NCBI RefSeq assembly: GCF_048595155.1
Contig: NZ_JBMDXN010000005.1
Location: 21,015 to 85,014 of the forward strand
Direction of reading: 5' to 3'
From: Sphingomonas sp.
Lineage (GTDB): Bacteria > Pseudomonadota > Alphaproteobacteria > Sphingomonadales > Sphingomonadaceae
Length of the DNA stretch: 64,000 nt
The notes under the pieces are model-generated. The model had not been told where the DNA came from. It searched no databases and was given only the letters and a program-made list of their open reading frames with translations. Positions 1-64,000 of this stretch are shown in pieces (position 1 is the stretch's first letter; each line of letters starts with the position of its first letter). The position numbers and the translations under genes are program-made.

Positions 1-13
1 GTAGAGGGCTTCG

Positions 14-997
14 ATGACCGCCGTACATTCCACGCGCATGCTGATCCTGGGTTCCGGCCCGGCTGGACTTTCTGCCGCCATTTACGGCGCGCGTGCAGGG
101 CTGGCGCCGATCGTCGTGCAGGGCATTCAGCCAGGCGGGCAGCTCACCATCACGACCGATGTGGAAAATTACCCCGGCTTTCGTGAGGTCATTCAGGGCC
201 CGTGGCTGATGGAGGAGATGCAGGCGCAGGCCGAGCATGTCGGCGCGCAGATGATGTGGGACATGATCGTCGAGGTCGATCTGTCGGAACGGCCGTTTCG
301 TCTGAAGGGCGACGGCGGCGCCGTCTATGTGTGCGACACGCTCGTGATTGCGACCGGCGCGCAGGCCAAGTGGCTGGGCGTTCCTGGCGAGCAGGAGCTC
401 GGCGGCCGCGGCGTATCCGCCTGCGCGACCTGCGACGGTTTCTTCTACCGCGGCAAGAAGGTCGCGGTGATCGGCGGCGGCAATACCGCGGTCGAGGAGG
501 CGCTCTACATGACCAATCACAGCCACGACGTGACGCTGATCCACCGCCGCGATTCGCTGCGGGCGGAAAAGATCCTGCAGGATCGGCTGTTCGCGCATCA
601 CGGCATCCACCCCTTGTGGAACAAGGAAGTGGTCCGCTTCGTCGGCGACCATGAAAGTGGCCTAGTCGGGATCGAGCTCAAGGACACAAAAAGCGGCGAA
701 ACGTCCTTGCTGGAAGTGGACGGCGGCTTCGTCGCGATTGGCCACCATCCCGCAACGGAGATGTTCGCTGGCCAACTCGAACTGGACGATGGCTATATCA
801 AGGTCACGCCAGGCACCGCCAAGACCAGCATTCCAGGCGTGTTCGCGTGTGGCGACGTGATGGATAAACATTACCGCCAGGCAATCACCGCCGCGGGCAC
901 CGGCTGCATGGCGGCACTCGACGCTGAGCGCTTCCTGCAGGAACAGGACTTCCCGGTCGCCGAGGACGTCAAGCTTCAGTCGGTGGCGGCGGAGTAG
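14..997 (+). CDS. trxB: thioredoxin-disulfide reductase
   Basis: 327-aa ORF; FAD motif GSGPAG near the N-terminus, redox-active CATCDG, second dinucleotide motif GGGNTA; length typical of TrxB. Confidence 0.95.
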   Translation: MTAVHSTRMLILGSGPAGLSAAIYGARAGLAPIVVQGIQPGGQLTITTDVENYPGFREVIQGPWLMEEMQAQAEHVGAQMMWDMIVEVDLSERPFRLKGDGGAVYVCDTLVIATGAQAKWLGVPGEQELGGRGVSACATCDGFFYRGKKVAVIGGGNTAVEEALYMTNHSHDVTLIHRRDSLRAEKILQDRLFAHHGIHPLWNKEVVRFVGDHESGLVGIELKDTKSGETSLLEVDGGFVAIGHHPATEMFAGQLELDDGYIKVTPGTAKTSIPGVFACGDVMDKHYRQAITAAGTGCMAALDAERFLQEQDFPVAEDVKLQSVAAE

Positions 998-1026
998 CGC
1001 TTGTAATCGCGCCGGGCGCATCGAAA

Positions 1027-1055
1027 CCCCGCATTTCAAGAGGTGAGATGCGGGG
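1027..1055. terminator. hairpin between convergent trxB and the islet ORF (possible bidirectional terminator)
   Basis: 8-bp stem CCCCGCAT / ATGCGGGG with a 13-nt loop, 30 nt after the trxB stop; no clear U-tract. Confidence 0.35.
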
Positions 1056-1186
1056 CTTCGACACGGCTCAATGGAAGCGTTTAAGGCGCCGGAAATCAGA
1101 TCGGTGCCTGCATCGCAGGGACTTATATGCAATCGCTAGTTCGTTGCCGATGCGCTCTTATGTGGACGTTGAACGAGACGATTCAA

Positions 1187-2125
1187 TTAGCGGCGTTGAT
1201 TTAGCGGCATAGGCTTTCGAGCTGCCTGAAATCTGTCATTCAAGTTTTCTAAGCTGTCAGCGACGTCACCAGCGATCCCCACGGCGCCAGCCTTCATCCA
1301 ATCCGTGGTTCCATGCCAAAGGCGACGAGCAACTCCAAATTGAGGCATGTCGCGCACCCTATGGTGGAGCCTTTGATGTTTTTCTCGGTCTAAAACCTTC
1401 AAAAATAGGGGATTGTTCTTCCAATGCTTCACATTGCGAGCGATCCCGTTCAGCTCAAATACGTGATGAACGTCTTGGAGGTTTGATGCCAGACCGAGCT
1501 TATGCATTTTCCGCTGAACTGCATAAGCCTTGGGAACCCAGGTCTTCGATGCCCGGGCTATTTTTGCGGCGCCTCTCACTGCCTTGATGCCAACTCCGAT
1601 AGGAGTAACATCCGATACGGCCATTGCCGTGTTGAACGCAGCCGACCCATAATTCCCCTCCTGAAGGTCAGCGACTGCGTCCCATGCTGGTCCTATTACA
1701 GGTATAAACCCCTCCGCGAAGTTTGGCCGTGCTATTTTGGGTCCTGCCTGGAAGTCTTGAAATCTGCCGGCAATACCCAAACTGGGTCGGTGGCGCGGAG
1801 CTCCTTGCGTTAGTGTGTTTGGATTTTTATAAGCTTCTGCTCGCTGCCCCACCGAAGCGGGTTGGAAAGGCTTGAAGTGTCCGCGTATCTCCTGTGCGCG
1901 AAGGTAAGCCCCTTTTATCGGCGGCGCGTTTAGGTCAGGGAGTCGTGGTTGTGCGATATCTCGATTGGGTTGACCTCCCGGATTAGTTGCTGGCGGCAAT
2001 AGAATCGGTCGTTTCATTTCGCCAAACCGCGCAAGTAATCCGCCAATCCTTTCGCGCGGTTGCTGCTGGTCCTGAAGTGGGGAAGACCGTTCCCGGATTT
2101 TGCCGTCGCCTCTGTTCCGCTTCAT
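1187..2125 (-). CDS. hypothetical protein, polymorphic-toxin-like (PT-TG-like segment plus C-terminal HH..N..H nuclease-like motif)
   Basis: ORF in an AT-rich islet; ATG at 2125 has GGAG 5 nt upstream (the track's longer version starts at GTG 2251); segment FIPVIGPAWDAVADLQEGNYG..VTPIGVGIKAVRGAAK; C-terminus DVHHVFELNG..KNNPLFLKVLDREKHQRLHH; no signal peptide. Confidence 0.6.
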   Translation of the reverse strand: MKRNRGDGKIRERSSPLQDQQQPRERIGGLLARFGEMKRPILLPPATNPGGQPNRDIAQPRLPDLNAPPIKGAYLRAQEIRGHFKPFQPASVGQRAEAYKNPNTLTQGAPRHRPSLGIAGRFQDFQAGPKIARPNFAEGFIPVIGPAWDAVADLQEGNYGSAAFNTAMAVSDVTPIGVGIKAVRGAAKIARASKTWVPKAYAVQRKMHKLGLASNLQDVHHVFELNGIARNVKHWKNNPLFLKVLDREKHQRLHHRVRDMPQFGVARRLWHGTTDWMKAGAVGIAGDVADSLENLNDRFQAARKPMPLNQRR

Positions 2126-2270
2126 AGTTACTCCATCAACTGCATGCGGATGCCTCGGCTGCTCACCTGACGTGACCACCGACACAGCGCATAATGAATT
2201 ATAGGGAATACCAGCCGCTCGTTTGCTCGCGACGGTCGCTTTTTGTCGCACAAAAACGCCAAAAAGTCAA

Positions 2271-2285
2271 GAACAAAAACAGAAC
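2271..2285 (-). promoter_or_regulatory. SOS-box-like direct repeat GTTC-N7-GTTC upstream of the islet ORF
   Basis: Minus strand reads GTTCtgtttttGTTC, immediately followed by TTGACT (-35-like); A/T-rich context raises the chance-match risk. Confidence 0.35.
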
Positions 2286-2361
2286 AAACGCTACTGCGGA
2301 GACGGAAGTTCAGTCGCATACCTCGTCGATCGCGCATCTGCGCGGCTACGAACCAGGCAGG

Positions 2362-3099
2362 CTAGTAACGCGCGCCCACGAAATACAGCCCGTCCGCAGG
2401 TGCGTTAAGCCCAAGCGCGGCTCGGTCTCGGGCTTCCAGCGCTTGCCTCATGTCCTCCACACTCCATTGACCTTGGCCGACCAGGCCGAGGCACCCGACC
2501 ATAGAACGGACCTGATGATGCAGGAAGGAGCGGGCGGAGGCTTCGACCAGAACATGATCGCCGTCGCGCCGCACATCGAGCCGGTCGAGCGTCTTGATCG
2601 GGCTTTCCGCTTGGCAGTGGGCTGAGCGGAACGTGGTGAAATCGTGTCGGCCGACCAGCCTTTGCGCGGCTTCGTGCATTGCCGCTGCATCAAGCGGGCG
2701 AGCGATGCGCCAGGCTCGTCCTGCTTCGAGGGTGAGCGGCGGCCGACGGTTGATGATGCGGTAGAGATAGTCGCGGCCGACGCAGGAGAAGCGGGCATGC
2801 CAATCGCCTGGCACAATCTCACAGCCAAGGATGGCGATTGGCAGCGGCTTCAACAGCCCGTTCAGCGCTTCCATTAGGCGGAAGGGCGTGAATGGCTTGG
2901 TGATGTCGAGGTGCGCCGCCATCGCCAGCGCGTGCACGCCAGCGTCGGTTCGGCCCGCCGCGAACAGGATCGGCGTCTCGCTGGTGGCGGTGGCTGCGGC
3001 ATCCTCGATCGCCTGCTGGACCGATGGGCCATGCGCCTGGCGTTGCCAGCCCATGAAAGGGCGGCCATCAAATTCCACCGTCAGGCGGAAGCGCGTCAT
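2362..3099 (-). CDS. truA: tRNA pseudouridine(38-40) synthase
   Basis: 245 aa; N-terminus [21 protein letters not shown] and catalytic-Asp context [11 protein letters not shown] typical of TruA; start overlaps the fmt stop (ATGA). Confidence 0.93.
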
Positions 3100-3998
3100 G
3101 TCAGGATGGTGCCTGCCGGTATTGCAAAACCGCGCAGTAATTCCTCCGCTGTCATCACGCCGCGGCCGGCGCGCTGAACACGTGACGGACGGATTGCGCC
3201 ATCACCGCACGCAATGACCAGACCATCGAAAACCGTGCCCGGGGCAGCCGGAGCACTGGTAATCTCGGCTGCCAGGATGCGGATGCGCTCGCCCGCATGT
3301 TCGAACCAGGCGCCAGGGCCCGGCGCGAAGGCGCGGATCTGCCGCTCGACCTGAAGGGCCGGGACGGCGAAGTCGATCCGCGCCTCTGCCTTGTCGATCT
3401 TGGCGGCGTAGGTGACGCCCGCATCCGGCTGCGGCTGGGCGGGATAGGCGCCGGGATCAGCGAGCACTTCGACCATCATGGCGGCACCCATCTTGGCGAG
3501 CTCGGCCGTGAGCAAGCCCGCATCCTTTTGGCCGATTGCGGTCTTTTCCACGGCCAGCATGTCGCCCGTGTCCAGACCGGCTTCCATCGCCATGATGGTG
3601 ACACCTGTCTCCGCGTCGCCGGCCAGGATCGCGCGCTGGACCGGCGCGGCCCCGCGCCAGCGTGGCAGCAGCGAGGCATGCACATTGAGGCAATCCCAAA
3701 CCGGGATGTCGAGTATCTCCTGCGGCAGGATCAGGCCGTAAGCAGCGACGATAGCAACGTCTGGCTCCAGCGCGGCGAAGTCGGCCTGGGCCTCTGCGCT
3801 GCGCAACGATTGGGGTGAGCGGACCGGAATGCCCAGCGCTTCGGCGCGGAGCTGTACCGGCGAGGGGCGGTCGGCCTTGCCGCGGCCGGCGGGGCGGGGC
3901 GGCTGGGTGTAAACGGCAGCGATGTCATGCCCGGCGGCATGCAACGCGTCGAGCGTTGGCACCGCGAAATCGGGCGTTCCCATGAAGATGATGCGCAT
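3096..3998 (-). CDS. fmt: methionyl-tRNA formyltransferase
   Basis: Start placed at ATG 3998 ([13 protein letters not shown], canonical Fmt N-terminus) rather than GTG 4028; [13 protein letters not shown] motif. Confidence 0.93.
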
Positions 3999-4113
3999 GC
4001 GGGGGGCTTCACCACAAAGCCGGGCCACTTTCTACCTTCCTCATGCCGGTCTTGGATCGCTCTCGGTAAGTTCAGGGTGACGAAGGCCCCTAGAGCCCCT
4101 ATTTGTTCCTGCG

Positions 4114-4710
4114 ATGGCTTCTCCTGAAATTGATGCGCTGACGCAGGCGCTGGCGCGGCTGCCGGGGCTGGGCCCGCGTTCGGCGCGCCGCGCCGTGCTG
4201 CATCTGCTGAAGAAACGCGAGGCGGCACTGGGCCCGCTCCAGCGCGCGCTGGAAGCGGTTAGCGAGAGGCTGGCGAGTTGCTCGACCTGCGGCAACGTCG
4301 ATACGTCGGACCCTTGCGCTATCTGTGCCGATCCGCGGCGCGACACGCGCATGCTGTGCGTTGTCGAAGAAGTGGCGGACCTGTGGGCGCTGGATCGCAC
4401 ACGGCTTTTCCCCGGCCGCTTCCATGTGCTTGGCGGACGGCTCGCGGCGCTGGAGGGCGTACGGCCGGAAGATCTAACGATCGATCAGTTGGTCGGGCGG
4501 ATCGAGCGTGGCGGCATCGACGAAGTCGTGCTGGCAATGAACGCCACACTCGAGGGACAGACTACCGCGCACTATATAGCCGAGCGAATCGAACGCTTTC
4601 CTGTGCGCGTCACACAATTGGCGCATGGCCTGCCCGTCGGCGGAGAGCTTGATTATCTGGATGAAGGTACGTTGGCGCAGGCGCTGCGCGCACGACGGCC
4701 GGTGGCTTAA
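4114..4710 (+). CDS. recR: recombination protein RecR
   Basis: 198 aa; helix-hairpin-helix N-terminus ([11 protein letters not shown]), Cys4 zinc finger CSTCGN..CAIC, Toprim-like C-terminal half. Confidence 0.95.
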
Positions 4711-4775
4711 TCCGGCGCCCCTTAATCCGACGTCCATCTTTCGGTAAGGGATCGTGGTTCCCAGCCTCCGCTGGG

Positions 4776-5168
4776 ATGAAGGGGGCGATAGAAATGGGCG
4801 TCACAGGAATTGGCGGCTTCTTCTTCCGGGCGCAGGATCCTGAAGCGCTCGGTGCATGGTACGCGACCCATTTAGGCGTCGGTGCTGGCGAATATGGCAC
4901 GTGGGAGCCACAGGCCGGATCATCCGTCTTCTCGCCGTTCAAGGCTGACACCGATTATTTCGATCGCGATAAGCAATGGATGCTCAATTTCCGCGTCGAC
5001 GATCTCGACGCGCTGGTGGCGCGCCTGCACGCCGCCGGGACCGACGTGATCACCAAGTCGGAGTGGGACATGCCTGGCGTCGGTCGTTTCGTGCGTATCC
5101 ACGATCCGGAAGGTAATCCGATCGAGCTATGGCAAGCTGCGCTTGAAGGTAACGCCGACGAGGCTTAA
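4776..5168 (+). CDS. VOC (glyoxalase/bleomycin-resistance) family protein
   Basis: 130 aa; small beta-alpha-beta-beta-beta pattern (GIGGFFFRAQDPEAL..FVRIHDPEGNPIELWQ) typical of the VOC family; true start may be Met7. Confidence 0.75.
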   Translation: MKGAIEMGVTGIGGFFFRAQDPEALGAWYATHLGVGAGEYGTWEPQAGSSVFSPFKADTDYFDRDKQWMLNFRVDDLDALVARLHAAGTDVITKSEWDMPGVGRFVRIHDPEGNPIELWQAALEGNADEA

Positions 5169-5177
5169 ATTGCGCAG

Positions 5178-5711
5178 ATGGCTATTCGTCCGATCATCGA
5201 GGCGCCCGACCCCCGGCTGCGCGTGAAATCCACTCCTGTCGAAGCGGTGGATGATGATCTGCGCGCACTGATCGCCGACATGTTCGAAACGATGTACGAT
5301 GCGCCCGGGATCGGCCTTGCCGCGATCCAGATCGGCGTGCCCAAGCGCGTATTGGTCATCGATCTGCAGGAGGAGGAAGGCCCGGACGGCCAGCCGATCC
5401 GCAATCCGTTGGTCTTTATCAATCCAGAACTGTCAGATCCTTCGGCCGACAATAACATCTATAATGAAGGCTGCCTGTCGGTGCCTGATCAGTTCGCCGA
5501 GGTCGAACGGCCAGCAACGATCCATGCGAAATGGCTCGACGAGAATGGCGTGGAGCATGACGAGCTGATCGAGGGGATGCTGGCGACGTGTCTCCAGCAC
5601 GAGATGGACCACCTCGAGGGCATCTTGTTCATCGATCACCTGTCTCGCCTGAAGCGGGAAATGGTGCTCAAGAAACTGGAAAAAGCGCGGCGCCAAACCC
5701 GCGCCGCCTGA
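5178..5711 (+). CDS. def: peptide deformylase
   Basis: 177 aa with the three Def motifs GIGLAAIQ, EGCLSVP, QHEMDHLEG. Confidence 0.95.
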   Translation: MAIRPIIEAPDPRLRVKSTPVEAVDDDLRALIADMFETMYDAPGIGLAAIQIGVPKRVLVIDLQEEEGPDGQPIRNPLVFINPELSDPSADNNIYNEGCLSVPDQFAEVERPATIHAKWLDENGVEHDELIEGMLATCLQHEMDHLEGILFIDHLSRLKREMVLKKLEKARRQTRAA

Positions 5712-5739
5712 CAAGCGCATTCAGGGTTCCCAGCGCCTC

Positions 5740-6333
5740 TTAAAAACGGGCGCTAAGGCTCATCCCGGCAGTTCGGCTATCGCCCCACGGCACGAGCCGG
5801 ACATTCTGGTTGCGGCGTGCGGTCAGCAGAAATCCGCTGCCCGTTCCGATGGCAGCACCGGCAACGACATCATACCAATGGTGCTTGCGAGCCTCTACCC
5901 GAGCCGTCGCGACGAAGCTCGCCAGCGCAAATGCAGGCAAGCCTGCTTTCCAACCGTAGCGGTTTTCCAGGCTTGCCGCGGCAGCAAACGCCTCGGAGCT
6001 ATGGCCGGAAGGGAAACTTTTCCGATCGCTGCCGTCCGGACGCCGTTCCGGAAAGAGGCGCTTCAGGCCATAGGCAGCGCCGCCCGCGAGCAAGATGCTC
6101 CCGCCGGCCTGCAGACTGCCGTTCCAATCCCCTTGCACCGCAGGTACCCCCAACGCTGCGGCCAGCAGTGCGTCGCGACCGATATCGCTCGCTTGCCCCC
6201 ACCCATGCGCACCAGCCGCGGCCGGGGAGGCCAGCAGGAGCAAGCCGGATGCGCAATAGGTGCCGAAGCTGCTACGCAGGGCCGGTCGCGCTACGGCGCG
6301 CAAGTAAGTTGGGCTCGATGCAATCGGTTCCAT
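5740..6333 (-). CDS. PAP2-family phosphatase (membrane/periplasmic)
   Basis: Motifs K-x6-RP (KRLFPERRP), PSGH, and R-x5-H-x3-D (ARVEARKHHWYD); start set at ATG 6333, TTG 6399 also possible. Confidence 0.75.
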   Translation of the reverse strand: MEPIASSPTYLRAVARPALRSSFGTYCASGLLLLASPAAAGAHGWGQASDIGRDALLAAALGVPAVQGDWNGSLQAGGSILLAGGAAYGLKRLFPERRPDGSDRKSFPSGHSSEAFAAAASLENRYGWKAGLPAFALASFVATARVEARKHHWYDVVAGAAIGTGSGFLLTARRNQNVRLVPWGDSRTAGMSLSARF

Positions 6334-6489
6334 GCCGTCACGATCTGCCGAAATTCTCCGGGCGGGGGAAGACGCATCTGTTAACGTGACAAAAATCAAA
6401 TGATCTGAATATATTGGTGGGATCTGACGAAGCTATTCTGTCGGTAGCGTGCAGCGTTGCGTCTGCCCCGATAGTGCGGCTGGAGCGGT

Positions 6490-6993
6490 TTGGTGAGATA
6501 TTTGCTGCTCGGGGCCATTGCGTTGGGAGCAGGCGCGCAGGCGCAGGTTCCGGCCCATGGGGGTGTCCGGTTGAGCAGGGCAATCGGCATCGTGGAAAGC
6601 CACGTTTCGGGACGCGCGATCGAGGCCGATGTGCAGAAGCGCGGCGGCCGCCTCGTCTATGAGATCGACGTGGTGCGTGGGCCCATATTGCACCGCGCGC
6701 TTGTCGATATCCAAAGCGGGAAGTTGATCTCTGTGACAAGGCCGCGGCTGGAAAACTGGACATTGCCCTGGCTGGACCCGGAGCGTCTGCGCGAAGGGGC
6801 CCGCGCCGTGCCGCTCGCTGAGCGTTTGGAACTGCTCGAGGAACGAAATCATGGTGAGGTCCGCGACGTGGATTTCGCGGTGGAACATGGCCGGGGCGTG
6901 TTTGAGATCGAGTTCGCGACCGCGGCCGGCATCGGCAAGGTGCGGATCGATGGCGTCTCGGGGAAACGCCTCGAGTTGGCGGAGAGCGACTAA
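6490..6993 (+). CDS. PepSY-domain periplasmic protein
   Basis: Signal peptide MVRYLLLGAIALGAGAQA, two PepSY-like repeats (GRAIEADVQKRGGRLVYEIDVV; GEVRDVDFAVEHGRGVFEIEF); directly upstream of a two-component pair. Confidence 0.7.
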   Translation: MVRYLLLGAIALGAGAQAQVPAHGGVRLSRAIGIVESHVSGRAIEADVQKRGGRLVYEIDVVRGPILHRALVDIQSGKLISVTRPRLENWTLPWLDPERLREGARAVPLAERLELLEERNHGEVRDVDFAVEHGRGVFEIEFATAAGIGKVRIDGVSGKRLELAESD

Positions 6994-7010
6994 CCTGCGA
7001 TAGCGCCCAC

Positions 7011-7688
7011 GTGCATATTCTGTTGATCGAAGACGACGCCGACGTTGCCGCCCATGTCGCCAAAGGCCTGCGGGAGGCTGGTCATCTGGTCGAGCCGGCC
7101 GCGGATGGACGCGAGGGCCTGCTGAAGGCGGCGGCGGACCGCTACGACGTGATCGTGCTCGATCGCATGCTGCCGAAGATTGACGGGTTGAAGATCCTTC
7201 AGACCATCCGCGCAACCGGTGACACCACCCCGGTCATGATCCTCAGCGCTCTAGGCGATATCGACGAGCGGATCAGGGGATTGCGGGCGGGGAGCGACGA
7301 TTATCTGCCCAAGCCGTTTGCGCTGTCGGAGCTGGTCGCGCGCGTCGAGGTATTGGCGCGTCGTGCGCCCCAGATCGCCCAAACGACTGAATTACATGCG
7401 GGCGACGTGGTGATTGATCTGCTGGGTCATAGCGTCACCCGCAACGGACGCCGGATCGAGCTTACCCAGCGGGAATTCCGCATCCTGGAATATCTGGTCC
7501 GTAACGCGGATCGTGTGGTCACCCGCTCCATGCTGCTGGAACATGTCTGGGATTATGCGTTCGATCCGCAGACCAACATCATCGATCAGCACGTCAGTCG
7601 GCTACGGCAGAAACTGGATCGCGATTCGGATTGGCCGTTGATCGAGACGGTGCGTGGCACGGGATATGTGGTGCGGTCGCGTCGGTGA
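7011..7688 (+). CDS. OmpR-family response regulator
   Basis: 225 aa; receiver (LLIEDD..VIVLDRMLP..KPF) plus winged-helix C-terminus (TVRGTGY); GTG start. Confidence 0.9.
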   Translation: MHILLIEDDADVAAHVAKGLREAGHLVEPAADGREGLLKAAADRYDVIVLDRMLPKIDGLKILQTIRATGDTTPVMILSALGDIDERIRGLRAGSDDYLPKPFALSELVARVEVLARRAPQIAQTTELHAGDVVIDLLGHSVTRNGRRIELTQREFRILEYLVRNADRVVTRSMLLEHVWDYAFDPQTNIIDQHVSRLRQKLDRDSDWPLIETVRGTGYVVRSRR

Positions 7689-9055
7689 GGCGGCTTCTCC
7701 GCAGCCTCTCGTTTCGACTCGCCATCCTCTACGCGGGCCTGTTCACGGGCTCGCTGTTGCTCCTGTTCACAGGCTATTATGCCATCGCCATCCGTCTGCC
7801 GCTGCATCGCAGCGAATTGATCGTACAGCGCGAAGCTGCGGCCCTGCAAAATTCGTACATCGTCGATGGCGCGGCCGCCCTGACGGCGCGGCTCAAGGCA
7901 CGTGATCAGGTCCATGATCACAGCAAGGCGTTCCACGCCTTCATTGATCGGGACGGCAGGGTGGTGACCGCCAACTTGCCCAGCTGGCCTAAGATGGCCC
8001 GCAGCGGATGGCAGCGCATCGAGGCGGACCTGTTCGTCGATGGAGACGAAACCGACTTCGAGGCCCTGGCGATCGATCGGCGCTTTGCCGACGGTGCGCG
8101 CCTGATCGTCGGCCGCGACGTCGGCAATATCAGCGAGCGCGAGGCCGCGCTCAAATCGACCGCACTCTTCATGATCGGTGCCGCGGTGGTGCTCGGGTTG
8201 CTAGGCGGCATCTTCATGAGCCGCTCCATCGCGTACAGGCTCGACGCGGTCAGTGCGACGGCACGGCACGTGATGGCCGGCGATCTCACCCAGCGCGTGC
8301 CCTTGCAAGGCAGCGGAGATGACTTTGACCGGCTGGCGGAAACGCTCAATCTGATGCTGACGCGCATCGAAGGCGCGATGGATGCTGTCCGCCGTGTATC
8401 CGACAGCGTCGCCCACGAACTGCGAACCCCGCTGACCCGGTTGCGCAGCAAGCTGGAGGACGTGCCGGACACGGCATCACCGGCCCAGGCTCACGCGGCG
8501 GTGGACGACGCGCTGCAGGAAATTACGCGTATGGAGACGATCTTCGCCGCGGTCCTGCGTATCTCCAGGATCGAGGCGGCGCGTCACAATGCGGCCATGC
8601 AAACCGTGGCGTTGCCTGCCTTGATCGAGGATGCGGCAGACTTTTACCGGCCGCTGGCCGAGGCCAAGCAGATCGCGCTGCAAGTGAGCGCGGAACAGGG
8701 GGTGGAGGCGATCGGAGATCCCGATCTGATCTTCCAGGCGCTTACCAATCTGCTCGATAATGCGATCAAATATATCCCGGCCCGCTCCTCCATCATCATC
8801 AGCGCACATGTTTCAGAGGCGAGTGTCGTGGTCGCGGTTACGGACGATGGGCCCGGCGTCGACGATGTATATCTCGACAAGCTGACGGAACGCTTCTTCC
8901 GGGCGGCTCCGGAAGGCGTGAGCGGCATCGGCCTGGGGCTCAGCCTCGTCGCTGCCATCGCGGCATTGCACGGCGACGCGCTCCGTCTGACCAACCAGCG
9001 TCCCGGCTTATCGGCGGAAATCCGATTAAAGCGACATTTCGCCCGGCATTCCTAA
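7685..9055 (+). CDS. sensor histidine kinase (HAMP-HisKA-HATPase)
   Basis: Start moved to GTG 7685, overlapping the RR stop (GTGA); two TM segments, H-box SDSVAHELRTPLT, N/G boxes (LLDNAIKY, GIGLGLS). Confidence 0.85.
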   Translation: MRRLLRSLSFRLAILYAGLFTGSLLLLFTGYYAIAIRLPLHRSELIVQREAAALQNSYIVDGAAALTARLKARDQVHDHSKAFHAFIDRDGRVVTANLPSWPKMARSGWQRIEADLFVDGDETDFEALAIDRRFADGARLIVGRDVGNISEREAALKSTALFMIGAAVVLGLLGGIFMSRSIAYRLDAVSATARHVMAGDLTQRVPLQGSGDDFDRLAETLNLMLTRIEGAMDAVRRVSDSVAHELRTPLTRLRSKLEDVPDTASPAQAHAAVDDALQEITRMETIFAAVLRISRIEAARHNAAMQTVALPALIEDAADFYRPLAEAKQIALQVSAEQGVEAIGDPDLIFQALTNLLDNAIKYIPARSSIIISAHVSEASVVVAVTDDGPGVDDVYLDKLTERFFRAAPEGVSGIGLGLSLVAAIAALHGDALRLTNQRPGLSAEIRLKRHFARHS

Positions 9056-9059
9056 GGGG

Positions 9060-9452
9060 TCAATTCGCCAGCGTAGCCAAAGCGCGCTGGCAATCTTCTA
9101 CACATTCGCGGCACATCTCGGCGCAGCGCTTGCAATGATCGTGGTCGTGCTTCTCGCACTCCTCGGCGCACCAGGTGCAGATGTCGATGCAGGCGCGTAG
9201 CATCGCACCCAGCGCCGCGTCGTTGTTACCGGTACGACGCACCGCCATGCGCGACGTTGCGGTGCAGGCGTCCGCGGCGTCCATGCACACGCGGATGCAC
9301 TCACGCATGTCCATGTCCTCAGCCGAGCAGGCGTCGGCGCACGATGTTGCGATGACAGCGCAATACATGGCATGCTTCGCCGCCTCCGCCAGCGGCTCGT
9401 TGATATGGCCGTCGGCAGAAGGGTGCGACGCGATCATCTTGCGGATGGACAT
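9060..9452 (-). CDS. cysteine-rich four-helix-bundle (DUF326-type, putative copper-binding) protein
   Basis: 130 aa from ATG 9452 (MSIRKM); repeated Cys motifs CADACSAE..CIRVCMDAADAC..CIDICTWCAEEC..CKRCAEMCRECVEDC. Confidence 0.75.
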   Translation of the reverse strand: MSIRKMIASHPSADGHINEPLAEAAKHAMYCAVIATSCADACSAEDMDMRECIRVCMDAADACTATSRMAVRRTGNNDAALGAMLRACIDICTWCAEECEKHDHDHCKRCAEMCRECVEDCQRALATLAN

Positions 9453-9564
9453 AGGCTCTCTCCCGGCTTGTTCTTTCCCAACACTGCGCCGTCCTGCCTG
9501 TTCCGTCCAGACGGCATCGCGCCACCCGATCAAGTCGCTTGAGCCTCACGCCCGGTGCAGCTAG

Positions 9565-9579
9565 GTTCGCATTTCGTTC
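9565..9579 (+). promoter_or_regulatory. alphaproteobacterial-type LexA (SOS) box GTTC-N7-GTTC upstream of rmuC
   Basis: GTTCgcatttcGTTC ending 13 nt before the rmuC ATG. Confidence 0.55.
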
Positions 9580-9592
9580 CGGGTGAGAAGAT

Positions 9593-10933
9593 ATGGCTGT
9601 GGCGCTGATAATTGGTTTGATGGCGTTGTTCGCCGGGTTCGCGGTCGGGTGGTTCGCCCGGTCCGGCGCGGCCGCGAAGGCGGAGGCTCAGGCAGCAGAA
9701 TTGCCGCCGCTCCGCGCGCAGCTGGCGGAGCTCACTACGACGCGAGACACGGCGTTGCGAGACCTCGCCGTGGAGCGGGCCTCCATGAGCGAGCGCGCCC
9801 AGGCGTTCGAGGCGCGCCTGGCGGAATTGCGCGAAGCCAAGGATGTGCTTGCCGCTCAGTTCAACGAGGTTGGGAGCAAATTGCTGGCTGATGCCCAGCG
9901 GCAATTCCTCGAACGCGCCGATCAGCGGTTCGCGCAAGCGGGGGAGAAGAACGATGCCCAGCTCAAAGCTTTGCTGACCCCAGTTGAGACGACGCTGAAG
10001 CGCTATGAGGAAGGTCTGGCCAAGGTCGAGAAGGACCGCATCGGCAGTTACGAGGCGTTGAAGGAAGCTGTCACAAGCCTGGCGCAAGGCAATGATATCG
10101 TGCGGAAAGAGACGGCGCGTCTAACCAACGTCCTGCGGTCCAGCCCAAAACATCGCGGCCGCTGGGGCGAGCAGCAATTGCGCACCATTCTTGAATCGGC
10201 CGGCCTCGCGGAAAATGTCGATTTTGAGCTGGAGACGTCCATCACCGACGGCGATCGGCAGTTGCGCCCCGATTGTGTGATCCGGCTGCCCGGCGGACGC
10301 TGCATCGTCATCGACGTGAAATGCCCGCTGACCGCCTTCGAGCAAGCATTCGATGAGGAGGATGAGGTGCGGCGCGGCGAGTTGTTGCTCGCACATGCTG
10401 CCGCAATGCGCTCTTATGCCACGGATCTGGGGCGAAAATCCTATTGGAAGCAGTTCGATCTCTCGCCCGATTTCGTGATCATGTTCATCCCGGGCGAGCA
10501 TTTCCTGTCGGCGGCGGCCGAGCGCGCGCCGGACCTGATCGAGCAGGCGTTCCGCGGCGGCGTGATCATCGCGTCGACGATCAACATGCTGGCGCTGGCG
10601 AAAGTGATGGCCGGAATGTGGCGGCAGGAAGGGCTGGCGAAGCAGGCGGAGGAGGTCGGCCGCCTCGGCAAGGAACTCTATTCCCGACTGCAGACGATGG
10701 GGCGCCATGTCGAAAAGCTCGGCCGCAACCTCAATCAGGCGACCGGCGCCTACAATGATTTCGTCGGCAGCCTGGAAAGTCAGGTGATGACCCAGGCCAA
10801 GCGCTTCGAAGCGCTCAGCGTGGAAACGGGCGGTAAGACGATCGAGCCATTGCCGATGATCGAAACCGCTGTCCGCCCGCTCGCCAAGCTCTCCACGGCG
10901 CACCACACGGATTATCCCGAGGCGGCGGAGTAG
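9593..10933 (+). CDS. rmuC: DNA recombination protein RmuC
   Basis: 446 aa; N-terminal TM, long coiled-coil, C-terminal RmuC nuclease-like region (RGRWGEQQLRTILESAGL..PDCVIRLPGGRCIVIDVKCP). Confidence 0.9.
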   Translation: MAVALIIGLMALFAGFAVGWFARSGAAAKAEAQAAELPPLRAQLAELTTTRDTALRDLAVERASMSERAQAFEARLAELREAKDVLAAQFNEVGSKLLADAQRQFLERADQRFAQAGEKNDAQLKALLTPVETTLKRYEEGLAKVEKDRIGSYEALKEAVTSLAQGNDIVRKETARLTNVLRSSPKHRGRWGEQQLRTILESAGLAENVDFELETSITDGDRQLRPDCVIRLPGGRCIVIDVKCPLTAFEQAFDEEDEVRRGELLLAHAAAMRSYATDLGRKSYWKQFDLSPDFVIMFIPGEHFLSAAAERAPDLIEQAFRGGVIIASTINMLALAKVMAGMWRQEGLAKQAEEVGRLGKELYSRLQTMGRHVEKLGRNLNQATGAYNDFVGSLESQVMTQAKRFEALSVETGGKTIEPLPMIETAVRPLAKLSTAHHTDYPEAAE

Positions 10934-11006
10934 GGGTGTCTTAGCGCCGCCTCGCCGAGGTCAGGAATTGCTCGATGGCGCGCCGCCCATGCCTGTCATG
11001 ATCGGC

Positions 11007-11669
11007 TCACCCCACCCTCATCGATAATTCCACATCCGGGCCGAAGGGAACGGACAGATAGCCGCCATTGGCCGTCCGCACCCGCGCCAGGTAATCCGGG
11101 CTGTGATCAGCGTTATCTGCAATGATCAACGCTCCGGGGCGCAGCTGGCCTTCGACCAATTTGAGAATATCGGGATAGAGGCCCTTGGCGCCATCCAGCA
11201 GCAGCATGTCGATCGCCTCAGGCACATCGTCCGCCAATGTCGCCAGCGCGTCGCCCTCGCGAAACTCAACCAGGTCGGCGAGGCCGGCCGCAACCAGATT
11301 GGCCTTGGCGCGTGTCACCTTGGACGGCTCGAATTCGGTGGTGATGAGCCGGCCGCCGCCATTGTCACGCAGTGCCGCCGCGAGGTGCAGTGTCGATACG
11401 CCGAAGGAGGTGCCGAACTCGACGATCGTCTGCGCCCCGATGCTGCGCGCGAGCATGTACAGCAACGTTCCGGTTTCGCGTGAGACCGCAAGCGGCGCGT
11501 CCTTCAGCAGGCCATAGAAACCGCGATACTCCGTCTTGCTCTGCATGAGCCGTTGGCGCTCCTCGGTCGACAGGCTGTCGATCCCCGGGATGTCGAGCCG
11601 CCATGACCGGTCCGCATCCAGCAATCCGTCAAGGATCGCGGCCACCGGCGCGTTATTCAGTGTTGTCAT
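11007..11669 (-). CDS. class I SAM-dependent O-methyltransferase
   Basis: 220 aa; SAM motif I IVEFGTSFGVS, acidic loop TTEFEP, LLLDGAK typical of COG4122-type O-methyltransferases. Confidence 0.8.
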   Translation of the reverse strand: MTTLNNAPVAAILDGLLDADRSWRLDIPGIDSLSTEERQRLMQSKTEYRGFYGLLKDAPLAVSRETGTLLYMLARSIGAQTIVEFGTSFGVSTLHLAAALRDNGGGRLITTEFEPSKVTRAKANLVAAGLADLVEFREGDALATLADDVPEAIDMLLLDGAKGLYPDILKLVEGQLRPGALIIADNADHSPDYLARVRTANGGYLSVPFGPDVELSMRVG

Positions 11670-11710
11670 CGGATATCTCCCATGTCGCCAGATTGTTGCG
11701 ACACCGGTAA

Positions 11711-11745
11711 AATGCGATTAATTCGTCACCTTTTCTAATCGCATT
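11711..11745. promoter_or_regulatory. perfect 10-bp inverted repeat, candidate TetR operator
   Basis: AATGCGATTA-N15-TAATCGCATT in the 89-bp divergent region between the methyltransferase and the TetR gene. Confidence 0.5.
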
Positions 11746-11758
11746 CCGGAAGGCTGGT

Positions 11759-12397
11759 ATGGGCTCGCACGCAAAACCGCCGATTTCCTTGATAAAGGAA
11801 CCTAAGCAGGCCCGTTCGAATGGGCTCGTCGCGGCCGTGCTGGAAGCCGCTACTCAGGTTTTGGCGGAAGAGGGCGCGCAGCGTTTCACGACGGCGCGAG
11901 TCGCCGAAAAGGCCGGTGTCAGCATCGGCTCGCTCTACCAATATTTTCCGAACAAGGCGGCGATCCTGTTCCGGCTGCAAAGCGATGAATGGCATGAGAC
12001 GGCCGATATGCTGCGGTCGATCCTGGAAGACGGGTCACAGCCGCCTTTTGCCCGCGTGCGCACGCTGGTCCATGCCTTCATTCGCTCGGAATGCGCCGAA
12101 GCCGGTATGCGGACCGCACTGGCAGACGCGGCACCGCTGTATCGCGACGCGCCGGAAGCCAAGGCAGCAAAGGCGGCGAGCCGCGGGATCGTTCTTCGCT
12201 TCCTGCAGGAAGCTCTCCCCAACGTCTCGGGGACGGAGCGTGAATTGGCCGCCGACCTGATCAAGACGACGCTCAGCAGCGTCGGCGCCCACTTCTCGGC
12301 CACGCCCCGTACCGACCGCGAAATGACCCGCTATGCCGACGCGATGGCGGACATGTTCTGCGCCTATCTCGCGCGCCTCGAAGACGCAGGGCGCTAG
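11759..12397 (+). CDS. TetR/AcrR-family transcriptional regulator
   Basis: 212 aa; N-terminal HTH (FTTARVAEKAGVSIGSLYQYFPNKAAIL). Confidence 0.85.
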   Translation: MGSHAKPPISLIKEPKQARSNGLVAAVLEAATQVLAEEGAQRFTTARVAEKAGVSIGSLYQYFPNKAAILFRLQSDEWHETADMLRSILEDGSQPPFARVRTLVHAFIRSECAEAGMRTALADAAPLYRDAPEAKAAKAASRGIVLRFLQEALPNVSGTERELAADLIKTTLSSVGAHFSATPRTDREMTRYADAMADMFCAYLARLEDAGR

Positions 12398-15300
12398 AGG
12401 CTCAGCAAGGCCGGATCGCCACCCTGGGCCGTGATGTTGACCGAAAGCGCGCGTTCCGTGGCATAGCGCAGCAGCGAGTGCGGGCCGCCGGCCTTGGGCC
12501 CGGTGCCGGACAGGCCTTCGCCGCCGAACGGCTGCACGCCGACGACCGCCCCGATGATCGATCGGTTGACGTAGACATTGCCGGCGGGAACCAGCGCGCG
12601 CACTTCCTGCGCGAACCGTTCGATGCGGCTGTGGACGCCCAGTGTCAGGCCGTAGCCACGCGCGGCGAGCTTGCCCGCAACCGTCGCCAGATCGGCAGGG
12701 TCGTAGCGATAGATGTGCAGGATCGGCCCGAACACCTCCCGCTCCAGGAAGTCGGGTCGCGGCACTTCGGCAATGACCGGTCCGAAGAAGAAGCCGCGGC
12801 TGTTACCCGGATCCAGCCGCCACACGATCTTCGCCTCGCGCTCCAGCCGCGTGACATGGGCTTCCAGATTGGCACGCGCTTCGGCGTCGATGACCGGGCC
12901 GATATCTGTCGCCGGGTTGGCGGGATCGCCCATGGTGAGTGTGTCGAGCGCGCCCGCCAGCGTGGCGATCAGCTCGTCGGCCGAATCCTCCGGCACGAAC
13001 AAAACGCGCAGGGCGGAGCAACGCTGCCCGGCTGAGCCGATTGCCGACTGGATCACATCGTCGACCACCTGCTCGCGCAGGGCGGTGGTATCGACGAACA
13101 GGCCATTGAGGCCGCCCGTCTCGGCGATGAAGGGCAGGATCGGCCCGTCGCGTTCGGCAAGGCTGCGATTGATCAGGCGCGCGGTGTCGGTGCCGCCGGT
13201 AAAGGCCACGCCGTCAACATGCGGGTGACGGACCAGGGCCGCGCCCACCGTCGCCCCGTCGCCTGGCAGCAATGCCAGCAGATCGGGATCGAGCCCCGCC
13301 TTGTGGAACAGCCGAACCGCTTCGGCCGCCACGAACGGCGTCTGCTCCGCCGGCTTGGCCAGCACCGCATTGCCGGCCGCCAGGGCGGCGGCAACCTGAC
13401 CGGTGAAGATGGCGAGCGGGAAGTTCCACGGCGAAATGCAAACGAAGGTTCCGCGCCCGCGCAGCTCCAGCTGGTTGGTTTCCCCAACCGGCCCCTGCAG
13501 CGTCTCCAATCCGGTGAACTGCTTCTCCGCCAGCGTTGCGTAATAACGGCAGAAGTCGACTGCCTCGCGCACCTCCGCCACCCCGTCGTTCAGCGTCTTG
13601 CCGCCTTCGCGGGCGAGCAACGCGATCAGGCGATCCATCTCCGCCTCCAGCGCATCGCCCATGGCGCGCAGAGTACGGGCGCGCCCGGAGCCACCAAGCG
13701 CGTCCCACGCCGGCTGCGCGGCTTTGGCGCGGCGTGCCGCTTCGTCGATATCCGCAGGCAGCGCTTCCGATACGGCGCCAATCAAAATCTCGCGATCGAC
13801 CGGACTTACCGCCGGCTTCGCACCTGCGCCTTTCTGTAGCCGTCCGCCCACGATCGGTCCCGCGGTCAGTGTTTCGGCGGCACTGCTGCGGCTCGCCGCG
13901 GCGGCAACTTCGCGCGCGCTGGCGATGCTGTAATCCCGCCCCAGCGGGTTCTTCCGGGCCGGCCCATAAATGTCCGCGGGCAGGGCGATGCGCGGATGGG
14001 GAAAGGGGCGGGCCTCGACTGCCGCGATGGGGTCGCGCACGACATCTTCTGCCGGCACACGATCGTTCAGCAAGGCATGGACGAAGCTGGTGTTGGCGCC
14101 ATTCTCCAACAGGCGCCGTACCAGATAGGGCAGCAATTCCTCATGGCCGCCTACCGGCGCATAAGCGCGCAGCACGGCGTTAGTGGAGCCGGCAGCCTTG
14201 TACAGCACCTCGCCCATGCCGTGCAGCCGCTGGTGCTCGATCCGAACGCCGGCGCGCGCCGCCATCAGCCGCACGGCCGCCAGCGTGTGGGCATTGTGGG
14301 TCGCAAATTGCGGATACAGCGTGGGGGAGGCGGCGATGAGCGCGTCGGCACACACCAGATAGGATAGGTCCGTCGCGGGCTTGGTCGTGAAGACGGGGTA
14401 ACCCGGCCGGCCGGCGATCTGCGCCTTCTTGATCTCGCTGTCCCAGTAGGCGCCTTTGACGAGCCGGACCATGATTCGCCGCCCGCTATCCTCGGCCAGC
14501 CGCTGCAGCGCCTCGATGACCGCGATGCCGCGCTTCTGATAGGCCTGCACGACCACGCCAAGGCCGGTCCAGCTGCCAAGCTCCGGCTCGCGCGCCAGGC
14601 GATCGACGAGCTTGAGGGACAGGACCAGCCGGTCCGCCTCTTCGGCGTCGATCGCGAAATTCATATTGTGGTGGGCGGCGATCAGGGCGAGCCGCTTGAT
14701 GCGTGGATAGAGCTCCTCCCAGACACGCGCTTCCTGAACCGCTTCGTAGCGCGGCGACAAGGCCGACAGCTTGACCGAGACGCCATGGCCCTCTTCCGGC
14801 GCCGTCCCCGGCACACGCGCCTTGCCGACCGCCCGGATCGCCTGGGCATAGATCTTTTCGTACCGCTCCGCGTCGGCGGCGGTGCGGGCGCCTTCGCCGA
14901 GCATGTCGAACGAACAGATATAGCCTTCCTTTTTGGCGCGGGTCAGCGCCGCCTCGATGTTGCGGCCGAGCACGAATTGTTCGCCCATCATGCGCACGGC
15001 CGCGCCCACGGCTTGCCGGATCACCGGCTCGCCAACGCGTGCGGTCAATCGCTTGAGCCAGCCACCCAGGTCGGTCTTCGCCTCATCCTCGACATCCACG
15101 ATCTTGCCCGTCAGCATCAGACCCCAGGTCGATGCATTGACGAACAGGCTGTCCGATTGACCTAGATGGCTTGCCCAATCGGCCGATCCGATCTTCTCGG
15201 CGATGAGGCGATCGCGCGTGTCCGCATCCGGGGTGCGCAGCAATGCCTCGGCAAGGCACATCAGCGCCAGGCCCTCACGCGTGCCCAGCGAGAATTGCTG

Positions 15301-15492
15301 CAGGAAACTTTCCACCACACCCTGCTTCTCGGCAGATTGGCGCGCGGCCCGCACCATTTCGGCGGCTTCGCGTTCCACCTCGCGCCGCTCGGACACGGAC
15401 AGCGGCGCACGTGCGAGCAGGGCGCGACAGGCGTCTGCCTCATCCTGATACTTAAGTGCGTCGATACGATCCCAGTCGACCCGGTCGGACAT
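12394..15492 (-). CDS. putA: bifunctional proline dehydrogenase / L-glutamate-gamma-semialdehyde dehydrogenase
   Basis: 1032 aa; N-terminal PRODH barrel and C-terminal aldehyde dehydrogenase (FTGGTDTA, ETGGLN, GQRCSA). Confidence 0.95.
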   Translation of the reverse strand: MSDRVDWDRIDALKYQDEADACRALLARAPLSVSERREVEREAAEMVRAARQSAEKQGVVESFLQQFSLGTREGLALMCLAEALLRTPDADTRDRLIAEKIGSADWASHLGQSDSLFVNASTWGLMLTGKIVDVEDEAKTDLGGWLKRLTARVGEPVIRQAVGAAVRMMGEQFVLGRNIEAALTRAKKEGYICSFDMLGEGARTAADAERYEKIYAQAIRAVGKARVPGTAPEEGHGVSVKLSALSPRYEAVQEARVWEELYPRIKRLALIAAHHNMNFAIDAEEADRLVLSLKLVDRLAREPELGSWTGLGVVVQAYQKRGIAVIEALQRLAEDSGRRIMVRLVKGAYWDSEIKKAQIAGRPGYPVFTTKPATDLSYLVCADALIAASPTLYPQFATHNAHTLAAVRLMAARAGVRIEHQRLHGMGEVLYKAAGSTNAVLRAYAPVGGHEELLPYLVRRLLENGANTSFVHALLNDRVPAEDVVRDPIAAVEARPFPHPRIALPADIYGPARKNPLGRDYSIASAREVAAAASRSSAAETLTAGPIVGGRLQKGAGAKPAVSPVDREILIGAVSEALPADIDEAARRAKAAQPAWDALGGSGRARTLRAMGDALEAEMDRLIALLAREGGKTLNDGVAEVREAVDFCRYYATLAEKQFTGLETLQGPVGETNQLELRGRGTFVCISPWNFPLAIFTGQVAAALAAGNAVLAKPAEQTPFVAAEAVRLFHKAGLDPDLLALLPGDGATVGAALVRHPHVDGVAFTGGTDTARLINRSLAERDGPILPFIAETGGLNGLFVDTTALREQVVDDVIQSAIGSAGQRCSALRVLFVPEDSADELIATLAGALDTLTMGDPANPATDIGPVIDAEARANLEAHVTRLEREAKIVWRLDPGNSRGFFFGPVIAEVPRPDFLEREVFGPILHIYRYDPADLATVAGKLAARGYGLTLGVHSRIERFAQEVRALVPAGNVYVNRSIIGAVVGVQPFGGEGLSGTGPKAGGPHSLLRYATERALSVNITAQGGDPALLSL

Positions 15493-15612
15493 GGCAAAAC
15501 CCCATAGAAACTGTTCGCCCTATATGGGGAGCATGGCAGAATGTGCTTTCGTTTTCGCGATGGTGTGCCGAATATTATGGCGTCAAAGCTTGTTGGAGCC
15601 GAAGGATCATTG

Positions 15613-16065
15613 ATGGATCAGATCGACCGCAAGATCTTGCGCGCCTTGCAGCAGGACGGACGCATCACGAATAGCGCGCTTGCCCAGCAATGCGGACTTT
15701 CCAGCGCCGCCTGCTTCGAACGCGTGCGCCGCCTGCGCGATCAGGGCGTAATCCTCGGTTACACCGCGCTGCTGGATCCAGCGAGGCTAGATCGCGCGCT
15801 GATGATCTTCATCGAAGTGTTGCTCGACAGAACCACCGATGATGCCTTTGCCGCCTTCGCCGCCCACGTGCGTAAGCTGCCCGACGTACTGGAATGTCAC
15901 ATGGTTGCGGGCGGGTTTGATTATCTGTTGAAGGTTCGCGTCGCGGACATGGCGGCCTATCGCGCCTTTCTCGGTGACACGCTGGTCGCGCTACCCGGTA
16001 TCCGCGAAACGAGGACCTATGCGGTCTTGGAAGAAGTGAAGCTTACGAGCCGATTACCGGTATGA
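15613..16065 (+). CDS. putR: Lrp/AsnC-family regulator divergent from putA (PutR-like)
   Basis: Start placed at ATG 15613 (GAAGGA 6 nt upstream): MDQIDRKILRALQQDGRITNSALA; divergent putA arrangement as known for PutR in other alphaproteobacteria. Confidence 0.8.
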   Translation: MDQIDRKILRALQQDGRITNSALAQQCGLSSAACFERVRRLRDQGVILGYTALLDPARLDRALMIFIEVLLDRTTDDAFAAFAAHVRKLPDVLECHMVAGGFDYLLKVRVADMAAYRAFLGDTLVALPGIRETRTYAVLEEVKLTSRLPV

Positions 16066-16300
16066 TCGAAAAATAGCGACACGACCGACGGATTGTATAG
16101 GATCAACCGTTAGAGGGCCGACATCTGTGGGCGTTTCTGACCCGTCTGACGCTTCACGCCATCTTCCCTCCGATCGAGGAATGCACTGCATTGCTTTGGT
16201 TCACCTCGGCTAGCGTCAACGGTCCTGTCCGGCTTGTGCCAGATCAGGCCAATCGTCCGGATCGCCGCCAGCATCTATCTACCCGCGCCAGGGGAATTCG

Positions 16301-17656
16301 ATGAGCCAAGATTATGAAGCCGCCGTCGACCCGGTCGCGCGGTCGCCGCGTTCGCGGCGGAATGCCTTGCTGGTGGTGCTGGGGCTGATCGTTATTGCCG
16401 TACTGGCATGGGCGCTGACGCGTGGTGGATCCGGGGATGGGCAGGGCGGCCCTGGCGGGCGCGGCCGATTCCGTCCGGTGGCGACCGTGGGCGTTGCCAA
16501 GGTGGTGGCAGCGGACGTGTCACAATCGCTGGATGCAATCGGTACGGTGGTGCCGGTCGTCACGGCAACCGTGCGCCCGCAATTGAGCGGCAACATTTTC
16601 ACGATCAACTTCACCGAAGGGCAACTGGTCAAGAAGGGGCAGCTGCTGGCGCAGATCGACCCACGCCCTTACCAGTTGGCGCTGGCCCAGGCGCAGGCCA
16701 ATCTCACGCGCGATCAATCGCAGCTCAACCTCGCCCGTGTCGATTTGCAGCGTTACCAGACGCTGCTCCAACAGGATTCGATCGCGCGCCAGCAGGTTCA
16801 GACGCAGGCCGCGACGGTCGAACAACAGAAAGGTGTCGTTGCAGCCGATCGGGCAGCAATCGGAACCGCGCGGCTCAATCTGCAATATACCTCGATTACC
16901 GCGCCCGTGTCGGGCCGGATCGGCCTGCGGCAGGCCGACATCGGCAATTACGTGACGCCGGGCGATACCAACGGTGTCGCGGTGATTACCCAGACCGATC
17001 CGATCGACGTCAGTTTCGCTGTGCCGCAAGGCAATTTGCCGGGCATTCTTGCCCGCTTGCGGAGCGGGGCCGCGCTGGCGGTCAAGGCAACGGATCAGAA
17101 TGGCAGCACCGCGCTTGCTCAGGGGCGTTTCCTCGCCTTCAACAACCAGATCGATACCAACACCGGAACCGTCACCGGCAAGGCACGCTTCGCTAATCCG
17201 CGCGGTACGCTCTTCCCGAACCAGTTCGTCAATGTGACCGTGCTCGTCGACACGCTGCGCAATGCACCGACCATTCCCGTTACGGCGGTGCGCCACGGCG
17301 CGCAGGGTGATTTCGTGTTCGTGCTGCAGGACGATCATACGGTGAAGATCCAGACCGTGCAGCAAGGCCCGGCCGCCGGAACCCGCGTTGCGGTTCTGTC
17401 CGGCTTGAAGGTCGGGCAAACTGTCATCACCGAAGGCGCGGACAATCTGGAAGACGGATCCAAGGTCATGCTGCCCGGTGAGCGCCCACAGCGCATGCCC
17501 CAGCGCAAGCGTGGCTTCTTCGCGCGCCTGTTCGGTGGCGGCGGCGAAGGCGAGGGGGGCGGCTCCGGCGCGACCGCCGGCCATGGTACCGCCGATGGTA
17601 ACCGCACGGGCGGGCAACGCCATCATCGGCAGCAGGGCGGCGGCAACAGCCAGTGA
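16301..17656 (+). CDS. mdtA: RND efflux membrane-fusion (periplasmic adaptor) protein, MdtA-type
   Basis: 451 aa; TM anchor, lipoyl/hairpin/beta-barrel pattern ([13 protein letters not shown]); Gly-rich C-terminal tail; first gene of a four-gene overlapping operon. Confidence 0.85.
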
Positions 17657-20600
17657 GCGAGGTCTCCGAAAGCGGGACCAGCCTCGGCGCAGAGGATGAG
17701 GTACTCGGCCCGGAAGGGGTGAACCCGTCGCGTCCCTTCATCATGCGCCCCGTGGCGACGACGCTGCTGATGCTGGCGATCCTGCTGGCTGGTATCGTCG
17801 CCTACCGCTTCCTGCCGCTGTCTGCTTTGCCGGAGGTGGATTATCCGACCATCCAGGTCAGCACGCTTTATCCGGGCGCCAGCCCCGACGTGATCAATCT
17901 GACGGTGACGGCGCCGCTTGAACGGCAATTCGGGCAGATGGCGGGCCTGTCCCGCATGTCGTCCATATCCTCGGCCGGGGCATCCGTGATCACGCTCCAG
18001 TTCAACCTCGATCTGACGCTGGACGTCGCGGAGCAGGAGGTTCAGGCCGCTATCAACGCCGCCAATACGCTGCTGCCGTCCGATCTGCCGGCACCGCCCA
18101 TCTATGCGAAGGTCAATCCGGCGGATGCACCCGTATTGAGCCTCGGCATCACATCGAAGACGCGGCCGTTGGCGGAGGTGCAGAATCTCGTCGACCAGCG
18201 CATCGCCAACAAATTGTCGCAGATTTCCGGAGTAGGTCTTGTCTCCCTGTCCGGCGGTCAGCGCCCGGCCGTGCGGATCCAGGCCAATGTTCAGGCGCTG
18301 GCCGCGCATAATCTATCGCTGGATCAACTCCGCAGCGCGATCGCCGCCGCCAACGTCAACGGTGCCAAGGGCAGTTTCGATGGTCCCACACGCAGCTGGT
18401 CGATCGATGCGAACGATCAGCTCGCGACCGCGGATGAGTATAAGAACCTCATCATCTCCTATCGCGACAATAATCCCGTGCGATTGAGCGATGTCGCCAA
18501 CGTCGTGGATTCCTCGGAGAACACCCGGCTTGGGGCATGGATGAACCGGACCCCCGCGATCGTGCTCGATGTCCAGCGCCAGCCGGGCGCCAACGTGATC
18601 GGCACCGTCAATGCGATCAAGGCGACATTACCCGATCTGGAAGCGGCGATGCCGGCCGACGTCCACGTCACGCTTCTGACCGATCGCACAACCGGCATCC
18701 GCGCGTCGGTTCACGACGTTCAGATAGAATTGGTCTTCGCGGTCGTGCTGGTGACGGTGGCGATCTTCCTGTTCCTGGGATCATGGCAGGCGACATTGAT
18801 CGCCAGCCTGGCGGTTCCGCTCTCGATCGTGGGCACGTTCGCCGCGATGCATCTGCTGGGGTTCAGCCTCAACAATCTCACGCTGATGGCGCTCACGATC
18901 GCGGCCGGCTTCGTTGTCGACGATGCCATTGTCGTGACGGAGAATATCGCACGTCATTTGGAAGAGGGGAAAAGCCCGCTCGCAGCGGCGTTGCAGGGCA
19001 GCCGTGAGATCGGCTTCACGATCATTTCGTTGACGGTCAGCCTGATCGCGGTGCTGATCCCGCTGCTGTTCATGGGGGATGTGGTCGGGCGCCTGTTCCG
19101 TGAGTTCGCAATCACGCTTGCTGTCACGATCCTGATCTCCGCCGTCGTCGCGCTCACCCTTGTGCCAATGCTGTCCGCGCGCTGGCTGAAGCCGGAGGCG
19201 GAGACCCGCACCTTCCGTGTGTCCGAATGGACGATGCACAAGTTCGACAAGCTGCAGCGCGGCTACCGCTCCGCACTGGATTGGGTGTTGTTGCGCCAAG
19301 GGCTCACCCTGATCGTGTTCGCGGGATCGCTGGTGCTGACGGCGATCCTCTTCGTGGCGATCCCCAAGGGTCTGTTCCCCGAACAGGATACCGGCCAGTT
19401 GCAGGCGATCGTCTCGACCGGCCAGGGCGTGTCGTTCGGGCGCATGTCCAGCTTGCAGAATAAGCTGGCCGACGCGATCCTGCAGGATCCTGATGTCGAG
19501 AGCCTGAGCTCGAACGTTGGCGTCGACGGCAAGAATCCGGCCCTCAATCAAGGCCGAATGCTGATCAACCTCAAGGAAAAGGGCGATCGCAGCGGCAGTC
19601 AGACCGCGCTCATTCGCCGGCTGCAGAATCGTGCACGCGATATCGCGGGCGTGACCCTTTATGTGCGGCCGGTGCAGGATCTGACGATCGATGCCGAAGG
19701 CGGACCCACGCAATATCGCTTCGCGTTGCAAGGCGCCGACCAACAGGAAATCAACCTGTGGACAAGCAAGCTCCTCGAAGAGCTGAAGAGCGTCCATCAG
19801 GTCCGCAATGTCGTGTCGGATATGCAGAATCAGGGTCGCGCGGTGACGGTCAAGATCAACCGGGACGTGGCAGCACGGCTCGGCATCAGCACGGCAGCGG
19901 TCGATAGCGCGCTCTACAATGCGTTCGGACAGCGGATCATCTCCACCATCTTCACGCAGACCACGCAATATCGTGTGATCCTGGAAAGCGCGCCGGGGAT
20001 GCTCACCAACCCCCAGGCGCTGAACCAGCTCTACGTTCAAACATCCTCCGGCGCCTCCGTGCCGCTTTCGACGGTGGCGACCTTTGTGGAGGGGCAGGCG
20101 CCGCTCCAGATCACGCGTGTCGCACAATTCCCCGCGTCGACCGTCGGCTTTGATCTGGCGCAAGATCAGTCGCTCGGGGGTGCGGTCAGTGCGATCCAGG
20201 CTGCGGAGAAGCGGATCGGGCTGCCCGATGGCATCACCACCACGTTCCTGGGCGCGGCCAATGCGTTCCGCGCAAGCCTTTCCAACGAGGTCTGGCTGAT
20301 CCTGGCGGCGATCGTGGTGGTCTACATCGTTCTGGGCGTGCTCTATGAGAGCTTCATCCATCCGATCACTATCCTGTCGACCTTGCCGTCGGCGGGCGTG
20401 GGCGCGCTGCTTGCGCTGCTGCTGACGGGCAATGATCTGGGCGTCATCGGCATCATCGGGATCGTGCTGCTGATCGGTATCGTCAAAAAGAATGCGATCA
20501 TGATGATCGACTTCGCGATCGATGCGCAACGGACCGATGGCAAGGATGCCGATACCGCGATCCGCGAGGCGGCTCTGCTGCGCTTCCGGCCGATCATGAT

Positions 20601-20829
20601 GACCACCTTCGCGGCCCTGTTCGCCGCGCTGCCGCTGATCCTGGGAAGCGGGATGGGTGCGGAGCTGCGGCGGCCGCTGGGTCTCGCCATTGCCGGCGGT
20701 CTGATCGTCAGCCAGGCGCTTACCCTATTCACGACCCCGGTAATCTTCCTCGGCTTCGAACGGCTGTCGGCACGCGTGCGCCGCAAGCGGGAAGAGGAGC
20801 CGCAACTGCCCTTGCAGCAGCCAACATGA
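17653..20829 (+). CDS. mdtB: RND multidrug efflux permease, MdtB-type
   Basis: 1058 aa; 12-TM AcrB/HAE1 architecture; GTGA overlap with mdtA; tandem with a second RND pump as in mdtABC. Confidence 0.9.
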
Positions 20830-23800
20830 ACCTGTCGGCGCCCTTTATCCGCCGCCCGATCGGGACGTTGCTGCTGACGATCGGCCTGATGCTCGCGGGC
20901 ATCGCGTCCTTCTTCGTGATGCCGGTAGCACCGCTGCCGCAGGTCGATTTTCCGACCATCAGCGTGTCGGCCAGCTTGCCCGGAGCGAGCCCCACGACCA
21001 TGGCGACGAGCGTCGCGTCGCCGCTCGAGCGCCGCATGGCGACGATCGCCGGGGTAACGGAGCTAACCTCCCAGTCCGGCATCGCCTCCACCCGGATCAC
21101 GGCGCAGTTTGACTTGAGCCGCAATATCGATGGTGCTGCACGGGACGTGCAGGCGGCGATTAACGCCGCACGCGCCGATCTTCCGCCCACGCTTCGCAGC
21201 AACCCCAGCTATCGCAAGATCAATCCGGCCGATGCGCCGATCATGATCCTTGCCCTGACGAGCGACACGCGCAGTTCGGCCGACATCTACAATTCCGTGT
21301 CCAACGTGGTGCAGCAGCGCCTGCTGCAGGTGCAGGGCGTCGGCGATGTGGAACTGGGCGGCGCAGCCTTGCCGGCCGTGCGCATCGATCTCAATCCGCT
21401 CGCGCTCTCCCGCTACGGCATCCCGTTGGAGGATGTTCGTACCGCCTTGGCGTCGACCAACGCCAATCGGCCGCGTGGCGTGATCGAGAATGGCGCCACC
21501 GCCTGGCAGATATACGGCGATATCCCCGGCTTGAAGGCAGCGGATTATAGCGGCCTGATCGTGGCCTGGCGCAACGGCGTGGCCGTGCGCCTGTCCGATG
21601 TCGCGAGCGTCTATGATGGGCCCGAAGACGTGCGCACCATGGGTCTGTTCAACGGGCGCCGGGCCGTGACGATCATCCTCAGCCGTCAGCCTGGCGCCAA
21701 CATCATCGCAACGGTCGATGCGGTGAAAGCCCAGTTGCCCGGATTGCAGGCGGCTATCCCCAGCGACATCAAGCTTTCGGTGGCGTCGGACCGCACGACC
21801 ACCATCCGCGCGTCGCTCCACGAAGTCGAAGTGACACTTGTCATTGCCACCTTGTTGGTGGTGATCGTGGTGTCGATCTTCCTGCGATCGTTGCGCGCCA
21901 CCATCGTTCCCGCCGTGGCGGTCGTTGCCTCGCTGCTCGGCACGATCGGTGTCATGTATCTGCTGGGTTTCAGCCTCAACAATCTGTCGTTGATGGCGCT
22001 GACGGTGGCGACCGGCTTCGTGGTCGATGACGCGATTGTGGTGCTGGAAAATATCAGCCGTCATATCGAGGAAGGCATGAAGCCCTTCGATGCGGCCATG
22101 CGCGGCGCGCGTGAGGTCGGCTTTACCGTGCTCTCAATCTCGATCAGCCTCGTCGCGGTCTTCATCCCCTTGCTGTTCATGGCGGGCATTGTCGGCCGTC
22201 TGTTCCGCGAATTCGCCATCACGATGACGGTGGCCGTGATGATCAGCCTACTCATATCGCTGACGACGACGCCCATGATCGCCGCTCTGGTGTTGAAGGA
22301 GCGGGAAGCGCAGAAGGAAAATCGTTTTTCGCGCTTCGCCGAACGGCAATTTCAGCGGTTGCAGGCGCGCTACGAACGCAGCCTTGATTGGGCGCTCGCC
22401 AATCGTGGAGCGACCTTGTTGCTGCTCGCGGGCACGGTGGCGCTCAACATTTTCCTGCTCGTGACTATCCAGAAAGGCTTCTTCCCCGAACAGGATACGG
22501 GATCGCTGCAGGGCGGGTTGCGCGCCGACCAGAGCATTTCCTTTCAGGATATGCAGACCAAGCTCACGCAGATCGTGAAGATCATCAAGCGGGATCCCGC
22601 AATCGAGAATGTCGTGGCGTTTACCGGCGGGTCGCGGGCAGGGGGCGGCTTCCTCTTTGCGACCATGAAGCCCAAGAGCCAGCGGGATTCCGTGCGGGAT
22701 GTGATCACCCGCCTGCGCCCGAAATTGGCGCGTGTCACCGGCGTGGCGGCCTTCCTGAGCCCGGTGCAGGATATGCGCGTTGGCGGGCGGGGCGGTAACA
22801 GCAGCTATCAATATACGCTGAAGGCGGACGATCCGGAGGTGCTCGCCAAGGCTGGCCCCGCACTGGCCGATGCGCTCAAGAAATATCCTGAGCTGACCGA
22901 CGTTGATGTCGACGAGGCGGATGGCGGCGCCGAGGTCTATGTGAAGGTCAATCACGACGCCGCGACACGGATCGGCGTGACGCCGCAAGCTGTAGATAAT
23001 GCCCTGTATGACGCTTTTGGTCAGCGCCAGGTGGCCACCATCTATAGCGGCCTCAATCAATATCATGTGGTGATGGGCGTGGCGCCCGAATTCACTGGTT
23101 CGCCCGAGGCGCTGCGCAACGTCTATGTTCCGACGGCGTCGACCACGTCAGCAGCCACCACGACCGCAGCCAGCACCGCCACAACGTCGGCCGCGCCGAT
23201 CGGCGTACAGCCCGCCAACGCAACGTCGGGCACGGCGGCCACCCCTGCGGGTGCTGGGACAAATGCGACCGTGACCGGATCCACGCCAACCTCCACGACG
23301 GGCTCAAGCCGCGATGCCGCATCCGGTGCCGCCATCAACACGTCCGCCTCGACGATGACACCCCTGTCGACCATCGCGAGCTGGTCGACCCGGTCGACCG
23401 CCGCCCAGATTAACCATCAGGATGCGGCGCCGGCCGCGACGATCAGCTTCTCGACCGGCAATGGCTTCGCCCTCAGCGATGCTATCGCCCGCATCCGACA
23501 GGTCCAGACGAGCCTGAACTTCCCGACGCAGGTCCATGGCGAGGCATCGGGGACGGCACAGGTATTCCAGCAATCCACCCAGTCCAATCCGATCCTGATC
23601 CTTTCGGCATTGGTCGTGATCTACATCGTGCTCGGCATCCTGTATGAGAGCGTGATCCACCCGCTGACGGTGTTGTCCACGCTGCCCTCGGCCGGCGTCG
23701 GCGCGGTTATCGCGCTGATGGTAACAGGCTCGCAATATGATCTGATCGCGCTGATCGGGCTCATCCTCCTGATCGGCATCGTCAAGAAGAATGCCATCCT

Positions 23801-24134
23801 GATCATCGACTTCGCGCTGGATGCCGAACGCTCGCGCGGGTTGAGCCCGATGGCGGCCATCCGCGAGGCGAGCCTGTTGCGGTTCCGGCCGATCCTGATG
23901 ACGACCATGGCCGCCGCCTTCGGCGCGCTGCCGCTGGCGATCGGCTTTGGAGAAGGCGCGGAATTGCGGCGTCCGCTGGGCATCGCGATCATGGGCGGAC
24001 TGATCGCGAGCCAGTTCCTGACGCTGCTGACCACGCCGGTCGTCTATCTGGCACTCGACCGTTTCCGCCGCCGCTCCTCCCGCGAGAAGATGCTGGCGCG
24101 TCAGGCCGCAACCCAAGGAATCCAGCCCGTATGA
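20826..24134 (+). CDS. mdtC: RND multidrug efflux permease, MdtC-type, with a low-complexity insertion
   Basis: 1102 aa; colinear with the upstream MdtB paralog except for a 71-aa T/S/A-rich insert; ATGA overlaps on both sides. Confidence 0.9.
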
Positions 24135-25591
24135 TAAAGCTTCGTGCCCTTGTCCTCATGCCGGCGATGCTGGCGGTGGTCGGGTGCAACCTGGCGCCGG
24201 CATATCGCCCGCCGACGGCGAGCATTCCGGCGGGCTTCAAGGAAGCGCCGGGCTGGCGCGCCGCCGCGCCCGCCGATGCCGTTGCCAAGGGGCAATGGTG
24301 GCTGCTGTTCGACGATCCGATCCTGAACCAGCTGGAAGCGCGCGTCGCGATCAACAACCAGAATGTCGCCGCCTCCGCCGCTGCTTATGCGCAGGCGCGC
24401 GCCGCCGTGCGGGAAGCGCGTGCGTCTTTTTTCCCTACGATCGATCTGTCAACCGGCGCCACCCGGGCGGGATCGTTCGGTGGTGGAACGACCACCATCA
24501 TCGGCGGCGGGACGACGATCAACTCTAGCAATGGCAGCCGGCGCTATTCGGTGTCGATCGGGGCAAGCTGGGAGCCGGATCTGTGGGGCCGGATCGGCAA
24601 TACGGTCAGCCAGCAGCGCGCTTTAGCAGAGGCTAGTCAGGGCGATTTGGCCAATGCCTCGCTCTCCGCACAGGGCGAATTGGCGCTCAATTACGTGCAA
24701 TTGCGCGGCCTCGAGCAGCAGAAGGTCATTCTCGACGGCACCGTAGCGGCCTATCAACGCGCGCTTACCATCACCACAAACCGCTATAATCAGGGCGTTG
24801 TCGCCCGAATTGACGTGCTGCAGGCGCAAAGCCAGCTCGATAGTGCGCGCGCAAATGCGGCGGATCTCGTGCGTCAACGTGCGGTTCTGGAGCATGCGAT
24901 CGCGGTTCTGGTGGGGGAAAATCCCTCCACTTTCGTGCTCGCAGACGCGCCGTGGCGGCCAAAAGTCCCCGACGTTCCGGGTGTCATTCCGTCGATAATG
25001 CTGGAACGCCGCCCCGATATTGCCGCCGCGGAACGACGGGTGGCAGCCGCTAACGCCGCGATCGGCATCGAACGATCCGCATTTTTCCCTACCCTCGGGC
25101 TGACCGGCGACGTGGGTTCGCAGACCGGCCGGCTCGGATCGCTCTTCAGCGCGGCCAGCAGTATCTGGTCGCTGGGCCTGAGCGGAGCGCTGACGTTGCT
25201 GGACTTCGGCGCGCGCTCATCGCGTGTGGCGCAGGCGCGTGCCGCCTATGATCAGGCGGTTGCCAATTACCGCCAGACTGTTCTGGTCGCCTTCCAACAG
25301 GTCGAGGATGAACTGGCGGGTGCACGGATCCTGTCCTACGTCGCGCAACAGCGAACCACGGCGGCTGCGGCGGCCAACCGGGTCGAGGCGCTGACCCAGA
25401 ACCAATATCTGGCGGGCGAGATCGCATATTCCGACGTGATCGTCGCGCAGACGACAGCGCTACAGGCAAGGCAAACGGAGGCGACCGCGATCGTCGATCG
25501 TCAGGCGGCCGCCATCAGCCTGATCCAGGCGATCGGCGGGAGTTGGCAGGGACCATTACCCGCCGATGCCCAGATGCCGCCCAGCCGCTAA
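24131..25591 (+). CDS. efflux outer-membrane factor lipoprotein (NodT family)
   Basis: 486 aa; lipobox LAVVGC; two OEP repeats; last gene of the efflux operon. Confidence 0.88.
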   Translation: MIKLRALVLMPAMLAVVGCNLAPAYRPPTASIPAGFKEAPGWRAAAPADAVAKGQWWLLFDDPILNQLEARVAINNQNVAASAAAYAQARAAVREARASFFPTIDLSTGATRAGSFGGGTTTIIGGGTTINSSNGSRRYSVSIGASWEPDLWGRIGNTVSQQRALAEASQGDLANASLSAQGELALNYVQLRGLEQQKVILDGTVAAYQRALTITTNRYNQGVVARIDVLQAQSQLDSARANAADLVRQRAVLEHAIAVLVGENPSTFVLADAPWRPKVPDVPGVIPSIMLERRPDIAAAERRVAAANAAIGIERSAFFPTLGLTGDVGSQTGRLGSLFSAASSIWSLGLSGALTLLDFGARSSRVAQARAAYDQAVANYRQTVLVAFQQVEDELAGARILSYVAQQRTTAAAAANRVEALTQNQYLAGEIAYSDVIVAQTTALQARQTEATAIVDRQAAAISLIQAIGGSWQGPLPADAQMPPSR

Positions 25592-26752
25592 CTGGCCGTT
25601 ACGGAGCGCGACCAGCGCGCGATCCAGGACGGGATCGCGACCGGCGCGCAGATCGGCGAGGCTGGCCTTGACGGCGATCTGCGGCTGCAGCCCGACGCCT
25701 TCCAGCCGGCGTCCGTCGGGCGTACGGATATCGAATTCCGCGACTGAAAGCTCGCCACCGTCCGGCAGAGGAAATTCCGCTGCGCCGGTGAGCGCGCCGG
25801 CCGTGCGCTCACCGACAGTCGTGCCGCGCCCGCTTTCGTCGACCAGGGCGGCGATGGCCTCCGCGCCACTCGCACTGTCGGGTCCGACGAGGACCGCCAA
25901 GGGACCGAGATAGGCGCGTGCGCCGGTGCCGCGGACCTTCTGCACGTTTTCACGCCGTTCAATGCGCCGCACCAACGGCCGGTCTTCGGCGAAGAAGAGC
26001 CCCGCCACCTTGGCAATGACGTCGGCATCGCCCCCATCATTGCCCCGCAGATCCAGGATGACCCCGCGCAATGGCGGACCATCGGCCATCTGTCGCGCGA
26101 GCCAGCGATCGGCGCCCGGGTCGAAGCCATCCAGGCCGACGAGCAGGATGTCGCCCGGAAGGCGGGTGGCGCGCCGCACGGGGCGGGCAGCTTCGGGCGC
26201 GGCCGTGAGCGCCAGCGCATGGTACGTGCCATGCTCATCGGCGAAGTCGAAGGTCGCGCGATCGCCCTCATGCGGCTGATAATCGATATCGACGGGCTTA
26301 CCGTTGACGCTCTTCACCTCCCATCCGATCTGCACGCCCGCCTGCGCTGCGGCCGAACCAGGATTGACCCGGGTGACTAGCCAGCGTCCGTCGTCATTGG
26401 GCAGCATCGACAGGCCGAAACCCTGCTCGGACCGGCCCGCATCGCGCGCTTTTCCGATCGCGATCTGGACCGGATCGATGGCGTAGACATGGCTGTCCCC
26501 CAAGGATGCCAGCATCTCCCCCAACACCGTATAGAAGGCCGGCCGGCCTTGCGCCGCAATGGCGAGCGGACGGAAGTGGTCGCGCGCATCTGCCCAGCTT
26601 TCGCCGGTCCGGCTGCGATCCCAGTAATGTTTGTTGACCAAGCTCCAAGCGCGATCGAACACGCGTGCCTGCAAGTCCGGTGTGTAGGCGGGGGGAGCGG
26701 CCTGAAGAGGAAGAGCGAGCAGGCCGACAAGAGCAACAAGCTGTTTTCTCAT
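25556..26752 (-). CDS. S41-family (C-terminal processing type) peptidase with PDZ domain
   Basis: Start at ATG 26752 (MRKQLVALVGLLALPLQA signal peptide); PDZ-like segment (AAQAGVQIGWEVKSVNGKPV), DLRGNDGG and SASGAE motifs. Confidence 0.85.
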   Translation of the reverse strand: MRKQLVALVGLLALPLQAAPPAYTPDLQARVFDRAWSLVNKHYWDRSRTGESWADARDHFRPLAIAAQGRPAFYTVLGEMLASLGDSHVYAIDPVQIAIGKARDAGRSEQGFGLSMLPNDDGRWLVTRVNPGSAAAQAGVQIGWEVKSVNGKPVDIDYQPHEGDRATFDFADEHGTYHALALTAAPEAARPVRRATRLPGDILLVGLDGFDPGADRWLARQMADGPPLRGVILDLRGNDGGDADVIAKVAGLFFAEDRPLVRRIERRENVQKVRGTGARAYLGPLAVLVGPDSASGAEAIAALVDESGRGTTVGERTAGALTGAAEFPLPDGGELSVAEFDIRTPDGRRLEGVGLQPQIAVKASLADLRAGRDPVLDRALVALRNGQLAAGRHLGIGG

Positions 26753-27705
26753 GACGGATCGAACGCGCAACGCAGCGTCAGGGTGCGCGGCAAAGCGGTA
26801 TATGTAAGTTCCGCACAGCGTGAGAGATGCTCAAGGCCCAGGGTGATCGCTGGCCAAGCCTGCTGCCGCTGCAGATGCCGCGTAATGACGACGTCGCGAG
26901 GGTCGACCGGATCGGTGGGCAATTGTTCCCCGCCTGCAAAATCGGACGTGCGCACCAGCAGCGAGTCGAACCGGAAGCCGGCAAGACGAACGGGCGTGTC
27001 GAACGCAATCTCCCGCGCGGGCCGGGATATGCCGAATGCGAGCGTAACGCGCCCGGCATCGCCATTCCAATGACCACCGCGATTCCGGGACAAGATCGCG
27101 CCGGCCGCGGCGGTACCGACCGTGTGCTGTTGCGTCAGCGCGAAGCGCAGCCGAAGCTTGGATGTCTCCGCCTCGGCCGACAAGCCCGTCATGGCGTTAT
27201 CGGCGATCGGATAGGAGCGTGAGCCAGTGGGCGGAAGCGCATCGGGGCGCCGCCACCGCACCGTGGCAAAGGGCAGGAGATTGGGGCCGATCGCGCCATC
27301 CGATCCCTGGCAGCAATCGCGCCCATGTTGGGAAACCTGAATGGGGAATTCCCGCGACCCAACTCGGAGCATGGCGTGGGCTGTCTTGCCGGGCAGGCGG
27401 ACGCGTCCCACATCCATTTCCATACCATCCTCCCACGCGACCGGCAGCCGAGCCGCAACAGCCGGGTTGAGCTCGACGCTATTCTGCTGATCGAGATCGA
27501 CGCGCAAGCGCACGCTGATATCCGCGATCTGGACCATGATGACCGGATTGGAGGCATCGAGCACCAATTCGCCCGAAGGCTGCGGAGGCCTGGCCGCTGC
27601 AGCGAGCATGAAGACGGCGGGCGTCAGGAGAAAGGCGCGCTTGAACGCCGCGATGCCGACTAACGGATTTATCCGGCGCGCCGGGCAAACGAGTGCTGCT
27701 ATCAT
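26749..27705 (-). CDS. hypothetical secreted protein, translationally coupled to the S41 peptidase
   Basis: Only coherent ORF across 26.8-27.7 kb; signal-like KRAFLLTPAVFMLAAAA; stop overlaps the peptidase start (ATGA); start at 27705 or 27714. Confidence 0.55.
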   Translation of the reverse strand: MIAALVCPARRINPLVGIAAFKRAFLLTPAVFMLAAAARPPQPSGELVLDASNPVIMVQIADISVRLRVDLDQQNSVELNPAVAARLPVAWEDGMEMDVGRVRLPGKTAHAMLRVGSREFPIQVSQHGRDCCQGSDGAIGPNLLPFATVRWRRPDALPPTGSRSYPIADNAMTGLSAEAETSKLRLRFALTQQHTVGTAAAGAILSRNRGGHWNGDAGRVTLAFGISRPAREIAFDTPVRLAGFRFDSLLVRTSDFAGGEQLPTDPVDPRDVVITRHLQRQQAWPAITLGLEHLSRCAELTYTALPRTLTLRCAFDPS

Positions 27706-27712
27706 GCCGGCC

Positions 27713-28720
27713 ATGGCGATTCCCGACGCGTTCATCACAGGTCTGCCCAAGGCGGAACTCCACCTCCACATCGAGGGTAGCCTTGAGCCTGAACAGATGT
27801 TCGACTTCGCACGGCGCAATCGCATCCAGATCCCTTTTCAGTCCGTGGAAGAACTTCGCGCGGCCTATAATTTTTCGCAACTCCAGGATTTCCTGGACAT
27901 CTATTATCGCGGCGCCGACGTGCTGCGCACCGAAGCCGACTTCCATGATCTGGCCCTTGCCTATTTTGCGAGAGCCCATGCCGATGGCGTGGTTCACGCG
28001 GAAATCTTCTTCGATCCCCAGACACACACCGATCGCGGGCTGCCGTTCCAGGTCGTGGCGGATGGCCTACTGGCGGGGATGAAGGCTGCGGAGGCGCGTT
28101 ATGGCATCACCTCCAGACTGATCCTGTGTTTCCTGCGCCATCTGGACGAAGCCGCCGCCTTTGCCACGCTGCAAGCCGCAGAACCGTGGCTGGATCGGAT
28201 CGCGGCCGTTGGGCTGGATTCCTCCGAGGTCGGACATCCGCCGTCGAAATTCGCGCGCGTGTTTGCGGCGGCAGGTTCCGCGGGTCTCAAGCGGGTCGCG
28301 CATGCCGGCGAGGAGGGTCCACCTGACTATGTCGCCGAAGCGCTCGACCTGCTGAAGATAGACCGGCTCGACCATGGCAATCGTGCCTTGGAAGCGCCTG
28401 AACTGGTCACGCGCCTGGCGCGCAGCGGCATGGCCCTGACCGTCTGCCCGCTGTCCAACCTGAAGCTGTGCGTGGTGGGCGATGTGGCCGATCATCCTAT
28501 CCCAACGATGCTGAAGCGGGGTCTGCGCGCGACCATCAACTCGGACGATCCGGCCTATTTCGGCGGCTATGTCGCTGACAATTACCGGGCGGTGGCACCT
28601 TATCTGGAGCGCGAAGATCTGATTACGCTGGCACGCAACAGCTTCCTTGGTTCGTTTTTGCCGGATGATGCCGTGACCCGTCATCTTGCCGCCATCGACA
28701 CGTTCGCCGGTCGATCCTGA
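27713..28720 (+). CDS. add: adenosine deaminase
   Basis: LPKAELHLHIEGSL, HAGE, NSDDPAYFGG motifs; start at ATG 27713 or 27704 (the track's 27536 start runs antisense into the neighbouring gene). Confidence 0.9.
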   Translation: MAIPDAFITGLPKAELHLHIEGSLEPEQMFDFARRNRIQIPFQSVEELRAAYNFSQLQDFLDIYYRGADVLRTEADFHDLALAYFARAHADGVVHAEIFFDPQTHTDRGLPFQVVADGLLAGMKAAEARYGITSRLILCFLRHLDEAAAFATLQAAEPWLDRIAAVGLDSSEVGHPPSKFARVFAAAGSAGLKRVAHAGEEGPPDYVAEALDLLKIDRLDHGNRALEAPELVTRLARSGMALTVCPLSNLKLCVVGDVADHPIPTMLKRGLRATINSDDPAYFGGYVADNYRAVAPYLEREDLITLARNSFLGSFLPDDAVTRHLAAIDTFAGRS

Positions 28721-29241
28721 TGGCGCAGCCTGATCTCTGCTACATCCCCTACGATGCGTTCGTCGCGGACGTTCAGGAGGTAGCGTCGGCGATCGAGCAG
28801 CAGGGCTGGGCGCCGGATCATATTGTCGGCATCGGTCGTGGCGGGCTGGTCCCGGCGGCTTATCTGTCGCACCGGACCGGTATTTCACTGTTGTCGGTTG
28901 ACTATAGTTCGGGCGTGCCCAGCTTCGCCGACGAGTTGATGGCGAAGCTGGCGACCGCCACCGCCGAAGGGCGCAAGATCCTGATCGTCGACGATATCAA
29001 TGACAGTGGCGGCACGATCGAAGCCTTGCGCAAATCGCTGCTCGATCATGGTGCGATGGCGCAGAATGTGCGCGTCGCCGTGTTGGTCGATAATCTGCGT
29101 TCGGCCGCAAAGGTAGATTATCGATCCCGCACGATCGACCGATCGCATGACAAGCGCTGGTTCGTCTTTCCTTGGGAAGCGATGGCCGAACCGCGCACCT
29201 TGGCGGAAGAAGCGGCTGCGGTTCCGGAGCGGCTTGCCTAG
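28720..29241 (+). CDS. purine phosphoribosyltransferase (Gpt-like)
   Basis: 173 aa; PRPP-binding motif ILIVDDINDSGGT; TGATG overlap with add. Confidence 0.8.
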   Translation: MAQPDLCYIPYDAFVADVQEVASAIEQQGWAPDHIVGIGRGGLVPAAYLSHRTGISLLSVDYSSGVPSFADELMAKLATATAEGRKILIVDDINDSGGTIEALRKSLLDHGAMAQNVRVAVLVDNLRSAAKVDYRSRTIDRSHDKRWFVFPWEAMAEPRTLAEEAAAVPERLA

Positions 29242-29312
29242 CAACAGGATCGAACCATCATCCGGCGCGTTATCTTTTATGTTCATACACTTGAACGACA
29301 TAGGAGAGTGTG

Positions 29313-29612
29313 ATGCGCAAGATCCTCCTCATCGCGGCCGCGGCATGTGCGCTGCCGGCCTTCGCGCAGACGCCGGGAACCGCACCCGGAACGATGAGCA
29401 CTGGCGCCGCAACGACCGGCGCGCCAGCCGCGGCTAATCCGGCGCTGCCGGGCGCCTCGACGCCCGCAACGGGAACAACCACGAGCACAAGTCCCAGTGG
29501 CACCGATATGTCGGTCGGCGCTACCGGCACGACGACCACAACCCGCAGCCCAACGAGCACTCCGGACATGGGGCCGACGACCGGGCAGACGACAACCGCC
29601 CCCGGGCGATAG
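29313..29612 (+). CDS. small secreted Thr/Gly/Ala/Pro-rich low-complexity protein
   Basis: GGAGA 5 nt before ATG 29313; signal peptide MRKILLIAAAACALPAFAQ followed by about 80 aa of T/G/A/P/S repeats; antisense ORFs here look like compositional shadows. Confidence 0.5.
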   Translation: MRKILLIAAAACALPAFAQTPGTAPGTMSTGAATTGAPAAANPALPGASTPATGTTTSTSPSGTDMSVGATGTTTTTRSPTSTPDMGPTTGQTTTAPGR

Positions 29613-29735
29613 AGGCCATGGCGGACGCCACCGCGCGCAGAGCAATGGCAGCACGACCACCGGAACAACCCCGGACAGCGCCACCAATCCGACGCCGCAT
29701 TAAAGATGGGCGCCGCTTGGGCTTTGCCGGGTGGC

Positions 29736-29750
29736 GTTCACTTCCTGTTC
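29736..29750 (+). promoter_or_regulatory. alphaproteobacterial-type LexA (SOS) box upstream of dinB
   Basis: GTTCacttcctGTTC ending 21 nt before the dinB ATG; dinB is a classical SOS gene. Confidence 0.7.
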
Positions 29751-29771
29751 CGATCGCGCTAAACTGCTCCC

Positions 29772-30857
29772 ATGGACGGGGAGGAGCAGCCCATACGCAA
29801 GATCATCCATATCGATATGGATGCCTTCTATGCGTCGGTCGAACAGCGCGACAATCCGGACCTGCGCGGCAAGCCCGTGGCGGTCGGGGGCACGCGCGAA
29901 CGTGGTGTCGTCGCTGCGGCAAGTTATGAGGCACGCGTCTATGGCATACGATCGGCGATGGCGTCGGTCACTGCACGCCGCCGCTGCCCCGACCTGATTT
30001 TCGTCAAGCCGCGTTTCGAGGTCTATTCCGCCATCAGCCGGCAGATCCGCGCCATTTTCGCCGACTATACCGAAGCGATCGAACCCCTCTCGCTGGACGA
30101 GGCCTATCTCGACGTATCGGGCGCGGCGTCGGCGCGGGCGATCGCGCAGGAGATACGGGCGCGGATCAAGGCGGACGTCGGCCTAACGGCGTCGGCGGGC
30201 GTGTCGTACAACAAGTTCATCGCCAAGCTGGCGTCGGACCAGAACAAACCGGACGGATGCTGCGTCATTCCGCCCGAACGCGGGCCGCTATTTGTCGAGA
30301 GCCTTCCCGTCAAACGCTTCCACGGCGTGGGGCCGAAAACGGCGGAAAAGATGGGGCGCCTGGGCATCGAAACGGGCGCGGACCTGAAAGCGCAGACCCT
30401 GCAATTCCTGGAAGCTCAATTCGGCAGTTTCGCGGCCTACCTCTATGGGGCTGCACGCGGGATCGATCATCGCCCGGTGCGATCCAATCGTATCCGCAAA
30501 TCCGTCGGGGCCGAACGCACCTTCTTCGAGGATATCAGCGACCCGGCAGAACTTGCGACAGCATTGGAGACCGTGCTGGATGCGCTGATGGAAAGGATCG
30601 CGCGGGCGGGGTCAGTCGGGCGGACGGTGACGCTGAAGGTAAAATATTCCGACTTCCATCAGATCACCCGCGCACGGAGCTTCACGGTTCCGATCAGTGA
30701 ACGCAGCGCAATCAGTGCGGCCGGGCAGGGGCTGCTGTCCGCCTTGTGCCCCGTACCACGCGGTGTGCGGCTGTTGGGCCTTACCCTGTCCGCTCTGGTC
30801 GAGGATGAGGGCGAGGACGACCCGTTGAGCAAGGCGCAGCTTGGCCTTTCGCTGTGA
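29772..30857 (+). CDS. dinB: DNA polymerase IV
   Basis: 361 aa; IIHIDMDAFYASVEQRD, SLDEAYLDV, Y-family palm/fingers/little-finger layout. Confidence 0.93.
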   Translation: MDGEEQPIRKIIHIDMDAFYASVEQRDNPDLRGKPVAVGGTRERGVVAAASYEARVYGIRSAMASVTARRRCPDLIFVKPRFEVYSAISRQIRAIFADYTEAIEPLSLDEAYLDVSGAASARAIAQEIRARIKADVGLTASAGVSYNKFIAKLASDQNKPDGCCVIPPERGPLFVESLPVKRFHGVGPKTAEKMGRLGIETGADLKAQTLQFLEAQFGSFAAYLYGAARGIDHRPVRSNRIRKSVGAERTFFEDISDPAELATALETVLDALMERIARAGSVGRTVTLKVKYSDFHQITRARSFTVPISERSAISAAGQGLLSALCPVPRGVRLLGLTLSALVEDEGEDDPLSKAQLGLSL

Positions 30858-31311
30858 AAGGCCAGTCGATCACATTGCCTGCGAAAAGGCAGCACCAGAC
30901 GATCACCGGCTGAAAGAGCAGCCGCGGCCCGTGGTACAGCCAGCCGGCCCAGCCGCTGCCACGCTCGGCGAAGATCAGGGCATGCTGGATGTTGGCCGGA
31001 AAAACGCACACCGAGTAGAGCGCAAGCATGATCCCGGCGAGACGGCGCATGGGCGGTAGGAGAAGACCGGCTGCGCCGAGCAGCTCGCACACGCCCGTTA
31101 CGAAGATAATTATTTCGGGCGCCGGCACCCAATGCGGCGTGATGCGCAAAAAGGGCGCGGGATGCGCGATGTGGAAATAACCGGCTAGCGCGAATGCGAC
31201 GACCAGCAGGGAGCGCACCAGGGTTCGTGAACGTGAGTTCGCTACAGATGGAGGGGCGCTATCCGAGCTATCGTGCCGGGCCCGATCAGAGACGTCATCG
31301 CGAGCGGTCAT
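30781..31311 (-). CDS. DoxX-family membrane protein
   Basis: 176 aa with four hydrophobic segments (LLVVAFALAGYFHI, IIIFVTGVCELLGAAGLLL, IMLALYSVCVFPANI, VIVWCCLF); ATGA overlap with the upstream oxidase; 3' end overlaps dinB by 77 nt. Confidence 0.7.
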   Translation of the reverse strand: MTARDDVSDRARHDSSDSAPPSVANSRSRTLVRSLLVVAFALAGYFHIAHPAPFLRITPHWVPAPEIIIFVTGVCELLGAAGLLLPPMRRLAGIMLALYSVCVFPANIQHALIFAERGSGWAGWLYHGPRLLFQPVIVWCCLFAGNVIDWPFTAKGQAAPCSTGRPRPHPRPERTG

Positions 31312-32546
31312 CCGTGCAGGCCGGCACCTTTCAGCGCCGCCTCGACGCGGTCGGCGGCATCGAGCCCGCTTTGCCAGGCGCCGTGGACGGTCGAGAAATC
31401 GTGCGGCGAGCAGGCCTCCCCGGCAAAGTGCAGCCGCTCGCTTGGCGGCTTTGCCAGGATTGCCCGCTTGTCCGCATGACCCGGCAGCGCATGGCTATAA
31501 GCGCCCCCGATCGTCGCTTCGCGGTGCCACCAACTGCCTGCCATCGGGTGCAGGCGCGCGGTGATGTCGCTTCCCAGCAGCTTGCCCAGCTCTTCCAGGG
31601 CGAATGCCACGCGGCCGGCGTCGCCAGCTTCTTCCATGGCGCGAGCGGCAACCCCGCCGAAGAAGCATTCGATCACGGGATAACCGAGAGGCCTCAAATA
31701 ATAGCTGCCGGTCAATGCGCTATGTGGGTTGCCCAACAGGTGGCTTTCCGGGGGTACGTCCTCCGGATGCTCCATCGCCAGGAACAATTTGTCGACGCGG
31801 CCGAGCGGCAGGCAGGCGGCGGCGTGGAGATGATCGTCCACCGGCCGCGGGAACGCAATGTCGCCGCGCGCGAGAATGTCGGTGGGAACGGCAATGATCA
31901 CCGCGTCGGCACGGATTGGGCCCTGCTCGCAATCAAGCTGCACCATTCCCCCGGTGTCGTCGATGCGCGTGACGCGCATGTTCAGCCGAACCCTCAGCGG
32001 CGCGGCGGCCTGCGCGATCAGCGTGCCATAGCCTTCCGGGAGGCGCCAATTCAGCTCCGACGCATGATCGTCGTAAGCGAGCAGATCCCGTGCGGAGACA
32101 TGATCCAGCTCCGCGCCGTTGAGCGCGCCGCTGACCATATCGAGATAGCCGCGCCAAGGATCATCGCGCGCAACGACGTTGCCCGCGCAATCGCCCGCCA
32201 CATCGCCATGAAGCCGTTCTTCAAAGGCGTCATACGCCTGTTGCGCCGCGCGTTGCTCCGATGCGCTGAAGCCGACGTTGCGAAGCTGATTACGCCACGC
32301 GCCCTCAGACCTGTCGAGCGTGGCACCGAATGCCGCGGCAAGATCGACGAGCGGATTTCGTTCGGCCGAATGAAGCCAACCGCAGCCAAGATCGAGCGGT
32401 ACGCCCTGCACGACCCGGGTATGGGCACGACCGCCCGGCCGTTCCATTGCTTCAAGGATCAGCACGCGCCGACCACGATCCTGCAGACGCCGCGCCGCTG
32501 CAATTCCTGCCGCCCCGGCACCGACGATAACGACCTCTGGCTCCAC
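31308..32546 (-). CDS. FAD-dependent amine oxidase (flavin monoamine oxidase family)
   Basis: 412 aa; N-terminal VVIVGAGAAGIAAARRL..LEA..RPGGR dinucleotide fold; C-terminal FAGEA motif. Confidence 0.85.
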   Translation of the reverse strand: MEPEVVIVGAGAAGIAAARRLQDRGRRVLILEAMERPGGRAHTRVVQGVPLDLGCGWLHSAERNPLVDLAAAFGATLDRSEGAWRNQLRNVGFSASEQRAAQQAYDAFEERLHGDVAGDCAGNVVARDDPWRGYLDMVSGALNGAELDHVSARDLLAYDDHASELNWRLPEGYGTLIAQAAAPLRVRLNMRVTRIDDTGGMVQLDCEQGPIRADAVIIAVPTDILARGDIAFPRPVDDHLHAAACLPLGRVDKLFLAMEHPEDVPPESHLLGNPHSALTGSYYLRPLGYPVIECFFGGVAARAMEEAGDAGRVAFALEELGKLLGSDITARLHPMAGSWWHREATIGGAYSHALPGHADKRAILAKPPSERLHFAGEACSPHDFSTVHGAWQSGLDAADRVEAALKGAGLHG

Positions 32547-32623
32547 GTCCTGATCCTCGATCCGGCTTGACCTTGGGCCAAAGCAGTTTCAGGCGTTACG
32601 TTCCGTCGCGACGAGAGGACTGA

Positions 32624-34156
32624 ATGCTGGCAATCCTGCAGAAGCTGGAAGAAAAGCGTGCCCAGGCAAAAATGGGCGGCGGGCAAAAGCGCATCGACGC
32701 CCAACATGCCAAGGGACGACTAACCGCACGCGAGCGGCTGGACGTCTTGCTGGATCCCGGTTCGTTCGAAGAACTCGACATGTATGTCGAGCATAATTGC
32801 GTCGATTTCGGCATGGCCGATCAGGTCGTACCGGGCGATGGCGTGGTGACCGGATCGGGCACGATCAACGGCCGCCTGGTATTCGTGTTCAGCCAGGACT
32901 TCACCGTTTTCGGTGTCTCGCTGTCCGAACGGCATGCTCAGAAGATCTGCAAGGTGATGGATATGGGCTTGAAGGTTGGCGCCCCTGTTATCGGCCTCAA
33001 CGATTCGGGCGGGGCGCGCATCCAGGAAGGCGTGGCCAGCCTGGGCGGCTATGCCGAGGTCTTTCAGCGCAATGTGCTCGCGTCGGGCGTGGTGCCGCAG
33101 ATCAGCCTGATCATGGGGCCGTGCGCCGGCGGTGCGGTCTATTCGCCGGCGATGACCGACTTCATCTTCATGGTGAAGGACAGCTCCTACATGTTCGTGA
33201 CCGGTCCGGAGGTCGTAAAGACGGTCACGAACGAAGTGGTGACGCAGGAAGAGCTGGGCGGCGCGGTGACACATACGGCCAAATCCGGCGTGGCGGATGT
33301 CGCGTTCGAGAACGATATCGAGGCGTTGCTGGCAACGCGCGCTTTCTTCGATTTTCTGCCTCTATCGAACCGCCACGATCTTCCGGAACGGCCGACGGAG
33401 GACCGGTGGGACCGGACCGATCCCAGCCTGGACACGCTCATCCCGGACAGCGCCAACAAGCCCTATGACATGAAGGAGCTAATCGCGAAGGTCGTCGATG
33501 AGGGCGACTTCTTCGAGGTGCAGCCGACCCATGCCGGCAATATCCTGATCGGCTTCGGCCGGATCGAGGGACGCACGATCGGCATCGTCGCCAATCAGCC
33601 GATGGTGCTGGCGGGCGTGCTGGACATCAATTCGTCGAAGAAGGCGGCGCGGTTCGTGCGCTTCTGCGACGCCTTCGAAATACCGATCGTGACGTTCGTC
33701 GACGTACCGGGTTTCCTGCCGGGCGTGGCGCAGGAGCATAACGGCATCATCAAACATGGCGCCAAGCTGCTCTTTGCTTATGGCGAGGCGACCGTGCCCA
33801 AGATCACGGTGATTACCCGCAAGGCGTATGGCGGCGCCTATGACGTCATGGCGTCCAAGCATCTGCGCGGAGACCTCAATTATGCTTGGCCGACCGCGGA
33901 GATCGCGGTGATGGGCGCGAAGGGGGCGGTGGAGATCATCTTCCGCCAAGAGGCAAAGGATCCGGAGAAGCTCGCGCAGCGCACAGCCGAATATGAGGCA
34001 AGGTTCGCCAATCCGTTCGTTGCGGCGAGCAAGGGCTTCATCGACGAAGTGATCATGCCCCGTTCGACCCGGCGTCGCATCGCGCTTGGGCTGCGGAAGC
34101 TGCGGAATAAGCAGCTCGATAACCCTTGGAAGAAGCACGACAATATTCCGTTGTAG
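32624..34156 (+). CDS. pccB: propionyl-CoA carboxylase beta subunit (carboxyltransferase)
   Basis: 510 aa; full-length carboxyltransferase ([14 protein letters not shown].., [17 protein letters not shown]-terminus) typical of PccB. Confidence 0.93.
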
Positions 34157-34193
34157 GCGTCTCTGTTCGACGCTTAACAGGGCAGCGTAAGCG

Positions 34194-34973
34194 ATGGCAA
34201 AGTCGAAACCAACGATCATCATCGCCGTGATCATCGGGGCATTGATTGGCGGCTGGATCACCAGAAACGGCTTCGATGCCCAGAGGGACACGGCCGTCTT
34301 GCTTGCACTGGTGATGCCTTTAGCGCTGGGCATCGGGATCTATAATCTCATCGTCAACGCGCAGCGGCGGAACCGCAAAGTGGATCTACGCAGCGACGCC
34401 GAGCGGCGTTACCTTTTGGCCGATCGACCCAGTTCCGGTGCGCGAGTGCTCATCTACCGAGAAGGGTTCATCGCGAAGATGTCGGGGTTCGATATAGCGA
34501 TTGACGGCGTGCTTCGCGCACAGCTCCAGAGCCCTCAGGCGGTCGCGATCGATCTACCGCCTGGAGGGCATGTTTTGATGGTGGGCGTTCCCCATCGCAA
34601 GCCGCAGTCCTTCTCGTTCACGCTTGCGTTCGGCGAAATCGCTGTGATCCGGATAGCGATGCGGACCGCCATCACCGGCTGCCAGATAGCGAGCCAGCCG
34701 TTGAACGAGGCGCTCCCTAGCTTGCGGACGTACCGATGGTGCAGCCGATTGCGATGGCTTGAGGTACGGACGGCAACCGACGTGTGGGAGGCTTGTTGCC
34801 AGAACTCAGGACCCTTCGGAACAAATAGCGCGAAAAGCCCTAAAAGAAGTACAGCAATATCCCGCTTAGGAAGCTCACCGGGGCGCGTGTGCGACCGCGT
34901 GGGCCTATCGCCGGATCTTGGCAGCTTACTGCGATTTTTGGAGGAAGGAACGGCCGGACCGGCTCTTTGTTGA
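34194..34973 (+). CDS. hypothetical membrane protein, paralog 1 (DUF2846-like C-terminal domain?) with an atypical C-terminal tail
   Basis: N-terminal two TM segments, then ARVLIYREGFIAKMSGFDIAIDGV..AIDLPPGGHVLMV; roughly half the residues match the next ORF by eye; the last ~68 aa have no counterpart and lie in AT-richer DNA. Confidence 0.55.
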   Translation: MAKSKPTIIIAVIIGALIGGWITRNGFDAQRDTAVLLALVMPLALGIGIYNLIVNAQRRNRKVDLRSDAERRYLLADRPSSGARVLIYREGFIAKMSGFDIAIDGVLRAQLQSPQAVAIDLPPGGHVLMVGVPHRKPQSFSFTLAFGEIAVIRIAMRTAITGCQIASQPLNEALPSLRTYRWCSRLRWLEVRTATDVWEACCQNSGPFGTNSAKSPKRSTAISRLGSSPGRVCDRVGLSPDLGSLLRFLEEGTAGPALC

Positions 34974-35004
34974 TCATGGGTCAGAATGCAAAAGGGGACG
35001 ATCA

Positions 35005-35580
35005 ATGATGAAATCCAAGCCCGTAATCATTGTCATGGCCATCCTGGGCGCGATTATCGGCGTCTGGGCCGGTTCGCATGTAGGCGATTCCGGTTTTGCG
35101 CAGCTGCTGATGCTCGGCATCTTTGGATTGCTGGCCTATTTGATTTTCAATGGACTGCGGCGAAATCGCAAGCTTGAGGTGGTCAGCGCGGCGGACCGCA
35201 ATCGCATCCTCGGCGATCAGCCAAGTGGGGCGCGTGCCATTGTCTACCGCGAGGGCTTCGTGGCAAAATTGTCCGGCTTCGACATTGCCATCGATGGCGT
35301 GGATCATGCGCAGCTCAAGAGCCCGCAATCGGTGGCGATCGATCTGCCGCCTGGCGACCATGAACTGGTGGTCCGCATGGCAGGGAAGCCCCAGCCGGCC
35401 TTTCCGTTTGCCGTCGGTGCTGGGGAGGTCGCCGTGCTCCGGATCGGCATGAGCATGACCGGGTGTGAGATCACGCGCGAGGACGGCCCTCAATCCCTGC
35501 TCAAGCTGGCTTCCATCCCGATGGTCCGTCCGGATACGGCGCCCGCCGCAGCCATCACACCCACGCCAGCCTGGTCGTGA
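35005..35580 (+). CDS. hypothetical membrane protein, paralog 2 (DUF2846-like C-terminal domain?)
   Basis: AAAGGGGA 6 nt before ATG 35005; MMKSKPVIIVMAILGAIIG.., ARAIVYREGFVAKLSGFDIAIDGV..AIDLPPGDHELVV. Confidence 0.65.
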   Translation: MMKSKPVIIVMAILGAIIGVWAGSHVGDSGFAQLLMLGIFGLLAYLIFNGLRRNRKLEVVSAADRNRILGDQPSGARAIVYREGFVAKLSGFDIAIDGVDHAQLKSPQSVAIDLPPGDHELVVRMAGKPQPAFPFAVGAGEVAVLRIGMSMTGCEITREDGPQSLLKLASIPMVRPDTAPAAAITPTPAWS

Positions 35581-35616
35581 AGCGCGCGGCGGCCAACATG
35601 AACGGATGATAGCAAG

Positions 35617-36033
35617 ATGATGTTCGGCCGCCTTAATCATGTAGGAATAGCGACGCCGTCGATCGAGGCGGCGGTGGCGCTCTATCGCGATCGCCTCGGC
35701 GCGACCGCTATCGGTATTCCCTTCGATCTTCCGGCGCAGGGCGTGCGGGTATGCTTCGTCGATACGCCGAACAGCCAGATCGAGCTGCTTGAGCCGTTGG
35801 GAGACGATAGTCCGATCCGGCGTTTTCTGGCGAAGAACCCGTTCGGGGGGCAGCATCACATCTGCTTCGAAGTGCCCGATGTGGTTGCGGCCAAGGAGGA
35901 GCTGGAAGCCGGCGGCGCAACCGTGTTAGGCGATCCCCGGATCGGCGCGCACGGCACGCTGGTCATCTTCGTTCATCCCAAGGACATGGGCGGCGTGCTG
36001 GTCGAACTTATGGAGACGCCGGGTGCGCATTGA
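35617..36033 (+). CDS. mce: methylmalonyl-CoA epimerase
   Basis: 138 aa VOC-fold; LNHVGIATPSIEAAVALYRD..QHHICFEV..GVLVELME typical of Mce. Confidence 0.88.
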   Translation: MMFGRLNHVGIATPSIEAAVALYRDRLGATAIGIPFDLPAQGVRVCFVDTPNSQIELLEPLGDDSPIRRFLAKNPFGGQHHICFEVPDVVAAKEELEAGGATVLGDPRIGAHGTLVIFVHPKDMGGVLVELMETPGAH

Positions 36034-36102
36034 CTTCTCTCCGTGCCAGTTCGCGCGCTGGCATGATCCCGTCGGGCAGGATGCGTTCATACGGGCGGTA
36101 GC

Positions 36103-38289
36103 GTGACCGACAAGCCCACCTCTGCGGATTGGGCGGCGCTTGCCGCCAAGGAAGTCAAGGGCCGTGATCTCGGCTGGGAAACGCCCGAGGGCATTCCCGT
36201 CAAACCGCTCTATACGGCCGAGGATGTACGCGAGATCGATCCGGGCCTGCCCGGCTTTGCGCCGTTCACGCGGGGCGTGCGGGCATCCATGTATGCCGGG
36301 CGGCCGTGGACGATCCGGCAATATGCGGGCTTTTCGACCGCGGAGGAGTCCAACGCTTTCTATCGCCGCAACCTTGCGGGCGGGCAGAAGGGGCTGTCGG
36401 TCGCGTTCGATCTGGCGACGCATCGTGGCTATGACAGCGACCATCCGCGGGTGGTCGGCGATGTCGGCAAGGCGGGCGTCGCGATCGACACGGTCGAGGA
36501 TATGAAGATCCTGTTCGACGGCATCCCGTTGGACAAGATGTCGGTCAGCATGACGATGAACGGCGCGGTGATTCCGATCCTGGCCTTCTTCATCGTCGCG
36601 GGCGAGGAGCAGGGCGTCGCCCAGGCGCAACTGGACGGGACGATCCAGAACGACATCCTCAAGGAGTTCATGGTCCGCAACACGTACATTTATCCGCCGG
36701 CACCGAGCATGCGGATCGTGTCGGACATCATCGCCTACACATCGGCCAACATGCCGAAGTTCAACTCCATCTCCATCTCCGGCTATCATATGCAGGAAGC
36801 CGGCGCGACGGCGGTGCAGGAGCTGGCTTTCACCATCGCCGACGGGAAGGAATATGCCAAGGCGGCGATGGCGGCGGGGTTGGACATTGACGCCTTTGCA
36901 GGACGTTTGAGCTTCTTCTTCGCGATCGGCATGAACTTCTTCATGGAGGTGGCGAAGCTGCGCGCCGCCCGCAAATTGTGGCATGGCATTATGGATGGCC
37001 TGGGCGCCAAGGATGCGCGCTCCAAGATGCTGCGGACGCACTGCCAGACATCGGGCGTGTCGCTGACCGAGCAGGATCCGTACAACAATGTGATCCGCAC
37101 CACGGTGGAGGCAATGGCGGCGGCGCTGGGGGGAACCCAGTCGCTCCACACCAATGCGCTGGACGAGGCGATCGCGCTGCCGACCGACTTCTCCGCCCGC
37201 ATCGCGCGCAACACGCAATTGGTGCTGCAGGAGGAAACCGGCATCACCAATGTCGTCGATCCGCTGGGCGGTTCCTATTATGTCGAAGCGTTGACGCAGG
37301 AGCTGCACGACCGGGCGCTGGAGATCATCGACCGGGTCGATGCGGAAGGCGGAATGGCCAAGGCGGTCGCCGCCGGCTGGCCCAAGGCGATGATCGAGGA
37401 AGCGTCCGCCGCCCGTGCCGCACGGGTCGATCGGCACGAGGACGTGATCGTTGGCGTCAACAAATATACGCTGCCCGAGCAGGACGAATTGTCGATCCTG
37501 GACGTCGACAATCATGCGGTGCGCGCCGGGCAGATCGCACGGCTCGAGCGGATCAAGGCAAGCCGCGATGAAGCCGCCTGTCAGGCGACGCTCGATGCGC
37601 TGCGCGCTGGCGCGTGCGCGTCACCGCTTCAACAAGCCCAGCCAGAGCAGGGCGGGGTAGGAACGAACCTGCTGGCGCTGGCCGTGGATTGCGCCCGTGC
37701 CCGGGCCACGTTGGGCGAGATCAGCCAGGCGATGGAAGATGCGTTTGGCCGTTATGGCACGACGCCCACGCCTGTCTCCGGCGTCTATGGCGGCGCTTAT
37801 ACCGATGATCGCCGCTGGGGTGCGCTGGTGGAAGGTGTGGAGGCTGTCGCCCGTCGGCAGGGGCGGCGGCCCCGCATGCTGGTCGCGAAGATGGGGCAGG
37901 ATGGGCATGACCGGGGCGCGAACCTGGTATCGTCCGCGTTCGGCGATCTCGGCTTCGAGATTATCGCCGGGCCCTTGTTCCAGACGCCGTCGGAAGCCGC
38001 GCAATTGGCGCTGGAACGCGATGTCGACGTGGTGGGGGCATCCAGCCTGGCCGCAGGACACAAGACGCTGATCCCGGAGCTCATTCAGAAGCTGCGCGAG
38101 GCGGGGCGGACTGATATCAAGGTCATCGCGGGCGGGGTTATCCCGGCTCAGGATTATGCGTTCCTGCGCGATGCGGGGGTACAGGCGATCTTTGGGCCAG
38201 GAACCAATCTGGTAGCTGCGGCAGGCGAAGTGTTGCGTTTGCTGGGGCATAATTTGCCGCCCGAAGATGTGAGTGAGGCTGCCGAATGA
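36103..38289 (+). CDS. scpA: methylmalonyl-CoA mutase (single-chain, B12-dependent)
   Basis: 728 aa, GTG start; TIM-barrel substrate domain ([23 protein letters not shown]) and C-terminal B12 domain with GQDGHDRGA. Confidence 0.93.
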
Positions 38290-39296
38290 ACGAGATTAGT
38301 GCAATTGCTCCGGCGCCGGTGGCGCCGCTGGATCGCGGCGACGTTGCCGCGCTCTTCAACCTTCCGTTCATGGAGCTGGTTTTTCGCGCGGCCGAGATAC
38401 ACCGCCTGCACCACGACCCCAATCGCGTCGAACGTGCGACCCTGCTGTCGATCAAGACCGGTGGGTGTGCCGAGGATTGCGGCTATTGCTCGCAATCGGC
38501 CTATGCCGAGAGCGGCCTGAAAGCCTCCAAGCTGATGGACGTGGACGCCGTGCTGGAAGCGGCGCGCGAAGCCAAGGCGGCGGGATCGGAACGCTTCTGC
38601 ATGGGCGCGGCATGGCGCGAGCCCAAGGACCGCGACATGGATGCCATCTGCGCGATGGTGGAGGGCGTGAACGCGCTGGGGCTGCAGAGCTGCATGACGC
38701 TGGGGATGCTGAGCGACGAACAGGCGCAGCGGCTGGGCGACGCCGGGCTCGATTATTACAACCACAATCTCGACACGTCGCCCGAACATTATGACAAGGT
38801 GATCACGACGCGCACGTGGCAGGACCGGCTCGACACGCTGGATCGGGTGCGCGGGCAGGGGATCAATGTCTGCTGCGGCGGCATCGTCGGGATGGGTGAG
38901 ACTCGGGAGGACCGTGTCGGCTTTCTCCACGCTTTGGCGACCTTGCCCGAGGCGCCGGAGAGCGTGCCGATCAACGCGTTGGTGCCGGTGCCGGGCACGG
39001 TGCTGGGCGATATCCTGAAGGACGTGCCGAGCGCGCGCATCGACGATATCGAGTTTGTCCGGACGGTCGCCGTCGCGCGCATCCTGATGCCCACGTCGGT
39101 CGTGCGCCTTTCCGCCGGGCGTGAGAGCATGTCCGAGGCGACACAGGCTTTGTGCTTCCTCGCCGGCGCCAGTTCAATCTTCACCGGCGACAAGCTGCTG
39201 ACGACCGGCAATGCGGGAACCGACAAGGACAGCCTGTTATTCGCGAAGCTTGGGCTGAATGCGGCTGCGCAAAGCGAACCGGCGCCGATGGCATGA
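38286..39296 (+). CDS. bioB: biotin synthase
   Basis: 336 aa; radical-SAM [11 protein letters not shown], later YNHNLDTS and [10 protein letters not shown] motifs; ATGA overlap with the mutase. Confidence 0.92.
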
Positions 39297-39333
39297 TGGA
39301 CGATCGTCAAGGCGACGGATTGCTGGAGCGCTG

Positions 39334-41313
39334 ATGTTCAAGAAAATCCTGATCGCCAATCGCGGCGAGATTGCGTGCCGCGTGATCCGCACGGCGCGCG
39401 CGATGGGGATCGAAACGGTGGCGGTCTATTCCGACGCCGATGCCCGCGCGCCGCATGTCGAAATGGCGGATCAGCGGGTCCGGCTGGGGCCGCCGCCGGC
39501 CGCGGAATCCTATTTGCTGGCCGAGGCGATCCTGCTGGCTTGCAAGGAGACCGGGGCGGAGGCGGTGCATCCGGGCTACGGCTTCCTGTCCGAGCGCGAG
39601 AGCTTCGCGCGGCTGCTGGCGGACAACGGCATTGCCTTCATCGGTCCGCCCCCCGCGGCCATTGCCGCGATGGGCGACAAGATCGAATCCAAGAAGCTGG
39701 CGCAGGCGGCCGGGGTATCGGTCGTCCCTGGGTTCATCGGCGAGATCCGCGACACCGATCATGCGGTCGAGATTGCCGGCGGCATCGGCTACCCGGTGAT
39801 GATGAAGGCGTCGGCCGGCGGCGGCGGCAAGGGCATGCGGCTTGCCTGGTCCGAACAGGATGTGCGCGAGGGGTTCGAGGCGACGAAGCGCGAGGGGCTG
39901 GCCAGCTTTGGTGACGATCGCATCTTCATCGAAAAGTTCGTCGAGAGCCCCCGCCATATCGAGATCCAGCTGCTGGGCGACCAGCATGGCAATATCGTCT
40001 ATCTGGGCGAGCGGGAATGTTCGGTGCAGCGCCGCCACCAGAAGGTGGTGGAGGAGGCGCCGTCGCCGTTCGTCACGCCCGAAATGCGCAAGGCGATGGG
40101 CGAGCAGGCGGTCGAACTGGCGCGCGCGGTGGGCTATTATTCGGCCGGTACGGTCGAGTTCATCGCGGGCGCGGACCGCAGCTTCTACTTCCTGGAGATG
40201 AATACCCGGCTGCAGGTGGAGCATCCGGTGACGGAATTCGTGACCGGGCTCGACCTGGTCGAGCAGATGATCCGGGTTGCCAATGGCGAGCGGCTGGCCT
40301 TCGGCCAGGATGATGTGCGCCTGTCCGGCTGGGCGATCGAGAACCGCGGCTATGCCGAGGATCCCTATCGTGGGTTTCTGCCGTCGACGGGGCGGCTCGT
40401 GCGCTATCGGCCGCCTACGGCCACGTCCGAGACGTCCAAGGTCCGCGTCGACGATGGCGTGGTCGAGGGTTCGGAAATCTCGATATTCTACGATCCGATG
40501 ATCGCCAAGCTTGTCACTTATGGCGAGACGCGCGAACAGGCGATCGACGCGCAGATTGCGGCGCTGGATCGGTTCGAGATCGATGGCATCGGCCACAATG
40601 TGGATTTTCTGTCCGCGTTGATGCAGCATCCGCGCTTTCGCGAGGGACGGCTCACCACCGGCTTCATTGCGGAAGAATATCCCGACGGCTTTCAGGGCGC
40701 CCCGGTTGCGGCGGCGCTTACCGCGAGGCTTGCTGCCATTGCAGGCGTGGTCGCCTGTGCCGATGCATCGCGCGCGGCGTCGATCGACGGGCGCCTGAAC
40801 GGGCGGGTCGAGCCGATCTGCGAGTGGATCGTGACGATGGACGGCGCCGAGCATCACGTTGCGGTGGAGGACGGCACCGTGCTGGTCGATGGCGAGACGT
40901 TGGTGGTGGACGCCCCCTATGTGCCCGGCCAGCGATTGATTGAGGCCGAGATCGACGGCGAACGATTGTCGGTGCGGCTGACGCGAACTGCAGCCGGCTT
41001 CCGGCTGACGACGCGCGGACATGCCCATGAGCTGCGGGTGCTGCCGCCCCACGTCGCCGCGCTTGCCGTCCATATGATCGAAAAGGTGCCGCCCGATCTA
41101 TCGCGCTTCCTGCTCTGCCCTATGCCGGGCCTGCTGACCGCACTGCACGTGAAGGTAGGCGACAAGGTGGAGGCCGGCCAGCCGCTGGCGGTGGTCGAGG
41201 CGATGAAGATGGAGAATATTCTGCGGGCGGAGAAGGCCGGCGTCGTCGCCAAGATCGACGCCGTTCCGGGCGAAAGCCTGGCGGTCGACGCGGCGATCCT
41301 GGAGTTCGAGTAG
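39334..41313 (+). CDS. pccA: propionyl-CoA carboxylase alpha subunit (biotin carboxylase + BCCP)
   Basis: Start at ATG 39334 (GGAG 5 nt upstream): MFKKILIANRGEIACR; ATP-grasp; biotinyl-Lys motif VEAMKME near the C-terminus. Confidence 0.92.
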   Translation: MFKKILIANRGEIACRVIRTARAMGIETVAVYSDADARAPHVEMADQRVRLGPPPAAESYLLAEAILLACKETGAEAVHPGYGFLSERESFARLLADNGIAFIGPPPAAIAAMGDKIESKKLAQAAGVSVVPGFIGEIRDTDHAVEIAGGIGYPVMMKASAGGGGKGMRLAWSEQDVREGFEATKREGLASFGDDRIFIEKFVESPRHIEIQLLGDQHGNIVYLGERECSVQRRHQKVVEEAPSPFVTPEMRKAMGEQAVELARAVGYYSAGTVEFIAGADRSFYFLEMNTRLQVEHPVTEFVTGLDLVEQMIRVANGERLAFGQDDVRLSGWAIENRGYAEDPYRGFLPSTGRLVRYRPPTATSETSKVRVDDGVVEGSEISIFYDPMIAKLVTYGETREQAIDAQIAALDRFEIDGIGHNVDFLSALMQHPRFREGRLTTGFIAEEYPDGFQGAPVAAALTARLAAIAGVVACADASRAASIDGRLNGRVEPICEWIVTMDGAEHHVAVEDGTVLVDGETLVVDAPYVPGQRLIEAEIDGERLSVRLTRTAAGFRLTTRGHAHELRVLPPHVAALAVHMIEKVPPDLSRFLLCPMPGLLTALHVKVGDKVEAGQPLAVVEAMKMENILRAEKAGVVAKIDAVPGESLAVDAAILEFE

Positions 41314-41371
41314 CTTTCAATCCGCAAATGCGGCAGAGCCGTTTCAAAATCAGACACAAAGTTGAGGATGT

Positions 41372-42529
41372 ATGACGGCGCAACCCTTGGACTTCGCGCT
41401 TGGCGAGATGGCCGACGCGATTCGCGAGACGACGCAGCGCTTTGCCACCGACAGGATCGCGCCGCTGGCGCCTCGGGTCGATGCCGATGATTGGTTCCCG
41501 CTCGAGCTCTGGCCGCAGATGGGCGCGCTCGGCTTGCATGGCATTACGGTGCCGGAGGCGGATGGCGGCCTCGGGCTCGGCTACCTTGAACATGTTGTGG
41601 CTTGCGAGGAGGTCAGCCGCGCGTCCGCCTCGGTCGGCTTGTCCTACGGCGCGCACTCCAACCTCTGCGTCAACCAGATCGCGCGCTGGGGTAATGCCGA
41701 ACAGAAGGCGCGCTATCTGCCGAAGCTGATTTCGGGCGACAATGTCGGCAGCCTCGCAATGTCTGAGGCCAGCGCGGGCTCCGACGTCGTTTCGATGAAG
41801 CTGCGGGCGGACAAGGTTGACGGGGGGTACCGGCTCAACGGCACCAAATTCTGGATCACCAACGCCGCCTACGCCGACACGCTGGTAGTCTATGCCAAGA
41901 CCACGCCGGATGCCGGGTCAAAGGGCATCACTGCTTTCCTGATCGAGAAGGACATGGCCGGCTTCGCGATCGGCCAGAAGATTGACAAGATGGGCATGCG
42001 CGGCTCACCGACCGCAGAGCTGGTGTTCAGCGACTGCTTCGTGCCGGACGAGAATGTGATGGGTCCGATCGACGGCGGCGTGAAGGTGCTGATGTCGGGC
42101 CTCGATTACGAGCGCGTGGTGCTCTCCGGCATTCAGCTTGGCATCATGCAGGCCTGCCTGGATGTGGTGGTTCCTTATCTTCAGGAGCGCAAGCAGTTCG
42201 GCAAACCGATCGGTGCCTTCCAGCTGATGCAGGCCAAGATCGCCGATATGGTCGTGGCGCTGAACTCGGCCCGGGCCTATTCCTATGCGGTCGCACGCGC
42301 CTGCGACGCCGGCAAAACGACGCGGCACGATGCTGCGGGTGCGATCCTCTATGCGAGCGAGAATGCGGTAAAGGTCGCGAACGAGGCTGTGCAGGCGCTG
42401 GGCGGCGCCGGCTACACCAAGGACTGGCCGGTCGAACGCTATCTGCGCGACGCCAAGCTGCTCGACATCGGTGCCGGCACCAACGAGGTGCGGCGGATGC
42501 TGATCGGCCGGGAAGTGCTCGGCGTATGA
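41372..42529 (+). CDS. ivd: isovaleryl-CoA dehydrogenase
   Basis: 385-aa acyl-CoA dehydrogenase; sequence and position beside the methylcrotonyl-CoA carboxylase genes. Confidence 0.88.
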
Positions 42530-42572
42530 GGCGCCGTTCCTCCGCACGTCAAAGCCTGCATCCGGTGCGGCC

Positions 42573-44171
42573 ATGACGCGGCTAACCTCGCTGGTGGATA
42601 CCAACTCGGATAGTTTCCGCGCCAACGCGGCGCACAATCGTGCGCTGGTCGACGCGCTGCGGACCAAGGTTGCGCAAGCGGCATTAGGAGGATCGGAGGC
42701 ATCGCGCGAACGGCATGTCGCGCGGGGCAAGTTGCTACCGCGCGACCGCGTGACGCGACTGCTCGACCCAGCGTCGCCATTCCTGGAAATCGGGCAGCTG
42801 GCCGCGAACGGCCTCTATGGCGATGAAGTGCCCGGCGCGGGCCTGATCGCTGGCATCGGCCGGGTGGCCGGCCGCGAGGTGATGATCGTTGCGAATGACA
42901 GCACGGTCAAAGGCGGCACTTACTATCCGCTGACGGTGAAGAAGCATCTGCGCGCGCAGGAGATCGCGCAGGAGAACAGGCTGCCCTGCGTCTATCTGGT
43001 CGATAGCGGCGGCGCCAATCTGCCACACCAGGCGGAAGTATTCCCCGACCGCGATCATTTCGGCCGCATCTTCTTCAACCAGGCCAACATGTCGGCGCTC
43101 GGCATCCCGCAGATCGCGAGCGTCATGGGCAGCTGCACCGCCGGCGGCGCCTATGTTCCCGCCATGTCCGACGAAAGCGTGATCGTGCGCGGGCAGGGGA
43201 CGATCTTTCTGGCCGGGCCGCCGTTGGTGAAGGCTGCCACCGGCGAGGTGATCTCCGCCGAGGAACTGGGCGGCGCCGAAACGCACGGGCGGAAGTCTGG
43301 CGTGGTCGACCATATCGCCGAGAATGACGATCACGCGCTGACCATCGTCCGTGATATCGTTGCCACGCTGGCCCGCCCGAAAACGGCGGATGTCGATCTG
43401 GAGGAGCCACGTCCGCCGCGGCTGGACGCGCAAGACCTATACGGTATCGTCCCGACCGATGTCCGGGCGCCCTATGACGTCCATGAGGTGATTGCGCGCA
43501 TCGTCGACGGATCCGAACTGCACGAGTTCAAGGCCAATTACGGCACGACTTTGGTCTGCGGCTTTGCGCGCATCTGGGGCATGCCGGTGGCGATCCTCGC
43601 CAATAACGGCGTGCTGTTCAGCGAGAGTGCGCAGAAAGGCGCCCATTTCATCGAGCTTGCCTGCCAGCGTCGCGTCCCGCTGTTGTTCCTGCAGAATATC
43701 TCCGGCTTCATGGTGGGCGGGAAGTATGAGGCGGAAGGCATTGCGAAACATGGCGCAAAGCTGGTGACAGCAGTCGCGACGGCGTCCGTGCCCAAGATTA
43801 CCGTCCTGATCGGGGGGAGCTTCGGCGCCGGCAATTACGGTATGTGCGGCCGCGCCTATCAACCGCGCTTCCTGTTCACCTGGCCGAATGCGCGGATCAG
43901 CGTGATGGGCGGGGAACAGGCGGCGTCCGTACTCGCCACAGTGCATCGCGATGCGGACAAGTGGACGCCGGACGAGGCCGAGGCGTTCAAGGCACCGATC
44001 CGCCAGACCTATGAGGATGAGGGCAACCCCTATTATGCGACCGCACGTTTGTGGGACGACGGCATCATCGATCCCGTGCAGACGCGGGATGTGCTGGGGC
44101 TGGCGCTGGCCGCAACGACGAACGCACCCATTCCGGAGCGCGCCCAGTTCGGCATCTTCAGGATGTACTAA
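42573..44171 (+). CDS. mccB: methylcrotonyl-CoA carboxylase beta subunit (carboxyltransferase)
   Basis: 532 aa; carboxyltransferase with the MccB-type N-terminus ([19 protein letters not shown]). Confidence 0.9.
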
Positions 44172-44515
44172 TGAAAGACCGACTCTACCTGCTCGACAAT
44201 ATGTTCCCGGATGCTGACCTGCCGGGTAGGACCTTCTATTGCCGGGATTGCATCACCGTGTACGGTTTGCTCGCCGCATTCCCGGAGCGGTGCGAAAAGC
44301 TCGAGGTCATTCGTAGCCCGTATCCGCGACCGCGCGCCAGCGTGGTCCAGCAGCTAGGGGAGGCGCATCAATGGCTTCCGGTGCTGGTATTCGCATCGGA
44401 TGCGCCGCGCGAACTCGCCGATGGCGAACATGAGGGTGTGCGGTTCGTCACCGATATGAAGCGGCTGCTCCATGCGCTTCACGTGCGTCACGGCTTTCCC
44501 GAAGCGCACCCCTGA
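44171..44515 (+). CDS. small DUF3088-like protein with a CxxC motif
   Basis: 114 aa from ATG 44171 (TAATG overlap with mccB): [37 protein letters not shown]; family assignment from memory. Confidence 0.55.
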   Translation: MKDRLYLLDNMFPDADLPGRTFYCRDCITVYGLLAAFPERCEKLEVIRSPYPRPRASVVQQLGEAHQWLPVLVFASDAPRELADGEHEGVRFVTDMKRLLHALHVRHGFPEAHP

Positions 44516-44537
44516 GCCGAGCTTGAAGGATTGATCG

Positions 44538-45017
44538 ATGCTGTTGGGCCTGCTGATCCTCGCCGCCGCAACCAACAATAAGCTTCCGCGCTGGGAAGCC
44601 ATGCCGCCACCCGCCGGAGCGGAAGCCGCGGTGATGGCCCCGATCAACGCGCTATTAGCGGGATTGGAAAAGCGGGATGGTGCCGCGATCCTCGCCCAGG
44701 TGATGCCTGCCGGCGGCGCGACCTCTGCCACGGAGATGCCGGATGGGACGCGCACTATTCGCCATATGAGTTGGCAGGAATTTGCCGGCGGCATTTCCGG
44801 ACGGTCGGAGGAAATTCGGGAAACGCTCAACGATCCGGCCGTAGAGGTCGATGGCGACATTGCGATGGTCTGGTCGCGCTATACCTTCACCCTCGGCGGC
44901 AAGGTTCATCACTGCGGAGTCGATCATTTCGACCTGGTGCGGGATGGCGGCGCCTGGAAGATACTCAACATCACCTGGTCCTCGCGCACAACCGGCTGTG
45001 AGAACGGCACGGAATGA
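44538..45017 (+). CDS. NTF2-like (SnoaL/DUF4440-type) protein with a signal peptide
   Basis: 159 aa; GAAGGA 7 nt upstream; hydrophobic N-terminus; C-terminal GDIAMVWSRYTFTLGGKVHHCGVDHFDLVRDGGAWKI pattern. Confidence 0.6.
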   Translation: MLLGLLILAAATNNKLPRWEAMPPPAGAEAAVMAPINALLAGLEKRDGAAILAQVMPAGGATSATEMPDGTRTIRHMSWQEFAGGISGRSEEIRETLNDPAVEVDGDIAMVWSRYTFTLGGKVHHCGVDHFDLVRDGGAWKILNITWSSRTTGCENGTE

Positions 45018-45733
45018 CGACTGACCTGATCTCGATCGGCGCTATCCTGCTGATGCTGCTGGTCGTGGGTGGCATAATGGGCGCGCTTCAGCGCGGTGGA
45101 TTCTCCTTTGGCTGGCTGCTCGTGGCGGCCGGCCTGGTGCTATTGAACGATGCGCTGCTCACCAATTTCTACCATCACGGGCCGCGCCTGCTGCCTACTT
45201 CGAGCTGGAACTGGCAGGGCAAATTGTTCGCCTTGCTCGCCACCCTCGTCATCGCGGCGTTGCCCCGCTTCGGCTGGAGGAAATGCGGGCTGACGTTTCG
45301 CCAAAACCCCAAAGGACGAAGATCCGCGATCATCGTGGCTCTGCTGGTCTGTGCGGTCTTCATTTACTTCGCAATCAAGGCGCCGAACGGCCCGATTGAC
45401 CGGGAAGCTCTGGCATTTCAGTTGACCATGCCGGGCCTGGAAGAAGAGCCGTTCTACCGCGGCATACTCTTGCTCGCGCTGAACGAAGCTTTCCGGGCGC
45501 GTGCGAACGTCCTGGGCGTCCAATTGGGGTGGGGCGGGATCCTGTCTTGCGCCTTGTTCGGATTGGCGCACGCCTTTGGCTACTCGCATGGTGCGTTCCA
45601 TTTCGAGCCTATGGCGATGGCGTTGACTGCGGGGCCAGCGCTGATCCTGGTGTGGCTGCGCGAACGTACAGGAAGCGTTCTCCTCCCCATATTGCTGCAC
45701 AATTTCGGCAATTCCATTTCCATCCTGATCTAG
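45014..45733 (+). CDS. CPBP-family (CAAX/Abi) intramembrane metalloprotease
   Basis: 239 aa polytopic; motifs EEEPFYRG, FGLAHAF, HNFGN; ATGA overlap with the upstream ORF. Confidence 0.8.
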   Translation: MTTDLISIGAILLMLLVVGGIMGALQRGGFSFGWLLVAAGLVLLNDALLTNFYHHGPRLLPTSSWNWQGKLFALLATLVIAALPRFGWRKCGLTFRQNPKGRRSAIIVALLVCAVFIYFAIKAPNGPIDREALAFQLTMPGLEEEPFYRGILLLALNEAFRARANVLGVQLGWGGILSCALFGLAHAFGYSHGAFHFEPMAMALTAGPALILVWLRERTGSVLLPILLHNFGNSISILI

Positions 45734-45740
45734 GCGGCCG

Positions 45741-47657
45741 ATGATCCAATCCCTTCTTATCGCCAACCGCGGTGAAATCGCCCGGCGGATCATGCGGACG
45801 GCGCGCGCCTTGGGGGTTCGCACGATCGCCGTATATTCGGAGGTCGATGCGGCCATGCCGTTCGTGCGGGAGGCGGATGATGCGGTCTGCATCGGACCCG
45901 CGCCTGCACGGGAAAGCTACCTGGACCAGGCCAAGATCCTGGCGGCGGCGCGGCAAACCGGGGCGGAGGCGATCCACCCCGGCTATGGCTTCCTGTCGGA
46001 AAATGCGGACTTCGCAGAAGCCGTCATCGCGGCCGGACTGGTGTGGGTCGGCGCGCCACCCGCGGCGATCCGCGCTATGGGGCTGAAGGATGCTGCCAAG
46101 GCTCTGATGAGTGAAGCCGATGTGCCGGTAACGCCTGGCTATCTGGGCGAAGATCAGTCGACAGAGCGTTTGCACGCTGAGGCGGACGCGATCGGGTATC
46201 CTGTCTTGATCAAGGCCGTCGCCGGCGGCGGCGGGAAGGGAATGCGCCGCGTGGAAAGGTCCGGCGACTTTTCCGATGCGCTCGCCTCGTGTCGGCGTGA
46301 GGCCGCGTCCTCCTTCGGCGACGATCGCGTGCTGCTGGAAAAGTATATCCTCAATCCGCGGCATATCGAGGTGCAGGTGTTCGGCGATATGCACGGCAAT
46401 GTCGTGCATCTGTTCGAGCGCGACTGCTCGCTGCAGCGCCGCCACCAGAAAGTGATCGAGGAAGCGCCCGCGCCGGGCATGGATGGGGCGACACGGGAGG
46501 CGATCTGCGCCGCCGCGGTAAAGGCGGCCAAGGCGGTCGATTATGTCGGCGCAGGCACGATCGAGTTCATCGCCGACGCCTCCGAAGGGCTGCGCGCCGA
46601 CCGCATCTGGTTCATGGAGATGAACACCCGGCTACAGGTCGAGCATCCCGTCACCGAGGAGATTACGGGGCAGGACCTGGTCGAGTGGCAGCTTCGCGTC
46701 GCCAGCGGCGAGCCTTTGCCGAAGCGGCAGGAGGAACTCTCGATTAACGGCTGGGCGATGGAAGCGCGGCTCTATGCCGAAGATCCGGCGCGCAACTTCA
46801 TGCCATCGATCGGCCCTATCGATCATCTCGTGCTACCTGCTGACATACGGTGCGACAGCGGCGTTGAGGAGGGCGGCGAAGTGTCTTCCTTCTATGATCC
46901 CATGATCGCCAAGCTGATCGCGCACGGCCCAGCTCGCGACGACGCCATTGCGGATCTGGCGGCGGCCTGCGCCGACGTTCAATGCGAGCCGGTGAAGACC
47001 AACGCCTGGTTTCTGGTACGCATCTTGGAGAGCCCGCCTTTTCAGGCAGGGAAAATGACGACCAATACCATCGCCGAACTTGGGGACGCGCTGGTTGCCG
47101 CGCCTGAGCCAAGTGAGGATTTGCTTCAGGTCGCCGCAAGCGCAGCCGTCTTCGACAGCGGCGTCGCTCCAGCCAGACTGGGCGAGCCTGCCTTTGCGCG
47201 TTTCGCCGGCCTCCTGGGATTTCGGCTCAACCGGCCGCCGGATCAACGCGTCCGGCTGGACGTCGACGGCAGCTTCCGTGAGGTCACCTTCGATCTGCTT
47301 GCGGAAGATGATACGCGTCTCCAGCATTTCGGCGCGACGCGAAGCGACACATCAACGATCCTGTTCGAGGACGGCGCTGCCTATGTGACGTCAGCCTATG
47401 TTCCGCGCGCGTGTCGCGATGGTGCGATAGGGTCCGGCGCGGTCAGCGCCCCCATGCCCGGCCGGATCGTTTCCGTAGAGGTGCACCAGGGTATGAAGGT
47501 CGAAGCCGGACAACGTCTGGTGGTGCTGGAGGCGATGAAGATGGAACAGGCCCTGATCGCACCTTTCGCAGGCACGGTCGGCGAACTTTCCGCCCGAGCG
47601 GGCGCGCAGGTAAGCGAGGGCACCGTGCTGGTGCGCATCGAGCGCGAGGACGCGTAA
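45741..47657 (+). CDS. mccA: methylcrotonyl-CoA carboxylase alpha subunit (biotin carboxylase + BCCP)
   Basis: 638 aa; MIQSLLIANRGEIARR, ATP-grasp, LEAMKME biotinylation motif. Confidence 0.9.
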   Translation: MIQSLLIANRGEIARRIMRTARALGVRTIAVYSEVDAAMPFVREADDAVCIGPAPARESYLDQAKILAAARQTGAEAIHPGYGFLSENADFAEAVIAAGLVWVGAPPAAIRAMGLKDAAKALMSEADVPVTPGYLGEDQSTERLHAEADAIGYPVLIKAVAGGGGKGMRRVERSGDFSDALASCRREAASSFGDDRVLLEKYILNPRHIEVQVFGDMHGNVVHLFERDCSLQRRHQKVIEEAPAPGMDGATREAICAAAVKAAKAVDYVGAGTIEFIADASEGLRADRIWFMEMNTRLQVEHPVTEEITGQDLVEWQLRVASGEPLPKRQEELSINGWAMEARLYAEDPARNFMPSIGPIDHLVLPADIRCDSGVEEGGEVSSFYDPMIAKLIAHGPARDDAIADLAAACADVQCEPVKTNAWFLVRILESPPFQAGKMTTNTIAELGDALVAAPEPSEDLLQVAASAAVFDSGVAPARLGEPAFARFAGLLGFRLNRPPDQRVRLDVDGSFREVTFDLLAEDDTRLQHFGATRSDTSTILFEDGAAYVTSAYVPRACRDGAIGSGAVSAPMPGRIVSVEVHQGMKVEAGQRLVVLEAMKMEQALIAPFAGTVGELSARAGAQVSEGTVLVRIEREDA

Positions 47658-48109
47658 TGGCAGGGCGCTATTTCGACGAGTGGCAGATCGGCGACAGGAT
47701 CGAGCATCCGATCCGTCGGACGGTAACCGAAACAGACAACCTCCTTTTTTCGACAATGACGCACAATCCGCAGCCGCTGCACATTGATGCCGAGGCAGCG
47801 AAGGCGAGCGAGTTCGGCCAGATCCTGGTCAACGGCACCTTTACGTTCGCGCTGATGGTCGGGCTGTCGGTCGGCGAGACGACGCTGGGCACGCTGCTGG
47901 CCAATCTGGGCTACGACAAGCTCGTAATGCCCAAGCCGGTGTTCTTGGGCGACACGATCCGCGTCGCGACCGACGTGGTCGCGCTCAAGCCGAGCAAGTC
48001 GCGCCCGGGCGCCGGCATCGTCACGTTCGAACATCGCGCGCTTAACCAGCGGGACGAGATCGTCTGCTCCTGCCTGCGCATGGCGTTGATCCAGGGAAAG
48101 CCCGCCTGA
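47657..48109 (+). CDS. MaoC-like (hot-dog fold) enoyl-CoA hydratase
   Basis: 150 aa from ATG 47657 (TAATG overlap with mccA); hydratase-2-like THNPQPLHID segment. Confidence 0.8.
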   Translation: MAGRYFDEWQIGDRIEHPIRRTVTETDNLLFSTMTHNPQPLHIDAEAAKASEFGQILVNGTFTFALMVGLSVGETTLGTLLANLGYDKLVMPKPVFLGDTIRVATDVVALKPSKSRPGAGIVTFEHRALNQRDEIVCSCLRMALIQGKPA

Positions 48110-48942
48110 TGCGGCTGCGCTCGCTCCTGTTCGTGCCGGGCGATCGGCCAGACCGCATGGAGAAGGCGCTGGCGTCAGGCGCGGACGCGCTGATCCTCGA
48201 TCTGGAGGATTCGGTCGCACTGGGGCGCAAGGCTGCGGCGCGCGCGGCAGTCCGATCCTTTCTGTCGAGCAACCGCCCGCTTTCAGTTTTGGTGCGGGTG
48301 AACCCCTTGAGCAGTCCTTTCATCGATGCCGACCTGGAGGCGCTGCAGGGTGTGCGGGCCGACGGGATCATGCTGCCCAAGGCGGAAGGCGCCGCAAGCA
48401 TCGGGGCGATCGCACACCGCACAGACCTTCCCATTCTGCCAATCGCGACCGAAACGCCAGCGGCCCTTTTCCAGCTGGGTAGCTATGGCGAGGTTGCCGA
48501 TCGGCTGATCGGTTTGACCTGGGGCGCGGAGGATCTGCCCGCCGCGATCGGCGCGACCGCGGCGCGGGAGCCGGACGGGCGTTATACCGCGCCGCTGGAG
48601 ACGGTGCGCTCGCTTGCTCTGTTCGCTGCGCATGCCGCGCATGTCGCCGCGATCGAGACAGTCTATCCGGCGTTTCGGGATTTGGAGGGTTTGTCGGCCT
48701 ATGCCGCCCGCGGCGCACGGGACGGTTTTAGCGGTATGATGGCGATCCATCCCGATCAGGTCGCCCCGATCAATGCCGCTTTCACTCCAAGCGAGGCGGA
48801 GGTTACGGCAGCGCTCGCGATCGTCGCGGCATTTACGGCGCAACCCGACGCGGGGGTACTAGCGGTGGACGGGAAGATGGTCGATGCCCCGCATCTGGCC
48901 CAGGCACGCCGGCTGCTCGGCCGGGCAGGGGAGGATGCATGA
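48109..48942 (+). CDS. CitE-like / HpcH-HpaI family acyl-CoA lyase
   Basis: 277 aa; MRLRSLLFVPGDRPDRMEKALASGADALILDLEDSV typical of citrate-lyase-beta-like enzymes; TGATG overlap upstream. Confidence 0.82.
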   Translation: MRLRSLLFVPGDRPDRMEKALASGADALILDLEDSVALGRKAAARAAVRSFLSSNRPLSVLVRVNPLSSPFIDADLEALQGVRADGIMLPKAEGAASIGAIAHRTDLPILPIATETPAALFQLGSYGEVADRLIGLTWGAEDLPAAIGATAAREPDGRYTAPLETVRSLALFAAHAAHVAAIETVYPAFRDLEGLSAYAARGARDGFSGMMAIHPDQVAPINAAFTPSEAEVTAALAIVAAFTAQPDAGVLAVDGKMVDAPHLAQARRLLGRAGEDA

Positions 48943-49796
48943 CCTATCAGACGTTGATCGATGTCGACGCCTTGGCGGACTTGATCGAACAGGGCCGTGC
49001 CATCCTATTCGATTGCCGGTTCGACCTGACGGATGTTCACGCAGGCCGGTCAGCCTATCTGCAAGGCCACATACCCGGTGCGTTCTATATCGATCTGGAG
49101 CAGGACCTGTCCGGCACGCCCGATGGCCATAATGGTCGCCACCCTTTGCCCGACCGTGCGGCTTTTGCGGCGCGTATGGCGGCACTGGGGGTAAGCGACG
49201 GCCTACAGGTCGTCGGATACGACACATCGGGCGGCTTCTATGCGTCGCGTCTCTGGTGGATGCTGCGTTGGGCAGGCCACCGCGATGTCGCCGTCCTCGA
49301 TGGTGGCCTCGCCGCCTGGACAGCCGCCGGCAAAACGTTGGTGACGGGAGAAGAGCCTGTGCGGGCGACCGGGACGTTCCGGATGTCGGCGGACCCGGCG
49401 ATGGGTGCGGTAGACGTGCGCGCGATCCAAGCAAATCTTGGTAGCGGCGAAGCGTTGCTGATCGATGCGCGTACGCCCGAGCGTTTTGCCGGCCAGCCGC
49501 ATCCGCTCGACGCCACATCCGGCCATATACCGGGCGCCGCCAACCGCTTCTATCAGCGCAATATGGATGGGGACAGCCGGTTCAAACCGGCAGAGGAACT
49601 GCGGCGGGAATTCGCGGCAATCCTGGGGGATGCCGGGCCGGAGCAGGTGGTGCACCAATGCGGATCGGGCGTGACCGCAACCCATAATCTGCTGGCAATG
49701 GAAATAGCCGGTCTGACCGGCTCGCAACTTTATCCGGGCTCATGGAGCGAGTGGACCAGTAATCCAACTCGCCCCATTGCCACAGGTTCGGATTAA
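48939..49796 (+). CDS. sseA: rhodanese-type sulfurtransferase (3-mercaptopyruvate/thiosulfate)
   Basis: 285 aa, two rhodanese domains, active-site CGSGVTA; ATGA overlap upstream. Confidence 0.82.
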   Translation: MTYQTLIDVDALADLIEQGRAILFDCRFDLTDVHAGRSAYLQGHIPGAFYIDLEQDLSGTPDGHNGRHPLPDRAAFAARMAALGVSDGLQVVGYDTSGGFYASRLWWMLRWAGHRDVAVLDGGLAAWTAAGKTLVTGEEPVRATGTFRMSADPAMGAVDVRAIQANLGSGEALLIDARTPERFAGQPHPLDATSGHIPGAANRFYQRNMDGDSRFKPAEELRREFAAILGDAGPEQVVHQCGSGVTATHNLLAMEIAGLTGSQLYPGSWSEWTSNPTRPIATGSD

Positions 49797-50842
49797 GCGA
49801 ACAGCTTCGCCCAACCACGCTTCTCGCGGTTCTTCCAATGGCCGCGATGATAGGCGTCGGATGCCAGTAGCGGCACGACCGAGCCGGCCTCTGCGAACAC
49901 CATCTGCTCGATCGCCGTGTTCACCTTGCCCCAGCTCGCCGCTTCCTGCAGCGTCGAGGATGAGCAGGCACCGTCGCGTACGTCGGCAACGGTGATCTGG
50001 ATCGCGTACTTGTGCACTTCGACGTCCTCGTGGCCGAGGATTTCGGCGCACACGACGGTGTCCTGTGTGAAGTTCTTCGGCACGCCGCCGCCGATCATGA
50101 GCAGGCCGGTGACGCCGGCCTTGATCTTGATGTCAGTCAGTTCGCGGAAGTCGGCGATCGAATCGATCGTCAGGTAGGGCTTGCCCGCCTTCATCGAATC
50201 GACCTGATGCTTGACGAGGCCGAAGCCTGCCGAGGAGTCCGTGAACGCCGGGCAGAAGATCGGCACGTCATGCTCGTAGGCGAGCTTGACCAGGCTGTTC
50301 TCCTTCTTGCCGTGCTCGACCAGATATTTGCCCATCTCACGGATGAAGGCGCGCGACGAATAGGCCTTGGGCTCGAGCGATTCAGCGATCTCGAAGATCG
50401 TGTGGTCGACGTGCTGGAGGTCTTCCTCGTCGATATAGGTGTCGTAGATACGGTCGATCAGCAGCGAACGCAGCGTATCGTCGTCCGGCACTTCCAGCGC
50501 CTGGAAATGCTTGTGGCCCAGGCCCTCGAAGAAATCCATGTCGACGATGGTCGCGCCGGTGGCGATGATGCCGTCGACCATGTTCGAGCGGACAAGTTCG
50601 GCATAGGCGTCCATGCAGCCGCCGGCCGAGGTCGAACCTGCGATCACCAGGAAGATGGTGCAATCCTTGTCGGCCAGCATGTCGTTATAGATGCCGGTCG
50701 CACGCGCCAGATCGCGGCTGGTGAAGCTCATCTTGCCCATGGCATCGATGATCGGACGGGCATCGTAGCTGCGGATGTCGATATGCTCGACGGTAGTGGA
50801 GAGCAGCTCCGCCTTGCGGGTGTCGTTGACAGGTACGTTCAT
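49793..50842 (-). CDS. deoxyhypusine synthase-like protein (putative homospermidine-type aminobutyl transferase)
   Basis: 349 aa; DHS-family pattern (FLVIAGSTSAGG, GGGVPKNF, AASWGK). Confidence 0.82.
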   Translation of the reverse strand: MNVPVNDTRKAELLSTTVEHIDIRSYDARPIIDAMGKMSFTSRDLARATGIYNDMLADKDCTIFLVIAGSTSAGGCMDAYAELVRSNMVDGIIATGATIVDMDFFEGLGHKHFQALEVPDDDTLRSLLIDRIYDTYIDEEDLQHVDHTIFEIAESLEPKAYSSRAFIREMGKYLVEHGKKENSLVKLAYEHDVPIFCPAFTDSSAGFGLVKHQVDSMKAGKPYLTIDSIADFRELTDIKIKAGVTGLLMIGGGVPKNFTQDTVVCAEILGHEDVEVHKYAIQITVADVRDGACSSSTLQEAASWGKVNTAIEQMVFAEAGSVVPLLASDAYHRGHWKNREKRGWAKLFA

Positions 50843-50953
50843 GGGAAATCCCCGTGCACATATGAACCGACGTCGTTGTGGGGACGCGGAAACCCGAAAG
50901 CGAAGGCCGGACGGATCACCGCCCGACCTTCGAAACGCAATCGCCCTTACGTG

Positions 50954-52180
50954 TTACAGCGTGACGACGTTCGAGGAACGTACACGCTCCGGCAGCGCAT
51001 CCATATAGGCGCTGGCCATCGGCTCATCGTCCATCACGACGGTCTCACCGGCAGTGAAGCCGTTGAAGCCGGTCCGCATCGCGCTGCCATAGGCACCGAG
51101 CATGCCGATCTCGATATAATCGCCAGCCTGGACGTCGGCCGGCAGCATGAACGGCCCGGCCATATGATCGATATCGTCACAGGTCGGCCCATAGAAGCTG
51201 AACGCCATGTCCTTGGTGCCCGAAATTTCCTCACGCACCAGCTCGACCGGAAAACGCCAACCGACATGCGCGGCATCGAACAAGGCGCCATAGGCACCGT
51301 CGTTGATGTACAGCTGGTCGCCGCGGCGCTTTTCGACCCGAACGAGCAGGCTCGCATATTCGGCGCACAGTGCACGACCCGGCTCCGCCCACAATTCGGC
51401 CGAATAGGAGATCGGCAGCGCCTCGAACGCATCGTGGATGGCGTCGAAATAGGCCTCGAGCGGCGCCGGCTCCATGCCCGGATAGATGGACGGAAAGCCG
51501 CCGCCGACATCGATCACGTCCACCGTCACGGCCGCCTCGACGATCGCGTTGCGAACGCGGCCAAGCGCGTTGACATAGGCAGAGGGTGACATCGTCTGGC
51601 TGCCGACATGGAAGCAGATGCCAAGCGCATCCGCGGCCTGACGAGCCGCAAACAGCAGCGCCTTGGTCTCGCCCGGCTCCGCACCGAACTTCGATGCCAG
51701 GCTGAGCTTGGCATAGTCGGACGGCACCCGCAGGCGCACGCACAGGGTCAGGTCGGTCGCCTGATCAGTGGCGCGCATGATCTTGTCCAACTCCTCGATC
51801 GAATCCAGCGAGAAGGTGCGGACGCCATGATCGAAATAGGCTTCGCGGATCGCTTCCTCGGCCTTGACCGGGTGCATGAAGCATAGAGTCGCACGTGGCG
51901 CGATCTGCGCCACAAGGCGCACTTCCGCGATCGAAGCCACGTCGAAATGGGTGATACCGCTGTCCCACAATTGCCGGATCAGATCCGGCGAGGGATTCGC
52001 CTTCACGGCGTAGAGCGAGCGGCCCTTGAACTTCTCCACGAAGAAGCGGGCAGCGCGGTGCGCAGCGTGCGGACGGATGAGCGTGACCGGCTGGACCGGA
52101 CGCCCGTTAGCGATTTCAAGGCTCGTCGGAGCCTTGTTCGGGGTGGCCGCTAGCCCCAGCGCGTTATGTTGCTTGTGCAA
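50954..52180 (-). CDS. type III PLP-dependent ornithine/basic amino acid decarboxylase
   Basis: 408 aa; YAVKANP (PLP lysine), GGGFP, CDDID-type C-terminal motif; TTG start with GGAGG 9 nt upstream, no in-frame ATG nearby. Confidence 0.85.
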   Translation of the reverse strand: MHKQHNALGLAATPNKAPTSLEIANGRPVQPVTLIRPHAAHRAARFFVEKFKGRSLYAVKANPSPDLIRQLWDSGITHFDVASIAEVRLVAQIAPRATLCFMHPVKAEEAIREAYFDHGVRTFSLDSIEELDKIMRATDQATDLTLCVRLRVPSDYAKLSLASKFGAEPGETKALLFAARQAADALGICFHVGSQTMSPSAYVNALGRVRNAIVEAAVTVDVIDVGGGFPSIYPGMEPAPLEAYFDAIHDAFEALPISYSAELWAEPGRALCAEYASLLVRVEKRRGDQLYINDGAYGALFDAAHVGWRFPVELVREEISGTKDMAFSFYGPTCDDIDHMAGPFMLPADVQAGDYIEIGMLGAYGSAMRTGFNGFTAGETVVMDDEPMASAYMDALPERVRSSNVVTL

Positions 52181-52198
52181 TTCAAGGGACCTCCAGTG

Positions 52199-52216
52199 CC
52201 GCAGGCGAACCTGCGG
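52199..52216 (-). other. stable hairpin in the decarboxylase 5' leader
   Basis: mRNA sense CCGCAGG-UUCG-CCUGCGG (7-bp stem, UUCG tetraloop) ending 4 nt upstream of the GGAGG Shine-Dalgarno. Confidence 0.3.
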
Positions 52217-52350
52217 TCAACAGTTGAAAAAAACTGCCTTGCGGTGGAAGTCCCATGGGGCAGCGGACGCGCTACATAGGAGTGGGTACCCCCCATGTAA
52301 AGTTTCAATCGCAGAAGAAATCCGGCCCCAGCTTTTCGATAGGATAAACC

Positions 52351-53313
52351 GTGAGTTTTCAGAGTTATAGTGAGGTTCGCGCGCCCTCCCGCGACGGGAT
52401 TTTAGCGGCGGTCGATCGGGTGGCCAATGTGGCGACGCGCACACCCTTGCTCCCGCTTCCGTCCGCGGCAGGCGGCATCTGGATCAAGGCTGAGTCGCTG
52501 CAGCTGGGTGGGGCCTTCAAGCTGCGCGGCGCCTATAACCGCCTCGCCCAGATACCGGAGGAGCAGCGCGCTGCGGGCGTGGTCGCCTTTTCCTCGGGCA
52601 ACCATGCGCAGGGGGTGGCGCGCGCCGCGCGGATCCTTGGCATGCCTGCGGTGATCGTGATGCCTGCGGACGCGCCGGCGGTGAAGCTGCAGGCCACCAA
52701 GGCCTTGGGGGCCGATATCGTGACATATGATCGGCACCGCGAAAGCCGCGAGCAGATTGCGGCCGATCTGGCGGCGCAGAAGGGCGCCGTGCTGGTGCCC
52801 TCTTTCGACGATGTCGACGTTATCGAGGGGCAGGGCACGACGGGGATCGAGATGGCGGAGCAGCTGGGTCGAAGCCCAGCGCGGGTCGCGATACCCTGTG
52901 GTGGCGGTGGCCTGTCAGCGGGGATCGCGCTGGCATTGCCTGAGGCAGAGATCATCGTGGTCGAGCCGGAAGGCTGGGACGACATGACACGCTCGCTCGC
53001 ATTGGGAGAGATCGTGCCCGTTGCCGACGATGCGCCTGTCACTTCGTGCGACGCCCTGCAGACCAAGCGCGTTGCGGAGCGAACATTCTCGGCATTGGCG
53101 GCGGCCGGGGCGCGCGGTCTTTCAGTTGCGGAAGAGGAGATCCGCGTGGCGATGCGCTACGCATTCGCGCAGGGGCTGGTGGTGGAGCCGGGTGGCGCCG
53201 TCGCTTTGGCGGCGTGGCTGGCGGGCAAGCTGCCACCGATCGATGGCGACACGGTGCTCGTCTGTTCGGGCTCCAATGTCGATCCGCGGGCATTTGCCGA
53301 GGTGATCGGCTAA
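52351..53313 (+). CDS. PLP-dependent threonine/serine dehydratase family enzyme (serine racemase-like)
   Basis: 320 aa, GTG start; LQLGGAFKLRGA (PLP Lys), SSGNHAQGVA, GGGGL loop. Confidence 0.8.
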   Translation: MSFQSYSEVRAPSRDGILAAVDRVANVATRTPLLPLPSAAGGIWIKAESLQLGGAFKLRGAYNRLAQIPEEQRAAGVVAFSSGNHAQGVARAARILGMPAVIVMPADAPAVKLQATKALGADIVTYDRHRESREQIAADLAAQKGAVLVPSFDDVDVIEGQGTTGIEMAEQLGRSPARVAIPCGGGGLSAGIALALPEAEIIVVEPEGWDDMTRSLALGEIVPVADDAPVTSCDALQTKRVAERTFSALAAAGARGLSVAEEEIRVAMRYAFAQGLVVEPGGAVALAAWLAGKLPPIDGDTVLVCSGSNVDPRAFAEVIG

Positions 53314-53337
53314 GACGCCGTACAATGTGGGTGAAGG

Positions 53338-54147
53338 ATGATGGGCATGGGCGGACGCATCAGGGTTGGCATTGGTGGCTGGACCTTCGAACCCTGGCGA
53401 GGCCTCTTCTATCCGGAAGGCTGGCCGAAGGCGCGCGAACTGGAATATGCATCCAGCCAGCTCACCGCGATCGAGATCAACGGCACTTTCTACTCGACGC
53501 AAAAGCCGGCGACGTGGGCGGACTGGGCGAAGCGGACCCCGGACGACTTCGTCTTCGCGATCAAGGCCTCGCGCTTTTGCGTGAACCGGCGGGTCCTGAG
53601 CGAGGCGGGGGAGTCGATCGACAAGTTCCTCAACCAGGGCTTGGCGGAATTAGGGCCTAAGCTCGGACCGATCTTGTGGCAGTTCGCCGCCACCAAGCAG
53701 TTCGATCCCGATGATCTTGCCGGCTTCCTTGCCCTGCTGCCGAAGAGCGTTGGCGGCGTCCCGCTGCGCCACGCGATCGAGCCGCGGCACGAAAGCTTTC
53801 GCAATCCGGCGCTGCTTGAGCTCGCCCGCACGGCCGGCGTGGCGATCGTCTTTGCGGATGATGAGGACAAATATCCGCAATTTGCGGATCTGACCGCGGA
53901 TTTCGTCTATGCCCGCCTGCAGAACCAGCGGGAGGAGGAGATGACCGGCTATCCGCCGCAGGACCTCGACCGATGGGCGAAAACCGCCCGGGCGTGGGCC
54001 GACGGCACCGCTCCGGGCGGCTATTCCTATATCGTGCCCCCCGCCCAAGAGCGGGAGCAGCCGCGCGATGTGTTCGTCTTCATGATCAACGGCGCCAAGG
54101 TGCGCGCGCCAGCGGCCGCCACCGGGCTGATCGCGCGGCTACGCTAA
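53338..54147 (+). CDS. DUF72-family protein
   Basis: 269 aa; IRVGIGGWTFEPWRG..YP..L.YA....TAIEINGTFY pattern typical of DUF72. Confidence 0.78.
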   Translation: MMGMGGRIRVGIGGWTFEPWRGLFYPEGWPKARELEYASSQLTAIEINGTFYSTQKPATWADWAKRTPDDFVFAIKASRFCVNRRVLSEAGESIDKFLNQGLAELGPKLGPILWQFAATKQFDPDDLAGFLALLPKSVGGVPLRHAIEPRHESFRNPALLELARTAGVAIVFADDEDKYPQFADLTADFVYARLQNQREEEMTGYPPQDLDRWAKTARAWADGTAPGGYSYIVPPAQEREQPRDVFVFMINGAKVRAPAAATGLIARLR

Positions 54148-54151
54148 AGCG

Positions 54152-54349
54152 ATGCGCACCATCTCCAACGACGTCGCGGTCCGGCTATATCACCTTGATG
54201 ATGAAGGTGGGGTTGCGACAACTTTGCTCTACGGCTCTCTTGCCGAAGCTTTGGCGGCGGCGGCAGCACAGCCGGAAGACATGCAGCCTGGATTGTATTT
54301 GCAGACAAGCAACGACGTCGTCGCCTATCTGGATCTGATCGAAGGCTGA
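54152..54349 (+). CDS. small hypothetical protein (65 aa)
   Basis: ORF starts 5 nt after the DUF72 stop; balanced composition; no recognisable motif. Confidence 0.35.
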   Translation: MRTISNDVAVRLYHLDDEGGVATTLLYGSLAEALAAAAAQPEDMQPGLYLQTSNDVVAYLDLIEG

Positions 54350-54539
54350 CTTCGATCACCACCGGAGTGTTGCCGGTTTGCATCGATTGCGTGTGCCGGT
54401 GTCACGAACGCGACACAATCGCTTCCTACGGCAATCTCGGGCAAGAACCGGATCGGTCGGCCCCAATGACAGCGAGAGGAACATGTCGGGTGGGATGCGA
54501 AACGCACCCGCCTCATTTCACGACCTAAGGGGAATTTGT

Positions 54540-56855
54540 TTGAGCTTCGTAGTCAAGAAATCCGCGCTCGCCCTGAGCGCGTCGATCGGTGCTATTCTGT
54601 TTGCCACCGCAGCTGCCGCGCAGGACGCGCCTGCGGCCACGGCTGCAGCGGCCAGCGACGATCTTGGGGAAATCACCGTCACGGCGCAGCGCCGTTCGGA
54701 GAATCTGCAGAACGTTCCGGTATCGGTAGGCGTGATCAGCGGTGCCGACCAGCGCACCTTCACGTCGGGCGGCGATGATACATTGCTCTCGCTGTCTGGC
54801 CGCGTGCCGAGCTTGTATATCGAATCGACCACGGGCCGCATCTTCCCGCGCTTCTACATTCGCGGCCTCGGCAACATCGATTTCTATCTGGGCGCCTCGC
54901 AGCCGGTATCGATCATCCAGGACGATATCGTTCTCGAGCATGTGGTGCTGAAGTCGAACCCGGTGTTCGACGTCGGCCAGGTTGAAGTCTTGCGCGGCCC
55001 GCAGGGTTCGCTGTTCGGCCGCAACACGACTGCCGGCATCATCAAGTTCGACACCAATCGCCCAACCCAGACCTTCGAGGGGCAGGGCCAAGCATCGTAT
55101 GGCAGCTACAACACCGTCACCTTCGATGGCGGGGTCGGTGGCCCGCTCGTCGCCGACAAGGTCGCCTTCCGCCTTTCGGCTCTGTATCAACATCGCGACG
55201 ATTACGTCGACAACACGTTCAACGGCGCGAGCGCAGACGGGACGGTCACGCCCAAGAAGAACGCCATGGGCGGCTTCAATGAGCGCGACGTGCGCCTGCA
55301 ATTGCTGTTCACGCCTACGGACAAGCTGTCGGTCCTGCTTTCGGGCCATGCCCGCGATTATGACGGCACCGCGACCCTGTTCGAGCGCGGCTATCTCCGC
55401 AAGGGTTCGAACAAGCCTATCGGGCCGCGCAACGAGGTCGCCTATGACGAAGCGCAGAACAATCCGCAGGCTTACAAGACCTATGGCGCATCGGCACACA
55501 TCTCTTACGATTTCGACTTTGCGACGCTAACGTCGATCACCGGCTACGAAACCACGTCCGGTTATAGCCGGGGCGACACGGACGGTGGCGCGGCCGCGAA
55601 CTTCCCTTTCAACGGGGTGCCCAACGGCTTTGGCGAATCCCAGGGCCAGATTCGCGATCTCGATCAGTGGACGCAGGAAGTGCGCCTCGCCAGCAACGGC
55701 GAGAGCCGCTTCAAGTGGCAGGTCGGCGGCATCTACTTTGACAGCCGTGACACGACCGATTTCTACCAGCGTGGCTATTTCCTGACGACCGCCGCGCGCA
55801 ACCCGAACAATTGGGTGCGGCTGCATAACATCAACACGTCGTGGGGCATCTTCGGGCAGGTCAGCTATGCCCTTACCGACAAGCTGACGATCACGGCGGG
55901 CGCGCGGGAAACCAAGGACACGAAGAGCACACGTCTCCTCAAGACGGCCGACACCGCTGCCGGCGCCGTAACCTATACCGGTCGTCGCTATGTGCGCCTG
56001 TCGGACAAGGAGCCGAGCTGGGATGCGAGCCTGCTCTATCAGATCGACCCGAACGTCAGCGTCTATGCCCGCGCCGCACGCGGCTTCCGCGGGCCGACCA
56101 TCCAAGGTCGCTCGGCCGTGTTCAACGCGGATTTCACCACCGCGAATTCAGAAAAGAACACGTCGTTCGAGGCAGGCTTCAAGAGCAGCCTGTGGGACAA
56201 TCGCCTGCGCTTCAACGCGACAGCCTTCGCCTACACGGTCAAGGACATCCAGCTGAACGGCAATGACAGCAACGGCAATGGCGTGCTGTTCAACGCGGAC
56301 AAGGCAAAGGCCTATGGTCTGGAAGGCGATATCGAGCTGCGGCCGGTGCGCAACCTGACCCTGACCGCGGGCGCCAGCTATCTGCACAGCCGGATCGACG
56401 ACAAGAATGTCTTCGCCCAGGCATGCAGCCTGAACGGCGTCCTGGTCTGCACCGTGGAGGATCCGCTGATCACGCGGGGCACCGGCACTGGCACCACCTA
56501 CTTCGCGCAGATCAACGGCAATCCCTTGCCGCAGGCGCCAAAATATAACCTCAACTTCGCCGCACGCTATGACCTGCCGATCAGCGAGACGGGCAAGATC
56601 TTCGTGGCGACCGACTGGAACGTGCAGGGCTATACCAGCTACGTCCTGTACAAGACCAAGGAGTTCACCTCGAAGGGGAATTTCGAAGGTGGCGCAAAGA
56701 TCGGCTATAGCGGCAATAACGGTGCCTATGAGATCGCCATTTTCGCGCGCAACATCACAAACGAGAAGAATCTGAAGGGCGTGATCGAGAATTATATGGC
56801 TGCGGTTTACAACGACCCGCGGATCATCGGTGTCTCGGTATCGGGCAAGTTCTAA
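54540..56855 (+). CDS. TonB-dependent outer-membrane receptor
   Basis: Start set at in-frame TTG 54540 (AAGGGGA 7 nt upstream), giving signal peptide ..KKSALALSASIGAILFATAAAAQ; plug (EITVTAQRR..NVP), beta-barrel, C-terminal ..SGKF. Confidence 0.85.
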   Translation: MSFVVKKSALALSASIGAILFATAAAAQDAPAATAAAASDDLGEITVTAQRRSENLQNVPVSVGVISGADQRTFTSGGDDTLLSLSGRVPSLYIESTTGRIFPRFYIRGLGNIDFYLGASQPVSIIQDDIVLEHVVLKSNPVFDVGQVEVLRGPQGSLFGRNTTAGIIKFDTNRPTQTFEGQGQASYGSYNTVTFDGGVGGPLVADKVAFRLSALYQHRDDYVDNTFNGASADGTVTPKKNAMGGFNERDVRLQLLFTPTDKLSVLLSGHARDYDGTATLFERGYLRKGSNKPIGPRNEVAYDEAQNNPQAYKTYGASAHISYDFDFATLTSITGYETTSGYSRGDTDGGAAANFPFNGVPNGFGESQGQIRDLDQWTQEVRLASNGESRFKWQVGGIYFDSRDTTDFYQRGYFLTTAARNPNNWVRLHNINTSWGIFGQVSYALTDKLTITAGARETKDTKSTRLLKTADTAAGAVTYTGRRYVRLSDKEPSWDASLLYQIDPNVSVYARAARGFRGPTIQGRSAVFNADFTTANSEKNTSFEAGFKSSLWDNRLRFNATAFAYTVKDIQLNGNDSNGNGVLFNADKAKAYGLEGDIELRPVRNLTLTAGASYLHSRIDDKNVFAQACSLNGVLVCTVEDPLITRGTGTGTTYFAQINGNPLPQAPKYNLNFAARYDLPISETGKIFVATDWNVQGYTSYVLYKTKEFTSKGNFEGGAKIGYSGNNGAYEIAIFARNITNEKNLKGVIENYMAAVYNDPRIIGVSVSGKF

Positions 56856-57008
56856 CCGACTATTCGCCTTGGCCTAAATGAAGCGGGCGGCGGTGCTTGG
56901 TTGCCGTCGCCCGTCTTCTTTCCCAACTTATGTTGGGAGGAACTGTCTGATTTTACGCCCGTTTTCTGTGGCATGCCCATCGTCCCAGGTGGCATGCGGG
57001 AGACGGCA

Positions 57009-57860
57009 ATGCGTATCCACCATCTGAATTGCGGCACCGACTGCCCGATCGGGGGCGCGCTGTTCGACGGACGAAGCCTGGGCCTTACCGGGCGGCTGGT
57101 CTGCCATTGCCTTCTCATCGAAACCAATCGCCATGGCCTGGTGCTGGTCGACACCGGCTATGACCTGAAGGATGTCGATCATCCGCATCGTAAGCCGCAT
57201 CCCCGCATCACGCGCTTTATGCGCGGCTTGCTCAACATCCGCCTGCGCGAAGACGAGACCGCGATCCGACAGATCGAGGCATTAGGCTTTCACGCCAGCG
57301 ATGTGCGGCACATCGTCCTGACTCATCTCGATTTCGACCATGCCGGCGGCCTTGAGGATTTTCCGAACGCTGCCGTTCACGTGATGCAGAAGGAATATGA
57401 CAGCGCGAGCGGCCCGCGCCGCGGCTTCGTCCTGCGCAACCGCTACCGCCCTTCGCAATATGATCAGCTTAATAACTGGCGGACCTATGGTGCGCAGGGC
57501 GAGCGCTGGTTCGGTTTCGATGCGGTTCGCGACCTTGATGGGCTGCCGCCCGAGATATTGCTGGTTGCGCTGCCGGGCCACACCTGGGGCCATGCCGGCG
57601 TCGCGATCCGGACCGGCACGGGCTGGCTGCTCCACGCGGGGGACGCCTATTTCTACCGGGGCGAGATGCGCCAGGCGACGCGGCGCTGCACCCCGGGCTT
57701 ACGCGCCTATCAGAACATGATGGAAGTCGATCGAGCAGCCCGGCTAGACAATCAGGCCCGGTTGCGCTCGCTCTCGGTGGAGCGATCGCGCGAGCTCAAC
57801 ATCGTGTGCGCCCATGATCCAGCAGAGTTCGAGCGCGCGCGGGCAGGGGAGTTGTTGTAG
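57009..57860 (+). CDS. MBL-fold metallo-hydrolase
   Basis: Start at ATG 57009 (MRIHHLNCG); THLDFDHAGG metal motif, LPGHTWGH. Confidence 0.8.
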   Translation: MRIHHLNCGTDCPIGGALFDGRSLGLTGRLVCHCLLIETNRHGLVLVDTGYDLKDVDHPHRKPHPRITRFMRGLLNIRLREDETAIRQIEALGFHASDVRHIVLTHLDFDHAGGLEDFPNAAVHVMQKEYDSASGPRRGFVLRNRYRPSQYDQLNNWRTYGAQGERWFGFDAVRDLDGLPPEILLVALPGHTWGHAGVAIRTGTGWLLHAGDAYFYRGEMRQATRRCTPGLRAYQNMMEVDRAARLDNQARLRSLSVERSRELNIVCAHDPAEFERARAGELL

Positions 57861-57893
57861 GCCCGGTCCTCATCCTGCGTACCGGAGAACGAC

Positions 57894-58673
57894 ATGGACC
57901 TTGGGATCAGCGGCAAAACAGCGCTCGTATGTGCATCGAGCCAGGGATTGGGCCGCGGCTGTGCCACCGCATTGGCGGCGGCAGGGGCTCGCGTGATTAT
58001 CAACGGGCGCGATGCGGAACGCCTGCAGCGGGCTGCCGAGGAAATTGCCGAGACAACCGGCGCCCAGATTATTCCAGTGGCGGCCGACGTCGGGACGGAC
58101 GACGGGCGGGAGGCGCTTTTGGCCGCCGCGGGCGAGATCGACATCCTGGTCAACAACAATGGCGGACCGCCGGCGGCGGATTTTCTGACGCTCGATCGTG
58201 GCAAGCTTCTGACGGGGATCGAGGCGAATATGATCACGCCGATCCTGCTGGCCCAGGCAGTCATTCCGGGCATGATCGAGCGCCGGTTCGGGCGGATCGT
58301 CAACATTACCTCCGGCTCGGTCAAGATGCCGCTGGCAGGGCTCGATCTTTCTAGTGGCGCACGGCTGGGCCTGACCGGCTTTCTGGCCGGCGTAGCCCGG
58401 CAGATTGCCTATGCCAATGTGACGATCAACGGGCTCTTGCCGGGCGCTTTCGACACTGCACGTATTCACGCGCTCAACGCCAAGCGAGCGGCAGAGACGG
58501 GGAGCAGCCGTGAGGACGTTGCCAACCAGCGGATGCAGACCATTCCCGCCAAGCGGCTTGGGCAGCCGGACGAATTCGGCGCCGCCTGTGCCTTTCTGTG
58601 TTCGGTCCACGCGGGCTATATCACGGGGCAGAATATCCTGATCGACGGAGGCGCTTTTCCCGGCGTGCTGTAA
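57894..58673 (+). CDS. SDR-family oxidoreductase
   Basis: 259 aa; CASSQGLGRG cofactor loop, NNNGG, C-terminal GYITGQNILIDGG. Confidence 0.88.
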   Translation: MDLGISGKTALVCASSQGLGRGCATALAAAGARVIINGRDAERLQRAAEEIAETTGAQIIPVAADVGTDDGREALLAAAGEIDILVNNNGGPPAADFLTLDRGKLLTGIEANMITPILLAQAVIPGMIERRFGRIVNITSGSVKMPLAGLDLSSGARLGLTGFLAGVARQIAYANVTINGLLPGAFDTARIHALNAKRAAETGSSREDVANQRMQTIPAKRLGQPDEFGAACAFLCSVHAGYITGQNILIDGGAFPGVL

Positions 58674-58807
58674 GCGCTTGTGATCCGACGCATATATTGC
58701 GTCGTCCGCCGAAAAGTTCGGCCGTCGCCTGAACCGATCGGCCGCCTTTCTGTTTTTCCTATGTGGAATGCGGCTGAAGTCGCTCGGTAGATCAAGGAGT
58801 TAAGACC

Positions 58808-59935
58808 GTGAGGAAGAGGCTTTTGGCCTGGGGCGGATTAGGTGTCGGCCTCGCGATCGCTGGCGGCTTTGCCGGCAGCGCCGCGCTTGCGCGCGTGCGG
58901 CGGCCGCTGGAGTGGATCGCCGACTTCGATCATCAGGTAACAGGCGTCGCGGCTACCGACGACGGCCGCATCTTCGTCAATTTTCCGCGATGGACCGACG
59001 ACGCCCCTATCTCGGTGGGAGAGTTGATGCCGGACGGTGGCGTGCGACCATATCCCAATGCCGAATGGAATAGCTGGCGCAATGCGAAGGCCGGCAAGAT
59101 GCCGGTCGAAAAACATTTCGTGTGCGTTCAGTCGATCGTTCCCGATCGGCGTGGCAACCTGTGGGTGCTCGATCCCGGCGCACCCGGCAATGAGAAGATA
59201 TTGCCAGGCGCTCCTAAGTTGGTGAAGATCGATCTGGCGCGTGATCGCGTAACCAAGATCATCCCGATCCCCGAAGATGTCGCGCTCCAAGGCAGTTACC
59301 TCAACGACATCCGCTTCTCGCCCGATGGGAAGCTTGGTTATATCACCGACAGCGGAACCCGCGGCGCGATCATCGTCGTGAACCTCGCCAGCGGCGAGAG
59401 TTGGCGCGCGCTGGACGGTCATGTCTCGACGCAGGTGGACAAGAGTGTCGAGGTACGGATCGATGGAAAGCAGCTCGTCCGGCCTGACGGGCGTCAGCCG
59501 ATGTTCTCCGCTGACGGGATAGCCTTATCGAACGATGGGAAGACTTTGTTTTACCAGGCCCTTACGGGCGAAACCCTCTATTCTATCGCAACCGCAAAAC
59601 TGCGGCGGGACGTATCTGAGGAGGATCGAAGCGCCGCGGTCGAAAGGGTGGCGCAAACCCACGTGGCCGACGGCTTATGGCTAAGCCGCGACGAGGTCCT
59701 CTACCTGACATCGCCGACGGATTATTCAATTACGCGGCTGGACGGGGATCGAACCGAGACAGTCCTGATCGATCGGCGGCTACGTTGGCCGGATACATTC
59801 TCGGAGGGGCCCGACGGCCGCATCTACATCACTGCCAGCCACATCCAGGACACGATGTGGTTTAAGCCCGGCGCGCCGGCGTCGATCCGCACATCGTTGT
59901 TCTCCTTCCTTCCGGAAGATGTCAGCAACAGGTGA
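58808..59935 (+). CDS. major royal jelly / yellow family (L-dopachrome tautomerase-related) protein
   Basis: 375 aa, GTG start with AAGGAG 8 nt upstream; signal/TM N-terminus; FVNFPRW, NLWVLDPG, YLNDIRF..GYITDSG beta-propeller repeats as I recall for bacterial MRJP proteins. Confidence 0.72.
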   Translation: MRKRLLAWGGLGVGLAIAGGFAGSAALARVRRPLEWIADFDHQVTGVAATDDGRIFVNFPRWTDDAPISVGELMPDGGVRPYPNAEWNSWRNAKAGKMPVEKHFVCVQSIVPDRRGNLWVLDPGAPGNEKILPGAPKLVKIDLARDRVTKIIPIPEDVALQGSYLNDIRFSPDGKLGYITDSGTRGAIIVVNLASGESWRALDGHVSTQVDKSVEVRIDGKQLVRPDGRQPMFSADGIALSNDGKTLFYQALTGETLYSIATAKLRRDVSEEDRSAAVERVAQTHVADGLWLSRDEVLYLTSPTDYSITRLDGDRTETVLIDRRLRWPDTFSEGPDGRIYITASHIQDTMWFKPGAPASIRTSLFSFLPEDVSNR

Positions 59936-59956
59936 GCGAACCCTCGCGGCGGTAAA

Positions 59957-59978
59957 CCGGCCTTATTGATCAGGCCGG
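59957..59978. terminator. hairpin between convergent genes (possible bidirectional terminator)
   Basis: CCGGCCT-N8-AGGCCGG (7-bp stem) 22 nt after the MRJP stop, overlapping the stop codon of the minus-strand ORF. Confidence 0.4.
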
Positions 59979-60358
59979 AAGTCGCGCCGTCTGAAGTTAC
60001 TCCGATCCGTCTGAAAGGAGAAAGCGGCGGCGCCGGTGTCGCCGAGCGGCACGACCGCGCTTCCATAGGTCGATCGATAGCCACCCGTGCCGACCGCCAC
60101 GCCGACCTCGCCATGGATGCGGCCATCCGGGGCAATGCCGTTGTCATCGATCGGGCGAGCGGGATGCGACGCGCCATATTCCAGCGCCGCCTCCCGCTCC
60201 TCCGGCGTGAGGCGGACGGTGCCCGGAACCGACGGGTCGGCCGGTATCGTACCCGAGAAAAAAGGCGCCTCAGTTTGCTGAGGTTGTGACTGGGCCAGCA
60301 GTGGCGTCGCCACCGCGATCATCAGGAACAGGGCCGGACGGAAGATCTTCATTATCAT
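59963..60358 (-). CDS. small secreted hypothetical protein
   Basis: 131 aa; signal peptide MIMKIFRPALFLMIAVATPLLAQ; 65 nt downstream of, and co-directional with, the kinase gene. Confidence 0.5.
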   Translation of the reverse strand: MIMKIFRPALFLMIAVATPLLAQSQPQQTEAPFFSGTIPADPSVPGTVRLTPEEREAALEYGASHPARPIDDNGIAPDGRIHGEVGVAVGTGGYRSTYGSAVVPLGDTGAAAFSFQTDRSNFRRRDFRPDQ

Positions 60359-60423
60359 CCTTCTTGGCGGGAATTAAGCGCACAGCGCATGTCCCCTGCC
60401 TGAACAAAGCCCCACCAAAGGGG

Positions 60424-62097
60424 TCACCGCGGCGCGCGGCGTTCGCGATGTCCTTGCAGGGATATGACATTATCGTCGCTGTTACCCAAACGGTTGAGCG
60501 CCTCGGCCAGTTCGATCAGATTGAAGGGCTTGTTGAGAACGGGAAGACCCAGCACCGGTTCTGATGCCCCGGTATAGCCGGTCACTAGCAGGATCGGCAG
60601 CATCGGTCGTTCCCGCCGTATCCGGCGGGCGAGCTCGCCGCCGTCCATCCGCGGCATCTTATAGTCGGTGATAACCGCATCAAGTTCGAGACCAGCGTCC
60701 AATTTAGCTAACGCTTCCTCTCCGGTGCTCGCCTCGATGATATCGTGCCCCAGGTCACGCATCATCTCGGCGGTGCCCTTGCGGACGAGTTCCTCATCAT
60801 CCACGAACAGAATAGTCATTCGTCGTGTCTGCGGAGCAGGCGCCTGTTCGGAACGGCTGGGCACGGTCGCGCGGCGCTCGTTGGTGACGGGCAGGAAGAA
60901 GTCAGCTCGGGTGCCCTTGCCTGGGTTGCTCGAGAGGGTGAAAGCGCCGCCCAATTGCCCAGCCAGCCCATGCACCATCGACAAGCCAAGCCCCGTGCCG
61001 CGGCCGGTTTCCTTGGTCGAGAAAAAGGGCTCGACTGCGCGCGCCAGGGTCGGCGCATCCATCCCGATACCCGTATCGATAACCGAGAGCCGCACGTAGA
61101 GGCCGGGAGTCAACTTGCTGTCGCTGCCTGGATCGATCAGTACCTGCTCGGCCGCAACGGTGAGGATGCCGCCGTTCGGCATGGCATCGCGCGCATTAAC
61201 GCAGAGGTTCAGGATCGCGAGCTCCAGCTGATTTGGGTCCGCCAGCGCACGCGGCACGTCAGCGGAGCAATGCAGGCGAAGTTCAATCGTTGAGCCGGCC
61301 GAACTGGCGATCAGATCGCGCATGCCCTCCAGCAGCTCGCACAAATCCACCGGTCCGGTCTGCAGCACCTGGCGGCGCGCAAAGCCAAGCAGCCGCTGCA
61401 CCAGCGTTTTTGCGCGCTCACCCGACTGCAAGGCATGGCCGATCAGCCGGTCGACGCGGGCATCGTTGCCGGAAACTTTCCGCTGTAGCAGATCGAGCGC
61501 GCCAATGATCGGCGTGAGCAGATTGTTGAAATCGTGCGCAACGCCGCCGGTGAGCTGCCCCAATGTCTCCAGCTTCTGGGCTTCGTGAAGCTGCTGGACG
61601 GCCAACTCGCGCTCCCGCGTGCGCTCCTCGACGCGCTGCTCCAGTTCCGCGGCAAGAGCGTGCAACTGATCCAACCGTGCTCGCGCCTCATACTGGCGCA
61701 GCCGCCCGCGTCGGGCAGCCTGGGCAAGGCTGATCAACGTAGTGGGGTGGAAGGGGCGCTCCAGAAAGGTGACGTTCCCCAGCATCGCAAGGTAGCGACC
61801 GGCCGCAGGGTTGCGCTCCAGTCCACCGCCGCGCTGCGTCAGTAATATGAAAGGGAAATCCGACCATTCCGGCTGCGTCTCGATCCAGGCCGACAGCGCG
61901 TGTAGGTCTGCATCGCGCAGCGCCTCCTCCGTGATGAGGCCGAAACCGGCGCCGGCCACAAGCTCGGCGCGCAGCTGCCCGATCGACGCGCAAACGAAGC
62001 TGGAGAAGCCTTTTTCCGCCAGCATGGCAGAGGCTACGGCGGCGTCGCGACCCTGGGGCGCCAGGATCAACGCGCGTTCGGATAAATGCGGTATCAA
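60424..62097 (-). CDS. hybrid histidine kinase: N-terminal pseudo-receiver, HisKA, HATPase_c, C-terminal receiver
   Basis: 557 aa, TTG start overlapping the KaiC-like stop (TTGA); H-box VAHDFNNLLTPI, G-box GTGLGLS, receiver ILFVDDE..VITDYKMPRMDG..LLVTGY. Confidence 0.88.
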   Translation of the reverse strand: MIPHLSERALILAPQGRDAAVASAMLAEKGFSSFVCASIGQLRAELVAGAGFGLITEEALRDADLHALSAWIETQPEWSDFPFILLTQRGGGLERNPAAGRYLAMLGNVTFLERPFHPTTLISLAQAARRGRLRQYEARARLDQLHALAAELEQRVEERTRERELAVQQLHEAQKLETLGQLTGGVAHDFNNLLTPIIGALDLLQRKVSGNDARVDRLIGHALQSGERAKTLVQRLLGFARRQVLQTGPVDLCELLEGMRDLIASSAGSTIELRLHCSADVPRALADPNQLELAILNLCVNARDAMPNGGILTVAAEQVLIDPGSDSKLTPGLYVRLSVIDTGIGMDAPTLARAVEPFFSTKETGRGTGLGLSMVHGLAGQLGGAFTLSSNPGKGTRADFFLPVTNERRATVPSRSEQAPAPQTRRMTILFVDDEELVRKGTAEMMRDLGHDIIEASTGEEALAKLDAGLELDAVITDYKMPRMDGGELARRIRRERPMLPILLVTGYTGASEPVLGLPVLNKPFNLIELAEALNRLGNSDDNVISLQGHRERRAPR

Positions 62098-63575
62098 TCC
62101 GCTACAATCGCGTCGGCCACGCTCTTGTCCACGAGCGTCGGCACACCGCGCAGGACCCCGTGGAAGTTGAACAGCGGCTGGCCCAAACTTACGCCGGACG
62201 CGTCGATCCTGAATTCGCGGATCGTATCTTCATGCGCACTGGTGCGTTTCTTGATCACCGAAATAGCTCGGCGCACCCGGGCTTGCGCCTCAAAATAGCG
62301 CAGCAGGATGACCGTGTCCGCGAGGTAGGTCACATCGACCGGCGCCTTCATATCGCCGACAAAGCCGTGCTGCGCGACCGTCAGGAAAGTCGATGCGCCC
62401 TGGCGGTTAAGATATTGCAGCAGCTCATGCATGTGCAGGATCAGCGCCTGTTCCGCCGGCATCGCAGCCTGATAGCCGTTCAAACTATCAATTATGACCG
62501 TGCTGGCTTGCTGCACCTCGACGCAGGCGCGTACGCGCTCAGAAAATTCGCCGGGGCTCAACTCCGCCGCATCGACCTGCTCGATCAGCAATTTGCCTGC
62601 ATCCACAAACGCTTGAAGATCGATATTGAGACCGCGAGCGCGATCGAACAACAGACCGAGCTCTTCATCGAAGACGAACATTGCCGCCTTTTCTTGGCGC
62701 TCCATCGCCGCCACGATGAAGGTAAGGGCGAGCAGCGATTTGCCGGTACCGGCAGGCCCGAGAATCAGAACGCTGGAGCCGCGTTCCACGCCGCCGCCCA
62801 GCAAAGCATTCAACTCCGGCGATCCCGTGCGCATCGGCTCGCGGGAAAAAAGTGTTTTATGCTCCGCAGATACCAGGCGGGGGAAAACACGTGCACCGCC
62901 GGTGTCGATCACAAAGTCGTGATACCCGCCTCTGTAACGTTGGCCGCGATATTTGATCACACGCATCCGCCGGCGTTCTGATCCATAATCGGGCGATAGT
63001 TCTTCAAGCCGGACCACCCCGTGCGCGATGCTATGCATCGTCCGGTCATTGGCTTCCGCCGTCATGTCGTCGAGCATCAGCACGGTCGCATTATGACGCG
63101 AGAAATAATGCTTAAGGGCAAGAATTTGACGTCGGTAGCGCAACGAGCTTTGCGCAAGAAGCCGGATTTCGGAGAGGCTGTCGATCACCACGCGGTTGGG
63201 CTTCAGCGTCTCGAACCGCTCGAAGATGCGCTTCGTCGTTTCGCCGAGTTCCAAATCGGATGAGTAAAGCAGGCTCTGTTGCTGATCATCGTCCAGCAGG
63301 CTTTCCGGCGGTATCAGCTCGAAGATATCGACACCCTCAAGGGACCAGCCATGCGATGCGGCGCCCGCGCGAAACTCGGCTTCCGTTTCCGATAGGGTGA
63401 CATAAAGGCAAGTCTCGCCGGCAGCCGCGCCGGCGATCAGCCATTGCGTGGCGATCGTCGTCTTGCCCGTGCCCGGAGACCCTTCGAGCAGGAATAGCCG
63501 CGCCCGCGCGAGGCCCTTGGTTACGTCGTCCAGCCCTTTGATGCCGAACAGCGCATATTCTGCTAGGTCAGTCAC
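62094..63575 (-). CDS. kaiC: KaiC-like double-domain RecA-superfamily ATPase
   Basis: 493 aa, GTG start with AAGGAAG upstream; two Walker A motifs (GSPGTGKT, GPAGTGKS); C-terminal DTVILLRYFE..RRAISVIKKRTSAHEDTIREFRI matches remembered KaiC CII sequence. Confidence 0.85.
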   Translation of the reverse strand: MTDLAEYALFGIKGLDDVTKGLARARLFLLEGSPGTGKTTIATQWLIAGAAAGETCLYVTLSETEAEFRAGAASHGWSLEGVDIFELIPPESLLDDDQQQSLLYSSDLELGETTKRIFERFETLKPNRVVIDSLSEIRLLAQSSLRYRRQILALKHYFSRHNATVLMLDDMTAEANDRTMHSIAHGVVRLEELSPDYGSERRRMRVIKYRGQRYRGGYHDFVIDTGGARVFPRLVSAEHKTLFSREPMRTGSPELNALLGGGVERGSSVLILGPAGTGKSLLALTFIVAAMERQEKAAMFVFDEELGLLFDRARGLNIDLQAFVDAGKLLIEQVDAAELSPGEFSERVRACVEVQQASTVIIDSLNGYQAAMPAEQALILHMHELLQYLNRQGASTFLTVAQHGFVGDMKAPVDVTYLADTVILLRYFEAQARVRRAISVIKKRTSAHEDTIREFRIDASGVSLGQPLFNFHGVLRGVPTLVDKSVADAIVAD

Positions 63576-63687
63576 CCGTCTTCCTTAACCATAATCGGCG
63601 AAGCGCGCATCAGCGCATCGTTTACGATGCCGATATGGCAGCAATCGACGTTCCGGCCATTAATCCCAAGCAACTTACTGACAGCAA

Positions 63688-64000
<313 letters not shown>

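Follow-up and report, generated by a model that had tools for sequence, protein, structure and literature searches.

Polymorphic-toxin domains are usually viewed as secreted weapons that always travel together with the gene for their antidote. In nuclease colicins, toxin and immunity are, broadly, both under SOS control, and HigB is the RNase of a type II toxin-antitoxin system with an autoregulating antitoxin.

Several described systems come close to the locus discussed here. The Tox-AHH family is recognized by the signature [AG]HH, N, H, H, Y (PMC3482391). Tox-REHH (Rehh) is a deeply divergent, Rhs-linked HNH DNase without a detectable family match, against which acidic immunity proteins of several unrelated families protect and which pairs with Imm22 (bioRxiv 10.64898/2026.09.22.753552). 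Caulobacter crescentus offers two further examples. BapE (CCNA_00663) is described as an SOS-induced ‘bacterial apoptosis endonuclease’ with a GTTCN7GTTC box and late SOS induction; no antidote is described for it, and the enzyme has been proposed to fragment the cell’s own chromosome after severe damage (PMC12700426, PMC13004042). Likewise, higBA is described as a LexA-regulated chromosomal toxin-antitoxin pair (10.1101/2020.07.22.216945, PMC13384398).

Here we describe a gene of a Sphingomonas species that lies in a stretch of 64,000 nucleotides, which was analysed as a whole and is called the window below. An initial annotation of this DNA had picked out the gene as a polymorphic-toxin-like orphan. 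This view has held up, as the same core ends Rhs proteins and the partner found in relatives is missing within the 64 kb.

A foreign islet between trxB and truA

The genes trxB (14-997, forward strand; Pyr_redox_2, E 1e-51) and truA (2362-3099, reverse strand; PseudoU_synth_1, E 2.7e-35) converge, and the whole gap between their stop codons, 998-2361, is taken up by a 1.36-kb inserted islet with a single sizeable ORF (1187-2125, reverse strand). That a low-GC stretch fills this gap exactly and holds one ORF had been claimed before, and the stop codons at 997 and 2362 agree with it, as do the hand counts of 24/60 G+C for 1381-1440 and 41/60 for 2881-2940, both of which are exact. At 53.8% GC, in a window that averages 63.3% (sd 2.3% for pieces of 1364 bp), the islet is the lowest-GC stretch of its length in the 64 kb; only 6 of 6264 such pieces are equally low, all of them overlapping the gap. 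The codon usage tells the same story, with a GC3 of 0.505 for the toxin ORF versus 0.71-0.81 in five adjoining genes. ‘AT-rich’, the term used in the initial annotation, is nevertheless to be taken relatively, since the islet has 53% GC overall and falls to 40% merely locally.

In one relative (L085) the site is empty, with the trxB and truA stop codons 4 bp apart, which supports horizontal gain of a single-gene islet. In Sphingomonas sp. ASY06-1R (L001) and S. crusticola (L084), on the other hand, the insert occupies the same trxB-truA site. The ORF is thus no one-off, since the two closest species carry it in synteny. The islet is a foreign insert that an ancestor of the three Sphingomonas species gained once, at the exact junction of the two stop codons, and that has been inherited vertically in them. 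The dS values of the toxin gene (0.50 and 1.53) are similar to those of the flanking genes (0.34-0.82 and 0.75-1.38), and its frame is intact in all three species, which have diverged to a dS of 0.5-2. Strong purifying selection has maintained the core (dN/dS 0.07-0.12, comparable to truA and fmt), whereas the N-terminal extension evolves almost neutrally (0.53-0.74).

As for the way in which the islet arrived, no meaningful flanking repeats were found, nor any tRNA gene or integrase as a signature of mobility, in line with the earlier statement that integrase and repeats are lacking. A search for Rfam matches gave none. Between the convergent 3' ends lies a hairpin (1021-1061; inverted repeat with 18-nt arms, 89% complementary), likely a bidirectional terminator, which is kept in ASY06-1R with base changes in the arms and is weakly alignable in S. 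crusticola. Two other candidate features were dismissed: a 69-aa ORF upstream of the toxin gene (2128-2337), as it spans the promoter and shows indels between the window and ASY06-1R that are not multiples of three, and a structure in the 5'UTR of the toxin gene, with a z-score of -0.94.

The toxin, its family and its partners

The toxin gene (1187-2125, reverse strand) comprises 312 codons and a stop codon, starts with an ATG at 2125-2123 and is preceded by a GGAG Shine-Dalgarno sequence (SD) at 2134-2131; SD and ATG are both conserved across the three species. The start had been placed correctly in the initial annotation, and the two peptides quoted there occur in the translation, but the product has 312 rather than 313 residues, the latter figure counting the stop codon. 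The protein itself yielded nothing usable when scanned against Pfam, NCBIfam, PADLOC, PHROGs and PDB sequences. Its relatives are more informative: 39 close homologues and 573 found by profile share a conserved core of 190 aa. This core forms the extreme C-terminus of four Rhs proteins, namely P0141 (2125 aa), P0157 (1758 aa), P0167 (1367 aa, with 12 RHS repeats) and P0176 (2164 aa). In three of these it begins 16-75 aa past the Rhs core-end motif P....DP.G, and in P0157 about 180 aa past it. Rhs_assc_core was found in 6 of 120 family members. The window gene hence belongs, as a standalone member, to a family of polymorphic-toxin C-terminal domains that has no Pfam model and is annotated only as ‘hypothetical protein’. 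Among the 120 members, none matches Pfam PT-TG or Tox-HNH/AHH/GHH/SHH at E<=0.1, and none matches the NCBIfam toxin models. The distribution of the family is patchy. In a motif-limited scan of 185,579 species genomes, only two Sphingomonas species turned up, and the scan missed S. crusticola, a known carrier; tblastn against phage and plasmid collections retrieved no homologues of the toxin.

Three parts can be told apart in the protein. The first is the N-terminal extension (residues 1-120; 1766-2125, reverse strand), which is disordered, rich in P, R, G and Q, and specific to a clade of partner-less ‘long forms’; in the short-form relatives it is absent or much shorter. Residues 1-117 have a pLDDT below 50 in the structure prediction and a net charge of +12, and so the disordered N-terminus proposed earlier is borne out. 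No secretion or trafficking module was detected here with Pfam, NCBIfam or PADLOC, which leaves the protein as a standalone, cassette-type member. Some long forms have a Tat-like RRxF motif; the window protein lacks it, no hydrophobic stretch follows the motif, and it was set aside.

The second part is a conserved helical subdomain (residues 121-195; 1541-1765, reverse strand) with the pattern RPN..FIPVxGPAWDAxADLQxGNYGxAAFNxAMAxxD..P.G..K, in which R133, P134, P142, G145, D153 and N165 are invariant or nearly so. It is predicted to be helical with a pLDDT of 56-70, is rich in Gly and Ala, and reaches a maximum Kyte-Doolittle hydropathy of 1.15, which is under the transmembrane level. It always accompanies the catalytic part, also in the Rhs proteins, where it directly follows the Rhs core. 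A resemblance of the central segment to the PT-TG module, suggested in the initial annotation, could not be substantiated, as there was no match at E<=1 for the window protein or at E<=0.1 for the 120 members.

[quoted passage not shown] These residues are invariant across 40 sequences; in the 120-member alignment H221 remains invariant, and H220, N237 and H250 are nearly so (>=90%). AlphaFold2 (AF2) predicts a beta-beta-alpha unit with a pLDDT above 90, whose two strands span 217-221 (DVHHV) and 242-246 and whose helix spans 247-254. The prediction has the layout of a His-Me finger, in that the HH pair closes the first strand, N237 precedes the second and H250 lies in the helix. Given an invariant HH..N..H on a confidently predicted unit of this kind, the core is probably an HNH-type nuclease.

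Searches with residues 181-285, folded separately after the full-length model had given noise alone in Foldseek, lean the same way. Against the PDB the best E was 2.9, with Cap5-HNH, I-PpoI and Cas8-HNH among the weak matches; against BFVD it was 0.34, and about 26 of the top 50 matches were HNH endonucleases. Furthermore, 18 matches to HNH PHROG families were obtained at E 0.006-1, below threshold. In hhalign, the HH motif falls in register with H102/H103 of the ColE9 DNase, at a probability of 0.3% that is not significant, and the colicin DNases in the PDB show no sequence match to the toxin. Profile searches of the PDB brought up nothing relevant, the 120-member profile giving one spurious match to a designed repeat protein. 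By structure as well as by profile, no nuclease match is individually significant. Of the earlier proposal of an HNH-type core related to the AHH/GHH/SHH families, the first half thus appears likely, whereas the second finds no match among the 120 members; and HNH endonucleases dominate the fold comparisons without a single hit that is significant by itself. Overall, the core can with good support be regarded as a predicted His-Me finger (HNH) metal-dependent nuclease. In such an enzyme H221 would act as the general base, and H220, H250 and N237 would organise the metal site.

In relatives the core pairs with one of two partner families, either an acidic protein of about 150 aa or a DUF1963-like protein. 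The former, of 146-154 aa, lies directly downstream of the core in 59 standalone loci and also in an Rhs locus (L087), where the downstream 146-aa gene shares 32% identity (E 7e-14) with the partner of the standalone toxins. The DUF1963-like type adjoins most of the remaining short forms. The partner has a pI of about 5, versus about 10 for the toxin core. Occasional decay is seen among the relatives: in one locus (L024) the partner gene is frameshifted.

In the window, only 189 bp separate the stop codon of the toxin ORF from that of trxB. When all six frames of the 64 kb were searched with a profile HMM derived from the immunity proteins of 51 relatives, no homologue came up (best E 4.4; positive controls 1e-28 to 1e-68), and a DUF1963-like partner was not found within the 64 kb either. 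Since both types are missing, the term ‘orphan’ is justified within the limits of the 64 kb, and the earlier remark that no immunity ORF follows the gene is confirmed. The long-form clade, consisting of the window gene, those of Sphingomonas sp. ASY06-1R and S. crusticola, and relatives from soil metagenomes, is monophyletic in a neighbour-joining tree; this clade carries the extra N-terminus and has neither type of immunity linked to the toxin.

LexA box and putative promoter

Upstream of the toxin gene lies a LexA (SOS) box, GTTCTGTTTTTGTTC (2271-2285, reverse strand), that exactly matches the alphaproteobacterial consensus GTTCN7GTTC, as published for Caulobacter (PMC12700426). This regulatory aspect of the toxin gene had been missed in the initial annotation. 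The box is invariant in the three orthologous loci and lies ahead of the toxin in 44 of the 62 distinct loci that carry a homologue, versus 0.77 expected, a conservation that is partly inherited along with the gene and did not arise independently each time. Standalone copies are placed systematically behind LexA operators in Caulobacterales and Sphingomonadales, and a second box occupies the spacer between toxin and partner in 26 of 54 loci. Elsewhere in the window there are only two exact boxes, one lying 13 bp ahead of rmuC and the other 21 bp ahead of dinB.

The box, which lies about 145 nt upstream of the toxin ATG, is directly abutted by the -35 element of a putative promoter (2242-2270, reverse strand) made up of TTGACT (2265-2270), a 17-nt spacer and the -10-like GCGACAAA (2242-2249). 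The same layout recurs throughout the family as GTTC-N7-GTTC-TTGAC, with GtGAGA or GCGACA about 17 nt further on. A simple sigma-70 scan did not flag this promoter; its elements were read from the sequence, and so we infer it. With good support, the toxin gene would thus be transcribed from a promoter whose -35 adjoins a LexA operator. Judging from this arrangement, LexA may bind here and DNA damage may induce the gene, which would be silent in normal growth and come on once damage leads to RecA-stimulated cleavage of LexA. A conserved LexA operator on the promoter shifts the reading of the locus from a silent orphan weapon to a DNA-damage-induced nuclease.

Proposed function and comparison with known systems

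With neither type of immunity linked to it, SOS induction of the gene would expose the producer’s own DNA to the nuclease. By a modest balance of probability, we therefore regard the protein as a DNA-damage-induced nuclease toxin without linked immunity, whose likeliest role is damage-triggered self-destruction or abortive infection in the manner of BapE. A toxin-immunity cassette, SOS-controlled already in its ancestors, would have been domesticated into a suicide or abortive-infection nuclease that serves as a functional analogue of the Caulobacter enzyme. A broader proposal is more tentative and, to our mind, on the doubtful side: that the long-form clade as a whole represents an interbacterial toxin domain turned into an immunity-free, LexA-gated suicide nuclease, within a wider set of Rhs-type toxin-immunity cassettes of Caulobacterales and Sphingomonadales wired into the SOS regulon. 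In this view, upon irreparable DNA damage, or when phage or prophage activity triggers the SOS response, the cell would degrade its own DNA and that of the invader.

The most serious competitor, which we hold to be possible albeit rather unlikely, is an SOS-induced, colicin-like bacteriocin that leaves the cell by lysis or through an exporter and is lethal to neighbours lacking immunity. In that case the disordered N-terminus would function in import, as do the translocation domains of colicins, which are unstructured, and the immunity gene would lie elsewhere in the genome. Rhs interbacterial toxins do use this domain, the N-termini of the family vary and are of low complexity, as polymorphic toxins show, and relatives possess both the toxin and an acidic immunity protein, with a separate SOS box on the immunity gene in about half of the paired loci. 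Because of this box, toxin and partner may be co-induced in relatives, which suits a released bacteriocin better than suicide, and the long-form clade could keep such a role. For the window gene itself the picture is less favourable. Neither immunity type has a homologue within the 64 kb, and the islet was found to hold no lysis gene, receptor-binding domain, translocation domain, secretion signal or apparatus. In addition, the protein measures 312 aa, compared with more than 500 aa for colicins, and its N-terminus is evolving nearly neutrally (dN/dS 0.5-0.7).

The absence of immunity next to a strongly conserved core would also fit a domesticated, non-lethal repair or recombination nuclease of the SOS regulon with damaged or branched DNA as its substrate. 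The supposed immunity proteins in relatives would then be regulators instead of antidotes; dinB and rmuC of the same window share the LexA operator. We think this improbable, however, as Rhs toxins kill by means of this very domain and have a homologous partner encoded directly downstream, and as its distribution is patchy and its composition foreign. Less probable still is a toxin that is not a nuclease, with HH/N/H serving another metal-dependent activity or a helical hairpin (residues 140-190) acting on membranes. The lack of a statistically significant nuclease match and the Gly/Ala-rich, moderately hydrophobic helical subdomain speak for it; yet the hydropathy maximum stays below the transmembrane level, and DNA as the target is indicated by the spacing of the motif, by the predicted beta-beta-alpha unit, by a basic core that has an acidic partner and by the predominance of HNH matches. 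That a lone gene of foreign composition and without a partner might be the decaying, non-functional remnant of a cassette that lost its immunity is a natural thought, given the occasional decay in relatives such as the frameshifted partner in L024. It is already disfavoured and has the smallest chance of all, for the frame is intact in three well-diverged species, the core is about as constrained as truA and fmt, and conservation extends to the catalytic residues, SD, ATG, promoter and SOS box.

The family departs from the usual view of polymorphic toxins in being unannotated, in the LexA operators ahead of its standalone copies, and in that one clade has kept its toxin over long evolutionary time without a linked antidote. 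Should SOS control and DNase activity be confirmed, the locus would add an HNH toxin family not known before, which is served by two families of immunity proteins; it would give colicin-type regulation a counterpart on an alphaproteobacterial chromosome; and it would offer a tractable case of a toxin turned into a self-directed factor for damage-triggered death or abortive infection, a question that so far has been posed largely on BapE. If the broader proposal is true, it links polymorphic toxins, bacteriocin-style regulation and BapE-like programmed death. The gene is moreover a candidate addition to the little-studied SOS regulon of Sphingomonas.

How, then, does the locus compare with what has been described? 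Like Tox-AHH/GHH/SHH/HNH (Zhang et al. 2012, PMC3482391), the family has its core at the C-terminus of Rhs proteins and also occurs in standalone cassettes; it shares the xHH...N...H signature and, in relatives, the small immunity gene directly downstream. Of the Tox-AHH signature it shows a part, with (V/I)HH, N237 and H250 invariant or nearly so, H254 only partly conserved and no conserved Y seen. It differs from the whole group in the obligatory 75-aa helical subdomain ahead of the catalytic part, in the LexA box over its standalone alphaproteobacterial copies, and in a window copy without immunity gene or trafficking domain. Rehh resembles it in that the relatives of the window toxin have two unrelated partner families. 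Membership of the same family was rejected, as Rehh has R46, H52, E53, H102 and H121 as opposed to the HH-x15-N-x12-H found here; in addition, the description of Rehh mentions no SOS control of its toxin gene (bioRxiv 10.64898/2026.09.22.753552). With colicins E2/E7/E9 and S-type pyocins, the window toxin and its relatives have in common an HNH DNase killing domain (here predicted), an acidic immunity protein (here in relatives) and, as its sequence suggests, DNA-damage-triggered expression. In contrast to them, the window toxin has no receptor-binding or translocation domain, lysis gene or immunity, and the gene is chromosomal and absent from the plasmid and phage collections.

The likeness to BapE is one of description: in both cases an alphaproteobacterial gene for a DNase (here predicted) stands behind a GTTCN7GTTC box, with no antidote described for BapE and none linked to the gene in the window. 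C. vibrioides is absent among the named top matches of the toxin family, the published bapE promoter matches none of the family loci, and two metagenome scans revealed no Caulobacter locus, giving at most chance 20-mers. The promoters also differ, for the published bapE promoter has its box about 40 nt from the ATG, with no clear -35 and with DriD sites present, whereas the box in the window abuts a TTGAC -35 and lies some 145 nt upstream of the ATG. Finally, the window toxin differs from higBA in belonging to a polymorphic-toxin family and in lacking its partner, which in relatives often comes with a second LexA box. It nonetheless has in higBA an alphaproteobacterial precedent for a chromosomal pair of toxin and antidote under SOS control.

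The islet at the trxB–truA junction

The convergent genes trxB (14-997, forward strand) and truA (2362-3099, reverse strand), whose identities Pfam confirms, leave a gap of 1364 bp (998-2361) with a GC content of 53.8%, whereas the window averages 63.3%. Of 6264 stretches of equal length only 6 are as low, and each of them overlaps this gap. As the initial annotation proposed, the gap holds a single credible gene, encoding 312 aa (1187-2125, reverse strand), with GGAG 5 bases upstream of its ATG and a GC3 of 0.505 (0.71-0.81 in five neighbouring genes). The windowed GC scan and GC3 thus bear out the AT-rich islet of that annotation, whose hand counts (24/60 and 41/60 G+C) we reproduced exactly. 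Likewise, no tRNA, Rfam family, integrase, or meaningful flanking repeat was found in the islet, in line with the lack of integrase and repeats noted before. Low GC is a trait of the toxin family: the toxin core has a lower GC content than the remainder of its own locus in 53 of 55 loci (median difference 4.7 points), with the window and Sphingomonas sp. ASY06-1R at the extreme. In the predicted 5'UTR (2131-2210, reverse strand), the minimum-free-energy fold pairs the Shine-Dalgarno GGAG with an upstream UUCC, and its stability is not above that of shuffled sequences (z = -0.94).

The earlier idea of an insert holds when the junction is scored in relatives, but the insert is not unique to this genome. 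In a metagenome relative (L085, 5738-5743; TruA 81% identical) the site is empty, with 4 bp between the truA and trxB stops. On the other hand, orthologues occupy the same site in the two closest species, ASY06-1R (TruA 89%; 72.7% identity to the window protein) and S. crusticola (TruA 87%; 55.9%). At synonymous sites the toxin gene has diverged (0.50 and 1.53) about as much as the flanking genes, which fits a single old insertion with vertical inheritance thereafter. The dN/dS of the conserved core (residues 121-280) is 0.07-0.12, as low as for truA and fmt, and that of the N-terminal 120 residues 0.53-0.74; the former value shows that the gene is being maintained and is not decaying. By species, the junction is empty in one relative, carries the toxin islet in three, and in Sphingomonas sp. 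MMS24-J13 holds a PAP2 phosphatase gene in the toxin's place (L086, 5738-6325). Perhaps insertions recur at this point, between two convergent terminators.

The toxin family and its predicted fold

The window protein has no sequence match in Pfam, NCBIfam, PADLOC, or PDB. A word-indexed search gave 39 homologues, and a profile run against 1.8 billion cluster representatives gave 573; wherever a source name is given, it is 'hypothetical protein'. They share a core of about 190 aa, composed of a helical part (RPN..FIPVxGPAWDAxADLQxGNYGxAAFNxAMAxxD..P.G..K) and a second part with HH-x15-N-x12-H followed by a WHGTTDWMK motif. Four Rhs proteins (1367-2164 aa) terminate in this core, which begins 16-75 aa past the Rhs core-end motif in three of them, and 6 of 120 family members contain an RHS-associated core. 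Such an arrangement defines polymorphic-toxin C-terminal domains and supports the polymorphic-toxin likeness seen initially. The supposed resemblance to the PT-TG module was not recovered, as none of the 120 members has a Pfam PT-TG match; the segment in question always co-occurs with the catalytic part and starts the released module. The core does not match the profiles of the named Tox-HNH families either; it should be regarded as a new family of a known superfamily. Three peripheral observations concern this family. In L087 (8581-12104), a second Rhs gene ending in Tox-REase-7 follows the one with this toxin domain, as is typical of tandem Rhs toxin arrays, and the locus can serve as a reference context. 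Many short forms carry a conserved N-terminal motif within their first 25 residues, MPRGQPRxVPDPxGxLYD, which the window protein lacks and which could be an export signal, degron, or partner-binding site. One or two distant members have weak matches (E 0.004-0.012) to DUF2380 / the myxobacterial SitA6 family of polymorphic toxin lipoproteins, a hint that the family may be linked to toxins that cells deliver through outer-membrane exchange.

In the AlphaFold2 model, residues 180-280 have a pLDDT above 90. Predicted strands at 217-221 and 242-246 precede a helix at 247-254, placing H220/H221 at the end of the first strand, N237 ahead of the second, and H250 within the helix, a predicted His-Me finger layout. 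No single nuclease match was significant, either by Foldseek against PDB (best E 2.9; weak matches include Cap5-HNH, I-PpoI, and Cas8-HNH) or by hhalign against the ColE9 DNase, where the HH motifs lie in register at a probability of 0.3%. Collectively, HNH endonucleases make up about 26 of the best 50 BFVD matches (best E 0.34) and are the commonest PHROG match over 120 members (13 members, with five further matches spread over three more HNH families). The core is basic (pI ~10), and the relatives' partner acidic (median pI 4.95). The HNH/EndoVII-type core first proposed is thus backed by predicted layout and collective matches but by no significant single one, and we consider an HNH-type DNase quite probable.

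Partner genes and LexA-type boxes

Short forms (213-260 aa) occur mostly in Phenylobacterium and other Caulobacteraceae, and also in Sphingomonas sp. SRS2 and a Myxococcota MAG. In 59 fetched loci, a gene of 146-154 aa lies ~60 bp downstream of the short-form toxin. This family has no Pfam model; a homologue (32% identity, E 7e-14) also follows the Rhs toxin P0167, and we take the family to be that of the cognate immunity proteins. Most short forms without it adjoin a DUF1963-like gene. This unrelated DUF1963/YwqG-like partner (~215-290 aa) takes the place of the 152-aa immunity gene in L061 (6577-7455), L010 (6804-7451, reverse strand), and L045, and L046 (1431-2288) has both types in tandem. 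In one MAG (L012, 1-7482), an integrase gene (5652-6770) and a number of small phage-type genes mark a phage-like region directly followed by the toxin-immunity pair, which suggests that some cassettes are prophage or island cargo. Beside a 327-aa toxin in L024, from a Phenylobacterium zucineum MAG, the immunity gene (6828-7378) is broken into two frames by a frameshift or an assembly error.

The five loci without either partner (window, ASY06-1R, S. crusticola, L003, and L014) form one clade in a neighbour-joining tree with an Rhs-domain root, and all have the long N-terminal extension. A profile of 51 partner proteins found no immunity gene in the six-frame translation of the 64-kb window (best E 4.4; controls 1e-28 to 1e-68), extending the original remark that no immunity ORF follows the toxin.

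The regulation of the gene escaped the initial annotation. A single upstream block is strongly conserved in the three orthologous loci, GTTC-N7-GTTC-TTGAC, and GTTCN7GTTC is the LexA operator of Caulobacter (PMC12700426). The window holds three exact copies, against 1.4 expected by chance. One (2271-2285, reverse strand) directly abuts the putative -35 of the toxin gene; the others, on the forward strand, precede rmuC (9593-10933; box 9565-9579) by 13 bp and dinB, encoding DNA polymerase IV (29772-30857; box 29736-29750), by 21 bp. The latter is a canonical SOS gene. Given its box, also found in ASY06-1R (L001, 517-531), rmuC seems to belong to the SOS regulon of this Sphingomonas. Across the family, 44 of 62 distinct homologous loci have an exact coding-strand box upstream of the toxin (0.77 predicted from background density), or 53 with one mismatch allowed, and upstream conservation is limited to the box and adjoining -35, with variable flanks. 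The Rhs locus has no box. Judged by these sites, the standalone cassettes are very probably LexA-repressed. The interval separating the toxin from its DUF1963-like neighbour in L061 contains a LexA-type box (6554-6568, opposite strand).

Possible roles and known systems

What is established for the window is a foreign single-gene insert with a polymorphic-toxin core under purifying selection, a conserved LexA-type box abutting the -35, and no linked immunity. We tentatively prefer to see in it a factor of damage-triggered self-destruction or abortive infection, analogous to BapE, the SOS-induced endonuclease of Caulobacter. Derived from cassettes already under SOS control, the gene would be off until DNA damage leads to LexA cleavage; its product, presumably a metal-dependent DNase, would then find the producer's own DNA exposed, since the antidote is absent. 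The main rival, a bacteriocin of the colicin type whose immunity gene would be unlinked, strikes us as somewhat less likely. Its logic fits the SOS box that about half of the paired loci have ahead of the partner gene (26 of 54 contain a second exact box in the ~60-bp spacer). Less likely still are a repair nuclease, a toxin that is not a nuclease, and a dead relic, the last being at odds with a core dN/dS that speaks for maintenance.

In regulation, the gene resembles BapE, the LexA-controlled higBA module, and nuclease colicins; in its presumed mode of action, it resembles the HNH-fold toxin domains of Rhs and T6SS toxins and, again, nuclease colicins. A parallel case is the recent Tox-REHH (bioRxiv 10.64898/2026.09.22.753552), which shows that there are hidden HNH toxins of this sort, with immunity proteins from several families unrelated to one another; its catalytic residues differ from those described here. 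Compared with these systems, the family-wide LexA wiring and the long-lived clade without immunity appear to be new.

Follow-up and report, generated by a model that had tools for sequence, protein, structure and literature searches.

A KaiC-like ATPase gene overlapping the gene of a soluble hybrid histidine kinase with a putative pseudo-receiver input domain in Sphingomonas sp.

Within the window (i.e. the whole 64,000-nucleotide stretch of Sphingomonas sp. DNA that was analysed), two minus-strand ORFs were confirmed at the coordinates and sizes first described: a gene encoding a KaiC-like double RecA-type ATPase and putative autokinase (62094..63575; 493 aa, GTG start; ORF call, two PF06745 matches and matches to KaiC structures in the PDB) and a gene encoding a soluble hybrid histidine kinase (60424..62097; 557 aa, TTG start; HisKA, HATPase_c and Response_reg domains). 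A Shine-Dalgarno-like AAGGAAG (63580..63586, minus strand) can be read 4 nt 5' of the GTG of the KaiC-like gene, whose TGA stop shares the bases TTGA (62094..62097, minus strand) with the TTG start of the kinase gene, an arrangement suggestive of translational coupling. The pair is flanked by the C-terminus of a class-II DAHP synthase (63688..63993; PF01474) and by a 131-aa protein with a signal-like N-terminus (59963..60358), and the layout proposed in an earlier note (a double RecA-like ORF with two Walker A motifs, a stop/start overlap, and a DAHP synthase and a small secreted protein as flanks) was thus recovered in full. No promoter or terminator consensus delimiting the two-gene operon was found, and the window contains no receiver or kinase besides those of this pair.

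The KaiC-like protein is matched twice by PF06745 in the Pfam profile search (E 2e-68), its Walker A motifs being GSPGTGKT (residues 32-39) and GPAGTGKS (residues 273-280). The resemblance of its C-terminal region to KaiC CII, pointed out in the earlier note, proved to be part of a longer correspondence, as solved KaiC structures from the PDB align over residues 10-485 (E 3e-53 to 1e-38; within CII, ...DVTYLADTVILLRYFE...RAISVIKKRTSAHEDTIREF... of the KaiC-like protein stands against ...HISTITDTILLLQYVE...RAINVFKMRGSWHDKGIREY... of solved KaiC). The possibility that the protein groups with RadA/Sms was checked, and this DNA repair identity was rejected: the TIGR00416 profile reaches 52.6 bits (cut-off 403) over the P-loop region only, and the PDB RadA match is marginal (E about 2e-4). 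Furthermore, the scores fall below both clock-KaiC equivalog cut-offs of NCBIfam (TIGR02655 and PRK09302; 257.5 vs 408 and 145.2 vs 546 bits), and the identity to Thermosynechococcus (T. elongatus) KaiC is 26%. On the basis of these profile and structure matches, we assign the 493-aa ATPase to the KaiC family, though not to clock KaiC, an identity rejected on the equivalog scores and percentage identity together with the altered CI dyad and phosphosites (described below) and the lack of a nearby kaiB.

The CI domain (aa 11-233; 62877..63545, minus strand), placed by Pfam and by alignment to KaiC structures 7dy1 and 4o0m, carries Walker A residues K38/T39 and has S62-E63 where clock KaiC has E77-E78. 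The CII domain (aa about 248-480; 62136..62834, minus strand), placed by Pfam and KaiC alignment, contains Walker A residues K279/S280 and D303-E304 at the position of E318-E319 (i.e. an acidic pair is kept, with Asp instead of Glu as its first residue). In the same alignment, T416-Y417 (codons ACC TAC; 62325..62330, minus strand) are the equivalents of the KaiC phosphosites S431-T432, the equivalent of T426 is deleted (it falls in an alignment gap), and CI carries a B-loop-like insertion, the N-terminal part of the B-loop region being unconserved across the clade; the C-terminal tail is short and likewise unconserved. K38/T39, S62-E63, K279, D303-E304 and T416-Y417 are invariant in 81 family sequences, and the S280 position is occupied by Ser in 79 of them and by Thr in 2. 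Among more distant representatives, an [S/T]-[Y/F] dyad is found at the phosphosite position in 90/105 (SF in 14), with Ser or Thr nearly universal at its first position across the clade; this dyad and a degenerate CI dyad predominate in the representatives that are 33-56% identical. The Tyr at the second phosphosite and the Asp at the E318 position might alter or abolish autokinase chemistry.

The kinase, claimed in the earlier note to be soluble and to have a receiver-like domain as its sole N-terminal module, indeed contains no hydrophobic segment (Kyte-Doolittle, 19-residue window, maximum 1.21). Pfam delimits a HisKA/DHp domain (aa 179-243; 61369..61563, minus strand) with the phospho-acceptor His188 (codon 61534-61536, motif VAH188DFNN), a HATPase_c domain (aa 287-405; 60883..61239, minus strand; E 9e-19) and a C-terminal canonical receiver (aa 429-531; 60505..60813, minus strand; E 2e-17) with D433-D434, the phospho-acceptor D478 (codon 60664-60666), T506 and K523. 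Residues 1-150 (61648..62097, minus strand) have no Pfam match (nor did any of 58 homologues hit a Pfam family, PF00072 included, even at E<=1) and are covered by none of the NCBIfam matches to the kinase. The AF2 model of this region (pLDDT 89, pTM 0.85) has the (beta-alpha)5 topology, with five strands and five helices, the last of which (alpha-5, residues 118-149) extends toward the DHp, and Foldseek matched it to the DctD/FixJ/PhoB/HupR receivers (probability 1.0, TM 0.6-0.8). Strand beta-1 is followed by A13-P14, and hence the acidic pair is absent, while beta-3 is followed by T56-E57-E58, which puts Glu57/58 at the position of CheY D57 (T87 being kept, and R114-P115 standing for K109-P110; the register of the CheY alignment is uncertain by one residue). 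Lacking the acidic pair and having Glu in place of the phospho-Asp, the N-domain thus qualifies as a pseudo-receiver; the invariant motifs of its family are GRD, WSDFPF, GGGLERNP and FLERPFHPTT.

In 80/80 related genomic loci the N-domain of a kinase directly follows the stop of the KaiC-like gene. The two genes share an NTGA overlap in 67 of the 80 loci and overlap by 1 nt in 3 more; of the remaining ten, nine have gaps of <=10 nt (L005 has no assigned start). A 4-mer Shine-Dalgarno core was present 5' of the kinase start in only 25/73 loci. This recurrence of the gene pair and its overlap across the 80 loci exceeds chance. The pairing was found in nine further loci (KaiC-like identity down to 41%), mostly with the same overlap, among them Agrobacterium fabrum C58 pAt, Sphingobium indicum pSRL1, Paraburkholderia edwinii, Loktanella, Mesorhizobium ciceri, Sinorhizobium meliloti pSymA and two metagenome contigs. 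The N-domain is the constant element of the kinases, 0-3 PAS/GAF domains standing between it and a kinase core of either HisKA or HWE type. Mean conservation is 75% for the KaiC-like protein, 68% for the N-domain and 56% for the kinase core, and the N-domain diverges in step with the KaiC-like protein (Spearman 0.69, n=87). Conservation does not extend to other neighbours: even the commonest flanking family occurs in <=8 of the 80 loci. Alpha- and Betaproteobacteria both harbour the cassette, often on plasmids (KaiC-like relatives were found on 264 plasmids, the N-domain on 210 and KaiB on 18); it is very common in soil members of these groups, and the locus is in this respect mostly ordinary. 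Fragments bearing the N-domain alone were also labelled Steroidobacteraceae, a gammaproteobacterial family.

Taken together, these observations lead us to consider it probable that the locus is a self-contained, KaiB-independent two-gene cassette, in which the kinase reads the state of the KaiC-like protein through its pseudo-receiver. More tentatively, and at slightly below even confidence, we suggest that kinase residues 1-150 typify a distinct pseudo-receiver family outside Pfam, dedicated to docking KaiC and providing the input in a two-gene cassette that is very widespread. In the mechanism that we envisage, the kinase would be translated by termination-reinitiation at the TTGA overlap, yielding the two proteins in a fixed ratio. 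The KaiC-like protein is presumably a double-ring hexamer, in which CI would bind nucleotide and, as its first catalytic glutamate is lost (S62), probably act as a slow or non-hydrolysing structural/binding ring. CII appears to retain all that ATP binding and autokinase activity require (Walker A K279, D303-E304, Lys/Arg finger residues and T416-Y417), and may autophosphorylate at T416 and perhaps Y417. The kinase would be cytoplasmic and devoid of a ligand-sensing domain, its input being a pseudo-receiver that is probably not phosphorylatable in the normal way; from co-occurrence and conservation, we propose that this domain docks on the KaiC-like hexamer and senses the state of the hexamer, be it phosphorylation or bound nucleotide. 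It would then relay the signal along the long helix (alpha-5/coiled coil) to the DHp, where autophosphorylation of His188 would be switched. From His188 the phosphoryl group would be transferred to the C-terminal receiver (Asp478), and next to an Hpt protein or response regulator whose gene lies elsewhere. The output, judged from the Pseudomonas and Methylobacterium homologues, may be a time- or energy-dependent adjustment to stationary phase or to osmotic, oxidative or UV stress, presumably not a self-sustained circadian rhythm.

The same cassette could instead signal the nucleotide/ATPase state (as a measure of energy charge or temperature) and not be a phosphorylation timer, T416/Y417 then being structural and unphosphorylated. 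In keeping with such a reading, the second phosphosite is a Tyr, the T426 equivalent is missing and an Asp occupies the E318 position; moreover, the second position is Phe in many clade members (including the 14 SF representatives), which precludes a general second phosphorylation step. Whether KaiC keeps time or senses ATP was left undecided in the Pseudomonas study itself (bioRxiv 10.1101/2022.01.26.477890). However, the near-universal Ser/Thr at the first position, and the in vivo phosphorylation of M. extorquens KaiC2 and of the homologues in Pseudomonas groups I and III, speak against it, and we regard it as unlikely.

Somewhat less likely still is an hourglass of the KaiBC type, in which a KaiB encoded elsewhere in the genome binds the CI ring and the kinase reads the KaiB-KaiC complex as cyanobacterial CikA does. 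The window is only 64 kb of the genome and an unlinked kaiB is possible, the B-loop-like insertion in CI would suit such an interaction, and some alphaproteobacterial replicons have KaiB genes (one Sphingobium plasmid, H118, carrying a KaiB-like gene among them). On the other hand, the N-terminal part of the B-loop region lacks conservation across the clade, and the claim of the earlier note that neither kaiA nor kaiB lies in the window was borne out, tblastn of the 64 kb with KaiA and KaiB sequences yielding noise only (best E 0.088 and 0.008, respectively, over 24-33 aa; the positive control, i.e. annotated KaiB genes found in 18 plasmids, applies to KaiB only). The search for an adjacent kaiB outside the window likewise gave none within +-10 kb of the 80 related loci, even at E<=10; one of these loci, L001, is from a syntenic genome that spans the DNA past the window end. 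Furthermore, plasmids with KaiB are few against those with KaiC-like relatives (18 vs 264), the KaiB-linked KaiC of Cereibacter sphaeroides is just 29% identical to the KaiC-like protein, and Pseudomonas genomes with TY-type KaiC homologues are wholly without KaiB (bioRxiv 10.1101/2022.01.26.477890). That the ATPase instead has a function outside signalling, such as RecA/RadA-like DNA repair, and is packed incidentally into an operon with the kinase, we regard as very improbable, since its weak matches to RecA, RadA, RadB and DnaB are limited to the P-loop core and lie far under the cut-offs (KaiC models align end to end), the specific pairing with the kinase N-domain and the 4-nt overlap are kept across Alpha- and Betaproteobacteria, and the 80 loci have no conserved DNA-repair neighbours.

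If the more tentative reading (a distinct pseudo-receiver family dedicated to KaiC docking) holds true, the N-domain would be functionally analogous to, and evolutionarily independent of, the KaiB-like domain of SasA, and would connect the KaiC-like state to kinases of the HisKA or HWE type, whether or not PAS/GAF sensors lie in between. The locus represents the minimal form of the commonest proteobacterial arrangement, with a KaiC-like ATPase and a kinase whose sole input would be the conserved pseudo-receiver; by virtue of this minimal architecture, it offers a clean system for studying how a KaiC-type state is converted, free of KaiB, into a phosphorelay signal. It singles out a 150-residue domain and a few invariant loops as targets for testing. 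Genetics are readily available, since soil and plant-associated bacteria commonly carry the family, among them the model strains Agrobacterium fabrum C58 (on pAt) and Sinorhizobium meliloti 1021 (on pSymA). The current picture of KaiC biology is unchanged by the locus. The statement of the earlier note that this architecture is largely uncharacterised stands insofar as KaiC homologues outside cyanobacteria are abundant and poorly understood, but not for the cassette type, which is already described in Pseudomonas (groups I-III) and Methylobacterium (kaiC2-kaiR2); what is added here is the pseudo-receiver of the kinase, unlisted in Pfam, as the constant partner of the KaiC-like gene.

With the cyanobacterial KaiABC clock and its kinases SasA and CikA, the locus shares a double RecA KaiC-type protein and, as proposed, a histidine kinase with a docking domain, at its N- or C-terminus, that is dedicated to reading the state of this protein; pseudo-receiver domains are likewise used by CikA and KaiA. 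It differs in that no KaiA or KaiB was found locally, in its low identity (26%) and scores below the equivalog cut-offs, and in the residues of its ATPase (E77 replaced by Ser, S431-T432 by T-Y, the T426 equivalent deleted and the C-terminal tail short and unconserved). In contrast to SasA, which docks by a KaiB-like thioredoxin fold, the kinase has a receiver fold, and it is a hybrid with its own receiver. Pseudo-receivers such as the KaiA N-domain, CikA PsR and plant PRR/TOC1 have in common with the N-domain a receiver fold without the phospho-accepting Asp, and act in protein-protein signalling in clock-related pathways; plant PRRs have Glu at the phospho-Asp position, as in the kinase N-domain. 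There is, however, no detectable sequence relationship, and none of them is among the top 50 Foldseek matches, which are ordinary response-regulator receivers. The KaiBC hourglass timers of Rhodobacter/Cereibacter sphaeroides and Rhodopseudomonas palustris are also built on KaiC homologues of proteobacteria, which serve stress adaptation or a timing that does not sustain itself, but are KaiB-dependent and kaiB-linked (the 29%-identical C. sphaeroides KaiC is encoded on a plasmid with kaiB).

Comparable, too, is the kaiC2-kaiR2 cluster of Methylobacterium (Methylorubrum) extorquens AM1, in which an alphaproteobacterial KaiC homologue is again paired with the gene of a regulator, kaiB is absent, and the KaiC2 phosphosite is a serine (S426; T416-Y417 here) required for the UV/temperature response and leaf (phyllosphere) colonisation (Iguchi et al. 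2018, in PMC8069551); that genome also has a kaiC1-kaiB2-kaiB1-kaiR1 cluster (PMC8069551). Pseudomonas groups I-III, studied in P. protegens CHA0 and P. putida KT2440 (PP_3834/PP_3835), share with our locus an operon that joins a two-domain KaiC homologue to a histidine or hybrid kinase, KaiB being absent (Terrettaz et al., bioRxiv 10.1101/2022.01.26.477890), whereas here the locus is on a sphingomonad chromosome and the kinase has a minimal architecture without PAS; among the plasmid matches listed there is no Pseudomonas record. [quoted passage not shown] T416-Y417 corresponds to the TY dyad of this group, and the T-Y dyad, adjacent kinase and missing KaiB match group I, to which we liken the locus by these features and the published description; the response regulator and EPS sortase are absent near the KaiC-like gene (64-kb window; no conserved neighbours in the 80 loci). 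Pseudomonas KaiC homologues bind the neighbouring kinase in two-hybrid assays, and in P. putida kinase residues 1-138, a module that the authors call PAS (the N-terminal module at our locus is a pseudo-receiver), suffice for KaiC-kinase co-immunoprecipitation (bioRxiv 10.1101/2022.01.26.477890). These data fit the idea that the kinase reads the KaiC-like state directly and without KaiB. Should the N-terminal 'PAS' of PP_3835 prove to be the same domain as the pseudo-receiver, the latter would represent a general read-out solution for KaiB-less KaiC homologues.

The KaiC-like ATPase gene (62094..63575, reverse strand, 493 aa, GTG start, AAGGAAG lying 4 nt before it) and the hybrid histidine kinase gene (60424..62097, reverse strand, 557 aa, TTG start) were recovered at exactly the coordinates claimed for them in the earlier note, and the four bases TTGA (62094-62097) are common to both reading frames, so that the start codon of the kinase and the stop codon of the ATPase overlap. 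A scan at one genome per species yielded 527 confirmed relatives, and in all of the best 80 loci used for the comparisons (80/80; sphingomonads and some Hyphomicrobiales, 73-87% identity) the N-domain (the first 150 residues of the kinase) is encoded directly after the KaiC-like gene. The two genes are joined by an NTGA overlap in 67/80 loci and by a 1-nt overlap in 3/80; of the remaining ten, nine have gaps no longer than 10 nt (the tenth, L005, being without an assignable start). A 4-mer SD core precedes the kinase start in only 25/73, a scarcity that fits termination-reinitiation coupling. The stretch between N-domain and catalytic core is variable, and holds nothing (as in the window, ~550 aa), one PAS domain (~670 aa) or several PAS/GAF domains (800-950 aa). 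Mean identity amounts to 75% for the KaiC-like protein, 68% for the N-domain and 56% for the kinase core, and the N-domain diverges in step with the KaiC-like protein (Spearman 0.69, n=87). No conserved neighbour (response regulator, Hpt, LabA or sortase) accompanies the pair in these loci, the commonest flank family occurring in at most 8 of them.

The pairing extends to further records with KaiC-like identities down to 41% and N-domain identities down to 30%, and was encountered in Sphingobium indicum pSRL1, Paraburkholderia edwinii, S. meliloti 1021 pSymA and three metagenome contigs. In Agrobacterium fabrum C58 pAt (locus L081, NC_003064.2 501370-504907) the KaiC-like gene ATU_RS26320 (71% identical) is followed by ATU_RS26315, whose N-domain-PAS-HisKA-HATPase-REC product is annotated merely as ‘response regulator’; this model strain offers a tractable genetic system for the cassette, and a second KaiC-like match is found elsewhere on the same plasmid. 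Two other plasmids, from more distant relatives, carry the N-domain on an HWE-type kinase and not on a HisKA hybrid: that of Loktanella salsilacus (L086, 2439-5839), in which a single-domain response regulator follows, and that of Mesorhizobium ciceri (L087, 2520-5011). The KaiC-like genes of these two loci are auto-annotated as ‘gvpD’ or ‘ATPase domain-containing protein’. Within the plasmid collection as a whole, 264 records have a KaiC-like relative, 210 have an N-domain and 18 have KaiB, and no Pseudomonas homologue is present among the matches listed.

The 493-aa protein contains the KaiC domain twice (PF06745, E 2e-68) and its alignments with solved KaiC structures span the full length. 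The 8zn5 KaiC chain scores best (E 3e-53); this entry is referred to in work on reconstructed ancestral KaiCs (PMC12081879). The Thermosynechococcus and Synechococcus KaiC structures follow at E of about 1e-42 to 1e-38, and matches to RecA and RadA are confined to the surroundings of the P-loop. An identity as clock KaiC was rejected on scores below the cut-offs (257 bits vs 408 for PRK09302; 145 vs 546 for TIGR02655), and identity is 26% with T. elongatus KaiC and 29% with the KaiB-linked C. sphaeroides KaiC. On the alignment to 7dy1/4o0m, the Walker A residues are kept in both halves (K38/T39 in CI, K279/S280 in CII), as are the basic residues corresponding to K224/R226 and K457/R459 of clock KaiC (K208/R210 and K442-K443/R444). 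The CI pair E77-E78 is represented by S62-E63, the CII pair E318-E319 by D303-E304 and the phosphosites S431-T432 by T416-Y417; the position of phosphosite T426 falls in a gap, and the tail past the last aligned residue comprises only 10 residues, unconserved among relatives. Across 81 family sequences none of these signature residues varies apart from S280, which is Ser in 79 and Thr in 2. At E<=1e-30, 1471 proteins were retrieved from 1.84 billion representatives, and among the 105 full-length sequences within the best 150 of these (33-56% identical to the window protein) the phosphosite dyad is commonly SY (66), SF (14) or TY (10), and the CI dyad is mostly SE, SQ, AE or AQ, not EE. Taken together, the scores, the identities and the dyads of the family and of the 105 representatives show that the protein is not a clock KaiC, departing from most features that define membership, and place it by sequence comparison in a large, distinct clade. 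The B-loop region is conserved among close relatives; as a docking site it was set aside, since its N-terminal part is unconserved in the 33-56% identical representatives, with the ELGE stretch alone being kept.

The kinase core is that of an ordinary HisKA-type hybrid kinase (HisKA 179-243, HATPase_c 287-405, Response_reg 429-531), with the phospho-acceptor H188 in a VAHDFNN motif, a C-terminal receiver that keeps D433-D434, D478, T506 and K523, and no hydrophobic segment along the protein. Residues 1-150 are left uncovered by Pfam, and none of 58 homologues (0/58) matches PF00072 in this region, even at E<=1. The AlphaFold2 model of the N-domain, built on the alignment of these 58 homologues (pLDDT 89, pTM 0.85), has the canonical beta1-alpha1...beta5-alpha5 receiver topology with a long alpha-5 helix (118-149) pointing to the DHp, and Foldseek retrieved with it the receivers of DctD, FixJ, PhoB and HupR (probability 1.0, TM 0.6-0.8). 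In place of the acidic pair after beta-1 the N-domain has A13-P14, and a profile alignment to CheY (register +/- one residue) sets Glu57/58 at D57, keeps T87 and has R114-P115 for K109-P110. The invariant residues (GRD 16-18, TEE 56-58, WSDFPF 78-83, GGGLERNP 90-97 and FLERPFHPTT 111-120) are concentrated in loops of the ‘active-site’ face. The alignment and the predicted fold thus characterize the N-domain as a pseudo-receiver with its own signature rather than as a working receiver. Its recognition as a distinct domain, absent from Pfam and constantly paired with this KaiC clade, goes beyond the literature covered, and we regard it as an annotation from which new hypotheses may be generated, not as a novel kind of system.

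Two apparent departures from the usual kinase architecture were considered. A fusion of the N-domain to EAL (P0210; L090, 425-1204) was not counted as support for a phosphodiesterase output: on this 1.2-kb metagenome contig, directly after a KaiC-like C-terminus 77% identical, the match to the EAL profile is limited to its last 47 positions. It could be an output variant with c-di-GMP phosphodiesterase activity or a chimeric assembly. Some proteins of 150-260 aa on long contigs look like free-standing N-domains; P0131 and P0182, the two that were looked up, each lie directly after a KaiC-like gene and proved to be kinases split into two adjacent reading frames on metagenome contigs, probably through frameshifts. 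The split partner kinases of the metagenome contigs L088 (5001-6667) and L089 (5001-7030), called as two genes each, probably reflect frameshift errors, and such splits make the N-domain look stand-alone in protein databases.

The absence of KaiB and KaiA from the window, asserted in the earlier note, was borne out by tblastn, which gave noise only. The KaiB query is sensitive enough, given that as a control it found annotated KaiB genes in 18 plasmids (with 52% identity in the case of Cereibacter sphaeroides); a control of this kind does not exist for the KaiA query. Moreover, KaiB is absent within 10 kb in all 80 loci, even at E<=10. Sphingomonads are not wholly devoid of KaiB, since a plasmid of Sphingobium sp. 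TomTYG65 (AP027331.1, 62053-62280) has a KaiB-like reading frame, annotated as hypothetical protein, that is 42% identical to Synechococcus KaiB.

The cassette is surrounded by an ordinary chromosomal region with housekeeping genes, syntenic with Sphingomonas sp. ASY06-1R, the closest genome (L001), which matches 52002-64000 of the window at 78-81% nucleotide identity and therefore also covers the DNA past its end. The pair is flanked upstream by the C-terminus of a class-II DAHP synthase and downstream by a protein of 131 aa whose N-terminus is signal-like. The second gene past the kinase encodes a 375-aa protein (58808-59935, forward strand), also with a signal-like N-terminus, that matches PF03022 (Major Royal Jelly Protein/yellow; E 2e-24). 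Farther away are PutA (proline dehydrogenase/aldehyde dehydrogenase; 12394-15492, reverse strand) and, on the forward strand, an apparent RND efflux operon (16301-25591: a 451-aa reading frame, tandem AcrB-like pumps of 1058 and 1102 aa, the first matching PF00873 at E=0, and a PF02321 outer-membrane efflux protein), methylmalonyl-CoA mutase (36103-38289), a propionyl-CoA carboxylase alpha subunit (39259-41313), a second biotin carboxylase (45741-47657) and a TonB-dependent receptor (54378-56855). No other receiver, kinase or N-domain was found in the window, and an Rfam scan of its whole length gave zero matches. Between 59900 and 64000, sigma-70 scanning returned 0 promoter-like sites (at or below shuffle expectation) and terminator scanning 4 candidates (vs 3.4 by shuffle). 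No EcfG-type general-stress promoter (GGAAC-N15-18-CGTT) occurs near the operon; the window contains two matches elsewhere (vs 1.67 expected by chance), and accordingly the one at 56939-56963 (forward strand, GGAAC-N16-CGTT), just inside the start of a metallo-beta-lactamase-fold reading frame (56901..57860), is probably not significant. Near-identical sequence, with 98% of sampled 31-mers of 60424-63575, was present in contigs of a 2025 straw-metagenome run, with partial presence in further runs of the same study, and the source is an environmental sphingomonad; the runs containing the sequence are exclusively of this DNA-type metagenome, and an exact look-up of the KaiC-like protein in the contig collection returned no record.

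The simplest reading is that the locus forms a self-contained two-gene module. The KaiC-like protein, presumably a hexamer, has an intact CII nucleotide site and carries Thr where clock KaiC has the first of its phosphosites; in CI the first of the two catalytic glutamates is gone. The kinase is without a ligand-binding domain, the pseudo-receiver being its sole input, and in the readable loci this domain was never seen without a KaiC-like gene directly upstream; on these grounds we propose that it may read the state of the KaiC-like protein. In this proposal the pseudo-receiver would dock on the KaiC-like protein and sense its phospho or nucleotide state, and the signal would reach the DHp through the alpha-5/coiled-coil helix. 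H188 would pass its phosphoryl group to D478, from which an Hpt or response regulator encoded elsewhere would receive it. Experiments on Pseudomonas and M. extorquens relatives support these steps: Pseudomonas KaiC homologues bind their neighbouring kinases (for that of P. putida, residues 1-138 are enough), show phosphorylation in stationary phase and influence resistance to osmotic and oxidative stress, with no KaiB in 1255 Pseudomonas genomes (bioRxiv 10.1101/2022.01.26.477890), and M. extorquens kaiC2-kaiR2 controls temperature-dependent UV resistance and leaf colonisation via the KaiC2 phosphosite (PMC8069551).

The proposed outline would resemble that of cyanobacterial KaiABC-SasA/CikA, in which the state of KaiC is read by a kinase via a docking domain, whereas the window protein lacks most hallmarks of the clock KaiC of that system. 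Among described systems, the Pseudomonas group I KaiC homologue comes closest by its features: its nearest relatives are alphaproteobacterial and, like the window locus, it combines a TY/SY dyad and an adjacent kinase with the absence of KaiB; group I differs in that a response regulator and an EPS sortase usually stand alongside, both of which are missing from the window locus.
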